From Nemertoderma westbladi (lineage: Eukaryota > Animalia > Xenacoelomorpha): 64,000 bases of DNA. The stretch covers positions 62,001 through 126,000 of the forward strand of contig JAUCBJ010002659.1 of assembly GCA_032718475.1 (NCBI GenBank), given 5' to 3'. The notes below the pieces were generated by a model. That model worked only from the letters and a program-made list of their open reading frames with translations. It had not been told where the DNA came from and did no database searches. This document shows positions 1 through 64,000 of the stretch, piece by piece. A program made the translations under genes and the position numbers. Numbering within the stretch: position 1 is the first letter of the stretch; the number at the start of each line of letters is the position of its first letter.

Positions 1-2
1 GT

Positions 3-2624
3 GAAGAAGAAGAAAGTGAAGAGCAAATATCATCGCATGTCAACCCAATGTATGCACATAACAATGATGCTAATCAAAAAGCTGTATCATACAATAAAAC
101 AGGCAATGGGAAGGTTGATATGCTGAAAAATCTAGCTGCTGCATCTTTGGAGCATGATGCAGGGTTATCTGCTTCTCAAAATACATGGAGTTTTGTTTCA
201 TATGTTGGAATTCCACTTTTTATGCGCCAATTTCGGGCAATGTTTACCAAACGTGTTCTTCATTCACGACGAAATCGTAAAATTTTAATTGCCCAACTTG
301 CTCTTCCTATATGTTCTACTATTTTTGCTCTTGCTGCAAATCTTTTAATTCCATTAAAAGGTGATTCCCCACCTTTGGTAATGGACATTTCTCAGTATGG
401 CCCCACCAAAGCTGCTTATCAATTATTTCCTGCATCATCTGTTTCTACTTTTGCAGACATTAATGAAACATATAGTAACTTTTTAACTGCAGCTGATGTT
501 GATGTTCTGCGAACTCCTGTGAGTGATACTCTAAACGATTACTTATTTAGGACAGGTGCCTCTGACCTTGGTGTTTATGTAAATGAATATATTGTTTCTG
601 GTGACTTTCATGTGGATGCTGATTCTGTTATAGCTACATCATATTTTAACAATCAACCTTTCCATTCTCCATCACAATCACTAAATGCTGTCAGTAATTC
701 TCTTCTAATGCTGTTAAGAGGATCATCCCGAATAACTACTATAAATTACCCATTGCCACGGACCTTAGAAGAGCAGACAAAGGATCAGAATTCAGGGGCC
801 AGTTCCTTTCAGGCTTTTATAATCGCCTTTTATGTTGGATTCGGAATGTCATTTCTGAGTGGGAGCTTTGTTTTGTTTCTGGTATCAGAGCGAGCAGTTG
901 GTGCAAAACATATTCAATATGTTTCTGGCGTTCGCCCTATTAACTTCTGGGCATCGACCTATGCATGGGATTTGATAAACATGCTTATACCTAACCTCTT
1001 AATACTTGTGGTTTTTGTGGCATTTGGAACTGAACCTTATATACTAGATGGCCGAATATGGATAGTTTTCTTGTTCCTTGTGATCTTCTCATTATCCATA
1101 CTACCTCTTATGTATTGCTTGCAGTTTTTATTTTCTGTTGCATCGACAGCCTTTGTTGTTTGCTCGATGCTCAACATTGTGTTTGGTATTCTTACGATGC
1201 TTGCTGTCTTTATACTCCGATTTATTGATGAAAGGGATATAGGCGATGCACTTGACTGGGGATTTAGTTTTATACCGAATTACTGTCTGGTTACCTGTGT
1301 GGTTAACATGTACCAAAACTATATCACGCTGGATACTTGCAATGCAAGTCCGCTTGTAAAGTTTGTGTGCGAATTGGAAAAAGGTAAAACCATTTTCTAC
1401 AGTGATAATTATCTTGCTTGGGAGACGCCCGGTATTGGCAGATACTTAGTGTTCATGATGGCAGAATGTGTTGTCCTTTGGGTTATCTTGTTTTTAATTG
1501 AAACCGGATTTGTAAGAAAAGTTATTCTGGCATGTTTTGCCATGGTGTGTAGAAAACAAGTAGACAATTATGATAATGATATCAACTCTTTACTTGATGA
1601 AGATGTTGCTCGTGAAAGAGGCATTGTAGACAATGCAAGAGATGCAAATTCCCATAAAGGTTTTGAATTCGTTATCGATCATTTGCATAAAGTTTACAAT
1701 CAGTTTAAGGTGAATCCTATAGTTGCGGTTAATGATGTGTGTTTGGCTGTTCCAAATGGTGAATGCTTTGGACTTTTAGGAGTTAATGGGGCTGGAAAGA
1801 CGAGCACTTTTAAAATGGCAACAGGAGATCTAATGATGACATCTGGAACAGCATATATTGGTGGATTTAACATTAGAAACCAATTACAGAATGCACAACA
1901 ACTAATGGGTTACTGTCCACAGTTTGATGCACTGATAGGACAGATGACGGGTTATGAAACATTGCAGATGTTTGCCAGACTCAGAGGTATACCAGAAAGA
2001 TACATTAACGAAATGTGTGTCGATTTAATTTCACAATTTTCACTTGAATTATTTGCTGACAAATTAACAGAGACTTATAGTGGTGGCAATAAACGCAAGT
2101 TGAGCACTGCTATAGCTGTTGTTGGCAATCCGAGTGTGATCTTCCTTGATGAGCCTACATCTGGTATGGATCCAGTGTCTAAGAGAGCAATCTGGAATGC
2201 ACTTAGTAAGGTTCGTGATCAGGGAAAATCCATAATAATAACATCGCATAGTATGGAGGAATGTGAAGCATTGTGCACTAGGCTAGCAATCATGGTCAAT
2301 GGTCAGTTTAAGTGCTTGGGATCTACTCAACATCTCAAATCAAAATTTGGCCAGGGATTTTCTGTTATTGCAAAATCCAAAACGTCGAATGGTGGTGATA
2401 TTAACAAAGTGAAAGATTTTATAGAAACCAAGTTTCCTGGCTCTTTACTGAAAGACCAACATCAAGGAATTGTTACCTACCAAGTTTTAGATCAATCGCT
2501 CAAATGGGCCTATTTATTTTCCACCATGGAAACTGCCAAAGAGGAATTAAATCTAGAAGATTATGCGGTGACCCAAACCACTTTGGAGCAAGTATTCTTA
2601 ATGTTTGCACGATCGCAGGTTTAG
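3..2624 (+). CDS. ABCA3: ABCA-subfamily ABC transporter (ABCA3-like), paralog A; C-terminal half, 5'-partial (frame open from window start)
   Basis: TMD2 plus NBD2 with Walker A GVNGAGKTS, signature YSGGNKRKL, Walker B IFLDEP, HSMEECEALC and terminal TTLEQVFL. No introns. Frame is open from nt 3 (EEEESEEQISSHVNPM), matching the paralog B linker. AATAAA near 2775. Symbol means 'most ABCA3-like', not proven orthology. Confidence 0.93.
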   Translation, partial: EEEESEEQISSHVNPMYAHNNDANQKAVSYNKTGNGKVDMLKNLAAASLEHDAGLSASQNTWSFVSYVGIPLFMRQFRAMFTKRVLHSRRNRKILIAQLALPICSTIFALAANLLIPLKGDSPPLVMDISQYGPTKAAYQLFPASSVSTFADINETYSNFLTAADVDVLRTPVSDTLNDYLFRTGASDLGVYVNEYIVSGDFHVDADSVIATSYFNNQPFHSPSQSLNAVSNSLLMLLRGSSRITTINYPLPRTLEEQTKDQNSGASSFQAFIIAFYVGFGMSFLSGSFVLFLVSERAVGAKHIQYVSGVRPINFWASTYAWDLINMLIPNLLILVVFVAFGTEPYILDGRIWIVFLFLVIFSLSILPLMYCLQFLFSVASTAFVVCSMLNIVFGILTMLAVFILRFIDERDIGDALDWGFSFIPNYCLVTCVVNMYQNYITLDTCNASPLVKFVCELEKGKTIFYSDNYLAWETPGIGRYLVFMMAECVVLWVILFLIETGFVRKVILACFAMVCRKQVDNYDNDINSLLDEDVARERGIVDNARDANSHKGFEFVIDHLHKVYNQFKVNPIVAVNDVCLAVPNGECFGLLGVNGAGKTSTFKMATGDLMMTSGTAYIGGFNIRNQLQNAQQLMGYCPQFDALIGQMTGYETLQMFARLRGIPERYINEMCVDLISQFSLELFADKLTETYSGGNKRKLSTAIAVVGNPSVIFLDEPTSGMDPVSKRAIWNALSKVRDQGKSIIITSHSMEECEALCTRLAIMVNGQFKCLGSTQHLKSKFGQGFSVIAKSKTSNGGDINKVKDFIETKFPGSLLKDQHQGIVTYQVLDQSLKWAYLFSTMETAKEELNLEDYAVTQTTLEQVFLMFARSQV

Positions 2625-3483
2625 AACTTTTTCCTTTAATGTTTTCGCATTTCTTGACTGATAGGTATGATTATATAATTTACTGGAGCTGATTTTGTAT
2701 ATTTATGTATCTATTATAACATTAAATTTGCCTTATTATTCTTACAAAATACATAACATGGTCGTTTGCGTTTAATAAACCATTCAATAATAATTATGTT
2801 TTGAAGTTAAAATACAATATTCAATATAACAGTATATTATAACTTTTCATATTGGGCTGCATTTGAATCTATTATAGACTGTTGATTATCCAAATGTGCT
2901 CATTATTGCATTACTTTTTATTTTGAACTTCGCTCACTGGGAAAAAATCGAAATACATATAAATTGTGTTGCTTTTCAAACAACGATGTAGTTGTTATTG
3001 TTGCTAATAAGTTAAAGAAAATATTTCAATTGTATTTTGCATAATATTCAATTTAAATCGTACTTCATGCTTTTTACATGAATGTAAAATTTTTTCTAAG
3101 AATATTTTATATAAAATTTTCATTTTGTTTTCCTTTATATTAAGGATATTATTATAAGGGCATATATTGCTGCATCATATATACATAGGTCAATGTATAT
3201 CAATGTATTGTTTAAAAATACAATGTAATAATGAAATTTGCATGAGATTGACACATACTTTATGCACTTTTGCTGTCTCAATGTTTACTTTTTCTTTGCT
3301 TTTTTTTTCTCCAATACTATATTACCGTACCTATTTGATGTTGGTACCTTTTTCCCCTCTGTTTTCGACCATCAATAACAACTAACAAGGTATCCATCCA
3401 CTCTTCTTAGATTTAGATATAAGTTAACATTAATTATCGTTAATAATTCCCTAGTTGTCGGAATAATATGTAGGTTTGCTATA

Positions 3484-3603
3484 AAGGGTGTTCAAAAATA
3501 TAATTGGGTGGTGGTTTTTCTACATACGATGTAGTCATTAATACAGGGAAAGGTATAATTTACTTTGTCACTTACTTTATTATATTTTTTTATGAACACC
3601 CGG
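3484..3603. mobile_element. Short Tc1/mariner-type MITE candidate
   Basis: Inverted termini GGGTGTTCA (3486) / TGAACACCC (3593-3601) with TA close outside each end. Confidence 0.45.
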
Positions 3604-5021
3604 TAGGCCATATATAATAAAAATAAAATGTTAATAAGTTACCGAAATGTAACAATTAATTATTATCTTAATTCTCAGTAGCCGGTCTTCTCTGTAGAAC
3701 ATGTAATGATCAGACTATATTAAACCTTATACCTTAACATTAATGTGTTAACTTTGTGTGTATCGCTAACAATCTATTTAATAGTTATTATTGTAGTTTA
3801 TTGTGCTAATTTATTGTGCATTATTCCATTTAGTGCAGATTTTAATGAGGGCTTTTATTTTAACCTTTAATGTACTAATTTATTTCATTTATAATTAAGA
3901 GGTAAATAAATTGTTTTAAATTGAATTGTTTTGCTTGATAATATTAATTTTAAATAAAACTGAAATCAGCGACCCCGAAAACCCCCATAAATATAATTTT
4001 AGCTCGGTGTTGTGCTTCCTTCATGTCAGACACTATTAACCAACGGGACCCCATACAGGTAGTTTTGCGCGGGAAGGTTTGAACTTTGAAGGTTTCTTTA
4101 TTATCTTTTCGATGGTATATCGTTTTCTACGCATTTTTCAACCACATTGGAGACATCAACAAATTTTAAGGGATTATTGTGTCATAAGAATCTGCCGTGA
4201 AATAAGTTACAAAGCCTTTACGTAGGTCTACTCACATCGACATTTATGGTACCGGGTGGCATAAGCGTATGGGAACCATATCCACTGTGGGGGGGGGGGG
4301 GGGGCAATGCCCGAATGTTCGCCCCCCTTGTCAATCACGGCACGGCCCTCCCAAAAAAAAAGTGGGGTGTCGCGTGGGTGCACCAAGAATATTAACTTAC
4401 TCGAAATATTTATATCTCTTATCACTTTCTTTATTTCTCATATATTGTGTTGTTAGTTAATGTTACACGTGATAATTGATCAGTGGCGTAATAAAGTTTC
4501 GGCCAAGAGTATGATAAATAAACCACGAAGTAAGTAAGGAGTGTACTGTAGGATAAAACATAAAAAGTAGATAATAATGAAGGAGAGGGATGCGGGGATG
4601 TATAGGGAGGCATTGCTGCCAGGATTGGAGAGGAAGTTAATGTAGTTCCTAATAGAACAAATTACGTTTAAATGATCAACCTCTTCTTATAGTATTTTAT
4701 TGAGAGCACGTGGGCCTAATGATTTAATGTAGTTCCTAATTAATATAGTTCCTAATAGGAATATTAATTATATCTGAATGTACATAAGAAGGAAGGCAAT
4801 ACTCAACATTTTTTAAACAAAGTTGAGATTTTCCACATCTAAATCAAAACTTTTTAACAATATAATATTTTGATAAAACTAACGCTTTTACCGCGGTTAC
4901 CGACATTACCCGTTGGTATATAACAGTGGCTACATCTCTGCAGTAATATATAATACTGTATGAAAAAAGGTCTTTAATACTCAAATATTTGTCCCCTATT
5001 TATACGGTTATTATGGTGCGA

Positions 5022-8000
5022 TGGGGCCGTGGCATTCGATCCTGGCAGCGTTAGGGCCGTGGCATTCGGTCCTGGTAGCATTAGGGCCATGGCATTCGGT
5101 CCTGGTAGCGTTAGGGCCGTGGCATTCAGTCCTGGTAGCGTTAGGGCCGTGGCATTCGGTCCTGGTAGCGTTAGGGCCGTGGCATTCGGTCTGGTAGCGT
5201 TAGGACCGTGGCATTCGGTCCTGGCAGCGTTAGGGCCGTGGCATTCGGTCCTGGTAGCGTTAGGGCCGCGGCATTCGGTCCTGGTAGCGTTAGGGCCATG
5301 GCATCCGGTCCTGGTAGCGTTAGGGCCGCGGCATTCGGTCCTGGTAGCGTTAGGGCTGTGGCATTCGGTCCTGGTAGCGTTAGGGCCGCGGCATTCGGTC
5401 CTGGTAGCGTTAGGGCCATGGCATCCGGTCCTGGTAGCGTTAGGGCCGCGGCATTCGGTCCTGGTAGCGTTAGGACCGTGGCATTCGGTCCTGGCAGCGT
5501 TAGGGCCGTGGCATTCGGTCCTGGCAGCGTTAGGGCCGCGGCATTCGGTCCTGGTAGCATTAGGGCCGTGGCATTCGGTCCTGGCAGCGTTAGGGCCGTG
5601 GCATTCGGTCCTGGTAGCGTTAGGGCCGCGGCATTCGGTCCTGGTAGCGTTAGGGCCGTGGCATTCGGTCTGGTAGCGTTAGGACCGTGGCATTCGGTCC
5701 TGGTAGCGTTAGGGCCATGGCATTCGGTCCTGGTAGCATTAGGGCCGCGGCATTCGGTCCTGGTAGCATTAGGGCCTTGGCATTCGGTTCTGGCAGCGTT
5801 AGGGCCGTGGCATTCGGTCCTGGTAGCGTTAGGGCCGCGGCATTCTGTCCTGGTAGCGTTAGGGCCGTGGCATTCGGTCCTGGTAGCGTTAGGGCCGTGG
5901 CATTCGGTCTGGTAGCGTTAGGGTCGTGGTATTCGATCCTGGCAGCGTTAGGGCCGTGGCATTCGGTCCTGGTAGCGTTAGGGCCGCGGCATTCGGTCCT
6001 GGTAGCATTAGGGCCGTGGCATTCGGTCCTGGCAGCGTTAGGGCCGTGGCATTCGGTCCTGGTAGCGTTAGGGCCGCGGCATTCGGTCCTGGTAGCGTTA
6101 GGGCCATGGCATCCGGTCCTGGTAGCGTTAGGGCCGCGGCATTCGGTCCTGGTAGCGTTAGGGCCGTGGCATTCGGTCCTGGTAGCGTTAGGGCCGTGGC
6201 ATTCGGTCTGGTAGCGTTAGGGTCATGGTATTCGATCCTGGCAGCGTTAGGGCCGTGGCATTCGATCCTGGTAGCGTTAGGGTCGTGGTATTCGATCCTG
6301 GCAGCGTTAGGGCCGTGGCATTCGGTCCTGGTAGCATTAGGGCCGTGGTATTCGTTCCTGGTAGCGTTAGGGCCGTGGCATTCGGTCCTGGTAGCGTTAG
6401 GGCCGTGGCATTCGGTCCTGGTAGCGTTAGGACCGTGGCATTCGGTCCTGGTAGCGTTAGGGCCGCGGCATTCAGTCCTGGTAGCATTATGGCCGTGGCA
6501 TTCGGTCCTGGTAGCGTTAGGGCCGTGGCATTTGGTCCTGGTAGCATTAGGGCCGTGGCATTCGGTCCTGGTAGCATTAGGGCCGTGGCATTCGGTCCTG
6601 GTAGCATTAGGGCCGTGGCATTCGGTCCTGGTAGCGTTAGGGCCGTGGTATTCGGTCCTGGTAGCGTTAGGGCCGTGGCATTCGGTCCTGCTGCGTTAGG
6701 GCCGCGGCATTCGGTCCTGGTAGCGTTAGGACCGTGGCATTCGGTCCTGGTAGCATTAGGGCCGTGGCATTCGGTCCTGGTAGCGTTAGGGCCGTGGCAT
6801 TCGGTCCTGGTAGCATTAGGGCCATGGCATTCGGTCCTGGTAGCGTTAGGGCCGTGGCATTCAGTCCTGGTAGCGTTAGGGCCGTGGCATTCGGTCCTGG
6901 TAGCGTTAGGGCCGTGGCATTCGGTCTGGTAGCGTTAGGACCGTGGCATTCGGTCCTGGCAGCGTTAGGGCCGTGGCATTCGGTCCTGGTAGCGTTAGGG
7001 CCGCGGCATTCGGTCCTGGTAGCGTTAGGGCCATGGCATCCGGTCCTGGTAGCGTTAGGGCCGCGGCATTCGGTCCTGGTAGCGTTAGGGCTGTGGCATT
7101 CGGTCCTGGTAGCGTTAGGGCCGCGGCATTCGGTCCTGGTAGCGTTAGGGCCATGGCATCCGGTCCTGGTAGCGTTAGGGCCGCGGCATTCGGTCCTGGT
7201 AGCGTTAGGACCGTGGCATTCGGTCCTGGCAGCGTTAGGGCCGTGGCATTCGGTCCTGGCAGCGTTAGGGCCGCGGCATTCGGTCCTGGTAGCATTAGGG
7301 CCGTGGCATTCGGTCCTGGCAGCGTTAGGGCCGTGGCATTCGGTCCTGGTAGCGTTAGGGCCGCGGCATTCGGTCCTGGTAGCGTTAGGGCCGTGGCATT
7401 CGGTCTGGTAGCGTTAGGACCGTGGCATTCGGTCCTGGTAGCGTTAGGGCCATGGCATTCGGTCCTGGTAGCATTAGGGCCGCGGCATTCGGTCCTGGTA
7501 GCATTAGGGCCTTGGCATTCGGTTCTGGCAGCGTTAGGGCCGTGGCATTCGGTCCTGGTAGCGTTAGGGCCGCGGCATTCTGTCCTGGTAGCGTTAGGGC
7601 CGTGGCATTCGGTCCTGGTAGCGTTAGGGCCGTGGCATTCGGTCTGGTAGCGTTAGGGTCGTGGTATTCGATCCTGGCAGCGTTAGGGCCGTGGCATTCG
7701 GTCCTGGTAGCGTTAGGGCCGCGGCATTCGGTCCTGGTAGCATTAGGGCCGTGGCATTCGGTCCTGGCAGCGTTAGGGCCGTGGCATTCGGTCCTGGTAG
7801 CGTTAGGGCCGCGGCATTCGGTCCTGGTAGCGTTAGGGCCATGGCATCCGGTCCTGGTAGCGTTAGGGCCGCGGCATTCGGTCCTGGTAGCGTTAGGGCC
7901 GTGGCATTCGGTCCTGGTAGCGTTAGGGCCGTGGCATTCGGTCTGGTAGCGTTAGGGTCATGGTATTCGATCCTGGCAGCGTTAGGGCCGTGGCATTCGA

Positions 8001-9500
8001 TCCTGGTAGCGTTAGGGTCGTGGTATTCGATCCTGGCAGCGTTAGGGCCGTGGCATTCGGTCCTGGTAGCATTAGGGCCGTGGCATTCGGTCCTGGTAGC
8101 GTTAGGGCCGTGGCATTCGGTCCTGGTAGCGTTAGGACCGTGGCATTCGGTCCTGGTAGCGTTAGGGCCGCGGCATTCAGTCCTGGTAGCATTATGGCCG
8201 TGGCATTCGGTCCTGGTAGCGTTAGGGCCGTGGCATTTGGTCCTGGTAGCATTAGGGCCGTGGCATTCGGTCCTGGTAGCATTAGGGCCGTGGCATTCGG
8301 TCCTGGTAGCATTAGGGCCGTGGCATTCGGTCCTGGTAGCGTTAGGGCCGTGGTATTCGGTCCTGGTAGCGTTAGGGCCGTGGCATTCGGTCCTGCTGCG
8401 TTAGGGCCGCGGCATTCGGTCCTGGTAGCGTTAGGACCGTGGCATTCGGTCCTGGTAGCATTAGGGCCGTGGCATTCGGTCCTGGTAGCGTTAGGGCCGT
8501 GGTATTCGGTCCTGGTAGCGTTAGGGCCGTGGCATTCGGTCCTGCTGCGTTAGGACCGTGGCATTCGGTCCTGGTAGCGTTAGGACCGTGGCATTCGGTC
8601 CTGGTAGCATTAGGGCCGTGGCATTCGGTCCTGGTAGCGTTAGGGCTGTGGCATTCGGTCCTGGTAGCATTAGGGCCGTGGCATTCGGTCCTGGTAGCAT
8701 TAGGGCCGTGGCATTCGGTCCTGGTAGCATTAGGGCCGTGGCATTCGGTCCTGGTAGCGTTAGGGCCGTGGTATTCGGTCCTGGTAGCGTTAGGGCCGTG
8801 GCATTCGGTCCTGCTGCGTTAGGGCCGCGGCATTCGGTCCTGGTAGCGTTAGGGCCGTGGCATTCGGTCCTGGTAGCGTTAGGGCCGTTGCATTCGGTCC
8901 TGGTAGCGTTAGGGCCGTGGCATTCGGTCCTGGTAGCGTTAGGGCCGTGGCATTCGGTACTGGTAGCATTAGGGCCGTGGCATTCGGTCCTGGTAGCGTT
9001 AGGGCCGTGGCATTCGGTCCTGGTAGCGTTAGGGCCGTGGTATTCGGTCCTGGTAGCGTTAGGGCCGTGGCATTCGGTCCTGCTGCGTTAGGGCCGCGGC
9101 ATTCGGTCCTGGTAGCGTTAGGGCCGTGGCATTCGGTCCTGGTAGCGTTAGGGCCGCAGCATTCGGTCCTGGCAGCGTTAGGGCCGTGGCATTCGGTCCT
9201 GGTAGCGTTAGGGCCGTGGCATTCGGTACTGGTAGCGTTAGGGCCGTTGCATTCGGTCCTGGTAGCGTTAGGGCCGTGGCATTCGGTCCTGGTAGCGTTA
9301 GGGCCGTGGCATTCGGTACTGGTAGCATTAGGGCCGTGGCATTCGGTCCTGGTAGCGTTAGGGCCGTGGCATTTGGTCCTGGTAGCGTTAGGGCCGTGGC
9401 ATTCGGTCCTGGTAGCATTAGGGCCTCGGCATTCGGTCCTGGCAGCGGTAGGGCCGTGGCATTCGGTACTGGTAGCGTTAGGGCCGTGCCATTAGGTCAG
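5022..9500. repeat. 30-bp minisatellite (GGGCCGTGGCATTCGGTCCTGGTAGCGTTA)n, ~150 units, with a ~1735-bp higher-order duplication
   Basis: Directly visible tandem array; unit is a dimer of two diverged 15-mers. Variant pattern recurs at a 1735-bp offset (ORFs 5171/6906, 5208/6943, 5687/7422). Confidence 0.97.
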
Positions 9501-9647
9501 TAGGACGAGACTGCCTCCAAAACCAGGCAGGTTAGTAAAGGAGCAGGTTACAGAGCCGAGTTGAAAGGAGCCAAAACAATAAACGAGAGTTAGGAATATT
9601 GTAGAATAGATTAATTGAGAATCAACAGTCAGATGTATGCTACTGTA

Positions 9648-12038
9648 CGGGACCTAACGCTACGGGACCTAACGCTACAGGACCTAAAGCGCCAGAACCC
9701 AAAGCTACAGGACCTAATGCGCCAGAACCCAAAGCTACAGGACCTAAAGCTACGGGACCTAAAGCTCCAGGGCCTAACGCTACAGGACCTAAAGCGCCAG
9801 AACCCAAAGCTACAGGACCTAATGCGCCAGAACCCAAAGCTACAGGACCTAAAGCTACGGGACCTAAAGCTCCAGGGCCTAACGCTACAGGACCTAACGC
9901 TACAGGACCTAATGCGCCAGGTCCTAAAGCTACGGGACCTAAAGCTCAAGGACCTAACGCTACAGGACCTAATGCGCCAGGTCCTAAAGCTACGGGACCT
10001 AAAGCTCAAGGACCTAACGCTACAGGACCTAACGCTACAGGACCTAACGCTACGGGACCTAAAGCTACAGGACCTAACGCTACAGGACCTAACGCTACGG
10101 GACCTAAAGCTACAGGACCTAATGCGCCAGGTCCTAAAGCTACGGGACCTAAAGCTCAAGGACCTAATGCTACAGGACCTAACGCTACAGGACCTAACGC
10201 TACATGACCTAACGCTACGGGACTTAACGCTACAGGACCTAAAGCTAGGGACCTAACACTACGGGACCTAACGCAACAGGACCTAATGCGCCAGGACCTA
10301 AACCTGCGGGACCTAACGCTACAGGACCTACAGCTATGGGACCTAAAGCTCCAGGACCTAATGCGCCAGAACCTAAAGCTGCGGGACCTAACGCTACAGG
10401 ACCTAAAGCTACAGGACCTAATGCTACAGGACCTAACACTACAGGACCTAATGCGCCAGAACCTAAAGCTGCGGGACCTAACGCAACAGGACCTAACGCT
10501 ACAGGACCTAACGCTACAGGACCTAACGCTACAGGACCTAACGCTACATGACCTAACGCTACAGGACCTAACGCTACATGACCTAATGCTACAGGACCTA
10601 ACGCTACAGGACCTAACGCTACAAGACCTAACGCTACGGGACCTAACACAACAGGACCTAATGCGCCAGGACCTAAACCTGCGGGACCTAACGCTACAGG
10701 ACCTAATGCTACAGGACCTAAACCTGCGGGACCTAACGCTACAGGACCTAATGCTACAGGACCTAATGCTTCGGGACCTAACGCTACGGGACCCAATGCG
10801 CCAGAACCTAAAGCTATGGGACCTAACGCTACGGGACCTAATGCTACAGGACCTACAGCTATGGGACCTAAAGCTCCAGGACCTAACGCTACGGGACCTA
10901 ACGCTACAGGACCTAATGCTACGGGACCTAACGCTACAGGACCTACAGCTATGGGACCTAAAGCTCCAGGACCTAACGCTACGGGACCTAACGCTACAGG
11001 ACCTAACGCTACAGGACCTAATGCGCCAGAACCTAAAGCTGCGGGACCTAACGCTACGGGACCTAATGCGCCAGAACCTAAAGCTGCGGGACCTAACGCT
11101 ACGGGACCTAAAGCTACAGGACCTAACGCTACAGGACTTAACGCTACAAGACCTAAAGCTACAGGACCTAACGCTACAGGACTTAACGCTACAGGACCTA
11201 ACGCTACGGGACCTAACACAACAGGACCTAATGCGCCAGAACCTAAAGCTGCGGAACCTAACGCAACAGGACCTAATGCTACAGGACCTAACGCTACAGG
11301 ACCTAACGCTACAGGACCTAACGCTACAGGACCTAACGCTACAGGACCTAATGCGCCAGAACCTAACGCTATGGGACCTAAAGCTCCAGGACCTAACGCA
11401 ACAGGACCTAACGCTACGGGACCTAACGCTACGGGACCTAACGCTACAGGACCTAATGCTACATGACCTAACGCTTCAGGACCTAACGTTACAGGACCTA
11501 ACGCTACAGGACCTAACGCTACAGGACCTAATGCGCCAGAACCTAACGCTATGGGACCTAAAGCTCCAGGACCTAACGCAACAGGACCTAACGCTACGGG
11601 ACCTAACGCTACGGGACCTAACGCTACAGGACCTAATGCTACATGACCTAACGCTACGGGACCTAAAGCTACGGGACCTAACGCTATGGGACCTAAAGCT
11701 ACGGGACCTAACGCTATGGGACCTAAAGCTACAGGACCTAACGCTACAGGACTTAACTCTACAGGACCTAATGCGCCAGAACCTAAAGCTGCGGGACCTA
11801 ACGCTACAGGACCTAATGCTACAGGACCTAACGCTACAGGACCTAACGCTACGGGACCTAAAGCTACGGGACCTAACGCTATGGGACCTAAAGCTACAGG
11901 ACCTAACGCTACAGGACTTAACGCTACAGGACCTAATGCGCCAGAACCTAAAGCTGCGGGACCTAACGCTACAGGATCTAATGCTACAGGACCTAACGCT
12001 ACAGGACCTAACGCTACAGGACCTAATGCTACATGACC
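9648..12038. repeat. 15-bp minisatellite (GGACCTAACGCTACA)n, inverted relative to the 30-bp array
   Basis: Visible tandem array; its reverse complement TGTAGCGTTAGGTCC matches the GGTAGCGTTAGGGCC half of the upstream unit. Confidence 0.97.
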
Positions 12039-12829
12039 TCACGTATACAGATTTGGACCTAACTCTACATTACCCTTTATACCTGTATTTTCGCCCCGAA
12101 GAAATTTGCTGGGGGGCAATTACTGTAGTATAATTGCAATTAGGCTAACGCTAATGTAGCTAAACTAATAATAGTGAAACTAAAATATATAAATTATAAA
12201 ACTGGCCGCTCAGCTCGGCAAACATAATTATGACATCATGAACATAATTATCACATCATGTCAATATTTTGCCAAAAATAAATGTCACAATTTTGGCACC
12301 TTCTGTACATTAACGACCATCCCATTACTATAAGAACGAAATCTGCATGTAATACAAACGAACGGCACTAACATTATTGAACTTATATATTATACCTTTC
12401 TACAATCTTTTGGCAGGCAACTAAACTGCAGTTGTTGCAAAATACTGCACTCAATGTTTTATACTGTACTGTTAATTACTTTATTGTTAATCAATACTGT
12501 CCCTACATTTAACTAACGCAAATATTTTTTCTTACCTATTTTTTTTATTTTTTTACCTATTTAAAAAAAAAATTTCACCTAATTTTTTATTCAGTTATCG
12601 TGCTACCGTGTAAGGTACAGGACAGGCCTATCATATACAGATTTAGTACAGTACACAGTACCGGTAATACCTCAATAGTTTAGTACCGGTAGAGTAATTT
12701 AAACATAACCTAAAAATTACTGTAGTCCACTCTGCTGTCTATAATACTGTAGTATAAAAAATAGGCCTACTATTACTTCAGTACTTTTAGGTCAACTTAG
12801 TAGTGTTTTAGTTTGAAAATACTGTCGCT

Positions 12830-13020
12830 GTAACCTGCTATTTTCCCTCAATTGTTAAAGTGATTATCTATTGTTTTGGTTAGAAAAACCGCCTCTGTAA
12901 CGTGTTCCTTTCCCGTCAATTATTAAAGTGATCGTTTATTGTTTTGGTTAGAAAAACTCGCCTCTGTAACCTGCACCTTTCCCACAATTAATAACGTGAT
13001 CGTTTTTTGTTTTGGTTAGA
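12830..13020 (-). repeat. Three inverted copies of the ~59-bp CTAACCAAAACAATAAAC/GGAGCAGGTTACAGAG repeat
   Basis: TTGTTTTGGTTAGA and TGTAACCTGC motifs are the reverse complement of the units at 15700-16500 and 62430-63010. Confidence 0.8.
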
Positions 13021-13495
13021 TAAGACTATCCCTAAAGTGTTTTCTCTCGGTTAAAATGTTAAACTAAGGTTATCTCTGCCATTCTGACAGTTGATAGTGT
13101 GACTGTCTGGATGTCGTAATATTTATAGGTAAAAAAGAACAATAAATTGGTAAAAAAAAATAATTTGAAAAAGTCTAAGTAAAATGATTAAAAAAAATCG
13201 GTAACGAAAAATAACTGCCTTTAACTAATAAACTATGACGTGATCTTTTTTTAGCGTATATATAAATGTATATTTATCTGAGTAGAAAAAAGGACGCCCT
13301 TGTAAATAAGCCAACAATCACTAAGGGCAAACTTTTAGATTATGTTGGACAATGCCTAGGTAGGTAATAATTAAAAAGTAGAAATTATTAGGAATACATA
13401 TGTATATAGGCGCACATTTAGAACCTCGCGGGTATCCTATGTTATGGGAATGTATTACCAAGAAGATGATTGCCCGATAAGCCCAATATCGTGAC

Positions 13496-13908
13496 AGGAC
13501 AATTGCCCCCCCGAGGACAATTGACCCCCGAGGACAATTGCCCCCCCGAGGATAATTGCCCCCGCATGCAATTGCCCCCCGGACAATTGCCCCGGTCTAT
13601 TGCCCCCCCCCGGACAATTGCCCCCCGAGGACAATTGCCCCCGAGGACAATTACCCCCCGAAGACAATTGCCCCCGGGACAATTGCCCCCGGGACAATTG
13701 CCCCCCGGACAATTGCCCCCCGGACAATTGCCCCCCGGACTATTGCCCCCCGGACTATTGCCCCCCAGACAATTGCCCCCCGGACTATTGCCCCCCGGAT
13801 AATTGCCCTACGAAAACATTCAAAGGATTTCAAGATTTAAAATATATTCATTAAATAAAATATCGGGGGGCAATAGTCCGGGGGGCAATTGTCTGGAGGG
13901 CAATTCTC
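13496..13908. repeat. 15-bp (GGACAATTGCCCCCC)n array with short inverted copies; foldback/MITE-like element
   Basis: About 20 direct units at 13496-13810 and three inverted units (GGGGGCAAT..TCC) at 13865-13908. Confidence 0.8.
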
Positions 13909-15054
13909 CTAGTTCCGCCCTATATACATCTCCATAAGGGTGCTTTTTACTGCAGTAATGGTGTCTGTCATCCTAAAATTGCGTTGCTTGCATAAAAAAT
14001 GCGAAAATCAAGTGGCACTCAGGAGTCGACAACCATCTCTTCTAGGCCTACAGTAAAGGGAAAACAACTTGGACTTAGACTTACAAACATCGGTTACACA
14101 ACTACGAGTTATATCCGGCTGACCGAACTGTCATCCACATTTCTGTTAATTTCTTATCTGCAAACTACAACCAAGACAAGAATCTATCTTACATCAGACG
14201 ATTCGGGAATATTAATGGCTGACCACCATTTCATCTCACAGGCCGACTACCTGATCGTTCAGCTATACGGGCACATTGTAAAGGAAACGCTCGTCCATTA
14301 TGTCTGGGTCTGCGGGGTGGTTAATGGCTTTTGTTACAACCGAGATTGTACAATGCCACGTTCGTTACGGATCGGGTGTCTTCTGCTGTAAACTGCATTA
14401 TAACAACACATGATCTACAGCTGTCCGGAATAAATATACCTTTAGAGTCCAGGTGATTTATGTGTAACTGATAGTTTATTAAAAGGGCGTGTATTTAGTA
14501 GAATTCGTCTTAGGGGCTGAAATGACACTCCAATTGGTAATATGCGTCCCGGAATAGCCTCCCCGCCCCCGACTTTGTCTACAAAATTTAATGTGATCGC
14601 ACGGAATCTGAAACAAAAAAATAGTTTGACATCCCGATAATATGGATAGTTTTTTGCTTTCAATATTAGCCACAAACGCTTTAAAAAAGTGTCTCCGCCG
14701 ATATTACGCCAATTACACTCGTTCTACCTTGTGCCCATGTGAATTCAGTTACCAATATCAAAATGCCCTCAGGCATTGTTTTCAATCATTTAGCCACTTT
14801 CAACATTCTTTCAAATTCAACATTCTCAGTTGTGGGCAAAGCAAAATATTGAAAGCTTTACGGTTTCAGTAATTAGACTCATCGAAATGCAGGTGATTGT
14901 AACATTATTTGGTAATTGTAGTCTAGAAACATTACAAAATCTGTTTACCCCCTCTTTTTTAATGTAGGCCTATTTAACAATAACAACATTCTGTACCTAA
15001 GTTGTTTGGTGTTATACATCACATACACCTGTGCGAACCTGATTTCTATGAAGA

Positions 15055-15237
15055 ATGGAGTGGATTTACCAACTCAGATTATTATTGTGGAAGAATTTCT
15101 TACTCCAACGCCGAAAACCTATTGTAACTCTATTCGAAGTATTGTTGCCGATTCTGTTCGCGGCGCTTCTGGTTGGCATTCGCACCACCGTTACACATAC
15201 ATACTACCCGGATGGCGTCAACTACACTGCCTTTGAT
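15055..15237 (+). CDS. ABCA3-like paralog B exon 1
   Basis: MEWIYQLRLLLWKNFLLQRRKPIVTLFEVLLP..., ends at GAT|GTAAGT donor (phase 0). Confidence 0.9.
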
Positions 15238-18200
15238 GTAAGTTAGTCTGCGATATGACTTGACATTTAACCCATATTCACCCACACTGACTCACACTTA
15301 TGAATAGGCAGTGATTTTTTATGTCCTTTTATTTAACTTTTTTTGTCCTCCTTTTTTTACGAATTGTGCATAATGACTTTTGTTTTCCCTTTAATGACTT
15401 TTGTTGTCCTTTTAATGACTTTTTATGTATGTATTTCTTCAAACTATCAGACTGCTGATTTCTGGACTGTCAGACAGTTGATTTCAACATGCCTATGCCA
15501 AAACATTCAAAATTTGTTGATTTCTGGTCTGTCGGACAGTTGGTTTCACTATGCCTGTGCCAAAACATTCCATAATTTATAGACTATGAAATAGATTTCC
15601 ATATGCGCCTGTGGTAAAAGACTCTAAATTTAATAGTTTGTGGTTGTTGTCGATAATCGATAACCACATGACGTAGCAAAACACTCATTTTATAGCCAAA
15701 AACAATTACCAATTGATGGAAAGGAGCAGGTTAAAGCCGGATTTTTTAACCAAAACAATAAACAGTCACTTTACCAAATGAAGGAAAGGAGCAGGTTACA
15801 GAGGCGAGCCTTTCCAACCAAAACAATAAACGATCATTTAACTAATTGAGGGAAAGGCGCGGGTTACAGAGGCGGGATTTTCTAACCAAAACAATAAACA
15901 GTCACTTTACCAAATCAGGGAAAGGAGCAGGTTACAGACACGGGATTTTCTAACCAAAACAATAAACGATAACATTACCAATTGAGAGAAAGGAGCAGGT
16001 TACAAAGGCGGGATTTTCTAACCAAAACAATAAACAATCACTTTACCAAATCAGGGAAAGGAGCAGGTTACAGTAGACGGGATTTTCTAACCAAAACAAT
16101 AAAACGATAACATTACCAATTGAGAGAAAGGAGCAGGTTACAGAGGCGGAATTTCCTAACCAAAACAATAAACGATCACTTAATTAAATTGAGGGAAAGG
16201 AGCAGGTTACAGAGGCGGTATTTTCTAACCAAAATAATAAACGATCACTTAACTAATTGAGGGAAAGGAGCATGTTACAGAGGCGGGATTTTCTAACAAA
16301 ACAATAAACGATCATTAACTAATTGAGGGAAAGGGGCAGGTTACTGAGGCGGGATTTTCTAACCAAAACAATAAACGGTCACTTTACCAAATCAGGGAAA
16401 GGAGCAGGTTACAGAGGCGGGCCTTTCTAACCAAAACAATAAACGGTCACTTTACCAAATCAGGGGAAGGAGCAGGTTACAGAGGCGGGATTTTCTAACC
16501 ATAAAACAACCGGTCAGCCGGTAGGCCTACCAGTACCGTATTTAAATGGTAGGCTGCACAGTAGGCCTACAGCAGTTCCGGTGCCGGTGCCGGTGCTAAA
16601 ATACCTAAAATACCTGCTTTATACCTACATCTGTACATGCAATTCTGCAAAATAGTGCTCTATATACTACTGTAATACCGGTACTGATAGCCTGAGAGAA
16701 CAGCAGTAGAGAAACCGGTAGCATGGAACCTAACGGTAGATTTCTGGAGGACATAAAAAGTAAAAAAAAAAGGACAAAAAAAGGATTTAAACGGACAATA
16801 AAAAGTATTGCGATATGAATACCGGTACTGTAATTCGCTAAGCCTCGAACTTGTAAAAATGACTCGCAGTAGCAGTTTCATATCGTAGACCCCACTCCCC
16901 CTACCCCCCCCCCCCCCCCCCCACTCCCCCCCCCCCCACCCTCCTCTCTCCCCAAACAAGCCAAATTGAGGGCTAGAAACGTGCAAAACTACCGTGCTAT
17001 AGGCAGGTTTGTAAAGGACCAGGTTACAGATGCCGAGTTAAGGGAAACAAAACAGGAAACGAAAGTTAACATGTGCTTTAAGATTATCCAGAATACAGTA
17101 GTACTGTAAAGGGTTAAAATCAATAAAACCCTACATTATTTCAGTTGAATACCTTCCCACCCCCGGGTCTCCGTCCTCCACTGGGAGGCCACTGGGAGAT
17201 TTCCTACAACCCCAACAATGCTGACACTAACACAATCATGGGCGCAGCCGCAGCAAGTCTTGGAGTCACATGTGAGTTGAATTAATTAATTATAAAATCG
17301 TATTTTTAAAGAGACTACAGTAAGTAGCCACGGATACTACTTTAAGCTCTGCACCAAATGCCAATGTAACGTCAAAGATGATATGTGTATCAGTAAATTC
17401 TATGGGAACTCCTGTACACTTCTACACTCCCTAGACTGTCTTGTCATCATACCTCAGGGCCTCCACTATCTCGATAAAATCTGAACTAAATAAGGTTTCG
17501 ATTACTATGCATTACTTTAACCGTTTTTATTTATACACTATTATTAGTATTGTGAATTATTAAAGTATATTAAAAGTGAAAATAGATTTTTTTGGTATTT
17601 GAACCCTTTCTATGTGACGCCACACATTTACACTTTTATTAACAGGCCTAAAGCTCATGCACAGCCTCTGCTCATTATAATATTTAAGTATATCTTTTAT
17701 TTATATAGGTGGAATTTTTATTAGGGTTTTAAAGTAATACATACCTGCCCCTTCGAAATCCTATTTTTAATTCGGAATTTCAATTAACTCCTGGGTTGGT
17801 ATTACTTTTAATCAATTTTCAAAAACTCTCCAATTTTAATAACTTTTCCGAGAAGAAGCACCTAATACTCCCTTAATACATTGCCTATACTTCGAGAACA
17901 GTTTTGTGTTATCGAGGCGCATGGCTCTCGCATCTGCTCAGTAAAGGGCAAAACTTCTCTACTTCATCTTCCAATGTAGATAGTCACTTAATTACTAACG
18001 TGTCCGAAACTCATCCATCAATATTATCTGATAGTTAATTCGAATGATAACACGAGTAGTGGGTCCTTCTTGCAGCAAAACTTAAATCCATCCCAGAGAA
18101 CAATTATAATTACAATGGCTGGTTATAATATTGGCTTCCGACACACCATGACCTACTATAACACGTTCGTGGGGACTTCGCGCAGCACGTAGTCGGCAAG

Positions 18201-21200
18201 CCTTGGCATACGGTTCATATAGAGCAAATGGGGCATGTCTAGTTTGGACCCAATATCCCATGCTATAAATGTATTCATTCGATATACAATCATATGTTAA
18301 TCCGCTAGGTGGTGTCAAATTGTTATTTTGCAATTTCGTACTTACCAGTGCAGCACTGTACAGCAGTACCGTACCGGTAGGCCTATGTCATTACTTCTGA
18401 GTCTCTAGCGGGTCCCCAATTAAATGTCTTAACTTTTCAATTTCGTAAAAGATAGACTTCATGAGACTACATGAGATAGACTACATGAGCCTTCCCGAGA
18501 AATTTAACATTTTCTAAAAACTACATAATCTGTCGTAGCTGACGTCAGACTGCATGATTTTTCACCAAACTTTACAAACTTTCTAAACTTTCTCTCTACT
18601 ACTTACCTACTAAGTTTGGTTCAATTCCGAACCAGCGATGCAGAGAAATTCGCGTTCAAACATTTACCAGACAGACGGACGGACAGACAGACGGACATGC
18701 CCCATTTGCCCTATATGAACCGTATGCCAAGGCTCGCCGACTACGTGTCTCGCCCCACAGGACATGACATACCATGATATAATATAACATGACCTGTTAT
18801 AGTAGGTCATGGACACACACAACACACCCCCACACACATCTCATCATATACTCCTTGGAGGTAGTCATAATAATATTATAATAATAATACTAATCTATGA
18901 CAATCCTCTGTGGCTCTGGGATTCTAAAACGCCTCTTACTGTAATCCTATAAAGTGATTGGTTATATTTTTTCACCCTAAATTTATTTACAGCAAATTAC
19001 AAACTATTGTTTGGTTACTCTAAACTACCCTGATACTATATAATTAATATATTTTATGAATATATTATGATATATGATGATTTTGTTACATTATTGTCAA
19101 CTTATCGAATTTCTGAATGATTAATTTATTAGCTTTAATATTGTGATGTTTATGAATATTAATAAAGTTCATATATACTTTTTACGCTAGACTTGTTTTT
19201 ATACAATTAATTGCAGTTACTTTAAGAATTGAATGGTAAATAATATTTCACTTAACATACAATTACAATATGCTATCATCGATAGTATTTATTACCATAT
19301 TTTACATTTAACAGTGAAAGATTTCCCAGATGAAGTTGATATGCTGGAGTATTTCAGCGCAATAAGTCGCTTACCCAACTCAACTAACACTTCGGCTCTT
19401 GGAGGAGTCACATTCTATACAAATGTTCCAAGTAACAGTTTAAATTATTCCATTCGGATGCATTCCTCTCCAATCAGCAACAAAGCCAAGTCGTCGTTTA
19501 TTCAAGCAACTTGGAGAACCAAAGACTTGTGGGGTAGATCGCGGCTTGCTACACCGCGAAATCAGGAAGACAATGAAGGGGGGAATAATCCCGGTTAGCG
19601 CGGGAATTCTACTATAAATCTAATAAAAATTATACGTGCAGATTTTGTTTATATACTAATAGGTAAAAATCGCTAAATTATAGAACAATAGTATAAATAG
19701 TGATGTAAATTTTAGGGTCTTTATCTCAAAAAAAGGATAAGAAATTTTCAGACTTGAAACACTTCACATAATTTTCTACCCATTTTGGCAAAAAATGTTA
19801 AGCGATGAAAAATAGTTAACATTATTATAATTATTTATATTCTCCATGACCCATAATTAATGTCATTTCCTGATGACGTGGACCCCCTTTTTTTAGACTT
19901 GATTAAATTCATCTTTACATTTCATTTAAATGTTTCACAGTCAAATCGAAAAGTAGTCTGGCGGACCCATCAACATAGGGGTTATCTCGCATTCATCAGT
20001 TGGGATGACTCACAGAAGGTAGTCGGCTTGAACAGCACACTACAGTAGGTCTGGACTTCAGTGTGTGTGGTCTGGGGGAATTCATTTTCAACCTCGACCA
20101 GCTAGCTGATGTTGTCTCGGTAACCTTCTAGGCGAAAAAATATAGGGAAATATAATATTCAATTAATATCAACTCCTAAAATTATATTTGTATCACTGAT
20201 TGACATTTGCCCCCTACTATTTGTCAGTAATATAATGACCCCATTTTCTTTTGTTTAGGTTACTTTAATGAAGGTTTTCTTCACATTCAACAAGCTATAG
20301 ATTTGGCTCACATAAATAGTGTAGCTACTACAACCAGCAATATAAACATTAAGATGAAAAGGACCCCATTTCCTCCATTCGATGATGACCCATTTGTTTC
20401 TATGATACAATCATTTATGCCTTTTCTTCTGATGTTGAGTATTTTATTTATTGCTATAAACATAATTCGATCGATTGTTCTCGAGAAAGAAACGAAACTA
20501 CACGAAACTATGAAGATAATGGGTCTCAATGCCTGGTTGCATTGGACTGCTTGGTTTATACATTACCTATTATTATTGACTTTCATTAATATCTGTGTTA
20601 CATTATTGTTGTGTATACATACAACTGAGAGTGGTGGTGTTCTGGGGCGTGGGAGTTGGAGTGTAGTGTTTGTATACCTATCTCTCTATTATCTTTCGTC
20701 TGTTTGGTTTTGCTTTTTTGTCTCTACTTTATTCTCAAAGGCTCGTACTGCAGCAGGTGTTGGCGGGATTATTTGGTTCTTGTCATATGTACCATATAGT
20801 TTTATCTCACCTAATTATGAATTGATGAACCTCCCAACTAAGATCATAGTAATGTTGATTCCCAACATAGGAATGAGTATGGGTGCTCAGACAATGGCAA
20901 AATGGGAGGGCAAAGGATCTGGAATACAATGGAACAATGTGGCACTTGAATTGTCCGTCGATGATAACTTTATGATGCTATATGTGTTTCTTATTCTTAT
21001 TGGTGATTGCATTTTTTATGGTATTTTGACATGGTATATATCTAATGTGTTTCCTGGTGAATTTGGTGTTCCCAAGAGATGGTTCTTTCCTCTCACCCAA
21101 AGCTACTGGTGTCCACAGATTTCAGATAATTATAAACTGCAAAGTTTACCATCCACATCCACGCATTCGAATTACTTTGAAGACGATCCATTCGATCTTT

Positions 21201-24200
21201 CCCCTGGGATTAGTGTTCGACATTTGACAAAAAAGTTTGTAAACATGTCGAAGCCAGCTGTTGATGATGTTAGTTTCAATTTGTATGAAGGTGAAATTAC
21301 AGCACTTTTGGGAAAGAATGGAGCAGGTAAAACTACGACCATCTCTATGCTCACTGGTTTGTTTCCTCCATCAAGTGGCACTGCTGTGGTCAATGGTTTC
21401 AGCATTGCCTCAGATATTAACAAAGTACGAAAAAGTCTGGGCATTTGTCCTCAGCATAATTTACTCTTTGACACACTAACTGTTAGAGAACATCTTGAAT
21501 TCTTCATTCGACTTAAAGGTATTTGTGACCCAGAACTGGTGAGAAAGGAAATATCTTCAACAATTGCTTCCCTTGCATTAGAAGATAAAATAAGTAATCA
21601 GGCAAAGACATTGTCAGGTGGCATGAAACGGAAGTTATCCTTAGGAATTGCTTTTACTGGTGGATCTAAGATTGTTCTTCTGGACGAACCAACAACAGGA
21701 ATGGACCCAGCTGCCCGTCGATTCACATGGGATCTGATAAACCAAAATAAACAAGGGAGAACCATCTTACTAACTACACACTTTATGGAAGAGGCTGACT
21801 TACTAGGTGATAGAATTGGTATAATGGCTCTGGGTAATATGCAATGTTATGGTACCCCATTGTTTCTGAAGAAAAAATATGGTGTTGGTTACCACATGTC
21901 TATAGTGAAGCAGCCATCATGCAATGTAAATGATTTAACTTCCAGAATTCAATCAATTGTTTCCAATTCTCTCTGTAAGTCAAATGTGGCTGCAGAAGTA
22001 ACCTTTATCCTTCCTGCTGAGCAGCGAGAGAAATTTGCTCAACTATTTACCGAGTTGGAGGATAACAAGGATCTATATGGTATCAATAGTTATGGCGCAT
22101 CCATTACCACAATGGAAGAGGTTTTCTTCAAAGTTAGTAAAGAAGCGGAAGATTCTGATCTAAATAGAGAAGACGAAGATAGATTGCAAAAGTTATCGCA
22201 TGTCAATCCAATGTACTCGAGTAACAATGATGTTGAACACAAATGCATATCTTATAACAATATTGGTGATGGTAAAGTTGATATTCGGAAAGATTTTGCT
22301 GTCGGATCTTTGGAGAATGATGTAGGATTATCGGCCTCTCAAAATAACTGTAATTTTGTTTCATATGTTGGAATTCAACTTTTTATGCGCCAATTCCGGG
22401 CAATGTTTACCAAACGTGTTCTTCATTCACGACGAAATCGTAAAATTTTAATTGCTCAACTTGCTCTTCCAATATTTTCTACTATTTTTGCCCTTTTATC
22501 AAATATTTTCATTCCAGGAAGGGGTGATTCGCTATCTTTGGTGATGAACATTTCCCAGTATGGTCCTACTCAAGCTGCTTATCAAATAGTTTCAACAGCC
22601 ACTCCATCTCCATTTTTAAACATTGGTGAAACATACAATAACTTTATAAGAGCAGCTGATGTTGATGTTGTACAACCATCTACAAGTGTTACACTAAATG
22701 ATTACTTATATAGTCGAGGTGTTGAACACCTCAGTGTATATGTAAATGAGTATATAGTTTCCAGTGACTTTAATGTTGATGGTAATGCTGTAATAGCTAC
22801 AGCATATTTTAACAACCAACCTTTCCATTCTCCATCACAATCACTAAATGCTGTCAGTAATTCTCTTTTGATGCTGTTAAGTGGAGCATCCCGGATAACT
22901 ACTATAAATTTCCCATTACCACGGACCTTAGAAGAACAGACAAAGGATCTGAATTCCGGAGCCAGTTCCATTCAGGCATTTATAATCGCCTTTTATGTTG
23001 GGTTTGGTATGTCCTTTCTGAGTGGGAGCTTTGTTTTGTTTCTGGTATCAGAGCGAGCAGTTGGTGCAAAACATATTCAATATGTTTCTGGCGTTCGTCC
23101 TATTAACTTCTGGGCATCAACCTATGCATGGGATTTGATAAACATGCTTATACCAAACCTCTTGATACTAGTGGTTTTTGTGGCATTTGGAACTGAACCT
23201 TATACTCCAGATGGCCGAATATGGATAGTTTTCTTGTTCCTTGTGATCTTCTCATTATCCATACTGCCTCTTATGTATTGTTTGCAGTTTTTATTCTCTG
23301 TTGCATCAACAGCTTTTATCATCTGCTCAATGCTCAACATAGTATTTGGCATTCTTCCTATGCTTGCTGTTTTTATACTACGAGCCGTAGGTGAAGTAGA
23401 TATAGGAGATGCACTTGACTGGGGATTTAGTTGCATACCGAATTACTGTCTGGTTACCTGTTTGGTTAACATGTACCAAAACTACATCACATTGGATACT
23501 TGCAACAAAAGTGATCTTATAAAATTTGTATGTGAATTGGGAAAAGGCACAGCTGTTTTCTATGAGGAAAATTATATTGCTTGGGAGCCACCCGGAATTG
23601 GCAGATACTTAGTGTTCATGATGGCAGAATGTGTTATTCTTTGGGTTATATTGTTTTTAATTGAAACCGGATTTGTAAGAAAAGTTATTCTGGCATGTTT
23701 TGCCATGGTGTGTAGAAAACAAGTCGACAATTATGATAATGATATCAACTCTTTACTTGATGAAGATGTTGCTCGTGAAAGAGGCATTGTAGACAATGCA
23801 AGAGATGCAAATTCCCATAAAGGGTTTGAATTCGTTCTAGATCATTTGCATAAAGTTTACAATCAGTTTAAGGTGAATCGTATAGTTGCGGTTAATGATG
23901 TGTGTTTGGCTGTTCCAAATGGTGAATGCTTTGGGCTTTTAGGAGTTAATGGGGCTGGAAAGACGAGCACTTTTAAAATGGCAACAGGAGATCTAATGAT
24001 GACATCTGGAACAGCATATATAGGTGGATTTAACATTAGAAACCAATTACAGAATGCACAACAATTAATGGGTTACTGTCCACAGTTTGATGCTCTGATA
24101 GGACAGATGACGGGTTATGAAACATTGCAGATGTTTGCCAGACTCCGAGGTATACCAGAAAGATACATTAAAGAAATGTGTGTCGATTTAATTTCACAAT

Positions 24201-24787
24201 TTTCACTTCAATTATTTGCTGACAAATTAACAGAGACTTATAGTGGTGGGAATAAACGCAAGTTGAGCACAGCTATAGCTGTTGTTGGCAATCCGAGTGT
24301 GATCTTCCTTGATGAACCCACGGCAGGAATGGATCCGGTTTCTAAACGAGTAATCTGGAATGCTCTTTGTAGAGTGCGTGATAATGGAACATCCATAATA
24401 ATAACATCGCATAGTATGGAGGAATGTGAGGCATTGTGCACTAGGCTAGCAATCATGGTCAATGGTCAGTTTAAGTGCTTGGGATCTACTCAACATCTCA
24501 AATCAAAATTTGGCCAGGGATTTTCTGTTATTGCAAAATCCAAAGCGTCGAATGGTGGTGATATTAACAAAGTGAAAGATTTTATAGAAACCAAGTTTCC
24601 TGGCTCTTTACTGAAAGACCAACATCAAGGAATTGTTACCTACCAAGTTTTGGATCAATCGCTCAAATGGGCCTATTTGTTCTCCACCATGGAAACTGCT
24701 AAAGAGGAATTAAATCTAGAAGATTACGCGGTGACCCAAACCACTTTGGAGCAAGTATTCTTAATGTTTGCACGCTCACAAAATTAG
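15055..24787 (+). CDS. ABCA3: Complete ABCA3-like transporter gene, paralog B; 4 coding exons (15055-15237, 17145-17271, 19315-19593, 20259-24787), 1705 aa
   Basis: N-terminus QLRLLLWKNFLLQRR is diagnostic of ABCA. GT/AG junctions have compatible phases (0,1,1) and give 5118 nt = 1705 aa + stop. Junction peptides WEISYNP and PGYFNEGFLHIQQAID match ABCA3 ECD1 motifs. Both TMDs and both NBDs are intact. Confidence 0.9.
15307..16813. mobile_element. Non-autonomous DNA transposon (MITE) with internal ~59-bp tandem repeats, copy 1, in ABCA intron 1
   Basis: Imperfect TIRs GGCAGTGATTTTTTATGTCC / GGACAATAAAAAGTATTGCG; TSD TATGAATA (15299-15306 / 16814-16821). A similar copy with a different TSD is at 62108-63490. 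Confidence 0.85.
17145..17271 (+). CDS. ABCA3-like paralog B exon 2
   Basis: TTTCAG| acceptor; LNTFPPPGLRPPLGGHWEISYNPNNADTNTIMGAAAASLGVT; |GTGAGT donor (phase 1). Not in the ORF track. Confidence 0.85.
18166..18758. mobile_element. Helentron-associated (HINE/DINE-1-like) or MITE element in ABCA intron 2
   Basis: ~65-bp inverted repeats (CACGTAGTCGGCAAGCCTTGGCATACGGTTCATATAG.. / ..CTATATGAACCGTATGCCAAGGCTCGCCGACTACGTG) and an internal (GACG/GACA)n microsatellite at 18670-18697. Confidence 0.6.
19315..19593 (+). CDS. ABCA3-like paralog B exon 3
   Basis: TAACAG| acceptor; KDFPDEVDMLEYF...LNYSIRM...WRTKDLW...EGGNNP; G|GTTAGC donor (phase 1). Confidence 0.85.
20259..24787 (+). CDS. ABCA3-like paralog B exon 4 (4.5-kb terminal exon: TMD1, NBD1, TMD2, NBD2)
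   Basis: TTTAG| acceptor then YFNEGFLHIQQAID, continuing into the 1494-aa ORF with GKNGAGKTT, LSGGMKRKL, LLDEP and a second NBD. Confidence 0.95.
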
Positions 24788-24897
24788 AGGATTATTCATT
24801 TGAATACTAAACCAAACGACAACTTTATATTAAAATATTATATTTGTTGAATTAATTTACATGGTATATATGATCGCATTTAAACCAAGGGAGTAAC

Positions 24898-25625
24898 GTC
24901 TTTTTATTAACTCCAAAAAGACCAAAATTTTGACAGTTAATTTTGAAAGTCCTCAGCAAGTCTCTGATCGGATGAGCATAAGCTCAAAGGATGGTATGCT
25001 TGAGCATGTGGACGACTTCTGTTACCTGGGATCTTGGATCCGGAAGTCAGGTGAGGACCTTCGAATACGTAATTGAAAGGCATGGGCAGCCTTGAATAGG
25101 CTTTCCAGGATTTGGAAGTCACCGAGAATTAATCGGAAACTTAAGGTCCGATTATTTAGCAGCTGCAGTTCCAGTACTCCTCGATGGGAGTTCATGCTAG
25201 GCTCTAACTGCTGAGGACACCAAATCTTTCGATGGCACATTCACAAGAAGGCTACGCCGGGTTCATTGTGTCAAGTACAATGCACACATCTCCAACCAGA
25301 CACTATATAACATTGGAGGTGTCTCATTGGTTCCCCCAAGCTTGACACTAGAACATAATCGCCTCCGCTTTGCAGGACATTGCTTTCGCCGTGAGGACCA
25401 GCCAGTGCATAATCTTGTACTTTGGCAGCCTCATGGAGTGAATAAGCATGGTGGACAGCCCATGACTTTCTTGAGACTCATCTTAAAGGACTCTGGCCTT
25501 GAAGATGCGGATGATCTATCAAATGTCATGGGTGATAGGGAGTTGTGGCGGCGCAATTTTGTCGACAAGCCGGCACAGCATTCTTAAAAATGCAGCTGCA
25601 ATGCAGCATGCCGATCCTAGTGGTG
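24898..25625 (+). mobile_element. 5'-truncated RTE-clade LINE fragment (same family as 55901-58305)
   Basis: Nearly identical to 57577-58300 (DDFCYLGSWIR, RLRFAGHCFR, DRELWR; 3' end GCATGCCGATCCTAG); frameshifted. Confidence 0.9.
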
Positions 25626-26879
25626 GTATTACGGTCCAAGTCCAGCGCATATGTCTAGTTTATTAACTAACTAGGCCTATCTACCAGCAGACTGGTAGAG
25701 TCAGAGTCTTTTTTTTTTAGTATTTTGGCGTCAAATCAAGAGATGTTCCTAGTAGTGCAAGGATTGTGAAACGCGTACTGGTAGTAGTTGGGAATATTTT
25801 AGATGATGACGATAGACATATAATATTAAATAATTGGCTCTACTGGTCTACCGGTAGCGCGGTAGTTATTTAATGAACTACGAATCAGCAGCAGGCTGGT
25901 ACACAATACCAATATTTACGTCAGTCAATTTAATTTAATTTAATTGTTAATTTCGTACACGTTAGATACAACAAACAGTAGTAAATAACAGTACAGCGTA
26001 CATACAAAGTTACATAATTAAGCACAAATAAAGTAGGGTGGGTAAGTAGATGAACTGTTACAATAATGATAATGTTGACCGCACATTTACTGAGATACAA
26101 TACGACTCAATCAGTTTACTAATTCGTAAATCACGCTACTATTCCGTACATATATAATGCAAAATATTTTCCAATTTATGCAGGACTAATGAGCAAGCCA
26201 ACAACAGCATGTAGCTGTATTTCAGTGAATTTCAGTGAGTTTATTTGAAATAAAAGTGCTATTATTCGAATTATGGTTCATATATTTTTTATTTAGTGAA
26301 TAAATCTAATGCCGAAAGCCTGAAATGAACCCTCCCACCAGTGAATGGAAAGATTTCGCCCCTACTGTAGTTTAACCATGATGGTAGCTTATATATATCG
26401 TTTGGTAGCTTTCGTTAATTGCCTTCTTTCCTATAACTATTTTTGCGTATATTGTTTGGAGTCAATGGCGCAAAATGACCGCAAACACAAAATAAATTTT
26501 AGCGGGTTTGAAAAATTAATTTAATTTAATTAAAAACATTAAGGGAACGGAGCAGGTTACAGTGGCGGTATTTTCTAACCATGACAATAAACTGTACATT
26601 ATTTCAGTTGCGGTCAATACGCGCCACTATCTGATTGTTTGGTATTCGAGACATCTTGGATAGAATATCATGTGGCTCTTATGCCAATGAATTTGCGGAA
26701 TTCATAAATATTGTGAATATTATTTATTTATTTATTGATTCTAGAAATGTTTATAAATTTGTCTGCTCATTGATGTTTGATATATAGATATATTAATAGA
26801 CAATGTAATCGTTTTCATTGATTGATTTGCTTATAAAAGAAAACGGTATAACATTTTATTTCACTTTTCTCGAAGTATC

Positions 26880-27400
26880 TACTGTAGTTGTATTTGTCCC
26901 GGGACTTTTCGTCCACAAAAGTCCAAAGAATATCTGGTGATCATTCGCGAAGTCGGTGTCTGTGACTGTAGTTGCCGGATATCTACTACTTCTGCGTTCT
27001 TGTAGTGTGAATCCCAGATCTTCATCCCCGCCCGGCCGTCCTCATTGCGTAAACCATTACAATTACAAAATAGTAATGGCAGTAATGGCGCCAATCTGTC
27101 ACATTGCAGTACGCCTGTCAGGATTGATAACAACTCAGTTTCGCCATCTGGTGAGAGTACCTGTGCTTCTGTGTCACAATATAAAAATACAATGCCACCG
27201 AAAAAATTCATTCCACCTCTGTGAATGGAGTCGAATGCTTTCTTGAAGTGAAAAATTCCCAGAACTGCAGAAAGAATCGTTGACTTAATTCTGTCCACCA
27301 GCCTCAGTTGCGCTAGAATCCGCGGTATTCATGATCCATTTGGTCGAAATCCATTTTCGCTTCTCGCTGCAGTTTCTCTATGAGGTCTAATACTATTTAG
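26880..27400 (-). pseudogene. Degenerate RTE-type reverse transcriptase fragment
   Basis: FKKAFDSIHRG and GVLQCDRLAPLL (cf. GVLQGDTLAP) motifs. An upstream piece (AEERVGKWKNLF) lies at ~30290-30410, beyond the 45-bp array. Confidence 0.7.
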
Positions 27401-27515
27401 GACGAATTCGACCTGGAAAATGGCGACCCAACTAATTTTTATAAATCATGGCTCGCAATTGTCCAGATTCAGATACTTTAAATAAATTATCCATAAAAAC
27501 CAACAGTAAAAGTAA

Positions 27516-30170
27516 TAAATAATGCGTGAACAATGTTAACAATACACACACAGTAGGCCCTAAATAATGCGTGAACAATGTTAACAATACACACACAGTA
27601 GGCCCTAAATAATGCGTGAACAATGTTAACAATACACACACAGTAGGCCCTAAATAATGCGTGAACAATGTTAACAATACACACACAGTAGGCCCTAAAT
27701 AATGCGTGAACAATGTTAACAATACACACACAGTAGGCCCTAAATAATGCGTGAACAATGTTAACAATACACACACAGTAGGCCCTAAATAATGCGTGAA
27801 CAATGTTAACAATACACACACAGTAGGCCCTAAATAATGCGTGAACAATGTTAACAATACACACACAGTAGGCCCTAAATAATGCGTGAACAATGTTAAC
27901 AATACACACACAGTAGGCCCTAAATAATGCGTGAACAATGTTAACAATACACACACAGTAGGCCCTAAATAATGCGTGAACAATGTTAACAATACACACA
28001 CAGTAGGCCCTAAATAATGCGTGAACAATGTTAACAATACACACACAGTAGGCCCTAAATAATGCGTGAACAATGTTAACAATACACACACAGTAGGCCC
28101 TAAATAATGCGTGAACAATGTTAACAATACACACACAGTAGGCCCTAAATAATGCGTGAACAATGTTAACAATACACACACAGTAGGCCCTAAATAATGC
28201 GTGAACAATGTTAACAATACACACACAGTAGGCCCTAAATAATGCGTGAACAATGTTAACAATACACACACAGTAGGCCCTAAATAATGCGTGAACAATG
28301 TTAACAATACACACACAGTAGGCCCTAAATAATGCGTGAACAATGTTAACAATACACACACAGTAGGCCCTAAATAATGCGTGAACAATGTTAACAATAC
28401 ACACACAGTAGGCCCTAAATAATGCGTGAACAATGTTAACAATACACACACAGTAGGCCCTAAATAATGCGTGAACAATGTTAACAATACACACACAGTA
28501 GGCCCTAAATAATGCGTGAACAATGTTAACAATACACACACAGTAGGCCCTAAATAATGCGTGAACAATGTTAACAATACACACACAGTAGGCCCTAAAT
28601 AATGCGTGAACAATGTTAACAATACACACACAGTAGGCCCTAAATAATGCGTGAACAATGTTAACAATACACACACAGTAGGCCCTAAATAATGCGTGAA
28701 CAATGTTAACAATACACACACAGTAGGCCCTAAATAATGCGTGAACAATGTTAACAATACACACACAGTAGGCCCTAAATAATGCGTGAACAATGTTAAC
28801 AATACACACACAGTAGGCCCTAAATAATGCGTGAACAATGTTAACAATACACACACAGTAGGCCCTAAATAATGCGTGAACAATGTTAACAATACACACA
28901 CAGTAGGCCCTAAATAATGCGTGAACAATGTTAACAATACACACACAGTAGGCCCTAAATAATGCGTGAACAATGTTAACAATACACACACAGTAGGCCC
29001 TAAATAATGCGTGAACAATGTTAACAATACACACACAGTAGGCCCTAAATAATGCGTGAACAATGTTAACAATACACACACAGTAGGCCCTAAATAATGC
29101 GTGAACAATGTTAACAATACACACACAGTAGGCCCTAAATAATGCGTGAACAATGTTAACAATACACACACAGTAGGCCCTAAATAATGCGTGAACAATG
29201 TTAACAATACACACACAGTAGGCCCTAAATAATGCGTGAACAATGTTAACAATACACACACAGTAGGCCCTAAATAATGCGTGAACAATGTTAACAATAC
29301 ACACACAGTAGGCCCTAAATAATGCGTGAACAATGTTAACAATACACACACAGTAGGCCCTAAATAATGCGTGAACAATGTTAACAATACACACACAGTA
29401 GGCCCTAAATAATGCGTGAACAATGTTAACAATACACACACAGTAGGCCCTAAATAATGCGTGAACAATGTTAACAATACACACACAGTAGGCCCTAAAT
29501 AATGCGTGAACAATGTTAACAATACACACACAGTAGGCCCTAAATAATGCGTGAACAATGTTAACAATACACACACAGTAGGCCCTAAATAATGCGTGAA
29601 CAATGTTAACAATACACACACAGTAGGCCCTAAATAATGCGTGAACAATGTTAACAATACACACACAGTAGGCCCTAAATAATGCGTGAACAATGTTAAC
29701 AATACACACACAGTAGGCCCTAAATAATGCGTGAACAATGTTAACAATACACACACAGTAGGCCCTAAATAATGCGTGAACAATGTTAACAATACACACA
29801 CAGTAGGCCCTAAATAATGCGTGAACAATGTTAACAATACACACACAGTAGGCCCTAAATAATGCGTGAACAATGTTAACAATACACACACAGTAGGCCC
29901 TAAATAATGCGTGAACAATGTTAACAATACACACACAGTAGGCCCTAAATAATGCGTGAACAATGTTAACAATACACACACAGTAGGCCCTAAATAATGC
30001 GTGAACAATGTTAACAATACACACACAGTAGGCCCTAAATAATGCGTGAACAATGTTAACAATACACACACAGTAGGCCCTAAATAATGCGTGAACAATG
30101 TTAACAATACACACACAGTAGGCCCTAAATAATGCGTGAACAATGTTAACAATACACACACAGTAGGCCC
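27516..30170. repeat. Perfect 45-bp tandem array, 59 copies (TAAATAATGCGTGAACAATGTTAACAATACACACACAGTAGGCCC)
   Basis: 2655 bp = 59 x 45; no variant unit seen. Confidence 0.98.
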
Positions 30171-31662
30171 TCCCTATGCTACAGTATGCTAATTTTTAGA
30201 GCAACAATTTGTCCGACTTTTTTATCCGCATTTTCGAGGTGCACATGCACAATCATGGCTTCTTTGGAGTTCGGCACGTATTAACCCCCCTGTTACTATA
30301 GGTAACGGCGGCTGCCTAAGCACGTTGCTGAACAGATTCTTCCATTTCCCAACACGTTCTTCAGCTTTTAGGCGCCCTGTCCCAAATCGATTGTCATAAA
30401 CTAAAGTTTGTCTGCAATAATAATGTCGACACTACGTAGAATCAAAACATTTATTTTGGATTAATTAAGAATTAGTTTTGGGTTATCACCTTATTTTACA
30501 TAGATTTACTGGACTAATGATTAAATTATTTTAAATAAAGCAGATTTGTTTTAATACCAAACACAGATATTTAATAACTATTTTTATAGTATCTCACTAG
30601 ATATTATATAAAAATTAGGGGGGAGTCAATCTTGAATATGCTGTACGGTATATTAATTCCAGGGCCTTAAGGGATTATGAGGCGCCGTTAACGCAAAAGT
30701 ATTAGCGGTATTAAATATAATATTACAGAATTTAAAAATATTTTATATTATAATTAATTAATTAGAAATATTTTATTGCATTTTCAGCTCTTCCATTTGA
30801 TGAAATATTTCGTGATTTCCCAAGTTTGGAGGGAAAATTGAAATTATCTTTGAAGTACGTATTTTGTTGCTTAGAATCTTGTTTCTTGAACATTTTCATC
30901 ATATCAGTCAGTACCGGTAGCTTACTACTGTACATCAATTCGTTGTATTGTTCCTTGCGAATAGTACTGGTGGAAGTCCTCGATATATTATTACGATGAT
31001 CAGATAAGTTACTTTCACAAGAGTAGGTTTACTCAACGAGATATATCGCGTATAATTGGAGTTTCTGTACGAACTGTTAGTCGCCGTTGTAAAATATAAA
31101 TAAAATATTTCGGCCGAAAATATGCTTTTAAATCCTCTAATATTATTGCTGACCTTTTGGCGTTAACGTACATAAGAAGTTTATCATACACATTACTCAT
31201 ACATAAGAAGTTTAATTTCTTCATAGTTGCTACTACCACCACATATTCTAGAACATTGTTTGTCAGCCGCACTTAAAATTTATTTCAGTAGGCCAAGTAG
31301 CACATTGAAATTATTAACGTTATTCTTACGCCATCTTACGCCACCTTCTGGAAGATAGTGTCATAATTCAGTGCCACAACTACCTACCATCCCATAACTT
31401 GCCCAGATTCTAGAACACATAAATTACGGCACTGTTTCCTTTTTTTGGCTGCCATTTGATTTCTGTATTTACCCGCCAATATATTATTTTTTGCGTTTTT
31501 AGGGCGTGTAAGTAGCGAAAAAAAATATTAATTAATTTCATTATTTTGGCTTGTATGTATATGGCGGGTAAATAGCAAAACAATTAATTAATTTGATTTC
31601 ATATTTTTTCGTTATTTGAATTTAAATTAATTTAAGTTGTGGGTAATAAGCGAAAAAAAGTA

Positions 31663-31810
31663 GCCACTGTATCCGCCACTGTATCCGCCACTGTATCCGC
31701 CACTGTATCCGCCACTGTATCCGCCACTGTATCCGCCACTGTATCCGCCACTGTATCCGCCACCGTATCCGCCACTGTATCCGCCACTGTATCCGCCATT
31801 ACCCGCCACT
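31663..31810. repeat. 12-bp tandem repeat (GCCACTGTATCC)n, ~11-12 copies
   Basis: Directly visible. Confidence 0.95.
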
Positions 31811-31936
31811 ATAATTAATTTTTTTACAAAATTTAATTGTTTAGTTTTTCCATATCGATATTTACCTGCCAGCCAAATTACTGTGGTTTACATTGTAAAT
31901 TTTAGGTGGGTAAATACCGAAAACACTGCGCGGGTA

Positions 31937-33159
31937 CAGTGGCGGTTCTAGGGGGGGGGGGGGGGCATTTGCCCCTCCCCAGGTATCTTGGGGGGGGGGG
32001 GCATTTGCCCCTCCCCAGGTATCTTGGGGGGGGGGGGGGGCTTGCCCCCTCCCTAGCGAAAGGTAATGTGGCAAATCCGTACCAGTGGGTACCGACTTTT
32101 GCTCGAAAACAGACCTCTCTGGGAAAAGACTTCTATTTTTCTTCAAAATTTAGTTACTACCCGGCGGTCTCCATTATAAAACACTCTGATATTTTTGTAA
32201 AATTCTGGTACTTTGGGAATTCGGGAAAAAATCGGGAAATTTTTTTCAAAGTATAATAATTTTTTTAAATGTTTTTTTTAATGTTTCTTTTTGTTTATTT
32301 TTTTTTCATTTGGGGCTGCGACGAACTGTAGCTTGTTTCCGAAACGTCTTCTCCACCGTGCAGTGGCGTGCAGAGGGGGGGGGGGGGGGGGGGGGCGGCG
32401 GGCGCCACCTTCCAAGGGGCGCCAAAATTTGAGCAGCTTCAAGTTTAGCTTATTGATGCTAGAAATTTAGTCAATCCAACATACAAACATACATACAGTT
32501 TGGTTCTGTATTGGTTGCATAGCCTTTCAGCACTGTCCTGTCCACATTGCACATGTGAAGGTGTCACAGGTGAGAAGGTGTCTCATGTGAACATTTCTCC
32601 TGCAATTGGTCCATGGTATGGTCACTGGAAATATCTCCATTGGTAAGTTCAGTGGCTTTGTGGTTTAAGGCATGTGCAAGTAAATTTAAGCAGTAAATTT
32701 CTTAAAATACTGTAATATAATTTTGCAATTAAAATAGTCTGAATTAAAAATTTTCAACAGGGTTAAAAATAGAAATAATGGCCCATTGCATTTAAGTCAA
32801 ATTAAATTCAGTCTGTTATTTAATTACTTATTTTCCACTACCACACATGTTATGAAAGTTTGTGCGGCTAAAAATACTAAAGTATATTTATTGCCTCTTA
32901 AATAATTATATATAAGATAATTATTTTATTGCGCAGAACACCATCTCCATCCCGAAACCTAACTAACCAAAACAACAAACAATAAAATTGTTGTTGGGAA
33001 TGTTTTTTTAACGATTTAAAGCTGGCGTTTATAAACGTGTCCAGATTGGAATCCACTGCTTGCGTGGAGCCATTTACAAGTCCGAAAAATTGACCTCAGC
33101 GAATTAAATATTTTGCCCCCCCCCCCCCCCCCCCAAGCAAAATCCTAGAACCGCCCCTG
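31937..33159. mobile_element. hAT-type MITE inserted in a 24-bp satellite unit
   Basis: TIRs CAGTGGCGGTTCTAG / CTAGAACCGCCCCTG; 8-bp TSD CGCGGGTA (31929-31936 / 33160-33167). A second CAGTGGCG-type end is nested near 32361. Confidence 0.85.
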
Positions 33160-33183
33160 CGCGGGTAAATACCGAATAGACTG

Positions 33184-34204
33184 GGGTATAACTTTTCGCC
33201 GTATCCGTATCAATTTGCCGTATCCGTATGCACATACGCGTGTGCGTATGTAATGGATTCCTATGGAGAATAATCCGTATGTAATTTTAAAGATTAGGCA
33301 TTGTGGACCAGTAAGAAGTGCACAACACACATGCAGACTGAAGACAGGTAGGCCTACTTAAAGCTAAGTGATTTAAAGAGTGTGGCTGCCGCTACCTAAT
33401 GGCAAATAAACATTGTAGGTCCAGCATGAGTGACAGATGATGTCCTTCAGCCCCGGGATGCGCCACAGCGCTTGTTTTATTGTACTAAACTGACACGTGG
33501 ACGCCCGGTTGGACTTAGATAAATTACTGACACCCGGACGTACTCGCTCACACGTGGTTTGACTAACTGGCACTAGGTTGGTCTTGTTGGCACTTGGCTG
33601 CATAGGGCCTCTATGGTTAACTAAATACTGGCCCCGAAACGGCGAAAGTAAAGGTATATTACATGTTAATAAAATTCAAAAAGAAGGACAGACTGGCACG
33701 ACTGTTTTCAATATCTGTACGAATGTTTATTCCCTTAGCATTCTCATTGCTGCTTCTATCTGTCTATACTATGTTAGTGCCATATACTGTAGCAACTAAC
33801 ATCATTCTATAGCCAGGTTGGTAGAAAAATAGTTCAAAAATAAATCACGGTTGGTTAGTTTTCCAAGCGGCGTCAAGAAGAGTTAACCTGTTAATAGGAA
33901 CTGCACTGCTGGCCCATCCCGGGGCTGGTGGACACCGGCTGTCACCCATCCTGGACCTGTCCTGCATTGTTTATTTGACAAAAGGTAGCGGCAGCCACAC
34001 TTTTTAAATCACTTAGCTTTAAGTAGGCCTACCTGTCTTCAGTCTGCATGTGTGCTGTGCACTTCTTACTGGTCTGCAATGCCTAATCTCTAAAATCACA
34101 TACGGATTATTCTCCATAAAAATCCATTACATACGCACATACGCGTATGTACATACGGATACGGCAAATGCATACGGATACGGATATGGCGAAAAGTTAT
34201 ACCC
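33184..34204. mobile_element. Mutator/MULE-like MITE with long (~250-290 bp) TIRs
   Basis: GGGTATAACTTTTCGCC... / ...GGCGAAAAGTTATACCC long inverted arms; 9-bp TSD AATAGACTG / AAAAGACTG (one mismatch). Confidence 0.85.
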
Positions 34205-35366
34205 AAAAGACTGCGCGGGTAGATACCGAAAACACTGCGTGGGCAAAAAACGAAAGAGGCGGGTAAATACCGAAAAAACTGTGCGGGTAAATACCGAAAA
34301 CACTGCGCGGGTAAATTCCAAAAACACTGCGCGGGTAATTACCGAAAAGAGTTCGTGGGTAAGTACCGAAAACACTGCGCGGGTAAAAAACGAAAGAGGC
34401 GGGTAAATACCAAAAACACTGCGTGGGTAAATACCGAAAACACTGTGCGGTTAAATACCGAAAACACTGCGCGGGTAAATACCTGAAAACACTGCGCGGG
34501 TAAATAACGAAAAGAGTTCGTGGGTAAATACCGAAAACACTGCGTGGGTAAATACCAAAAACACTGCGCGGGTAAATACCGAAAACACTGCGCGGGTAAA
34601 TAATGAAAAGAGTTCGTGGGTAAATACCGAAAACACTGCGTGGGTAAATACCAAAAACACTGCACGGGTAAATACCGAAAACACTGCGAGGGTAAATACA
34701 GAAAAGAGTTCGTGGGTAAATACTGAAAAGAGTTTGCAGTTAAATACCGAAAAGAGTGCGCAGGTAAATACCGAAAACACTGCGCGGGTAAATACCGAAA
34801 ACACTGCGCGGGTAAATAACGAAAAAAGTTCGTGGGTAAATACCGAAAACACTGTGTGGGTAAATACCAAAAACACTGCGCGGGTAAATACCAAAAACAC
34901 TGCGAGGGTAAATACAGAAAAGAGTTCGTGGGTAAATACTGAAAAGAGTTTGCAGTTAAATACTGAAAAGAGTGCGCGGGTAAATACCGAAAACACTGCG
35001 CGGGTAAATACCGAAAACACTGCGCGGGTAAATACCGAAAACACTGCGCGGGTAAATACCGAAAACACTGCGCGGGTAAATACCGAAAACACTGCGCGGG
35101 TAAATACCGAAAACACTGCGCGGGTAAATACCGAAAACACTGCGTGGGTAAATACCGAAAACACTGCGCGGGTAAATACCGAAAACACTGCACGGGTAAA
35201 ACGAAAAGAGTTCGTGGGTAAATACCGAAAACACTGCGTGGGTAAATACCAAAAACACTGCGTGGGTAAATACCGAAAACACTGCGAGGGTAAATACAGA
35301 AAAGAGTTCATGGGTAAATACTGAAAAGAGTTTGCAGTTAAATACTGAAAAGAGTGCGCGGGTAAA
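34205..35366. repeat. 24-bp satellite (GGGTAAATACCGAAAA + CACTGCGC/GAGTTCGT), left block
   Basis: Visible tandem array; isolated units also at 31908-31936 and 33160-33183. Confidence 0.95.
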
Positions 35367-38300
35367 CTGGGTCAACAGAGGTTACCTGGGCACATGTTAA
35401 ATTACCCAAACAGCATATCGAGAAGTCTATCGCGGATGCTTATGGTGTTATAGTTCACTGGCGGCCCAACCTATTCCTAGTGCCTCAGGGGGCTGGGGGG
35501 CGGGCTTTTGTTGTGGAAATGTGTCGAATCTTGATTCTAGCCACCACCAACAACATGCTGCAGGAAGTTTCTCTTACCGCATTGTTGTTGACGCCGGCGC
35601 TGTTGCTTCAGAAGCCTGGATGTTAAACAGGGGCAATCAAGAGTGCGTTATTACTGCCGTACTGCTGCTAAACACAAAACTGCTTCTCACCGCTGGATGG
35701 CGCTAACCTGCCGTCCGCTAATATATTTTACTAATTTTTATACGGCTCCTGCAAATCGCTTGTTCCTTTCTCTACCGATCGCTCGATAGAGAGCTAACTG
35801 TTCGAATCTATGAGCCACGCGGGAATAACCAAAACAATAAACCCGAGACGGCTCCCTAGGCTACTTAAAACGAGTTTTCGAGGCTTACACTCAGAGTGTT
35901 CACTTATCGCCTAATCGCAAATACTGGAGTTTCCTAATGGAATATGTGAATGTGAGAATATTTAAATAACTCAAAATGACAGGGATGACCTATCGGGACT
36001 GGTCGCGGTACTGTATGTGGGTCTAAACTTGCCTTCGGCTGGCTTTAGGCCAGTAACTTACTACTGTATACTGGATACTGCTATCTAGCTTATTGCCCGC
36101 TACTTTCAAATAACTGCCCAGTATGAATAGTCTACAGTATTCCAAATAATTACCTTAACTACTCTCCGCTATGCTGCGTACAAATTATTAATTTAACACT
36201 AATTAATTACAGTCATAATTACGAGACAGCATACTAATTACTAAGTGTTCCAGAATGCGCAATTCTAATGTATTATGTACCGGGTTACGTTAGTAACAGC
36301 CTAAATACCGTATTATTTTGACCTAGTCAGTAATTATTTATCGTAAACTAAGAAATAGAAATCAATCAAGGAAAGAGGGCGCCTATCTAAGCATTAATAA
36401 TTAAGAATCAGGCACACTTTAGCAATACACAAATCAGCGTAGCAATCAATAGTTGATACTTAACAGTTAGCAGTTTGCAGTGTAAGACACGAAGGCCTCT
36501 CCCGGGTACATATAGGCTTCTTAACTAACCCAAGTCCTGCCCCCCTAACACTACAAAATAGAGACAAAATCTGGATCGTCAGCCCCCTATTACTGTCCTG
36601 GCTACTGGTCTTCTGTCCCCACTGCCAACCTTCCGACCGCAACGGTGACCCCCCGCCAGCGTTGCTCGCTTTTGAATCCTCTGCACTCCCTTCGTCGCTA
36701 CCCCCCGGTGCGCCCGCCGCACCTACCGGTACCTTAGCCCTCCATTAGAATGAATGGCTACCGTAGCGGCACATGCAATCACAAACAGTCTGACAGTCTA
36801 AGGAAAATCCCGTGGGATTATCGCATCTTAAATCACATAGAACTATTAATCAAAGGGGTAGAAATCATAGTTCGAAATTGTAATTTGCAGTAACCATTAA
36901 GATTGATTGAGAAACACAGCAAAGAAATAAAGCAGAAATTACAAAATTGCGAATTATTGCAAGAAACAAAATATTGGGTTTAAGAATCAAAGATAGAGAA
37001 TTGTGGATTGCACATACCGGAAATACAGCCAATTTATAGGTGATTCATCAAGGATGATGCAATAATCCTCTCATTGGTTCCCCAATCCGCGCTACCTTTA
37101 GACCAACCTGGAAGCAGCTAGGCCAATAAGGAAGCCGGATTGTGAATCTAATGGCTCCTAAAATCACGAATTATTACCATATATGGTAACGGTGGCGTTA
37201 CTTAATTTCGCGGTACTAAAAGCACGGTACATACAATCTAATTTAGCGCAAATATAATGGAAATTAATACAAATACACGATTAATCCGATTCATACCAAT
37301 AACAGCAAGCTTACATCAAGGGTTTTATAGGAAACTTGCTACCGTAGAACTATTTATTTATATTTTATTACAAAATTACGTAGGTAGGGCTACATACTAT
37401 ACAAAATGGATAAGATTTACGAATACGGATATTTTATTTTCCTTATCTAAATACGATTGTGCATCATTATGGTTTATCTAAATATTTATACTGTATAATG
37501 GGCTGATAATAGTACACAGCGCCATATATCGTAACACTGGACGTTCATCAACAACGGTGATACACAGACGAATTCTAGAACATAGACTAGAATCTTGGAA
37601 AGCGGGTAATTTCAATGAGCTACTTATTGAGGCCCGGGCGATTCAGTCGCATCTTCCCAAGTTAAGACAATTCGATTCACAGGAGGTTATGCGCCAGAAA
37701 ACGTTCATCAGACATATGTTGACAGGGAATGTGTCTGCGGCGACGCGATGTCTCCGCGACCTGACTAGAGGCAAACCGCTCCGCCTGGACGATACGTTTA
37801 CTGACAAGGACAGGGTAACAAAGGTAGTCCGCGATGTCCTGTGTGAGAAACACCCCGCTGCGAAACCCGCGGATGAGTCAGTTTTACTGACAGAGTTTGA
37901 TCGCGCGCCGGGGTTCCACAATGTTGTGTTCAAACGACTGGATGGTCCATGCATCCAGTCATGTTTACTTCGGATGAAGGGAAACGCGGCGGGGCCATCT
38001 GGCCTGGATGTTCAGTGGTGGAAACACCTTCTGACAAGGTTTTGCAATCCGTCGGCTGAGCTGTGCGAGAGAATCGCTGACCTGGCAAAGCGTTTAGCCC
38101 AGGTTGTTGTCCCCCCGGGTCGCTGTCTGCGTTGCTCTCGTCTCATCTGTTGGCCCTCTACAAGAACCCGGGGGTCCGCCCAATCGGGATAGGCGAGGTG
38201 CTCCGGCGGGTAATCGGAAAGGCGACGGTGCTGTGTATCAGTCCAGATTTACAGGCCATCGGCGGATCTGTCCAGATGTGTCTCGGACAGAAAGCGGGAA

Positions 38301-40331
38301 TCGAACACGCGATACACAGTTTAAATGATTCCTTTGCCTCTGAGGACTGCGACGGCATATTACAGATCGACGCTACCAACGCATTTAATGTGTTAAACCG
38401 CAGCGCAGCATTGCATAACATCAGTTTAGTCTGTCCGGCGCTGCACACGATAGTAACTAATTGTTACAGCGAATCAGCGTGGCTATTCGTCGGCAGGGAA
38501 ACCCTCTACTCGGAGGAGGGTTCCACCCAAGGAGACCCGGTGGCGATGCTGATGTTTGGCTGCGGTATAACGCCGCTCCTAGACGAACTGGACCGCGGGT
38601 GCAACGTGGAACAGAAGTGGTTTGCGGATGATGGGAACGCGGGGGGCCGACTGGGAGAACTCAGGAAGTTCTTTGATATTGCGTGTTCAAGGGGACCATT
38701 ATACGGGTAATACCCGTATAATGGTGTCCTGACTGTAAAGCCGGATAAGTTAGTGGAGGTGGAGGCGTTGTTTGCGAACACCATCGTCGCAATTGATACG
38801 ACGGGCAACAAGCTACTCGGCGGCGTTATCGGTACCGAGGAATTTTGTGCCAGCTACGTCGAGGAGAAAGTCGATGAGTTCACGGAGGAAGTCGATCGAC
38901 TCGCTGAGATTGCCGCGGTGGACCCCCACTGCGCATTCGCCGGTTTGGCGTTCGGGCTCTCCTGCAGGTGGAGGTTATTCCTAACCCGCGTCATCCCCAA
39001 CGCTATGGAGCACTTCGGGAAGCTGGAGGAGACGGTGCAGCGGTTCATCGCCAAACTGCTCGACAGGCCGTCGCTATCGGCGGTTGAACGCCAACTAGTC
39101 TGCCTCCCAACTCGGGATGGCGGATTGGGTATCCCGGTTCCCTCCGACTTGGAGACGCAGTACAACCACTCGCGCCGAGTCTGTGAACCATTCGCAGATG
39201 CGGAGTCGATGGCAGCGGTGTGGACTGAACAGAGACGGATCGTGACCGAGGTGAAGGCGGAGTCCGTAACATCGTCTCGTACTAAAAGGGAACAAGTATA
39301 CACCCAGTTACCCACAGACCAATGCAAACTGTGTGAACTCACAACAGAAAAAGGTGCGTCAGCTTGGTTAAACTCCAAGCCACTAACCCTACAAGTTACT
39401 CACCTGAGTAAAGAAGTATTCCGGGATGCGGTGTGTCTCTGCTATGGTTGGTGTCCGAAGAATCTACCATCTCGTTGTGCCTGTGGGGCGCGATTTTCTG
39501 CATAACCCACGTCCTGTCATGCCCAACTGGAGGTTTCCCCTCCATCAGGTACAATGAGATATGTGATTTCGTCACCAACTCGCTCACTGAGGTCGCCTAC
39601 AACGTTGCTGTTGAGCCAATGCTCCAGCCTTTATCCGGTGAAACTTTCACCATCGTACCACCTCGACGGACCAGCAGGCGAGGCTGGATGTGTCTATGAG
39701 CGACTTCTGGGGAAACCGATTCCAGCGTTTGTTCATCGACGTGTCTGTGTTTAACCCACTGGCGGCGACGAACGCGGCTATGTCCCTAGACGCAGCGCAC
39801 CTCCACCACGAGAATCGTAAGATTCTTAAGTACGAGGAGAGGATACGGGAGGTGGAACATTCTACTTTCGTCCCCCTCATATTCTCAGCCTTTGGCGGGA
39901 TGGCGCCGACCACGCGCCAGTTTGTTAAGCGCCTGGAACAGAAGCTCGCGGACAAACGCGAGGTCAGGTACTCGGAATGCGTCACATGGATCCGGCGCAA
40001 GTTAAACTTCGCGTTGCTTCGTTCCTCCTTGCTCTGCCTTCGAGGTTGTAGGTCAGCCTCTAAACGGCCGGTTCATTGTCCAGTGTCTGATGCCTCCATT
40101 CGGTTGGACAACGCTGACACTGAGCCGTAGTCTGTGGTCTGGTAGGACAGCGCAGTCGTACAGGCCTACAATAGCTGACCAGTACAACATAAACAAACAA
40201 CTGTTTTGAATTTCCCCCTTACATCCGTATCACTGTACCTCATTGTATAAATCAGATTTGGTGATAGGGTGTAATAGTGCAATTTGAAGTATATACTATA
40301 TAATATACACCATCTCCACTTAAAAAAAAAA
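35367..40331 (+). mobile_element. 5'-truncated CRE-like non-LTR retrotransposon (RT + restriction-like endonuclease), frameshifted, interrupted by a solo LTR
   Basis: IVHWRPNLFLVP...PALLLQKP (35367-35620) resumes after 37541. RT motifs GVRPIGIGE, QIDATNAFN, GSTQGDP, WFADD. CACG..H..SC zinc knuckle and RYNEICD / RLDV / FIDVSV / HENRK RLE motifs. Poly(A) at 40322-40331. Confidence 0.88.
35621..37536 (-). mobile_element. Solo LTR (1916 bp)
   Basis: TGTTA...TAACA termini; 5-bp TSD CTGGA (35616-35620 / 37537-37541); splits the CRE ORF between LLQKP and GRSST. Minus-strand TATA near 37035 with CCAAT boxes upstream. Confidence 0.88.
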
Positions 40332-43300
40332 CACTGCGCGGGTAAATACCGTAAACACTGCGAGGGTAAATACAGAAAAGAGTTTGTGGGTAAATACTGA
40401 AAAGAGTTCGTGGGTAAATATCGAAAACACTGCGCAGGTAAATACCGAAAACACTGCGAGGGTAAATACAGAAAAGAGTTCGTGGGTAAATACCGAAATG
40501 AGTTTGTGGGTAAATACAGAAAAGAGTTCGTGGGTAAATACTGAAAACAATGCGCGGGGAAATACCGAAAACACTGTGCGGGTAAATACCGAAAAGAGGT
40601 AATGGGTAAATACCGAAAACACTGCGCGGGTAAAAACCGAAAGAGGCGGGTAAATACCGAAAAGAGTTTGTGGGTAAATACCGAAAAGAGTTCGTGAGTA
40701 AATACCGAAAAGAGTTCGTGGGTAAATACCGAAATGAGTTCGTGGGTAAATACCGAAAAGAGGTAATGGGTAAATACCGAAAACACTGCGTGGGTAAAAA
40801 CCGAAAGAGGCGGGTAAATACCGAAAAGAGTTTGTGGGTAAATGTCGAAAAGAGTTCGTGGGTAAATATCGAAAAGAGTTTGTGGGTAAATACCGAAAAG
40901 ACTTTGTGGATAAATACCGAAAAGAGTTTGTGGGTAAATGTCGAAAAGAGTTCGTGGGTAAATATCGAAAAGAGTTTGTGGGTAAATACCGAAAAGACTT
41001 TGTGGATAAATACCGAAAAGAGTTCGTGGGTAAATACCGAAAAGAGTTCGTGGGAAAATACCGAAAAGAGTTCGTGGGTAAATACCGAAAAGAGTTCGTG
41101 GGTAAATACCAAAAACACTGCGTGGGTAAATACCGAAAAGAGTTTGCGGGTAAATACCGAAAAGAGGTAATGGGTAAATACCGAAAACACTGCGTGGGTA
41201 AAAACCGAAAGAGGCGGGTAAATACCGAAAAGAGTTTGTGGGTAAATATCGAAAAGAGTTTGTGGGTAAATACCGAAAACACTGCGTGGGTAAGTACCAA
41301 AAAGAGTTCGTGAGTAAATACCGAAAAGAGTTCGTGGGTAAATACCGAAATGAGTTCGTGGGTAAATACCGAAAAGAGGTAATGGGTAAATACCGAAAAC
41401 ACTGCGTGGGTAAATACCGAAAAGAGTTTGGCGGGTAAATACCGAAAGGAGGTAATGGGTAAATACCGAAAACACTGCGCGGGTAAAAACCGAAAGAGGC
41501 GGGTAAATACCGAAAAGAGTTTGTGGGTAAATACCGAAAAGAGTTCGTGAGTAAATACCGAAAAGAGTTCGTGGGTAAATACCGAAATGAGTTCGTGGGT
41601 AAATACCGAAAAGAGGTAATGGGTAAATACCGAAAACACTGCGCGGGTAAAAACCGAAAGAGGCGGGTAAATAACGAAAAGAGTTTGTGGGTAAATGCCG
41701 AAAAGAGTTCGTGGGTAAATATCGAAAAGAGTTTGTGGGTAAATACCGAAAAGACTTTGTGGATAAATACCGAAAAGAGTTCGTGGGTAAATACCGAAAA
41801 GAGTTCGTGGGTAAATACCGAAAAGTGTTTGTGGGTAAATACCGAAAAGAGTTCGTGAGTAAATACCGAAAAGAGTTCGTGGGTAAATACCGAAATGAGT
41901 TCGTGGGTAAATACCGAAAAGAGGTAATGGGTAAATACCGAAAACACTGCGCGGGTAAAAACCGAAAGAGGCGGGTAAATACCGAAAAGAGTTTGTGGGT
42001 AAATATCGAAAAGAGTTTGTGGGTAAATACCGAAAACACTGCGTGGGTAAGTACCGAAAAGAGTTCGTGAGTAAATACCGAAAAGAGTTCGTGGGTAAAT
42101 ACCGAAATGAGTTCGTGGGTAAATACCGAAAAGAGGTAATGGGTAAATACCGAAAACACTGCGCGGGTAAAAACCAAAAGAGGTGGGTAAATACCGAAAA
42201 GAGTTTGTGGGTAAATGCCGAAAAGAGTTTGTGGGTAAATACCGAAAAGAGTTCGTGGGTAAATACCGAAAAGAGTTCGTGGGTAAATACCGAAAATAGT
42301 TCGTAGGTAAATACCGAAAAGAGTTCGTGGGTAAATACCGAAAAGAGTTCGTGGGTAAATACCGAAAAGAGTTCGTGGGTAAATACCGAAAAGAGTTCGT
42401 GGGTAAATACCGAAAAGAGTTCGTGGGTAAATACCGAAATGAGTTTGTGGGTAAATACCGAAAAGAGTTCGTGGGTAAATACCGAAAAGAGTTCGTGGGT
42501 AAATACCGAAAACACTGCGTGGGTAAGTACCGAAAAGAGTTCGTGGGTAAATACCGAAAAGACTTTGTGGATAAATACCGAAAAGAGTTCGTGGGTAAAT
42601 ACCGAAAAGAGTTCGTGGGTAAATACCGAAAAGAGTTCGTGGGTAAATACCGAAATGAGTTCGTGGGTAAATACCGAAAATAGGTAATGGGTAAATACCG
42701 AAAACATTGCGCAGGTAAAAACCGAAAGAGGTGGGTAAATACCGAAAAGAGTTTGTGGGTAAATACCGAAAAGACTTTGTGGATAAATACCGAAAAGAGT
42801 TTGTGGGTAAATACCGAAAAGAGTTTGTGGGTAAATACCGAAAACACTGCGTGGGTAAGTACCGAAAAGAGTTCGTGAGTAAATACCGAAAAGAGTTCGT
42901 GGGTAAATACCGAAATGAGTTCGTGGGTAAATACCGAAAAGAGGTAATGGGTAAATACCGAAACCACTGCGCGGGTAAAAACCGAAAGAGGCGGGTAAAT
43001 ACCAAAAAGAGTTTGTGGGTAAATACCGAAAAGAGTTCGTGGGTAAATACCGAAAAGAGTTTGTGGGTAAATACCGAAAAGAGTTCGTGGGTAAATATTG
43101 ATAAGAGTTCGTGGGTAAATACTGAAAAGAGTTCATGGGTAAATACCGAAAAGACTTTGTGGATAAATACTGAAAAGAGTTCGTGGGTAAATACTGAAAA
43201 GAGTTCGTGGGTAAATACCGAAAAGAGTTCGTGGGTAAATACCGAAATGAGTTCGTGGGTAAATACCGAAATGAGTTCGTGGGTAAATACCGAAAGAGGT

Positions 43301-45985
43301 AATGGGTAAATACCGAAAACACTGCGTGGGTAAAAACCGAAAGAGGCGGGTAAATACCGAAAAGAGTTTGTGGGTAAATACCGAAAAGACTTTGTGGATA
43401 AATACCGAAAAGAGTTCGTGGGTAAATACCGAAAAGAGTTCGTGGGTAAATACCGAAAAGAGTTCGTGGGTAAATACCGAAAAGAGTTCGTGGGTAAATA
43501 CCGAAAACACTGCATGGGTAAATACCGAAAAGAGTTCGTGAGTAAATACCGAAAAGAGTTCGTGGGTAAATACCGAAATGAGTTCGTGGGTAAATACCGA
43601 TAAGAGGTAATGGGTAAATACCGAAAACACTGCGCGGGTAAAAACCGAAAGAGGCGGGTAAATACCGAAAAGAGTTTGTGGGTAAATATCGAAAAGAGTT
43701 TGTGGGTAAATACCGAAAACACTGCGTGGGTAAGTACCGAAAAGAGTTCGTGAGTAAATACCGAAAAGAGTTCGTGGGTAAATACCGAAATGAGTTCGTG
43801 GGTAAATACCGAAAAGAGGTAATGGGTAAATACCGAAAACACTGCGCGGGTAAAAACCAAAAGAGGTGGGTAAATACCGAAAAGAGTTTGTGGGTAAATG
43901 CCGAAAAGAGTTTGTGGGTAAATACCGAAAAGAGTTCGTGGGTAAATACCGAAAAGAGTTCGTGGGTAAATACCGAAAAGAGTTCGTGGGTAAATACCGA
44001 AAAGAGTTCGTGGGTAAATACCGAAAAGAGTTCGTGGGTAAATACCGAAAAGAGTTCGTGGGTAAATACCAAAAAGAGTTCGTGGGTAAATACCGAAATA
44101 AGTTTGTGGGTAAATACCGAAAAGAGTTCGTGGGTAAATACCGAAAAGAGTTCGTGGGTAAATACTGCGTGGGTAAGTACCGAAAAGAGTTCGTGGGTAA
44201 ATACCAAAAAGACTTTGTGGATAAATACCGAAAAGAGTTCGTGGGTAAATACCGAAAAGAGTTCGTGGGTAAATACCGAAAAGAGTTCGTGGGTAAATAC
44301 CGAAATGAGTTCGTGGGTAAATACCGAAAACACTGCGAGGGTAAGTACCGAAAAGAGTTCGTGAGTAAATACCGAAAAGAGTTCGTGGGTAAATACCGAA
44401 AACACTGCGAGGGTAAGTACCGAAAAGAGTTCGTGAGTAAATACCGAAAAGAGTTCGTGGGTAAATACCGAAATGAGTTCGTGGGTAAATACCGAAAAGA
44501 GGTAATGGGTAAATACCGAAAACACTGCGCGGGTAAAAACCGAAAGAGGCGGGTAAATACCAAAAAGAGTTTGTGGGTAAATACCGAAAAGAGTTCGTGG
44601 GTAAATACCGAAAAGAGTTTGTGGGTAAATACCGAAAAGAGTTCGTGGGTAAATATTGATAAGAGTTCGTGGGTAAATACCGAAAAGAGTTCATGGGTAA
44701 ATACCGAAAAGACTTTGTGGATAAATACTGAAAAGAGTTCGTGGGTAAATACCGAAAAGAGTTCGTGGGTAAATACCGAAAAGAGTTCGTGGGTAAATAC
44801 CGAAATGAGTTCGTGGGTAAATACCGAAATGAGTTCGTGGGTAAATACCGAAAAGAGGTAATGGGTAAATACCGAAAACACTGCGTGGGTAAAAACCGAA
44901 AGAGGCGGGTAAATACCGAAAAGAGTTTGTGGGTAAATACCGAAAAGACGTTGTGGATAAATACCGAAAAGAGTTCGTGGGTAAATACCGAAAAGAGTTC
45001 GTGGGTAAATACCGAAAAGAGTTCGTGGGTAAATACCGAAAAGAGTTCGTGGGTAAATACCGAAAAGAGTTCGTGGGTAAATACCGAAAACACTGCATTG
45101 GTAAATACCGAAAAGAGTTCGTGAGTAAATACCGAAAAGAGTTCGTGGGTAAATACCGAAATGAGTTCGTGGGTAAATACCGAAAAGAGGTAATGGGTAA
45201 ATACCGAAAACACTGCGCGGGTAAAAACCGAAAGAGGCGGGTAAATACCGAAAAGAGTTTGTGGGTAAATACCGAAAAGAGTTCGTGGGTAAATATTGAA
45301 AAGAGTTCATGGGTAAATACCGAAAAGAGTTCGTGGGTAAATACCGAAAAGACTGCGTGGGTAAATATTGAAAAGAGTTCATGGGTAAATGCCAAAAAGA
45401 GTTCGTGGATAAATACCGAAAAGAGTTTGTGGGTAAATACTGAAAAGAGTTCGTGGGTAAATATTGAAAAGAGTTCATGGGTAAATACCGAAAAGAGTTC
45501 ATAGGTAAATACCGAAAAGAGCTCGTGAGTAAATACCGAAAAGAGTTCGTGGGTAAATACAGAAAACACTGGGCGGGTAAATACCGAAAACACTGCGAGG
45601 GTAAATGCAGAAAAGAGTTCATGGTTAAAAACCGAAAAGAGTTCGTGGGTAATACCAAAAAGAGTGTGCGGGTAAATACTGAAAACACTGCAAGGGAAAA
45701 TACCGAAAACACTGCGTGGGTAAATACTGAAAAGAGTTCGCGGTTAAATACTGAAAAGAGTTCGTGGGTAAATACCGAAAAGAGTGCGCGGGTAAATACC
45801 GAATACACTGCGCGGGTAAATACCGAAAAGAGTTCGCGGGTAAATACCGAAAACACTGCGCGGGTAAATACCGAAAGGAGTTAGTGGGTAAATACCGAAA
45901 ACACTGCGAGGGTAAATACAGAAAAGAGTTCGCGGGTAAATACCGAAAACACTGCGCGGGTAAATACCGAAAAGAGTTCGTGAGT
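40322..45985. repeat. 24-bp satellite, right block (~235 units, with higher-order variant order)
   Basis: Visible tandem array with a near-constant GGGTAAATACCGAAAA core and recurring 8-nt variants. Confidence 0.97.
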
Positions 45986-45989
45986 TCTG

Positions 45990-46560
45990 TCAAGATACAC
46001 TACCTAAGGTAAAAATTATAGATTCTGTAATTTCCGAGGTCGTATATACTAAGTACTTGGGTGTTCTGATTGACAGTAAACTGAATTTTAAAGAACACAT
46101 ATCTATCATCAGGTATATTTTATAGGCTTCGTCACATTTTTCCACTTTATATTCTCCGTACCCTATTTTTCGCTCTTATTTATCCCTATTTACAATACGC
46201 CATTGTCGTGTGGGGAAGTACATATCTGTCGATTTTAAAACCACTTAGAATCAAAATTAAAAAGCACTTCGAGTAATCACCTTCAGCCATTGGCAATCAT
46301 CTTCACTCCCTCTCTATCAACAACTTAATATACTCCCTTTGGATCAATTATAAAATATCAAGTTTATAATATTATGTTTGATGTACATAACAACATCCCA
46401 ACTCCACTTGAGCCTCTATTTCAAAGAGCGTCTTCAATCCATTCATACAATACTCGCTTTTCGGCATCTGGCTTATTTCATCCTCCTCACATTAGGCTAT
46501 GTGTTGCAGAACAATCTCTTTCATTCCAAGGAGCCCGCCTGAGGAATGCTCTGGATGAAA
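45990..46560 (+). pseudogene. CR1/L2-group LINE 3' RT fragment
   Basis: KYLGVLIDSKLNFKEHI, FALIYPYLQYAIVVWG, KKALRVITF and HSYNTR motifs with stops and frameshifts. Confidence 0.8.
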
Positions 46561-49187
46561 GATGCGCTTGCTACCTTTGGTTCCAGTTATCTTAATGGGA
46601 ATGATGCTAAACCCTTTTAACTGGTTCTTCGTGAGGACAGTTATACGTAAACGTGAACGTAGAAGGTTTCATCTTCCGAATCTTTCTCCTCCGATGATCC
46701 TGACTGGTCGAAGTAGTTGGTATAAAAGGTTTGAACCTCTCTTTACAAACCTTTTTTTCCTCTGCTTTATAAACAGCGTTGCACTTGGCTACTTTATTGG
46801 GATGTTCGCGTTGGAAATGTTTGGTGGGAGTGTGGCTGATGGTGTGGAGCAACGTGTCATGGTTGCATGCACATAAAGGAGAAGTATCCTCATTTGGGCA
46901 GTCCTTATGGACATGTCCAGACTTGGTGCACCTCCAGCAAGAATCTAGCGGACGTATCCCCTCCTCTCCTCCACTCTGAGGTCTCTAAAAATGCTACATC
47001 CGTGCAACTTGTGTCCGCTATATTGTCTGCCGTTCCTTTCGCAGAACTGGTATCCGTCAAATTCTGCAGACAACTGATGTCGTGATTGTTTGGCTCCAAT
47101 GGGTGTCAAAACCTTTGAAGTATCCATCGGGGTCATATAGGTCACAGCCTTTGCATTGTCGGAAGCTGTTTAGACCGATTCGGCGCCACAATCGTGATTC
47201 CTTCTGCCGCTATGTGATGGTCCGTATAGTTAGACCATGTCTCTACCACCGCCTCTCAAGAGATCAGTTTGTAGATGTCTGTTAACCTCAATAATCCACC
47301 AGCCTCTTTGCGCTGATACTCCACCTTGTGCCATTCTTGACGCAGTCGATGATTGAGCCAGCCGATAATCCTAATCAGAACCATCGGCGCCTTGGTGTAT
47401 TCTAGTAGACAGATAGACTGCAACGTTCCTATAGCATTCTTTACCTCATCTGCTAATCGTAGAAGATCTATAGGTTTCGAAATGGGTCCACCTCAACAGA
47501 AGTCTTCTATGATGGATTTAGACATGGTGACATTACCGCTGTATATGGAAAATAGAAGGTCGTACGCTAGCTCGAAAGCATCCGGAACTCCTATGAAGGT
47601 TTCTGCTAACCTTTTTGGCTCATCCGAGAGTACCTGAAGTAGGTAGTTGAACTTCTCCGTAGAGGTGAAGGCACACACGGCTATTTGGGAGACAACGTAG
47701 TCTACTAACGTACGCCAATGCTTCGTGTTACCTGAAAACTTCGGCAGTTGTTGTGCCGGTAATCCATGTCTGGCTCTGGACTTGACGATCTCGTCTCCGT
47801 CTCTGTTTGTCGTCGCGCTCTCTGTCTGGAGATGGCATTCAGCCGATCCTGTCTGGGTGAAGTTCATCGATAGGGGTCATAACCGATGGGATCTTCTCCT
47901 CTAGGATTTGGAGTTTGTTGTAGTTCTGGTTCCCTATAAGGTGGTCACTATGGTTGAGATTGGGGTTGTTCTAAATCCGCGCTGGCTCGCAATCGATCCG
48001 AAGGCGGCGCTTCGAGCTACTCTTCGATTTGAGCCAACCGGTCCGCTACAGGTCACATCATCTTGGTAAGTTGTTTAGCGCTAATCACCTCTACTGGTTG
48101 CGACGTAGGTTTCTGTACAGGTGTTTCGTGTGGATGATTATCGATTTATGGGTTTTTCAATCTCTCCGGTTCTCGTTTGAATTTGCCTGCCACTCCAGTA
48201 CGGATTATCTCCCTTTCCGTGGACTCCGCGTCGCTAGATGAGTTGCTGTTGTCGGGATATGGTGGCTGGCGTGTTTGCATTCAGCATATTATTATAGTCG
48301 GCGACATTCATTTTGGTTCGGCATCCATGTTATTCGTCGCTCGGTAGGTTGCTGGCGTGCGATCTCCTGTTGTTGTCGAGTAATCACTGATGTTGTCCAA
48401 CTAACATTGCAGCCTGGCTCCATACGCTGATGAACGATTTATCCAGGTGAGGGTTTTGGTAGGCTCGTGAGCCTTCCATAGCGAGAACTCCTGTCTTCTC
48501 TCCCAGTACAACTTCCAGTTCGTTGATCGGTACGTTGCTACTATAGAGCAAGTCAGTAAGTGCTTCTAACTTCCCATCCAGGCAGTATAGTTCTTCTTCC
48601 TCTTCGGGTTGTAACAATGCGTCCCTCACCTAACAGTTGGTTAAGTTGTTCCCGTTGGTCGATCCTACAACCAACTTAAACAGAATGAGACTTTATCTAG
48701 CACTTACCAATTTATATATTATTTTTACATGGATAAAATTGTCACCGAGTAACTCCGCTACTTCATGTAAACTTCGGAGTTTATTTATGGAGGTATGTAC
48801 CCTACTTTCTACTCTTACCTATAGGGCATAAAACTCGTATCTGGACATTGGAGCCATTAATTCGCGTACGACGCGAAAACCTTATCCGATACATCGAGTA
48901 ATTTGAGCCATGCATCCTCCTATACTCCTAATAATGTTCTCCTGGCTTCCAGTCGAACCTACCATGTCTGGTTCCTGTGATCTAGTTTGCGGGATGGTAA
49001 GGAAGTGTTCGGTTCTACCGTTGCCTCGTGCTACGGCTTCCGGTATTTCTGTTGGCGGTACCAGCGATGCAATCAGTGTGACATCGGTAGAAACGCGAGT
49101 CCTCCTTCTGGGTTTGTCTACTGTCGATCTGTCTGCATCACACGATTCATAGTTGGTAGGGGGGTTTCTAGTTGAGTGCCGTCTCAT
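46561..49187 (-). pseudogene. BEL/Pao LTR-retrotransposon gag plus start of protease region, degenerate and truncated
   Basis: DUF1759-like LPKFSGNTKHW...EKFNYLLQVLSDEPK (47493-47867). BEL-type Cys/His knuckles CTKSGHVHKDC...LCACNHDTLLH (~46840-46930). IIPIKITGTKGSKRI pre-protease segment ends at 46561. Multiple frameshifts and stops. Confidence 0.8.
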
Positions 49188-49324
49188 GTCGGTATTATAT
49201 ACGTCAAGTACAGATCATAATAAATGTAAAATGTCAAAATGTCGAAATGTCAAACTTACCTTGGTATATATATATATATACCCGAACCGGTACAAAATAA
49301 AATCACAAAATAGTATATAATAAT

Positions 49325-49520
49325 TTAATAAGTAATTAAACAGGACTAAGGATGATCCAACTCTATAGCAAATGGAGCGGAAAAAATGAATTCACCACCA
49401 GCGGGGATTGAACCCGCGTCTCCCGATAAACATTCAGGTATGCTAACCACTACACCACGGAGGACTACTCCATTTGCTATAGAGTTGGATCATCCTTAGT
49501 CCTGTTTAATTACTTATTAA
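49325..49520. repeat. Perfect 53-bp inverted repeat (49325-49377 / 49468-49520) enclosing a tRNA-like gene
   Basis: TTAATAAGTAATTAAACAGGACTAAGGATGATCCAACTCTATAGCAAATGGAG and its exact reverse complement, 90 bp apart. Confidence 0.95.
49393..49464 (-). ncRNA. tRNA-like Pol III unit (72 nt; GTT in anticodon position; probably not a translating tRNA)
   Basis: TCCTCCGTGGTGTAGTGGTTAGCATACCTGAATGTTTATCGGGAGACGCGGGTTCAATCCCCGCTGGTGGTG. A box TGGTGTAGTGG, B box GGTTCAATCC. D, anticodon and T stems pair; acceptor stem has two mismatches. T6 terminator 6 nt downstream. Confidence 0.75.
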
Positions 49521-51654
49521 TTTATATAATCTATGGATGTTAAACACATATACAAGTATATAATAATATTATAAATTAGCCTACCGGCTAATTCTGTACC
49601 AATAAGTGGGATAGCGGTATACGCTATCAAAAAATAGATCAACAAGTACGAATAATAAGACAAACAACAGCAACGACTAGGGGAAATATAATACCAATAA
49701 ATGCATAATTTTAGACAGCGGAACCCACGAATGTTGAGTAATACTATGCTCTAAGTTTAAACGACACGAGTCGTAAAACTTACACTCCTTTGAACTTCCA
49801 GTTGTACAGATCCCCAGATACAAACCAGACGAGAACTGTTCCGTTTCCAGCGTCACGGACGAATCCTTTACCTCCCAAACTAGCTGAAAAACGGCCTGAT
49901 CCCCAAGGCGATCCAGAAATGAGTCATTGTGTCCTGAAAAATCGAAGGTGAGAGTTTTACGGCCTACTCTACAAAATAAATTCAAAGGTACCACCCATAC
50001 TAATTCGTCTTTAAACCCTAAGTACCTTCTCGAGTACCAAAAAAAATAACACCACACACACACACAGCCTTAAGACAAAATTTAGTTACAAATTAACGTA
50101 TAGCTAATCAAATACAAACTGTTATACAATTACGTAAATAAACATCGTTCACTGTAAAATCCAGTAACTGTTGTACAATATCTACTGTAAAATCCCAGCA
50201 TAACCATGCCTTAAAATAGATACTAAAGTACACAAACTACTACTGGCGAGATCGGTGCCTGATGTCTTCTACTGAACTTGGGCGAATCAATTGCCTGGGC
50301 TAACTCGACAATCAGGGTGACTGGTCCCTAACTGGTGAGGCAGAAGTACAGTCAACAAAAAGGACCAAACTCGTGAGAAAAGATTCCCCATGTAGCAAAT
50401 CCTAACTACCGTTAATAGCCCTAAACTATGGTAGACTTGCCACGGTGTGATTTATATGGGTATAACAAACCAGTGGGTTGACAACGCTAGTGTAAAACAA
50501 TACTGCCAATCCAGAAAGCAGTCAAAAGGGTGGTATAAATATCAGTAGAATAACAATCTTAAGACGCGTGTGTGTGTGTATGTGTAAATTTCAGTTAATG
50601 TGATCTCTACTAGGTTTTGGTGACTTTTAACAAAATACATCAGGCATAAGCTACTGAAATAAGCTAGTCGCTCTCTGTAGGTGTAATAATACTTACAAAC
50701 TGACGTCAAAGAAAAAAAGCTGTCTCCTCCTATGTTCACAACTCGATCGGGCAAGTACAGTGTCAGTAACTACACCCGTAATCGGCACTTTATACCAGAC
50801 TCTGATTGTGAAAATAGAGAATAGGGTGTTAATTGCTACCGTACCGCTATGTATCTGATCTGGTATGAAATTTTAATCTATAACTTTGTTGCCGTGGTGG
50901 TATGCAGCAAATATCTAGCAGTACGTAGCAAGGGCCGGCAATATGTTAGTAAACGTCCTTAGCCTAAATGGTGTGCCAGTAACAGAAAGCTACCCTTTAC
51001 CTGAGCAAATACGTCAAACCCAGACAGATCAGTTGAAAGCAAAGCCTACAGCGCTAACTGGTACTGAATCGCTAGTACGATAAAGTCACCAAATTATAGT
51101 GTGCTATTTGCACCTAGTGTACCTGTGCGTACGAACAAACAGCACCAGCTCGCACCTGTGAACGATGCAGGTCAACCATGGGGTTTCTGTCTAGATCCGA
51201 GATATTTTACTCCTACATTTTACAGCGTCCCAGGACGTCGTCACACTTTACCCTGATCTAAGGTCTTAGGGTGGATAAAGGCGTCAAACAAAGTCTTACC
51301 TCTGGCATGGGCACTCTCAGGCTCTCGAATCATGGTCTAAGTGCGCGCGTGCGAATAGTTCGCTTATGCGAACTATTATCCCTTATGCGTTGCGGGCATT
51401 CCTCCCCCTTGCACTGCTGTAGCCTAAAGGTTTAGACAGCCATCCCTCTAATGTCGGCTGTTTTCAAGATATGCTAACATATTTTGATTTTTCAATATAT
51501 TTTAACGTAAGCAAATGATTTAACAAATTTATACTACTATTAGTATTACAAGTGAGATAAGTTTTACAAACAGTTAGATTAGACTAAAACTAAACAAGTG
51601 AAGATTAGATAGTTTACAACTAAGAAGAAGGGGTAGATAACTGAAGGGCAAAGG

Positions 51655-51830
51655 GTACCTTTTATAGTAAAGCTGGGGTGTGGAATCGCACTAGAACCTT
51701 CTACAACATTCTATGAGCTCACATTGGTCCAATAACTTATTTAGCACATCCTATCGGTCCAGCTAATCAGTTCTACTAAGTGTACGCACAATATTGGTTC
51801 AACTAATGCTGTACAGATGGGCGGTATATA
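51655..51830 (-). promoter_or_regulatory. LTR U3 Pol II promoter (TATA, CCAAT and GC boxes)
   Basis: Minus-strand TATAAAAG near 51659-51666; ATTGG/CCAAT at ~51723-51733 and ~51794; GGGCGG at ~51818. Confidence 0.55.
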
Positions 51831-51865
51831 CGAAATTGAAATAAATCATTACAAAAAATACAAAT

Positions 51866-51939
51866 GTTACCAATAGGGATTTGAACTCGCGACCTAATAT
51901 ATGCACGACTTACGCGTTAACCTACTAGGCTATTGGACC
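51866..51939 (-). ncRNA. Second, more degenerate tRNA-like Pol III unit inside LTR U3
   Basis: GGTCCAATAGCCTAGTAGGTTAACGCG...AGGTCGCGAGTTCAAATCCCTATTGG. A box TAGCCTAGTAGG, B box AGTTCAAATCC, T6 at 51853-51858. Stems imperfect. Confidence 0.55.
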
Positions 51940-52203
51940 AGTCGATGTAAGTATGTCAAAATATGTTTGATATAGCAAATATATAGTTTTTTTAAATAAA
52001 TCGTAACAGCAAGGCAAATATATCGAAAATTTTGAATTTTTTACGTAAAATCAGTGTACAAATAGCTATCTAAAGGAAATAATTCCACATACACCCACCA
52101 CCACAAATTTGGTTGGAGTGTACAGTACGCATACTGCACTAGAGCCTTTTTTGCATTTATTAGTCTAATATAGATTTGTTAATCCAAGTGCAGCACTCAT
52201 AAA

Positions 52204-54471
52204 ATGATACTTTTCATTATATTAAATGTGAACTTATATATTTTGGTGAGCAGTTTAGATCCATTGTATCTTTGTGATAAATCGAAACCAACGGGTGACT
52301 TCTACACTATAGCTGACGCACCGGAATGCGAAAAGGACACAAATGTCAGCGACTTCCAAGACCATAAAATCAGTGTCTATTACCCTTATGTTCCAAGGCC
52401 GCTGTTTAAAATTGAAGGCTATGTTTGCATTCTAACTCAAAATAGTAAAGTTACAAATTGTAATGCTGATGGGCTTTGGGAACAGATGAAAGGGTGGCAC
52501 GACAAAGATATCGTTCAGAAGTCATGTACAACCGCTAATACTGCTAGAAACAAGTTACAAATTGGTATGGATGAATGCGTGGAGTGGATGGAAGCTAAAG
52601 ACTGTAAAGCATCAATGAAAAGGTATCCGGAAATAGATCCAGAAAATAGTGAAACCAGAATGAAGGCTACTGTTCCACAGGGACCCTTCAACACGCAACT
52701 AACTAAAAAAGATGGTAGTTCTACCTGGTCTACTCATAACGGGATGGCTACAGGCATAGAGGAAGCCATGGTGGTGCATATAGGAGAATGTGAGATGCAA
52801 TGGATTTCTATAACTCTTACCCCAGACCCTGAAGAAATCGGGCAAATAAATATGATATGCCAAACCATGGATGATAGTTACGATTGCACAAATTGCAAGC
52901 TTGAAGATAATAAGTGCGAACTTACTGCATATTATGCACTTGTGTGGGATGCATTGTCAGTCCAATTAAAGGTGGGGGATATTAATAAACTTTACCAACG
53001 TGTTGTCAATGTCGAGAAAGATACAAGGGCTGCCATTGTTTTTGACAAAGATAGGTTTCCAGTCAAAATTACCATACCGGATATGTCTATGGCATTTAAC
53101 CCTAAAAAAGCAACGTTTCGAGAGATAACTTCAACAAATGACAAAGACGGAAGACATTGCGAAGGTTACGAAAAAGAAACAGATGTTGGGGTAATTGAAG
53201 ATGAAGAAATATGTTATGTTGATTTGGAATCTAAGAGAGTCTACGTATTTGAAGTAAAAAAAGAAGAATTACAAACGGAAAAAGTAGCTAAAATGAAGGA
53301 GGGAATCAATGCACAACGAACCGGTCAGACTGAACGAAAAAGAAGAAGAAGACAATCAGTTGAAGATTACAATAATCGATTGATCTACCTAGCTGACAGA
53401 TTGACGGCCGTATTGAGACAAACCAAACTAGATTTGGTATATCAAACGTGTTTGCGTCGTCAAGATGAGTACGCCATGTGGAATATGTTGGCAGAAATCA
53501 ATCCGGAAGTTGTCATGAAAGCCTTCCATATCGCTGGTTCGGGTCGTTATGTCGGCAATTTTATCGCATCGCATCTTTGCCAAAAAATAACAGATTACAC
53601 CGTGGTAGACAGTTTAATGATGGAGGAATCAGATAAAACGATCGATAAGCAAAGTGATGATACAGTCAATAATGCCACCAACTCTACAGGAAACACTAAC
53701 AATTCTGATGAAAATTGGAATAGAGCATATTGGAAAGAAATTGGCTATGAGGGTGCAGACAGGCCGAAATGCGCAAACAGACCTATAATATTGTGGAATA
53801 ATACAAAATACCAATTAGGAATAGACGGCCATCCTACCTATGATCTAATTGAACTCACCAACTGCCAGGAAAAGAATGTTAAATTCCACTTTAAGATAGG
53901 GGGCACGATTTTTACCTACATCAACTACACGAAATACCATATATCTCAATCATTTCCGAAGATTCAACCAAACGAGCCATTCAAATTTACGCATTCATCG
54001 CCGGTGAAGTTTAAAAGCATCCCGGATGTTTACAACCACCGTTCTGGACAAAGTGACCTACAGGCTTTGCGGAATAGTAGAGCAAAGATTTGGACAAAAA
54101 GACAACAAGTAAATAAATATTATTATCAGATTCGAAAAAATAATTCTGAACAAAACAGAGAGCTGGATCCTTATGACATGAGTTTATCGGGAATGCTGAA
54201 AGGCGTCGTCAGTACTATTTTCGATAGCTTTGCATACAAATTGTTGGAATATATTACAGGAGATTTCGCCCAGAAAGTGGTGCTAGTCTTTTTGTTGACG
54301 GGTTGCGTTTGTGGATGGATGGGGTTTGCGTTCATGATACTGGATCTTCTTGTTGAGTTTGGGTGTATCGGCAAGAAGGATCTAGGGAAGAAGAAGAAGA
54401 AACCGGTATCGAAGTTGTTCGAGAAAAAGAACAATAAAGTTAAACAATCATCTGTCTATGTAGCAGGATGA
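52204..54471 (+). CDS. Viral-type envelope fusion glycoprotein, herpesvirus gB-like (class III), 755 aa, intact and intronless
   Basis: Signal peptide MILFIILNVNLYILVSS; Cys-rich ectodomain; furin site RKRRRR. gB domain III/IV-like motifs TCLRRQDEYAMWNMLAEINPE..GRYVGNFIASHLC, CANRPII..YQLGIDG..TNC..FHFKIGGTIFTYINY. Several N-glycosylation sequons, C-terminal TM helix and basic tail. Confidence 0.85.
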   Translation: MILFIILNVNLYILVSSLDPLYLCDKSKPTGDFYTIADAPECEKDTNVSDFQDHKISVYYPYVPRPLFKIEGYVCILTQNSKVTNCNADGLWEQMKGWHDKDIVQKSCTTANTARNKLQIGMDECVEWMEAKDCKASMKRYPEIDPENSETRMKATVPQGPFNTQLTKKDGSSTWSTHNGMATGIEEAMVVHIGECEMQWISITLTPDPEEIGQINMICQTMDDSYDCTNCKLEDNKCELTAYYALVWDALSVQLKVGDINKLYQRVVNVEKDTRAAIVFDKDRFPVKITIPDMSMAFNPKKATFREITSTNDKDGRHCEGYEKETDVGVIEDEEICYVDLESKRVYVFEVKKEELQTEKVAKMKEGINAQRTGQTERKRRRRQSVEDYNNRLIYLADRLTAVLRQTKLDLVYQTCLRRQDEYAMWNMLAEINPEVVMKAFHIAGSGRYVGNFIASHLCQKITDYTVVDSLMMEESDKTIDKQSDDTVNNATNSTGNTNNSDENWNRAYWKEIGYEGADRPKCANRPIILWNNTKYQLGIDGHPTYDLIELTNCQEKNVKFHFKIGGTIFTYINYTKYHISQSFPKIQPNEPFKFTHSSPVKFKSIPDVYNHRSGQSDLQALRNSRAKIWTKRQQVNKYYYQIRKNNSEQNRELDPYDMSLSGMLKGVVSTIFDSFAYKLLEYITGDFAQKVVLVFLLTGCVCGWMGFAFMILDLLVEFGCIGKKDLGKKKKKPVSKLFEKKNNKVKQSSVYVAG

Positions 54472-54849
54472 GAACCGAAAAGTGAAGGCCAGATGGAATA
54501 GAACCTGCAATCTTTATACAACCTCTATGCAACATATGTAACATATGGAGATTCTGTATCGATTTTATAGTATAATCATTAGGTGTGGAACATTTTTATT
54601 GTAGACATAAATAAGTACCAAACCGAATCATTTTCGAATCATAGCGAATCATTTTCTAGACCAGTGGATACTATAATTTACCAACTGTAATTGAGAGAAT
54701 GTTATCAGTATGCCTTGGGCCTTCAGTATAATAAAAGTATTTTATGTTGTGTTATGAACCTTCTTAATTCATTACCATTAATTTATTACCATTAATTTAT
54801 TACCATTGCCATGTATGTATTTCCAGTTGTACAAAATACTTTAATATAA

Positions 54850-55360
54850 TAATAATTTATGTGCCTGGGTGAATGGAGGGGATGTTGCTCCCTGATATAT
54901 GTACCATCCACGGACCTGGTGTCTTCAGCAGTTAGAGCCAAGAGTGGGCTGTCATAGAGCAGAACCGGCTCATCTGCTACATAGAAAGCCGCACCTTTAA
55001 AGAGCACGAGATATCAAGTCTCTTCCAGATCCTGAATAGCTAGTAGTTTGTGGAAGTTACTGCAGAAGTTCTATAGAGGTCTTTAAATACCACGGTTTAA
55101 ATATATTGTATACAAATTTATAACAGATAAAAGGAAATTTCCTTTTGTATATCTGTATAATTTGAATAGCTTGTGCATTCCAGACCGGGCTTTCCCTTTG
55201 CGATTACGGAGATCTTCAATGTAGGAGAATTCATTCACATGACTTATACCAGTCCATCCAGCGATTGAATGTTATAACGGTCAATTTTCTTCTGTCTGAG
55301 TTCATATTTTCTGTCAGAATTTTGATCTGTCAAATTCACAAAGATCCACATAGAAAGTTG
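54850..55360 (-). pseudogene. Highly degenerate RTE-type LINE 3' remnant
   Basis: PVLLY..LALTAEDTRSVDGTY and EDLRNRKGKA motifs homologous to the RTE at 57700-57930. Confidence 0.6.
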
Positions 55361-55627
55361 CGAGCCCAGGGGCTATGAGCAATTGCCTCTGTTAAGCTAA
55401 CAGAGAAGATTTGTTCGCTGATAATTTTAGTCGGTGAGTTATTGGCAATGTTAGTTCTCTGTCTGATAAGTCACTGTTAAAGGGTGAGTTTTACGTTCAC
55501 TGTTAGTTCTCTGTGAACTAACTGAGAACATTTTCCTTAACAGAGGTAAAACCTCTGTTTAGGCTATTAGCAGAAGCACGTGTTAACACACCATGTAATA
55601 TTGCCAACTGTAATATTTAACATTAAC

Positions 55628-58600
55628 ATGTGGCGTGTTCAGTTTGACATAGAAATTGGTAACAGGCGTAAACCAGTATATAATAAGAAGTACAACCCGT
55701 TATCCCAATTACGACAATATGATTTTTTTGAAAGGTTCAGGTTTTATCCTGTTCATTTTGAAGAAATTCTTTCAGTTATTCGTGGTGACATCATGTTAGA
55801 TCCAAAGAAGGGTGTTTCCTGAAATACAGTTGGCTATACTACTACCAGGTACTACGCTGATGGAGGGTATGCCAGAGCTGTTGGAGATTTACATTATCTC
55901 TGGAAATGGATTGTTTTCGGCTGGAACCCAGTTCAAGAAGCGAACTGGAAAGCTATGGACTCATAGTGGACCCAGTGGTCACAAGTCCCAGATAGACCAT
56001 ATCCTGTTTCGTAGGAAATACAGGAGCTCTATACAAGACTGTAATGCATTTACACTACGACCCTTCTCCAGTGATCACTGCCTTATTGTGGTTCAAGGTA
56101 AGACTTAGTCTGCGTGCTAGCAGAACAACGAAATCTGCCTTGCCGCGGCATGACTGGTCCTCTCTGTTGCAACAGCCAAGTGTGAGATCCAGCTTCACAC
56201 TACAGCTGAGCAAGAGGTATGAGGTTCTTGCCTCTGAGGCGGCAGATCACTGTGAGGGCTATACTGCCTTCACAGAGGCAGTTAAGTTAGCAGCTGCAGA
56301 AACAGTTCCTGTATACCCTCGAAACAGGAAACGGGCCCCCTGGACTGACAACAAAATTCAGAAGTGCCGAAATGACCTCTACAAGGCGCAGAAAGAGTCC
56401 CGACTCAAACAGACTACAGCGGCCAAGAATGCAGTAAAGGCTGCATCTAGGTTACTGAACAGGCAGTACTTTGTTAATTTACCGGAGCTAATAAACCAAC
56501 AGGTTGATGCCATCAATCATGCTGACGACATCACAGGCATGGAGATCGATCAACTTGCTTGCTTGTCGAAAAAGCCAACCAACCACCAAGGTTAAGGCTG
56601 AATCACCAGCCGATCGCCTCAATGGTTGGAAGGCCCACTTTGAAAAGCTCCTCAATAATGACAGGGTATTGCCTGATAACTTTATAGAAGTAAAAGTGTC
56701 TGAGTCTGTACTCCCAGATATTCCCATTGGTGATATCTCCTTTGCAGAAGTGAAGGCTGCTGCAAAGAGCATTAAGACCAATCGTGCCAGTGGAGTAGAT
56801 GGTGTTCCCCCTGAGGTCTTTAAAATACCTGAGTGTTAAAGCTCATCTATCCCATCATAGTAGACATGTACCGAACAACAAGAAATGAAAACAAATAAGT
56901 TGGTGCCAGTTCCCAAGAAGGGCAACCTAACACTCTTTGGTTCTTATCGGGGAATCTCATTGATCTCGATTGCTGCAAAGCTATACAATAGAATTCTATT
57001 AAATCGCATCAGGGATCCCATTGAGAGACTGCTCCGTGGAAATCAGAATGGGTTCCGTAAAGGTCGTGGGACCATGGAGCCCATTTTGGCACTTAGAAGG
57101 ATAATTGAAGAGTTATCAAAAAAGAAAGACAGGCATCTGGCTGTTATCTTTGTTGACTTCTTCAAGGCCTTTAATTTAGTCTCTCGTTCACGTATGTTCA
57201 GCATACTTTCATTATATGGGATTCCTGATGAAATTATTGCAGCAATCAGATCAGTATGCGATGGTTCGACAACATTTGTGTCTACTGTTGACGGTGACAC
57301 ATAACCATTTGAAGTGTTATGGGGCGTCCTCCAGGGAGACACACTTGCACCATTCTTGTTCGTAATTGTTGTTGACTATGTTCTACGCATGTTCTTAGAT
57401 CATCATAATGATGATGGGGTGATGATAACTCCACCTACTGGCTCCAGAAGTCGAGGAATTCCTGCCAAGTACCTAACTGATCTAGACTTTGCTGTTGACT
57501 TAGGAGTACTCTCAGAATCACTAGAGGGAGCCCAATGGCTCCTCAGCTCATTAGAACATGCTGCTTCCAGTGTTGGTCTTTTTATTAACTCCAGAAAGAC
57601 CAAAATTCTGACAGTTAACTTTGAAAGTCCTCAGCAAGTCTCTGATCGGATGAGCATAAGCTCAAAAGATGGTATGCTTGAGCATGTGGATGACTTCTGT
57701 TACCTGGGATCATGGATCCGGAAGTCAGGTGAGGACCTTCGAATACGTAAGGGAAAGGCATGGGCAGCCTTGAATAGGCTCTCCAGGATTTGGAAGTCAC
57801 CGAGAATTAATCGGAAACTTAAGGTCCGATTATTTAGAGCAGCAGTAGTTCCAGTACTCCTCTATGGGAGTCCATGCTGGGCTCTAACTGCTGAGGACAC
57901 CAAATCTCTGGATGGCACATTCACAAGAATGCTACGCCGGGTTCATTGTGTCAAGTACAATGCACACATCTCCAACGGGACACTATATAACATTGGAGGT
58001 GTCTCATTGGTTCCCCCAAGCTTGACACTAGAACAAAATCGCCTCCGCTTTGCAGGACATTGCTTTCGCCGTGAGGACCAGCCAGTGCATAATCTTGTAC
58101 TTTGGCAGCCTCATGGAGTGAATAAGCATGGTGGACAGCCCATGACTTTCTTGAGACGCATCTTAAAGGACACTGGCCTTGAAGATGCGGATAATCTAGC
58201 AAATGTCATGGGTGATAGGGAGTTGTGGCGGAGCAATTTTGTCGATAAGCCGGCACAGCATTCTTAAAAATGCAGCTGCAATGCAGCATGCCGATCCTAG
58301 TAGTAGTACAGCGGCCAAATGCATACATAGGGTGTCCAATGCGTTATACAAACACAAGGATGGGTTCATTACATGGCCTGATACATCCCGCCAAGCCGAG
58401 ATTCAGAAGGAATTTTACGAGTACTCAACGAACCACAGCCAGTATAAAGGAATGCCTGGTACTGTCGGATTGGTTTATGGGACGCACATCAACATTTCAA
58501 CTCCTGTAGATAATGAAAGTGCTTATGTAAATGGACGTAAGAATCGACATACTATAAATACGCAAATTGTATGTGATGCCAAAATGCGTATTTTAGACAT

Positions 58601-59079
58601 TTGTTGTTTCCCAGGCGCTTCGCATGATTCCTTCCTATTACGACAGAGTGGTGTACCTGCGAGATTTCAAGATAACGCTACAGGTTGGTTGTTGGCAGAT
58701 TTGGGGGGGGGGGGGGGTATGGGTTGAAAAAATGGTTGATGACGCCTATTGAGAAGCCACTTACTAGTTCTCAATTGCGGTACAACAGGGCGCATAAGAG
58801 GACGCGGTCGATAGTAGAAAGGGTCAATGGAGTTGTTAAATCTCGATTTCGTTGTCTATCCTTGGAGCGCAAAATACTTGCTTGCGCATGTAAATACATG
58901 CTTGTGCATGTCTACACAATTATGCTATCAGGTGTAATGTACCACTTGTTCCAGTTGATGCACGATATGATGAAGAAGAAATTGCTGATCGTCAATATGA
59001 TGTTCGGGCTACTGTGGAGTACGACATTATTGGTAAAGTTGCACGAGATCGAATTGTGGAGAGATTTTTTCAAGAGTGA
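55628..59079 (+). pseudogene. Harbinger (HARBI1-like DDE) transposase, frameshifted and split by an RTE LINE
   Basis: FFERFRF, PEIQL, RYYADGG..VGDLH | LINE | STAAKCIHRV, GLVYGTHI (catalytic D of DGTH replaced by Y), PGASHDS, LLAD, TRSIVERVNGVVKSRFRCL, RDRIVERFF*. Confidence 0.85.
55901..58305 (+). mobile_element. RTE-clade LINE, 5'-truncated (C-terminal APE plus RT), inserted in Harbinger transposase
   Basis: QIDHILF..SSDH (APE end); VPVPKKG, YRGISL, QNGFR, FVDFFKAF, GVLQGDTLAP, DLDFAVD, YLGS; short (TAG)n tail; several frameshifts. Confidence 0.9.
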
Positions 59080-62000
59080 ACAGGCAATAAACACTAAACA
59101 GAAACTACAGTACAGTAAGTTCATTAAACTTCGCGAACGGTGATGTAAAAGTCAAGGATTATCAATAATTAATTGATGAAAATTTAGATACGTAAAATGA
59201 AATAATAAATAAATATAAGAATGATTTAAAAAAAATTAAAAAATGTATTTTTAAAATAAATGTAAAAAGTATTTTTTTGCAGTTGTACTGTAGTAGGCCT
59301 GCATTTCTTTGAAAACTCCGCACCAAATAAATTAACACGAACGCAAATTTGTTAAAGTAAAATAATTGAGTCTGCAAGACTTATTTTTTTCACACATTAA
59401 ACTGTTATGTGCAAAATTTGATGTTTGGAAAAGAAATATTATATTGAATTGAATTGAGCACTCAAGACTCAAAGTGTAACAAACTTTGAATTTTGGGTGA
59501 TAGGCATCACATTCTGGAAAATGGCCACAAACGATGTGAATAGAAATAGATCGTACTGTAGACGTTAAAGTTATTCTGCCAAGTTTCAGCTCCGCATATA
59601 ACCGGCAAGTCTTAGGACGTTCTAACGTCGTTCTAACGCAAAGAGTCTAAACTTTAAAGAGCCTCTAACTCCATTAATAGCAGCTACAATTTTTGCTACC
59701 GCAACTACCGCTACCGCAAAAAGTAACTACCGTACTATCCCTGCACTACACTAAGGTTCCATCTTGGTGTAGTCAGGTTGCATTGAATTCACATCTCTCC
59801 AGAGTTCGATCCTTGCATGGGGGCCCAGGCAATTTTCATTTCGGCAAGAATTATTTAAAGGGACTAACCAGGGTGCATCTCTTCCCACTAGCATACCGAG
59901 GAATCGGTAAAGGGCGTGGCCATATCTATGCCGGACTTTGGCACTACCACCTCCCACCTCTTCCACCCCCACCCCCCCCCCCCTCCCCCCCAACCAAAAG
60001 ACCCTACCAATCGGATAAAAGCGAAGAGCAACAATTGAAAAATATATTTTCATATTGATCGAAGTAGTAGGTAAAATTAAAAGGCAGTGCATTTCGAATT
60101 TTCTTTCTCATCCATTTTCAATGTTTTACAGAGATTTTCCTACGGTTTCTACGGAGACCTAATTGTAAACAAAAAATACATTTTGTACTGTGATGGGATC
60201 GTAGATCCCGACCGGGTTATATTTTGTATGCGTCGCCTGACTGCTGGTCTGCTGGTTCTTTAGGCTGAGAGCCGTTCGGGAAAATAACAGAGTTTTGTGT
60301 TCCTCAATGTTAATGTTCCAAATGATAATAGCACAGAATTAGTAATGTGACTGATATCGCAATACAGAATGAATGACTGCAGTAAATCGGTAATAGATAT
60401 TAGTTGGCGACGGTCGAAAACTATGACTGGTCTGCAACTCTGTGATTAATGAACTGACCGGTAAATCAGTAATACAGAATAATATATGATTAACACACAC
60501 GGATATTGGTTTCACCTCTTACTCTACTTGGCCTTCTGTACCCAGTGGATGCTCTCCTATCTCTTTTCACGTGCTCCCCTGCCTGCTATTGGCTTACATA
60601 CTAATTGTCACTTTGGCACTCCCTGTGAGTGTTTCCCCCCACCGCTAGCCTTTACAAGCTATGTTCTCCCTCCGAGGTGGTTTGACCTCTCACCTCTCTC
60701 TGTGGCTTTAGGGCTTGTATCGCCCCCCCCCCCCCCCCCCAAAGTTGGTTATGAGGCGAGATTATTATTGGTAATCTCGTATCCCCAACTATATTGGTAA
60801 AATGCCACTGGTCCCATTTTCGGGTGGATAGTGCAATGGAATTGAATCCGCTTACATGTACATACGATTTGTGGGTCTTAAACACACCACCTTCAGGGGG
60901 ACGTGAATTCAAGGCAATGGATTAAACCGCTACGGCTTAATTAGATAACTTCTGATAGTTAAATTTTTGAGGAATTTTTTTTTACTATCTTTCAAGGGGG
61001 ACGCTATAGCCACACGGTCTCCCCCTCGGTACGCTAGTGTACTCTTCCTTGCATCCTTACTTGAGTGGTAGCTACATGAGTACTGGAGTTTCCTCTTGTA
61101 ATTCTCTGGGACCGCACTGGAAATAAGACTTTGTGCGTAATCACTGGCCTACCGGCCGAAGATAACTTTACTTTTACTTTACCTTCACTGTAACCTACTC
61201 CTTTTCATTAATATATTAAATTTAATTATTGAATCGATGCTATCAATATTTTAATTAGGAGGCCCCTATGTGAATTAGAATGGATTTAACAAAATTTTCG
61301 TTAAAAAATAACATTTTTCTGATATTATATTTTTTAGAGCAATGGAGCCTTAAGTTCCACAGGCGTCTTTAAATAAATAATGAGTCTCTTAATACGTTAT
61401 TTTAGGGCTCTACAGTATTATGCAGCTCTTTAGGTTGCGTTGCTGAGTATATAGTTGACCATGCGAGTACACATGAGTAGATCAGTATAAACAATATAGA
61501 CAGTATAGAGTAAACATAATCGGGATCGTGGGTGGCACTACACATTATCAGTGGATGTTTTTATATTGAATCATTAACAAGAATAAAGGGATGCCGCATA
61601 TGGAAATTTTCATACATCAAAGGGACCGCATATGGAAAAGTTAGTTCTCTGTTATTGATCTGCTCATCCCCTAAACAGAAGGCTAACAGAGAACATTTAA
61701 ACAGCGAACTAAAATAGGTAAATTGCTCACCAAATTTGCACTCTCTGATAAAACCCTCTGTTAATGCTCTCTGTTTAAGTTAACAGAAGGCATTAACAGA
61801 GAACCAATTACTCATCGCCCCAGGTCACTGGCGAAAACATATTTAAGTTAGGGGGGGGGGGGGGGGGGGTGTTGCGATCTATTACAGGTGATCAAAGTAG
61901 TATTATAGCCAACTTAAATACGGATATTAGTCTACTATTACACCATGAGGATGGAAAAATACCATCAACACTTTGTTGCACTTGTTGCTTTTAAAACTTG

Positions 62001-62107
62001 TTGCTTATAGAAGGATAACTAAATTATCCAATAAAAAAAACGGAGAGGCTTGGGTGGGAGGTTTAAATTGTGTTGTAAGATAACATTCAAAAATGCTGAT
62101 AGGAAAT

Positions 62108-63490
62108 GGCAGTGATTTTTTATGTCAATTTATTTGACTTTTTTTTTACGAATTATGCATAATGACTTTTGTTGTCCATTTAATGACTTTTATTGTCACT
62201 TTTTATGTATGTATTTCTTCAAACTGTCAGACTGCTGATTTCTGGACTGTCAGACAGTTGATTTCACTATGCCTGTGCCAAAACATTCCATGATTCCATG
62301 ATTTATAGACTATGAGATAGATTTCCATATGCGCCTGTGGTAAAAAGACTCTATATTTAATAGTTTGTGGTTGTTGTCGATAATCGATTACCACATGACG
62401 TAGCAAAACACTCATTTTATAGCCAAAAACAATTACCAATTGATGGAAAGGAGCAGGTTAAGGCCGAGTTTTCTAACCAAAACAATAAACAGTCACTTTA
62501 CCAAATCAGGGAAAGGAGCAGGTTACAGAGACGGGATTTTCTAACCAAAACAATAAACGATCATTTAACTAATTGAGGGAAAGGAGCAGGTTACAGAGAC
62601 GGGATTTTCTAACCAAAACAATAAACGATAACATTACCAATTGAGAGAAAGGAGCAGGTTACAGAGGCGGGATTTTCTAACCAAAACAATAAACGATAAC
62701 ATTACCAATTGAGGGAAAGGAGCAGGTTACAGAGGCGGGATTTCCAAACCAAAACAATAAACGATCACTTAAACTAATTGAGGGAAAGGAGCAGGTTACA
62801 GAGGCGGGATTTTCTAACCAAAACAATAAACAGTCACTTTACCAAATCAGGGAAAGGAGCAGGTTACAGAGACGGGATTTTCTAACCAAAACAATAAACG
62901 ATCATTTAACTAATTGGGGGAAAGGAGCAGGTTACAGAGACGGGATTTTCTAACCAAAACAATAAACGATCATTTAACTAATTGAGGGAAAGGGGCAGGT
63001 TACAGAGGCGGGCCTTCTGTGCTGTTGGAAGTAGTGGAGCCGCTATCCGTAACACTACTCAGACAGTAGTCATGATCCATTATTGATTATAAAACTAATA
63101 CAGTAAGGCCTAAATTATGTGAAAGGTACAGTATATCCACATTTTCCACAATCCTGCAATCCAGTTTCGCCTATCAATTATTTAAAATTTATTAGCACAA
63201 CCGATAGGCCTACCATTACCGTATTTAAATGGTAGGCTACACAGTAGGCCTATAGCAGTACCAGTGCCGGTACCGGTACTAAAATACAGAAATACCTGCT
63301 TTATACCTACATCTGTACATACAATACAGCAAAATAGTGCTATATATATACTAACCGGTACTGATAGCCTGAGAGAACAGCAGTAGAGAAACCGGTAGCA
63401 TGGAACCTAACATTAGACTTTTGGATGACATAAAAAATCAAAAAAAATTGACAAAAAAAGGATAAAAATGGACAATAAAAATTATTGCGA
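62108..63490. mobile_element. MITE with internal ~59-bp tandem repeats, copy 2
   Basis: Collinear with 15307-16813; TSD TAGGAAAT (62100-62107 / 63491-63498). Confidence 0.85.
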
Positions 63491-63498
63491 TAGGAAAT

Positions 63499-64000
63499 TG
63501 TTATTTATAGTTTATAGGTGTCTTTGGGTCGGTTTTTTTATTCTTGCGATAATTTTATGGAGCCAACATGGTGATGCATAGGTTATTATCGGTAGAATCA
63601 TAGATTTGTACATATTTAATTTCGATAGAGCGGTAAGATTTGATGCACAGTTACGTTTTATTAGTTGGAAGGCCATGTTTCCTTTACTGCATTTTTCAGT
63701 TACGTGAGCGGTCCAGGTAATATTCGATGGGAAGGTGACTCCCAGATCTTTTTCTGAGGTGGTTCGTTCTATCGGATGGATATTAATAAATTTTACGTTG
63801 GACTGCCCTTGAAAGATAAGTTGTTTACATTTGCTGATGTTAAATTCAACACCGTTACTTTGACTCCAGACTGATAATTTATTTAAATCGTCTTGTATTT
63901 GTGGGGGATTGGTTGTCGGATATATGGAAACAAGTTTGCAATCGTCAGCGAGTAGATAAGGGTCTGTTTGTGTGCAAATGTTCGGTAGGTCATTCGATTC
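63499..64000 (-). pseudogene. CR1-clade LINE RT fragment (runs off window)
   Basis: NDLPNI..LLADDCKL, QDDLNKLSVWS, FNISKCK, EKDLGV, YKSMILPIITYASPCW. Confidence 0.85.

What the first reader, a model, noticed from the sequence alone, without database searches (positions are those of the whole stretch)
46561..54471. Candidate new enveloped BEL/Pao retroelement: gag-pro and a gB-like env diverging from one central LTR
Seen: a minus-strand BEL/Pao gag-pro starts 350 bp inside one end of a 2.47-kb LTR-like unit, and a plus-strand gB-like glycoprotein starts 196 bp beyond its other end. The LTR has no TSD, no canonical PBS and no polypurine tract. Established: env genes of LTR elements normally lie 3' of pol in the same sense, and class III gB-like env captures are known in some invertebrate LTR elements. 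Inference: an element with antisense env driven from U3, preserved as a head-to-tail tandem sharing one LTR or as a re-integrated one-LTR circle (env-LTR-gag permutation). Caveat: RT, RNase H and integrase are absent here, so linkage rests on proximity.
Basis: partly seen in the sequence, partly recalled or inferred. Interest (0 to 1): 0.85.

Follow-up and report, generated by a model that had tools for sequence, protein, structure and literature searches.

The report
Kept viral fusion gene, divergent alleles
An intact gene resembling the herpesvirus fusion protein gB sits at single-copy depth beside a dead jumping gene in an animal genome and occurs in two very different versions that are likely alleles, so it is likely a viral envelope gene that the host kept, possibly as an antiviral block, rather than part of a new active enveloped retroelement.

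Summary
Partly confirmed. A minus-strand BEL/Pao gag and a plus-strand 755-aa gB-like gene are real and adjacent. The claimed 2.47-kb LTR is not: its left 'TG' lies inside an inserted MITE, and the repeat ends at 52089, not 52008. The gag is dead (15 stops in 662 codons, no protease active site, cut by a LINE), and no BEL pol lies beyond the env. The env is intact and single-copy, while the repeat edge beside it is 10-25 times deeper, with unrelated flanks. Public contigs hold a second, collinear env version, about 13% different in the C-terminal half and over 20% in the N-terminal ectodomain, with length changes of 3n. The two versions sum to single-locus depth in two runs, while the dead gag differs by 0-3%. 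Best reading (0.5): a host-retained gB-type env with deeply diverged alleles, likely acting by receptor interference. An antisense-env origin in this BEL family is not excluded (0.25). No genome or RNA-labelled run was available. The scan had not noted this on other DNA.

The parts
45990..46560 (+). 3' fragment of a LINE-like ORF2 (CR1/L2 type by eye, recalled motifs); abuts and cuts the BEL remnant
   Evidence: translation read by eye; multi-copy depth 300-900; no Pfam hit below E 0.08; junction bridged in X1, X2, X3
46561..47200 (-). broken gag C-terminus: zinc knuckles spread over two frames, then about 15 residues resembling the start of the protease; no catalytic motif
   Evidence: zf-CCHC E 0.031; no protease family
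47200..49187 (-). BEL/Pao gag main frame, 662 codons with 15 stops; DUF1759
   Evidence: 5' part 48.1-49.15 kb highly repeated, core 46.7-47.4 kb only 1-6 times single-copy depth
   Evidence: joints 49296-49555 and 49296-49571 in related copies, loose ends at 49336 and 49555
49556..52089 (-). multi-copy non-coding stretch, likely leader plus LTR of the BEL remnant or a patchwork of repeats; sharp terminus at 52089 (TG on the minus strand); inner LTR end and primer site not identified
   Evidence: depth 390-13700; loose ends behind 52089 in 7 (X1) and 4 (X3) contigs, agreement 0.52 and 0.56 against 0.47 and 0.54 for random flanks; no Pfam hit in six frames
52090..52203 (+). single-copy 114-nt spacer / 5' untranslated region of the glycoprotein gene; G-rich run on the minus strand next to the repeat end
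   Evidence: depth 30 and 39; sequence
52204..54471 (+). intact gB-like (class III fusion) glycoprotein gene, 755 aa; version A; a second collinear version B exists in public contigs
   Evidence: versions
54472..54864 (+). single-copy 3' flank with AATAAA at 54730
   Evidence: single-copy depth
54865..55115 (.). repeat that X2 and X3 contigs do not continue into (they leave the window at 54864); holds an RTE-LINE-related piece; approximate right end

Best explanation
The intact, single-copy gB-like gene beside a dead BEL/Pao remnant is likely a viral or retroelement envelope gene kept by the animal host, and its two deeply different versions are likely alleles held by selection. Shown: intact frame, gB-like central helix, single-copy depth, second collinear version, dead gag, no pol. 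Inferred: it would be transcribed from a promoter at or near the repeat end 114 nt upstream, enter the secretory route by its signal peptide, be cut at the furin-type site and sit as a trimer on the cell surface. There it would occupy or mask the receptor used by related enveloped retroelements or viruses (receptor interference); the N-terminal ectodomain (residues 44-399) would diverge fastest because different versions block different invaders. A cell-fusion or recognition role is the next option, since the furin site and anchor are kept.
For: Intact env against dead gag: at the gag's stop density 17 stops are expected in 755 codons, P(0) 4e-8. Env depth 25-40 against 450-1100 at the repeat edge. 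Version B is collinear: same offset at 52214 and 53400, joints of 295 against 283 and 103 against 106 letters, i.e. length changes of 3n. A+B depth is 28.3+22.9=51.2 in X1 against 50.1 and 48.9 for locus-unique gag contigs; 40.4+55.2=95.6 in X3, where shared contigs run at about 2.0 times X1. A alone was seen in X2 (85% cut-off), B alone in X5, both in X1, X3, X4. B differs at 13 of 119, 48 of 378, 41 of 309 and 60 (plus 43 gap letters) of 419 bases and fails 80% over 52333-53055 and 53105-53399, while listed gag pieces differ by 0 of 1272, 1 of 810, 13 (plus 11 gaps) of 799 and 3 of 635. The 40 listed differences in 53430-53736 make no stop: 11 synonymous, 29 in 23 changed codons, pN/pS about 0.65 uncorrected (classed by hand; sites). 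Precedents: Iris, and Fv4/Rmcf named there; solo chuvirus-like glycoproteins proposed as receptor blockers.
Against: Contig depth is no copy number by the tool's own warning, and X1 may be the window's source. Allelism rests on depth sums in two runs; no record joins B to this locus's flanks, and B's first 147 nt do not align to A's upstream at 80%. One of 3 long B records (X5) is one base short within 53600-53699, which would shift the frame. In X1 the main A contig leaves the window at 53569 and A's 3' part has depth 6.8 and 2. The net frame of B's cytoplasmic tail could not be read (12 of 28 indel rows shown). In X3 the gag-core bin is only 26 against about 96. Only 40 of 186 difference rows were shown. 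No orthologue in another species and no sequence relative was found. Both AlphaFold models were too poor to test the fold. Expression and function are untested.
Confidence: 0.5

Rival explanations
1. The env is this BEL family's own gene, carried antisense just inside the 3' LTR and driven from U3; the locus is a decayed head-to-tail tandem or one-LTR circle insertion. The host may have kept the env afterwards, so this can be the origin story of the best explanation.
For: Repeat terminus with TG 114 nt from the env ATG and a G-rich run beside it; B's contig starts 147 nt upstream of 52214 in X1 and X3, close to where a contig next to the same edge would start; few close gag-core copies, so low env copy number is expected; antisense ORFs between pol and the 3' LTR are known in plant Retand elements (abstract).
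Against: Flanks beyond 52089 in other copies are about as varied as random ones and their majority letters do not read like the window's spacer; no BEL pol beyond env; inner LTR end, primer site and clean purine tract not found; LTR plus leader of 2.7 kb against 0.2-1.2-kb LTRs; no antisense env in an animal LTR element turned up in searches.
Confidence: 0.25
2. A and B are paralogues: env genes of two separate, still selfish or recently dead enveloped elements (Ty3/gypsy errantivirus, BEL or Maverick type) whose gag and pol were lost or lie elsewhere; the BEL remnant is a chance neighbour and the host gains nothing.
For: 13-20%+ divergence is usual between element families; gB-type env is widespread in invertebrate LTR elements; apparent broken versions in X5 and X1; repeat-dense region.
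Against: Each version is at half-locus depth and the two sum to one locus in X1 and X3; no gag or pol in the env's own sense on either side; no multi-copy signal.
Confidence: 0.17
3. A non-retroviral endogenous viral element: the glycoprotein mRNA of a large DNA virus or a chuvirus-like RNA virus was copied by the BEL reverse transcriptase, joined to its LTR by template switching and inserted, and is drifting or feeding small RNAs.
For: Lone intron-free glycoprotein next to an LTR-like end; Atlas neighbours are mostly negative-strand RNA virus class III proteins at 0.89-0.90; such elements lie near LTR fragments in arthropods (abstract).
Against: Two full-length, mostly in-frame versions this far apart imply long retention or two independent captures; no other viral gene nearby.
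Confidence: 0.08

Closest known systems
Iris (CG4715) of Drosophila, domesticated env of the BEL-clade Kanga elements (PMC1262188; abstract and passages)
   Same: Lone intact invertebrate env, BEL connection, fast amino-acid change, proposed defence role.
   Different: Iris is F-type and has lost its furin site; this gene is gB-type and keeps it. Iris diverges between species ('balancing' has 0 occurrences in the text); here two deep versions occur within what the runs label as one organism. Iris has shown expression and orthologues; this gene has neither yet.
Anakin Pao elements and solo chuvirus-like glycoproteins of mosquitoes (PMC7642597; passages)
   Same: BEL/Pao plus gB-like glycoprotein; solo glycoproteins proposed as host receptor blockers.
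   Different: Anakin carries the glycoprotein inside two LTRs with full pol and in many copies; the text has no 'antisense' or 'opposite'. Here env points away from gag, lies outside the mapped repeat end, and does not match PF24664 at E<=1.
HSV/gB-type ENV of Ty3/gypsy errantiviruses (PMC13524379; outline, section 5 part 1, section 6 part 2, passages)
   Same: Signal peptide, ectodomain with cysteine bridges, optional furin site, membrane anchor; very low sequence identity between lineages.
   Different: Those are intact multi-copy GAG-POL-ENV or GAG-ENV-POL gypsy elements; 'antisense', 'opposite' and 'orientation' have 0 occurrences. Here the neighbour is BEL, dead, and on the other strand.
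Herpesvirus glycoprotein B (MHV-68 gB 9uv4, KSHV ORF8 9cu4)
   Same: Central helix region aligns over about 80 residues with both cysteines in register.
   Different: Weak scores (E 0.15, 0.61); the N-terminal half has no match; no other herpesvirus gene nearby.
Retand plant LTR retrotransposons (PMC11963269; abstract)
   Same: Precedent for antisense ORFs next to the 3' LTR.
   Different: Plant gypsy lineage; ORFs are TRP28 proteins, not fusogens.

Membership tests
BEL/Pao (Belpaoviridae) element | BEL-type gag (DUF1759, zinc knuckles) | tested here: met
   DUF1759 26.4 bits against cut-off 25.4, zf-CCHC E 0.031; broken by 15 stops
BEL/Pao (Belpaoviridae) element | pol with protease, RT, RNase H, integrase | tested here: not met
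   none in 24 frames over 45980-64000; the one RVT_1 hit lies in the LINE at 56.9-57.7 kb
BEL/Pao (Belpaoviridae) element | two LTRs of 0.2-1.2 kb flanking the genes | tested here: not met
   no second copy; one terminus at 52089; size range
BEL/Pao (Belpaoviridae) element | primer-binding site and polypurine tract | tested here: inconclusive
   many chance CA-TGG sites, no purine run of 11+ next to 52089, G-rich run with T only
BEL/Pao (Belpaoviridae) element | target-site duplication | not testable with these tools
   the far end was removed at 46560
Enveloped BEL/Pao (Anakin, Tas, Kanga type) | env inside the LTRs and shared by family copies | tested here: not met
   env at single-copy depth, outside the mapped repeat end; full-length copies could not be read, so a rare env-bearing subfamily is not excluded
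gB-like class III fusion protein | sequence match to the gB central helix with paired cysteines | tested here: met
   PF00606 E 4.3e-5, below curated cut-off; 2 of 2 PDB hits are gB; Atlas class III families, 172 of 256 features
gB-like class III fusion protein | five-domain trimeric fold with fusion loops | tested here: inconclusive
   single-sequence models pLDDT 31 and 43; fold searches gave nothing at E<=0.001
gB-like class III fusion protein | signal peptide, membrane anchor, optional furin site | tested here: met
   hydropathy and motif scan
Domesticated env gene (Iris, syncytin, Fv4 kind) | intact single-copy ORF amid decayed element sequence | tested here: met
Domesticated env gene (Iris, syncytin, Fv4 kind) | signs of selection on the frame | tested here: inconclusive
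   3n length changes, no stop in 40 differences, pN/pS about 0.65; but one B record is a base short and allelism is inferred
Domesticated env gene (Iris, syncytin, Fv4 kind) | orthologues at the same site in related species | not testable with these tools
   no genome held; no relatives
Domesticated env gene (Iris, syncytin, Fv4 kind) | expression and host function | not testable with these tools
   needs RNA-labelled reads and bench work

The most novel reading that the evidence does not exclude
A gB-type fusogen that came from a BEL/Pao element carrying its env antisense under the U3 promoter was domesticated by an invertebrate and is now held as ancient balanced alleles, more than 20% apart in the receptor-facing half, in the manner of MHC or self-recognition loci, acting as allele-specific viral block or as a fusion/recognition protein.
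Probability: 0.15. Interest if true: 0.85.

Novelty: new variant of a known kind. Interest (0 to 1): 0.55.

Why it matters
Host-kept envelope genes shown in invertebrates are few; the best studied, Iris, is F-type, and kept gB-type glycoproteins are proposed but untested in mosquitoes. A gB-type gene with no sequence relative among 1.84 billion representatives, an intact furin site and anchor, and two versions far more different than the flanking DNA would be a direct test case for allele-specific receptor interference, or for a virus-derived recognition or fusion protein, in an animal. If the antisense origin also held, it would add a gene order not found in the papers searched here for animal LTR elements.

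Tried and rejected
No genome held, so other copies could only be seen as contig pieces. Word-based protein searches found nothing for env or for the gag core among longer proteins. The one profile hit, P0001, is a bacterial PPC-repeat protein and was rejected. No related loci in viral or metagenome contigs; the one DNA-pattern hit L001 shares only 22 bases. AlphaFold single-sequence models and their fold searches were uninformative. The Atlas search of residues 330-680 gave only class II families under 0.9 and was not counted. A degraded ORF or hammerhead in 49.6-52.1 kb: no Pfam hit, Rfam found only the MITE's tRNA. No RNA holder listed; X4 covers env pieces but not the repeat edge and X5 is poor in repeats relative to env B, which could fit RNA or reduced libraries, but their kind is not on record and this is not counted. 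X5's lack of A, of B's 5' part and of the gag core is a hole and proves nothing. Earlier-findings look-ups by sequence, words and nearby place returned nothing.
Full report
What is there. The window is animal-like, repeat-rich DNA. On the plus strand, 52204-54471 is one open frame of 755 residues with an N-terminal hydrophobic segment, a furin-type site at 378-383, a membrane segment near 688-723, a basic tail, 21 cysteines and 7 glycosylation sequons. Pfam matches herpesvirus gB at residues 393-470 (E 0.001; E 4.3e-5 for residues 385-620; both under the curated cut-off). In the PDB the only 2 hits at E<=10 for that part are gammaherpesvirus gB chains, with the central helix and its cysteines in register. 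The Atlas lists class III families at 0.89-0.90 with 172 of 256 features, at a recognition value that makes this weak evidence. The spacing of C24/C42, C416/C459 and C523/C554 resembles HSV gB (recalled, no call). The fold was not shown: both single-sequence models failed and fold searches were blank. No sequence relative was found.

The gag. On the minus strand, the frame from ATG 49187 to 47200 has 15 stops in 662 codons and holds DUF1759 above its cut-off. Zinc knuckles follow in two other frames, then about 15 residues that look like the start of a BEL protease, and at 46560 the element is cut by a LINE-like fragment (read by eye). No protease, LTR-type RT, RNase H or integrase was found in 18 frames over 45980-55973 or 6 frames over 55799-64000, which hold an RTE-like LINE RT and a DDE transposase. 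So 'gag-pro' is a dead gag.

The claimed LTR. No genome is held, so I laid public contigs: 5 of 6 listed runs, from 3 studies; X1 may be the window's source and X2, X3, X4 are one sample. The tool warns that summed contig depth is no copy number; I use it as an order of magnitude. The stretch 49538-52008 has no second copy in the window, and its end motifs occur 6 and 8 times in 3.3 kb. A MITE with 58-nt arms and a tRNA-like core sits at 49.3-49.55 kb; related copies join 49296 to 49555 or 49571, so the left boundary at 49538 is MITE sequence. Depth in X1 runs from 8809 at 49.5-49.85 kb to 393 at 51.6-51.95 kb, and is 6300-7100 over the gag 5' part, so there is no LTR-shaped plateau. The repeat ends sharply at 52089: 7 contigs in X1 and 4 in X3 leave there, with agreement 0.52 and 0.56 against 0.47 and 0.54 expected for random flanks. 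The window reads TG there on the minus strand, so this may be a true LTR end, 114 nt before the env ATG. Its inner end and primer site were not found. ICTV gives 0.2-1.2 kb for LTRs of this family (PMC8742986, whole text).

Does env travel with the element? Right of 52089 depth falls from 450-1100 to 28-40. The junction is bridged in X1 and X3, so the adjacency is real. If the locus were a tandem, pol of the first unit should follow env; it does not, within the 9.5 kb left in the window. The other copies' flanks do not read like the window's spacer. Against my reading: close copies of the gag core are few (bins of 26-85 at 46.7-47.0 kb), so few full-length members may exist, and a G-rich run beside 52089 could be a worn purine tract.

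The unexpected result. A second env version, B, appears in 4 of 5 runs (X1, X3, X4, X5; X2 was laid only at 85% and shows A alone); A appears in X1-X4. B is collinear: the same offset at 52214 and 53400, and joints of 295 against 283 and 103 against 106 letters. It differs at 13 of 119 bases in the signal region, fails 80% over 52333-53055 and 53105-53399 (residues 44-399 apart from 285-301), and differs at 48 of 378, 41 of 309 and 60 plus 43 gap letters of 419 further on. The table showed 40 of 186 difference rows, all in 53430-53736: codon positions 12/14/14; by hand 11 are synonymous and 29 change 23 codons, none makes a stop; over 66.7 and 269.3 sites that is pN/pS about 0.65, uncorrected. 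Listed pieces of the dead gag differ from the window by 0 of 1272 and 0 of 356 (X1), 1 of 810 and 1 of 639 (X2), 13 plus 11 gaps of 799 and 3 plus 1 of 635 (X3); that table shows only the longest pieces. In X1, A plus B is 51.2 against 50.1 and 48.9 for locus-unique contigs; in X3, 95.6 where shared contigs run about twice X1. B's 3' part in X3 (55.2) exceeds its 5' part (30.5), which may hide a third version. The 2-base gap in X3's A lies in 52100-52199, before the ATG, by bin depth (39.0 against 39.8). Against: no record ties B to these flanks; X5's B is one base short within 53600-53699; X1's main A contig leaves the window at 53569 and the rest of A is at depth 6.8 and 2; X3's gag-core bin is low; the frame of B's tail could not be read.

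How it likely works. At the gag's rate of decay 17 stops are expected in a frame this long (P of none 4e-8), so env is either much younger than the gag or kept by selection. Two long versions with 3n length changes favour selection, and depth sums favour one locus. I infer a host-kept envelope gene: transcribed from near the repeat end, secreted, cut by furin, displayed as a trimer, and most likely blocking the receptor of related enveloped elements or viruses, with the receptor-facing half diverging between alleles. Occasional broken alleles fit a dispensable defence gene better than an essential fusogen. All steps after 'intact frame' are inferred (0.5). Rivals: antisense env of this BEL family (0.25, and compatible with later retention), paralogues of selfish elements (0.17), a drifting viral insert (0.08).

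Comparison with what is known. Iris is a BEL-derived, F-type env kept by Drosophila under positive selection, without its furin site (PMC1262188, abstract and passages). Mosquito Pao elements carry chuvirus-like gB proteins, and solo copies are proposed as receptor blockers (PMC7642597, passages; PMC10084718, abstract). gB-type env is widespread in gypsy elements in GAG-POL-ENV or GAG-ENV-POL order (PMC13524379, outline, two section parts and passages). Antisense ORFs are known in plant Retand elements (PMC11963269, abstract); Tor elements drive env from an internal promoter (PMC4402516, passages); PMC3118150 and PMC5408684 were seen as passages. Seven searches (listings only unless named) showed no antisense env in an animal LTR element and no kept gB-type env with deep alleles; the library lacks most subscription papers and Repbase, and no supplements were read, which could list such elements. 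Earlier scan notes showed a BEL pol elsewhere in this genome and tRNA-headed ribozyme repeats, untested leads; nothing like this locus.

Verdict. Observation partly confirmed; interpretation partly supported. Not a working new enveloped BEL element on this evidence, but a candidate domesticated gB-type gene with unusual allelic depth. New variant of a known kind; interest 0.55.

Noticed in passing
window 49297-49555: MITE whose inverted arms enclose a tRNA-Asn-like sequence scoring above the Rfam cut-off (42 bits); very high depth in three runs; the left arm looks shortened in this copy.
   Followed up: partly
window 51865-51940 (minus): A second tRNA-like stretch by eye (7-bp stem, B-box-like motif) inside the multi-copy region; not called by ARAGORN or Rfam.
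   Followed up: partly
window 48825 / 49153: A joint on opposite strands in X1, X2 and X5: a repeated relative carries an inversion of the gag 5' part; 48.1-50.9 kb is far more repeated than the gag core, suggesting a non-autonomous derivative family.
   Followed up: no
window 49680-50069 (minus): 130-codon open frame followed by a hydrophobic stretch inside the multi-copy region; no Pfam match.
   Followed up: partly
window 3-2624 and 19233-24787: Two tandem ABCA-type transporter genes (by eye) with very long uninterrupted coding stretches (873 and 1518 codons).
   Followed up: no
window 27516-30171: 59 perfect copies of a 45-bp unit (100% matches), unusually homogeneous; may be a young expansion or an assembly artefact.
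   Followed up: no
window 5024-12043, 34199-35366, 40340-45982: Large 30-, 15- and 24-bp satellite arrays; 68-bp arrays at 12804, 15706 and 62435 in both orientations.
   Followed up: no
window 55800-59143: Broken RTE-like LINE (RVT_1 E 1e-22) followed by a broken DDE_Tnp_4 transposase; a related LINE piece lies at 25.2-25.6 kb.
   Followed up: partly
window 37482-40130: Broken non-LTR element with RT-like and C-terminal restriction-like endonuclease motifs by eye.
   Followed up: no

What the first reader, a model, noticed from the sequence alone, without database searches (positions are those of the whole stretch)
49305..49537. PBS replaced by a 53-bp perfect hairpin with a tRNA-like gene in its loop: possible self-encoded reverse-transcription primer
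Seen: on the element (minus) strand the LTR end ...TTTAACA is followed by TCCATAG, not a TGG-type PBS. Then come arm 1 (49520-49468), a 72-nt tRNA-like unit with A/B boxes, T6, and arm 2 (49377-49325), exactly complementary to arm 1. Imperfect pairing (TATATA, CTAT) extends to ~3 nt from the LTR edge, and T4 runs follow arm 2. The arms are perfect while neighbouring gag is decayed. Established: LTR elements prime on host tRNA 3' ends at this position, and Tf1-type elements self-prime. Inference: an RNA ending after arm 2 (Pol III read-through from the internal promoter, or processing at the tRNA mimic) would anneal at the PBS position with its 3' end pointing into U5, i.e. the element supplies its own primer. 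Caveat: the T6 between tRNA and arm 2 should stop Pol III early. Alternatives are an siRNA-producing hairpin or a small tRNA-containing MITE.
Basis: partly seen in the sequence, partly recalled or inferred. Interest (0 to 1): 0.85.

Follow-up and report, generated by a model that had tools for sequence, protein, structure and literature searches.

The report
Retrotransposon hairpin with built-in tRNA-like gene
A many-copy BEL/Pao jumping gene of an animal carries, where its host-tRNA primer site would likely sit, a perfect 53-base-pair hairpin with a tRNA-like gene in the loop, which would let the element make its own primer for DNA copying, although a hitch-hiking insert is not excluded.

Summary
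The hairpin is real: perfect 53-bp arms around a 90-nt loop holding a tRNA-like unit with A/B boxes and T6. It lies 140 nt upstream of a decayed BEL/Pao gag. Public contigs from three studies show that hairpin, loop and the TTTAACA flank are a many-copy repeat, and that the flank stays with arm 1 where upstream DNA differs. No TGG occurs within 60 nt of that flank, whereas 25 of 33 called LTR pairs in distant BEL loci (one host assembly) show an ordinary PBS and no hairpin. Not shown: that TTTAACA ends an LTR (no second LTR here; a rival edge with TGG lies 69 nt upstream), any RNA, or matched arm changes beyond one indirect case. 'Arms perfect while gag decays' is weak (P about 0.07-0.26). This copy's arm-1/tRNA junction is atypical. 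Best reading (0.4): a Pol III read-through RNA from the loop supplies arm 2 as primer; T6 and the competing cis hairpin count against it. Rivals: passenger insert (0.3), non-priming role (0.25). Ten literature searches found no such design; the scan had no look-alike on other DNA.

The parts
49538..50632 (-). Candidate 5' LTR of the BEL/Pao element (start TGTTAAA at 50632 or TGTTA at 50555; end TTTAACA at 49544-49538); inferred, no partner LTR in the window
   Evidence: 7-bp and 5-bp terminal inverted matches; many-copy cover from 49575 to about 50545 (50561-50600 skipped as repeat); no second copy
49574..49607 (-). Rival LTR edge: CA at 49607, 5-nt spacer, TGGTACAGAAT at 49601-49591, followed by an 8-bp hairpin (49593-49574); predicted to pair with 49298-49287
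   Evidence: fold; no variant listed for 49575-49608
49555..49567 (-). 13-nt direct repeat, upstream copy (possible target duplication or deletion end-point)
   Evidence: joints 49296-49555 and 49296-49571
49521..49537 (-). 17-nt spacer between TTTAACA and arm 1 (PBS position); no TGG; pairs imperfectly with 49324-49310
   Evidence: depth close to that of arm 1 in all three runs
49468..49520 (-). Arm 1 (53 nt), the predicted primer-binding strand
49393..49464 (-). tRNA-like unit, 72 nt: A box 49457-49447, B box 49414-49405, 5-bp anticodon and T stems, 5 of 7 acceptor pairs, non-canonical anticodon loop
   Evidence: variants
49378..49392 (-). 6-nt trailer, T6 (49386-49381, Pol III terminator-like) and CCG
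   Evidence: no length variant of T6 listed
49325..49377 (-). Arm 2 (53 nt), exact complement of arm 1, the predicted primer
49307..49324 (-). 13-nt direct repeat, downstream copy (49324-49312), ending in CTAT and T4 (49310-49307), the predicted end of a read-through RNA
   Evidence: low cover in other copies (49290-49319)
49255..49298 (-). Leader: strand pairing with 49602-49591 (49298-49287), 20-nt palindrome GG(TA)8CC (49282-49263), splice-donor-like GGTAAG (49260-49255)
   Evidence: many-copy cover at 49245-49274; roles are inference
46560..49187 (-). Decayed BEL/Pao gag: first ATG 49187, DUF1759 near 47740-47500, Cys-His knuckles near 46939-46845; broken by many stops and frameshifts, ends before any recognisable pol

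Best explanation
The hairpin with its tRNA-like loop is a conserved, many-copy feature upstream of a BEL/Pao gag that likely occupies the primer-binding position and would supply the element's own reverse-transcription primer. Proposed steps: (1) shown: the loop has A and B boxes, a cloverleaf and T6, and fits between the inner ends of the arms; (2) inferred: Pol III transcribes it, mostly stopping at T6, but a minority reads through arm 2 and stops at the T run about 15 nt further on; (3) inferred: the tRNA mimic is cut off by tRNA-processing enzymes, leaving an about 85-nt trailer whose 3' part is complementary to arm 1 and the spacer; (4) inferred: inside the particle, Gag exchanges this RNA for the genome's own arm 2, and after trimming of the U tail its 3' end primes minus-strand DNA 3 nt from the LTR end; (5) inferred: plus-strand copying of the primer re-templates arm 1 from arm 2 each cycle, keeping the arms matched. 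The copy in this window is dead and has an altered arm-1/tRNA junction.
For: Structure. Position and lack of TGG within 60 nt of TTTAACA; none of the 29 TGG sites in 50700-49180 came within 2 mismatches of a named tRNA end in the 189-row table (compared by eye). No Tf1-type complement upstream (longest run 7 nt). Many-copy and linked: depth at 49527 (spacer) 18,313 / 40,874 / 1,063 against 22,171 / 64,380 / 562 at 49432 (tRNA) in X1 / X3 / X5; loose ends show the TTTAACA-type flank kept beside arm 1 where the DNA further upstream differs (X3 at 49319, X5 at 49336, 49544, 49555); one X5 contig of 1,092 nt at depth 209 joins arm 1 and the flank to about 800 nt of other, apparently multi-copy DNA. 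The conserved flank has no mirror after arm 2, unlike a terminal inverted repeat. Control: 25 of 33 called LTR pairs among 80 distant BEL loci have an ordinary PBS 0-7 nt after CA (19 of the 25 end in ACA), 0 of 33 an inverted repeat of 12 bp or more after the LTR; the predicted primer end here is 3 nt from ACA. One indirect matched change: the majority variant at 49517 is seen also at the outer end of arm 2 in loose ends at 49336 (18-22 contigs a run, agreement about 0.7).
Against: LTR edge unproven; rival edge CA-5nt-TGG at 49607/49601 fits the control spacing too. T6 lies before arm 2 and shows no length variant. Swapping the genome's own arm 2 for a separate primer is nearly isoenergetic: -1.2 kcal/mol (161-nt RNA), -4.2 (86-nt trailer) at standard state, so it needs a high local primer concentration. 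The outermost 4-bp pairing that brings the 3' end near the LTR is seen only in this copy; 49290-49319 has low cover. The arm-1 variant at 49497 (15-32% of depth) has no listed mirror at 49348 (collapsed arms may hide it). Hairpin depth exceeds upstream-flank depth about 3-5 fold in X3 and 8-15 fold in X5 (49432 and 49527 against 49609), and some X5 contigs have another loop. The 25 control PBS come from one host assembly and are only 20-35% like this gag at best.
Confidence: 0.4

Rival explanations
1. The unit (about 49554-49325) is a small tRNA-derived mobile insert (SINE- or MITE-like) that landed in the leader or U5 of an ancestral BEL element and was amplified with it; the true PBS is the TGG site at 49601 or has decayed, and the arms stay matched by palindrome repair.
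For: 13-nt direct repeat brackets the unit; two contigs (X1 depth 76, X3 depth 85) lack the unit and keep one copy of the repeat; loose ends share the boundary 49555 in X1 (7 contigs) and X5 (2 contigs); 18-22 contigs a run leave arm 2 into unlike DNA; hairpin depth exceeds flank depth in X2, X3, X5; the site at 49601 matches an unnamed tRNA end of the table at 11 of 12. Earlier scan notes report abundant tRNA-headed repeats in this genome (not checked).
Against: The conserved 5' flank (49554-49521) has no mirror at the 3' side, there is no A tail and the tRNA head is internal, so it fits neither a MITE nor a SINE; the two empty contigs are as well explained by deletion between direct repeats flanking a hairpin; both repeat copies lie in stretches with low cover in other copies; the 11-of-12 table entry is a single 2-mismatch nt from an LTR in a bryozoan element; in X1 hairpin and flank depths are about equal.
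Confidence: 0.3
2. The hairpin is an integral cis element but not the primer: it serves genome dimerisation or packaging, or its short T6-terminated tRNA mimic acts as a decoy or insulator, while priming uses an unidentified RNA at the TGG site at 49601 or another route.
For: T6 is conserved and should end most Pol III transcripts before arm 2; two leaders could pair arm to arm, and a 20-nt palindrome and a long-range U5-leader pairing lie beside it; the loop varies (deleted, duplicated, replaced) in low-depth contigs while arms persist.
Against: It leaves the primer unexplained if TTTAACA is the LTR end; no named tRNA end fits 49601; the predicted leader homodimer used only 20 intermolecular pairs, not the arms.
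Confidence: 0.25
3. The hairpin is a private rearrangement or an assembly artefact of this one decayed copy.
For: Almost no contig bridges this copy's arm-1/tRNA junction (depth 5.7 / 113 / 0 at 49463-49467).
Against: 506, 495 and 36 contigs from three studies lie on the 431-nt stretch; contigs bridge arm 2 to the tRNA, arm 1 to the upstream flank, and one diverged contig spans 49353-49509.
Confidence: 0.05

Closest known systems
BEL/Pao LTR retrotransposons (Belpaoviridae; ICTV profile PMC8742986, whole text read)
   Same: DUF1759 gag with Cys-His knuckles; relatives are Pao polyproteins; candidate LTR of 1.0-1.1 kb lies within the 0.2-1.2 kb range; TGTT...AACA-type ends.
   Different: The profile gives an 18-nt PBS for host tRNA-Arg or -Gly, and the control loci have a tRNA-Tyr-type PBS; here no TGG lies near the candidate edge and a 196-nt hairpin with a tRNA-like gene takes its place.
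Tf1/Tf2/Tj1 and the Tf1/sushi group, self-priming (PMC7175516, PMC4600332, PMC6317226; passages read)
   Same: No host tRNA; primer would come from the element's own sequence.
   Different: Tf1 uses the first 11 nt of its mRNA, upstream of the PBS, released by RNase H. Here the complement lies downstream, is 53 nt or more, and would come from a separate Pol III RNA; Tf1 is a Ty3/gypsy chromovirus.
Helenus, Ajax, Cassandra (TRIMp3; Kojima 2024, PMC10886601; abstract, second half of Results and Discussion read)
   Same: tRNA-derived A/B-box sequence inside an LTR retroelement.
   Different: There it lies in both LTRs of a non-coding TRIM as a promoter, the PBS is for a host tRNA, and the author found no complementarity to the PBS. 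Here it lies once, behind the candidate LTR, is closed by T6, and is enclosed by arms complementary at the PBS position.
Conserved Hairpin Site of fungal GalEa copia elements (Donnart 2017, PMC5445492; passages read)
   Same: A conserved hairpin directly after the 5' LTR replaces the PBS; mechanism unknown.
   Different: 9-bp arms with a 12-41-nt loop, palindromic first arm, Ty1/copia; no tRNA-like gene.
tRNA mimics used as promoters or processing signals (MALAT1 mascRNA, gammaherpesvirus tRNA-miRNA RNAs; recalled, not tested)
   Same: Non-decoding cloverleaf that could direct Pol III transcription and RNase P/Z-type cutting of a downstream RNA.
   Different: None is known to me to yield a reverse-transcription primer.

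Membership tests
BEL/Pao (Belpaoviridae) | Pao-type gag (DUF1759) with Cys-His knuckles | tested here: met
   PF03564 above cut-off; knuckle motifs read; 3 of 6 scanned relatives are full Pao polyproteins with PF05380 and PF18701
BEL/Pao (Belpaoviridae) | pol with protease, RT, RNase H, integrase | tested here: inconclusive
   copy ends near 46560; no pol in frame translations of 45900-49300
BEL/Pao (Belpaoviridae) | two LTRs with TG...CA ends and a target duplication | tested here: inconclusive
   no second LTR in the window; 5-7-bp terminal matches only; no genome held
BEL/Pao (Belpaoviridae) | host-tRNA PBS next to the 5' LTR | tested here: inconclusive
   absent at the TTTAACA edge; an unassigned TGG site at 49601 and an 8-nt Tyr-like match at 50367 remain
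Tf1/sushi self-priming | PBS complementary to the 5' end of the element RNA inside the LTR | tested here: not met
   longest exact complement in 49545-52100 is 7 nt
Tf1/sushi self-priming | Ty3/gypsy chromovirus proteins | tested here: not met
   gag is Pao-type
TRIMp3 (Helenus) | tRNA-derived promoter inside both LTRs of a non-coding TRIM with host-tRNA PBS | tested here: not met
   single unit, closed by T6, followed by gag
GalEa Conserved Hairpin Site | 9-bp palindromic arm in a Ty1/copia element | tested here: not met
   53-bp arms, Pao gag
MITE | terminal inverted repeats at both ends of the repeated unit | tested here: not met
   the conserved unit extends about 30 nt beyond arm 1 with no mirror beyond arm 2
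MITE or SINE-like insert | independent copies with their own target duplications | tested here: inconclusive
   13-nt direct repeat and two contigs lacking the unit; flanking DNA of other copies is not retrievable
Decoding tRNA gene | cloverleaf with A and B boxes | tested here: met
Decoding tRNA gene | U33, purine 37 and a full acceptor stem | tested here: not met
   position 37 is T, acceptor 5 of 7 pairs; essentially all other copies lack U at position 33 (49432)
Self-encoded primer (proposed) | read-through RNA exists and is linked to strong-stop cDNA | not testable with these tools
   no RNA run listed

The most novel reading that the evidence does not exclude
A lineage of animal BEL/Pao retrotransposons has dispensed with host tRNA by carrying a complete Pol III tRNA-mimic gene inside a long inverted repeat at the PBS: the gene makes the element's own primer, and reverse transcription copies that primer back into arm 1, so primer and binding site co-evolve automatically. 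This would be a third priming route beside host tRNA and Tf1-type self-priming, and would free the element from control by host tRNA fragments.
Probability: 0.4. Interest if true: 0.88.

Novelty: new variant of a known kind. Interest (0 to 1): 0.62.

Why it matters
BEL/Pao replication is described as poorly understood and assumed to use a host tRNA (PMC8742986). An element-encoded Pol III primer would be a new way to start reverse transcription, directly testable by mapping one RNA-DNA junction. It would also bear on the other PBS-less lineages (GalEa, Skipper) whose primers are unknown. If the unit is only a passenger, it is still an undescribed kind of tRNA-containing hairpin repeat, but of modest interest.

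Tried and rejected
No whole genome is held, so no copy census. No RNA holder listed; this says nothing on expression. Exact-pattern scans for arm or loop motifs found nothing in viral contigs, metagenomes or prokaryote genomes. Word-based homolog searches found nothing for the env-like ORF or the gag piece; gag and a Pao alignment found no loci in viral contigs. The 80 distant BEL loci hold no blastn match to the unit. The ABCA3-like ORF placed the host only as an animal without close annotated relatives (best 47-48% identity). The mature tRNA-like unit (with CCA, or cut in the anticodon loop) as primer: rejected, no complement beyond 6-7 nt in the element. Tf1-type self-priming: rejected. A short LTR ending near 50370 before an 8-nt Tyr-like TGGTCCTT: considered weak, since about one such match is expected among 29 TGG sites (rough estimate) and no CA precedes it. 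Nicking of the genomic RNA behind arm 2 as the primer source: possible but ranked below a separate RNA, because it would split the genome (inference). Loop orientation relative to gag and true compensatory changes cannot be read from contigs, because 53-nt arms collapse in the assembly graph. A second tRNA-like stretch at 51940-51865 got no tRNA match. Look-ups of earlier scan findings by sequence, place and words found no look-alike.

Full report
Observation. On the minus strand TTTAACA (49544-49538) is followed by a 17-nt spacer, arm 1 (49520-49468), a 90-nt loop and arm 2 (49377-49325); the arms are exactly complementary over 53 bp. The region folds at -116 kcal/mol, z = -14.2, with 0 of 200 shuffles as stable, and it is the longest perfect inverted repeat with arms under 1 kb apart in the window. 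The loop holds the only tRNA that ARAGORN calls in the window (49464-49393); Rfam scores it 42 bits against a gathering score of 29. It has A and B boxes and good anticodon and T stems, but 5 of 7 acceptor pairs and a T at position 37. T6 follows 6 nt later (49386-49381) and T4 runs follow arm 2.

Context. An ATG at 49187 opens a heavily broken minus-strand gag with DUF1759 and Cys-His knuckles that stops near 46560. Its 49 relatives are 20-35% identical; of six scanned, all carry DUF1759 and three are full Pao polyproteins; named ones are insect proteins. So the element is BEL/Pao-type and distant from sampled families. The host is an animal without close annotated relatives. No second copy of 49300-52200 exists in the window and no genome is held, so the LTR is inferred only: TGTTAAA at 50632 or TGTTA at 50555 mirror TTTAACA, and many-copy cover fades near 50545 (50561-50600 was skipped as a repeat). 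No AATAAA occurs in the candidate LTR.

Other copies. Six runs were listed, all one species label, none on record as RNA. Four were laid on 48400-50600 (872, 1,419, 908 and 47 contigs; X2 and X3 are one sample; X1 holds identical stretches and may be the source) and three on 49230-49660 (506, 495, 36 contigs). Depth is no copy number, but values of 10,000-60,000 against 35-50 for contigs identical to the window show a repeat of the order of hundreds of copies. Depth in X1 / X3 / X5 is 22,171 / 64,380 / 562 in the tRNA (49432), 18,313 / 40,874 / 1,063 in the spacer (49527), 16,730 / 12,875 / 71 upstream (49609) and 24,680 / 23,487 / 39 downstream (49260-49274). The spacer and TTTAACA thus travel with arm 1, while this family's upstream and downstream DNA accounts for most hairpins in X1, a minority in X3 and few in X5. 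Loose ends (18 of 245 rows shown) show the same kind of flank beside arm 1 with unlike DNA beyond it, and one X5 contig (1,092 nt, depth 209) joins it to about 800 nt of other apparently multi-copy DNA and to a different loop. This fits related BEL families sharing the hairpin, or an independent unit.

This copy is atypical. It differs from most others at three CpG-type sites in the tRNA (49394, 49409, 49432) and at 49527, 49609, 49614 (table complete). Essentially all other copies lack U33, so the unit is not a decoding tRNA. Almost nothing bridges this copy's arm-1/tRNA junction (depth 5.7 / 113 / 0); opposite-strand joints at 49385/49457 and loose ends at 49463 suggest that in other copies arm 1 runs further inward, pairing with CCG and part of T6, with extra bases before the tRNA. 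The loop would then be one whole Pol III unit, start to terminator. Low-depth contigs show the loop deleted (49374-49469, 49376-49471), duplicated or replaced while arms persist.

Are perfect arms significant? The arms have no CpG, gag has 131. With 3 non-CpG or 6 total near-fixed differences in about 237 well-covered non-arm bases (denominator estimated by eye), zero mismatches in 106 arm bases has P = 0.26 or 0.07; at 5% divergence 0.005. Matched change is seen once and indirectly: the majority variant at 49517 also appears at the outer end of arm 2 in loose ends at 49336 (20, 22 and 18 contigs in X1, X2, X3). A second arm-1 variant (49497, 15-32% of depth) has no listed mirror; collapsed arms may hide it.

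Is there an ordinary PBS? No TGG occurs between 49600 and 49473. Of 29 TGG sites in 50700-49180, none came within two mismatches of a named tRNA end in the 189-row table of PMC13524379 (compared by eye). Two near cases: 8 nt of the Tyr type at 50367, and 11 of 12 at 49601 to an unnamed entry that is itself a weak call. The 49601 site follows CA at 5 nt, so it is a real rival edge; it also pairs with 49298-49287 in the fold, as a U5-leader stem would (recalled from retroviruses). Control: 80 of 475 confirmed BEL loci were kept from a partial metagenome scan; 33 gave a direct-repeat pair, 25 of these with TGGTCCTTCGA 0-7 nt after CA, all from one host assembly; the other 8 look like contig-end overlaps, truncated or unrelated repeats. 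0 of 33 had an inverted repeat of 12 bp or more after the edge and 0 of 80 a tRNA upstream, though many have little upstream DNA.

Insert or integral part? For an insert: a 13-nt direct repeat brackets the unit, two contigs lack the unit and keep one repeat copy (depth 76 and 85), and loose ends share the boundary 49555 in X1 and X5. Against: the conserved flank is one-sided, there is no A tail, the tRNA is internal, deletion between direct repeats explains the empty contigs equally, and both repeat copies lie in stretches poorly covered by other copies.

Mechanism. The mature tRNA-like unit has no binding site in the element and there is no Tf1-type complement upstream. The only long complement of the PBS position is arm 2. 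A Pol III RNA reading through T6 would end at the T4 that begins at the last paired base, 3 nt from ACA, within the 0-7 nt spacing of the controls; that last 4-bp pairing is seen only in this copy. Predicted binding of such an RNA to the folded leader is -1.2 kcal/mol uncut and -4.2 after removal of the tRNA mimic, so the genome's own arm 2 competes on nearly equal terms and priming would need a concentrated primer and a chaperone. T6 should stop most transcripts (general knowledge of Pol III). I put self-supplied priming at 0.4, a passenger insert at 0.3, an integral non-priming role at 0.25, artefact at 0.05. All mechanistic steps after the anatomy are inferred.

Literature. Ten searches (titles and abstract starts seen) listed no paper on a tRNA-like gene inside an inverted repeat at the PBS or on an element-encoded Pol III primer; the library lacks most subscription papers and Repbase notes. 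Read: PMC8742986 whole (host tRNA-Arg or -Gly PBS, replication poorly understood); PMC10886601 abstract, Results part 2 of 2 and Discussion (tRNA-like LTR sequence does not match the PBS); passages of PMC5445492, PMC3601003, PMC3118150 (no mention of PBS), PMC4600332, PMC5006619, PMC6317226, PMC7175516, PMC13524379 (and supplement 1 parts 1 and 34 of 34). Other supplements were not read and could hold BEL families with this leader. Earlier scan findings include several PBS-less elements in other genomes but no look-alike of this one.

Verdict. A real, conserved and apparently undescribed leader structure in a divergent BEL/Pao lineage, with a testable but unproven self-primer reading. New variant of a known kind; interest 0.62.

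Noticed in passing
window 52204-54471 (+): Intact 755-aa ORF with signal-peptide-like start, basic cleavage motif and C-terminal hydrophobic stretch; weak Pfam glycoprotein B hit (E 0.001, below cut-off), Atlas neighbours at 0.90-0.92 are class III viral fusion proteins, no sequence homologs. It lies 1.6 kb beyond the candidate LTR, divergent from gag; whether it is this family's env is unknown.
   Followed up: partly
window 51940-51850 (-): Second stretch with A- and B-box-like motifs, a 7-bp closing stem and a T run; no tRNA match in Rfam or ARAGORN. Possibly a decayed SINE head.
   Followed up: partly
window 20354-24787 (+): ABCA3-like transporter coded in one uninterrupted 1,477-aa frame (N-terminal part missing from this ORF); best relatives only 47-48% identical, pointing to an intron-poor, poorly sampled animal lineage.
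   Followed up: partly
window 49282-49255 (-): Perfect 20-nt palindrome GG(TA)8CC followed by GGTAAG, between hairpin and gag start; many-copy with length variants of the TA run. Order resembles dimerisation site and splice donor of retroviral leaders (recalled).
   Followed up: no
window 27516-30171: 45-nt tandem repeat, 59 copies, 100% matched: very young array or assembly artefact.
   Followed up: no
window 33241-33419 and 33961-34139: 179-nt inverted repeat, 93% complementary, 541 nt apart; MITE-like.
   Followed up: no
window 24898-25628 and 57576-58308; 58203-59140: Two 96% identical 730-nt copies of a LINE-type RT fragment, the second followed by a broken DDE_Tnp_4 (Harbinger-like) transposase.
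   Followed up: no

What the first reader, a model, noticed from the sequence alone, without database searches (positions are those of the whole stretch)
52204..54471. Intact herpesvirus-gB-like fusogen amid decayed elements: candidate domesticated or recently active envelope gene
Seen: 755 uninterrupted codons with signal peptide, polybasic furin site, TM anchor and the gB-like motif series (C..Q....W..L..INP, C..RP, QLG, F..GG....Y..Y). Every other TE-derived coding region in the window, including the adjacent gag, is frameshifted. Established: these motifs typify class III fusion proteins of the gB group. Inference: purifying selection on the env alone (syncytin-like or antiviral co-option), or a much younger insertion than the gag.
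Basis: partly seen in the sequence, partly recalled or inferred. Interest (0 to 1): 0.8.

Follow-up and report, generated by a model that had tools for sequence, protein, structure and literature searches.

The report
Herpes-gB-like envelope gene, retroelement relic
This animal genome holds an unbroken gene for a membrane protein related to the herpesvirus fusion protein gB, facing away from a wrecked retrotransposon capsid gene; it is likely the envelope gene of a virus-like jumping element, a known kind, and take-over by the host remains possible but untested.

Summary
The ORF is real: 755 codons, a hydrophobic N-terminus, a polybasic cleavage site and one membrane anchor. Homology to gB is shown: a profile of 66 herpesvirus gB proteins aligns colinearly over residues 393-579 (hhalign 94%, E 1e-7), with six core cysteines in place. 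No close relative was found elsewhere. (1) The BEL/Pao gag lies on the opposite strand, 3.6 kb away, with no pol nearby. (2) Public runs hold a second copy of the gene, 85-89% identical where alignable, with the frame kept and purifying selection on the core (dN/dS 0.23, few sites). (3) One sample seems to carry this copy broken off at codon 456, and another a one-base-short second copy. Best reading (0.5): env of a BEL/Pao-type element, conserved while the element was active, younger than the gag and now starting to decay. Host domestication stays open (0.3); expression and orthology are untested. gB-type env in invertebrate retroelements is published, and this scan met it before on other DNA. 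The possible novelty is an env encoded antisense to gag.

The parts
52204..54471 (+). Intact ORF, 755 aa, gB-like class III envelope glycoprotein (env-A)
52204..52266 (+). Hydrophobic N-terminus, likely signal peptide (aa 1-21)
   Evidence: hydropathy only
53335..53352 (+). Polybasic furin-type site, aa 378-383
   Evidence: lines up with the gB cleavage loop
53380..53940 (+). Region homologous to gB domains III-IV (aa 393-579)
   Evidence: hhalign probability 94%, E 1.3e-7; Pfam PF00606 E 5.2e-5, below the curated cut-off
54265..54375 (+). Predicted membrane anchor (about aa 688-724), followed by a lysine-rich tail
53569..53569 (+). Place where one sample's env-A contig leaves the window sequence (codon 456)
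   Evidence: tables 7 and 8; one contig, depth 28
54730..54735 (+). AATAAA 260 nt after the stop, followed by G/T-rich sequence; candidate poly(A) signal
   Evidence: not tested against chance
54864..55010 (-). LINE reverse-transcriptase fragment that ends the env flank in this haplotype
   Evidence: (54899-54983 matches 57851-57920 and 25153-25240), translation; ends approximate; sample S1 departs from the window at 54864
46607..48629 (-). Broken BEL/Pao-type gag: DUF1759 and zinc knuckles in three different frames, stops in frame; no protease or pol after it
   Evidence: 5' limit approximate
48766..51398 (-). Candidate long LTR between env and gag (TG...CA ends, AATAAA 14 nt before the end); multi-copy, non-coding
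   Evidence: boundaries inferred, no second copy in the window
51399..51410 (-). G-rich purine tract followed by TG; candidate polypurine tract
   Evidence: the only such tract in 10 kb; 8.4% of 1000 shuffles have one
48750..48765 (-). Primer-binding-site-like stretch in front of gag
   Evidence: likeness to an initiator-tRNA site is recalled, not tested
49310..49534 (.). High-copy insert: tRNA-like sequence (49393-49464, minus) between 68-nt inverted repeats

Best explanation
The ORF encodes a gB-related membrane glycoprotein that is likely the envelope gene of a BEL/Pao-type retroelement, likely kept intact by selection while the element was active and likely younger than the broken gag beside it. 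Shown: intact frame, gB homology of the C-terminal ectodomain, a second copy with the frame kept, opposite orientation to gag, no pol nearby. Inferred from known class III proteins: the protein would enter the secretory path, be cut at aa 378-383, form trimers, and fuse membranes by refolding around the central helix. It would then give Gag particles a way from cell to cell, for example from soma into the germ line. Inferred and weaker: env sat antisense in the 3' part of the element, 800 nt before a polypurine tract and an LTR that is shared with the gag-bearing copy downstream. This locus would now be a relic that is starting to break.
For: Homology: a 66-sequence gB profile scores 14.0 bits against at most 4.5 in 1000 shuffles (638 reported) and -3.1 for the reversed protein. 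hhalign gives 94% for aa 393-579 and a weak colinear N-terminal match at aa 18-80, E 0.12. 8 of 10 invariant gB cysteine columns hold a Cys in the query (six with motif support). Atlas top hits are Monjiviricetes and rhabdovirus glycoproteins at 0.90. Element context: BEL/Pao gag and a multi-copy LTR-like spacer lie next to it. Selection: second copy at 85-89% over 1137 of 2268 ORF bases; 3 of 3 unaligned intervals differ by multiples of three; dN/dS 0.23 at aa 409-466. Decay now: env-A contig broken off at 53569 in run X2, env-B one base short in run X5. Sample S1 leaves the window sequence at 54864, so the pol-less right flank is not shared by all samples. The same combination is known from Anakin and Tas.
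Against: Only two env copies were seen at 80% identity or more, while gag and spacer are many-copy. No pol was found in 30201-34400, 46300-52200, 54472-55853 or 59201-64000. No LTR pair was found. The purine tract is weak evidence (8% by chance), and depth gives no clean LTR step. If env and gag are one insertion, an intact env needs selection in place: zero stops occur in 5% of simulations at 3% drift and 0.05% at 9%, and the longest gag-region contigs are about 18% diverged. The two broken alleles rest on one contig each; the one-base loss may be an error in an A-rich stretch.
Confidence: 0.5

Rival explanations
1. Host-domesticated gene pair: an env captured from a BEL/Pao element or a virus, duplicated and kept by the host, most likely to block related envelopes at the receptor (as proposed for Iris and for mosquito solo glycoproteins) or as a cell-fusion protein.
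For: Low copy number and no pol. Frame intact in the window and in both S1 contig sets; their 2-nt gap falls before the start codon, as inferred from bin depths. Two copies with the frame kept, a conserved core and a fast-changing N-terminal half that does not align at 80%. Gag next to it is wrecked. A poly(A)-signal-like motif follows the stop.
Against: Hints of a truncated env-A allele and a frameshifted env-B allele. Run X5 holds env-B but no env-A contig (absence from contigs proves little). CpG at codon 3-1 positions is 0.84 of expected, against 0.32-0.35 in the two host ABCA ORFs, so it lacks their methylation signature; intergenic DNA is also undepleted, so this is weak. Selection between copies is equally expected from an active element.
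Confidence: 0.3
2. A recent endogenous piece of a free virus (chuvirus-, nyamivirus- or other class III-bearing virus) or of a Maverick-type DNA element, which landed next to the BEL/Pao remnant by chance.
For: Atlas and fold-search neighbours include Monjiviricetes and entomopoxvirus glycoproteins. Opposite orientation and low copy number fit an independent insertion. Nematode Mavericks carry a gB-like fusogen.
Against: No other viral or Maverick gene was found in the flanks scanned. Two copies about 20% apart at silent sites, both nearly intact, would need two separate recent integrations. No relative in viral contigs. There is no poly(A) tail after the ORF.
Confidence: 0.15
3. The ORF is an assembly chimera or a contaminant.
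For: No contig spans the whole stretch. The best-holding runs may be the source of the window.
Against: Contigs from two studies match the ORF with 0-12 differences at single-copy-like depth and run into the flanks at both ends.
Confidence: 0.03

Closest known systems
HSV/gB-type ENV of metazoan Ty3/gypsy 'errantiviruses' (Chary and Hayashi, PMC13524379; abstract, sections 3 and 6, part 1 of section 9, and passages read; supplements not read)
   Same: Signal peptide, ectodomain with conserved cysteine bridges, optional furin site, membrane anchor; very low sequence identity between members; widespread in invertebrates.
   Different: The gag here is BEL/Pao type (DUF1759), no pol or LTR pair is present, and env faces away from gag. 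The words 'antisense' and 'opposite' do not occur in that paper's main text.
Anakin (Pao element with chuvirus-like glycoprotein) and mosquito solo glycoproteins (bioRxiv 10.1101/2020.02.15.950899; passages read)
   Same: Class III glycoprotein tied to BEL/Pao elements; pol-less solo copies proposed as domesticated antiviral genes.
   Different: No Pfam Monjiviricetes_fusion match here; the detectable similarity is to herpes gB. Orientation to gag is reversed here.
Tas element of Ascaris (BEL/Pao with gB-like env; passage in PMC9094657)
   Same: BEL/Pao element with an env weakly similar to herpesvirus gB.
   Different: Tas sequence was not compared here; its gene layout was not checked.
Herpesvirus glycoprotein B (PF00606)
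   Same: Central helix, INP, C-x-x-RP, QLG and F-x-x-G motifs in order; six well-supported shared cysteines; cleavage loop at the same place.
   Different: 13-19% identity; score below the Pfam cut-off; no match to the PH1 and PH2 domain models; extra cysteines in the N-terminal half; an insert of about 40 aa between C459 and C523.
Iris of Drosophila (PMC1262188; abstract read)
   Same: Model for a domesticated invertebrate env, duplicated and fast-evolving.
   Different: Iris is baculovirus/gypsy-type, lacks the cleavage site, and has shown orthology and expression; none of that is shown here.
Antisense ORFs between pol and 3' LTR in plant Retand/Grande elements (PMC11963269; passages read)
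   Same: Would be the same position and orientation if the shared-LTR reading holds.
   Different: Those ORFs encode TRP28 and similar domains, not fusogens, in plant gypsy elements.

Membership tests
Class III fusion protein, gB group | Homology of the central helix and crown (domains III-IV) with ordered motifs | tested here: met
Class III fusion protein, gB group | Conserved disulfide cysteines | tested here: met
   8 of 10 invariant gB columns; C24, C42, C416, C459, C523, C554 have motif support; C134 and C319 may be forced by the aligner
Class III fusion protein, gB group | Type I membrane topology | tested here: met
   hydropathy
Class III fusion protein, gB group | PH-like domains I and II with fusion loops | tested here: inconclusive
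   No Pfam match; model pLDDT mostly under 60 there; single-sequence model unusable
Class III fusion protein, gB group | Class III fold by an independent structure prediction | tested here: inconclusive
   The model that matches gB (TM-scores 0.2-0.3) was built on a gB alignment and is circular
Class III fusion protein, gB group | Membrane-fusion activity and trimer formation | not testable with these tools
   needs bench work
Herpesvirus gB proper (PF00606 family) | Pfam curated score of 43 bits plus PH1 and PH2 domains | tested here: not met
   23.3 bits at best, no PH1 or PH2 match; true gB controls score 282-326 bits
env-bearing BEL/Pao element (Belpaoviridae) | BEL/Pao-type gag nearby | tested here: met
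   DUF1759 E 7.7e-6, zinc knuckle; opposite strand
env-bearing BEL/Pao element (Belpaoviridae) | pol and paired LTRs around gag and env at this locus | tested here: not met
   not every part of the window was scanned for broken pol
env-bearing BEL/Pao element (Belpaoviridae) | env linked to gag-pol in other copies of the family | not testable with these tools
   no genome held; contigs too short
Domesticated env (syncytin or Iris type) | Intact ORF under purifying selection | tested here: inconclusive
   dN/dS 0.23 in the core and 0.49 overall between paralogues; not a test of selection in place
Domesticated env (syncytin or Iris type) | Fixed in the species | tested here: inconclusive
   hints of broken alleles, one contig each
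Domesticated env (syncytin or Iris type) | Orthologous in sister species and expressed | not testable with these tools
   no related genome and no usable RNA run

The most novel reading that the evidence does not exclude
A BEL/Pao lineage that encodes its gB-type fusogen on the antisense strand of its 3' region, with two copies since kept by the animal host as a working class III fusogen or envelope-blocking gene pair, after gag decayed and pol was lost. Searches and word look-ups turned up no description of an antisense env in BEL/Pao elements.
Probability: 0.2. Interest if true: 0.75.

Novelty: new member of a known kind. Interest (0 to 1): 0.4.

Why it matters
gB-type envelope genes in invertebrate retroelements are known, but none that I read about has shown function, and this one is so divergent that 1.84 billion representative proteins hold no true relative. 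It extends the range of class III fusogens and offers a two-copy system in which selection, polymorphism and expression can be measured. If it is host-kept, it would be a class III counterpart to syncytins and Iris. If it is antisense within its element, it is a gene layout I did not find described for BEL/Pao.

Tried and rejected
No whole genome is held. Protein searches found no relative: word-index search of the whole ORF (0 of 3922 candidates) and of aa 385-625 (0 of 608); phmmer on 1.84 billion representatives gave one hit, P0002, a repetitive unrelated protein, rejected on its alignment; PDB sequences gave one hit at E 0.51. Viral and metagenome contigs gave none. A motif scan gave 140 loci, of which 50 had the motif in a stop-free frame; 3 were herpes gB and the rest matched only at the motif. 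One of them, L222 (65-aa frame, E 7e-5 within that small set), was not inspected. The gag piece found no relative among longer proteins (0 of 119). The single-sequence fold was unusable (pLDDT 31). The trimer job gave no answer. The second Atlas search (aa 384-680) gave only class II leads under 0.9, which does not back class III. I first read a purine run plus TG at 54872-54889 as the start of a 3' LTR and rejected it: it is a LINE fragment. I first read the shared high CpG of env, gag and spacer as a sign of one element and dropped it: intergenic DNA is the same. No RNA holder listed. Rfam found only the tRNA-like insert in 46000-56000. The bacterial promoter scan does not apply to an animal.

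Full report
Observation. The frame 52204-54471 on the + strand is open for 755 codons. In 300 shuffles of 46001-64000 the longest stop-free frame was 226 codons. Hydropathy gives an N-terminal hydrophobic stretch and one long hydrophobic stretch at about aa 688-724. A polybasic site lies at aa 378-383, and there are 21 cysteines and 7 sequons. Apart from tandem-repeat frames and two long host ABCA ORFs (3-2621 and 20231-24784), no frame in the window exceeds 320 codons. The window is animal-like: ABCA genes, LINEs, a Harbinger-type transposase and satellites.

What the protein is. Pfam gives only a weak Glycoprotein_B match (E 0.001 for the whole protein; E 5.2e-5 and 23.3 bits against a cut-off of 43 for the part after the cleavage site). 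To test this I fetched 103 loci with a gB motif pattern; 66 held a long ORF with the motif, and 4 of 4 checked were true gB. Their profile scores the ORF at 14.0 bits; the best of 1000 shuffles scored 4.5 (638 were reported) and the reversed protein -3.1. hhalign gives probability 94%, E 1.3e-7, for aa 393-579, and weak colinear matches at aa 18-80 (E 0.12) and 115-140 (E 0.3). In an alignment with 47 of the 66 gB proteins, 8 of 10 invariant cysteine columns hold a Cys in the query; six have motif support and two may be forced. The Atlas puts Monjiviricetes and rhabdovirus glycoproteins first at 0.90, with a recognition value below its own mark, so this is a lead only; its search on aa 384-680 gave class II leads under 0.9. 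A model built on the gB alignment has pLDDT 70-89 over most of the central helix and crown and mostly under 60 in the N-terminal half. It matches gB, nyamivirus, chuvirus-like and entomopoxvirus glycoproteins, but this is circular and TM-scores are 0.2-0.3. So homology to the gB group is shown for the C-terminal ectodomain, while domains I-II and the fusion loops are not resolved. It is not a herpesvirus gB proper. No true relative was found in any collection.

Surroundings. The gag is BEL/Pao type (DUF1759, E 7.7e-6; zinc knuckle) and lies on the minus strand at about 46607-48629, so gag and env face away from each other across 3.6 kb. DUF1759 aligns across an in-frame stop, and by my reading of the three frames the capsid part and the knuckles lie in different frames. 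No pol domain was found in 46300-52200, 54472-55853, 59201-64000 or 30201-34400, and no LTR-sized direct repeat in 46000-56000 or against the rest of the window. The sequence after 54864 is a LINE fragment. On the minus strand the spacer has a G-rich purine tract followed by TG at 51410-51397, the only one in 10 kb (8.4% of 1000 shuffles have one). It also has AATAAA at 48785, an end in CA at 48766 and a primer-site-like stretch before gag (the likeness to an initiator-tRNA site is recalled). Read together these would make a 2.6-kb LTR with a purine tract before it and a primer site after it, that is an LTR shared by two copies in tandem, with env antisense in the 3' part of the first. This is inference on weak signals; depth shows the spacer to be multi-copy but gives no clean step.

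Copies and alleles. Six runs were listed, four hold the stretch, from two studies; one may be the window's source. I laid four of the six. Summed depth is 13-96 over the env bins against 111-2072 over gag and 280-40000 over the spacer in X1-X3. Contigs of this copy (env-A) differ from the window by 0 to 12 letters. A 2-nt gap in sample S1 falls before the start codon, as inferred from the first bin's depth. A second copy (env-B) appears in X2, X3 and X5. It aligns in five pieces at 85-89% over 1137 of 2268 ORF bases; most of the N-terminal half does not align at 80%. The three unaligned intervals differ in length by +12, -12 and +3 bases, and the two core pieces by 0 in X2 and X3; the tail alignment is gappy and was not used. 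Of 154 difference rows 40 were shown, all in 53430-53736, where the contig has 48 differences in the piece 53400-53777. They give dN/dS 0.49 overall (binomial P 0.07), 0.23 for aa 409-466 (7 silent, 7 non-silent; P 0.014) and 0.8 for the loop aa 466-513, with no stop and no cysteine lost. I chose the core/loop split after seeing the data. Against a fixed, needed gene: in X2 the env-A contig (depth 28) leaves the window at 53569 (codon 456), no env-A contig covers 53570-53747, and the 3' part has depth 6.8. In X5 the env-B core piece is one base short (657 against 656). Each rests on one contig. Both S1 contig sets leave the window sequence at 54864, by 44 and 48 letters, so the right flank differs between samples.

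How it most likely works. From the gB group (established knowledge; PMC13524379 section 6), the protein would be a glycosylated type I membrane protein, cut at the polybasic site, trimeric, and fusing membranes by refolding. None of this was tested. The simplest history is an env-bearing BEL/Pao-type lineage with two diverged sub-lineages, selected while active. Simulated drift leaves the ORF stop-free in 5% of runs at 3% divergence, 1% at 5% and 0.05% at 9%, while the longest gag-region contigs lie 16-18% from the window (closer copies may be among the records not shown). So env-A is either clearly younger than the gag or has been selected in place. The broken alleles and the variable flank tip me to the first (0.5); low copy number, no pol and two kept frames keep the second alive (0.3). 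A chance viral or Maverick insertion gets 0.15.

Comparison with what is known. gB-type env is widespread in invertebrate Ty3/gypsy elements (PMC13524379: abstract, sections 3 and 6, part 1 of section 9, passages). It is also known in BEL/Pao elements: Anakin, with solo copies proposed as domesticated (bioRxiv 10.1101/2020.02.15.950899, passages), and Tas (PMC9094657, passage). Mavericks carry one too (bioRxiv 10.1101/2022.07.12.499685, passages). Iris is the proven invertebrate domestication (PMC1262188, abstract). Antisense ORFs before the 3' LTR are known in plant Retand elements, but not as fusogens (PMC11963269, passages). Searches (2 papers, listing only; 21 papers, 15 listed, one read in passages; 0 papers) gave no account of an antisense env in BEL/Pao. 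I did not read the supplements of PMC13524379, which may hold closer relatives. Earlier notes of this scan record gB-type env in other genomes and BEL/Pao pol in this genome; none covers this sequence.

Verdict. A real, very divergent gB-group envelope gene and a new member of a known kind. Domestication is neither shown nor excluded. Interest 0.4.

Noticed in passing
window 49310-49534: A tRNA-like sequence (Rfam 42 bits; ARAGORN tRNA-Asn) sits between 68-nt inverted repeats, 94% complementary, in a very high-depth bin: a possible tRNA-carrying MITE or SINE family.
   Followed up: partly
window 3-2621 and 20231-24784: Two ABCA transporter ORFs without introns over 873 and 1518 codons, strongly CpG-depleted.
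   Followed up: partly
window 55570-59143: A Harbinger-type DDE transposase (DDE_Tnp_4 at 58200-59143) whose apparent 5' part lies near 55571-55822, split by a very high-copy LINE of about 2.5 kb; the 5' part is read by eye.
   Followed up: partly
run X5 laid on window 46100-59200: X5 has the same species label but no gag or env-A contigs, far lower LINE depth rising about 130-fold toward the LINE 3' end, and a longest record of 11.6 kb; it may be another library type or another species. No conclusion on expression is drawn.
   Followed up: no
window 52333-53055: The N-terminal half of env does not align at 80% between the two copies, while the signal-peptide region, the core and the first 70 nt after the stop do: possible diversifying selection or recombination.
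   Followed up: partly
window 51666-51640 (minus): A TATA-box-like motif followed about 25 nt later by an initiator-like motif, pointing toward the candidate LTR; could mark another LTR-like piece (motif names recalled).
   Followed up: no
window 51354-51377: A 24-nt near-perfect palindrome just inside the start of the candidate LTR.
   Followed up: no
window 37482-40127: Broken non-LTR element with a reverse transcriptase match at 38081-38707.
   Followed up: no
L222:211-405: A 65-aa frame from a metagenome contig that matches aa 407-441 somewhat beyond the search motif; could be a fragment of a relative or chance.
   Followed up: no
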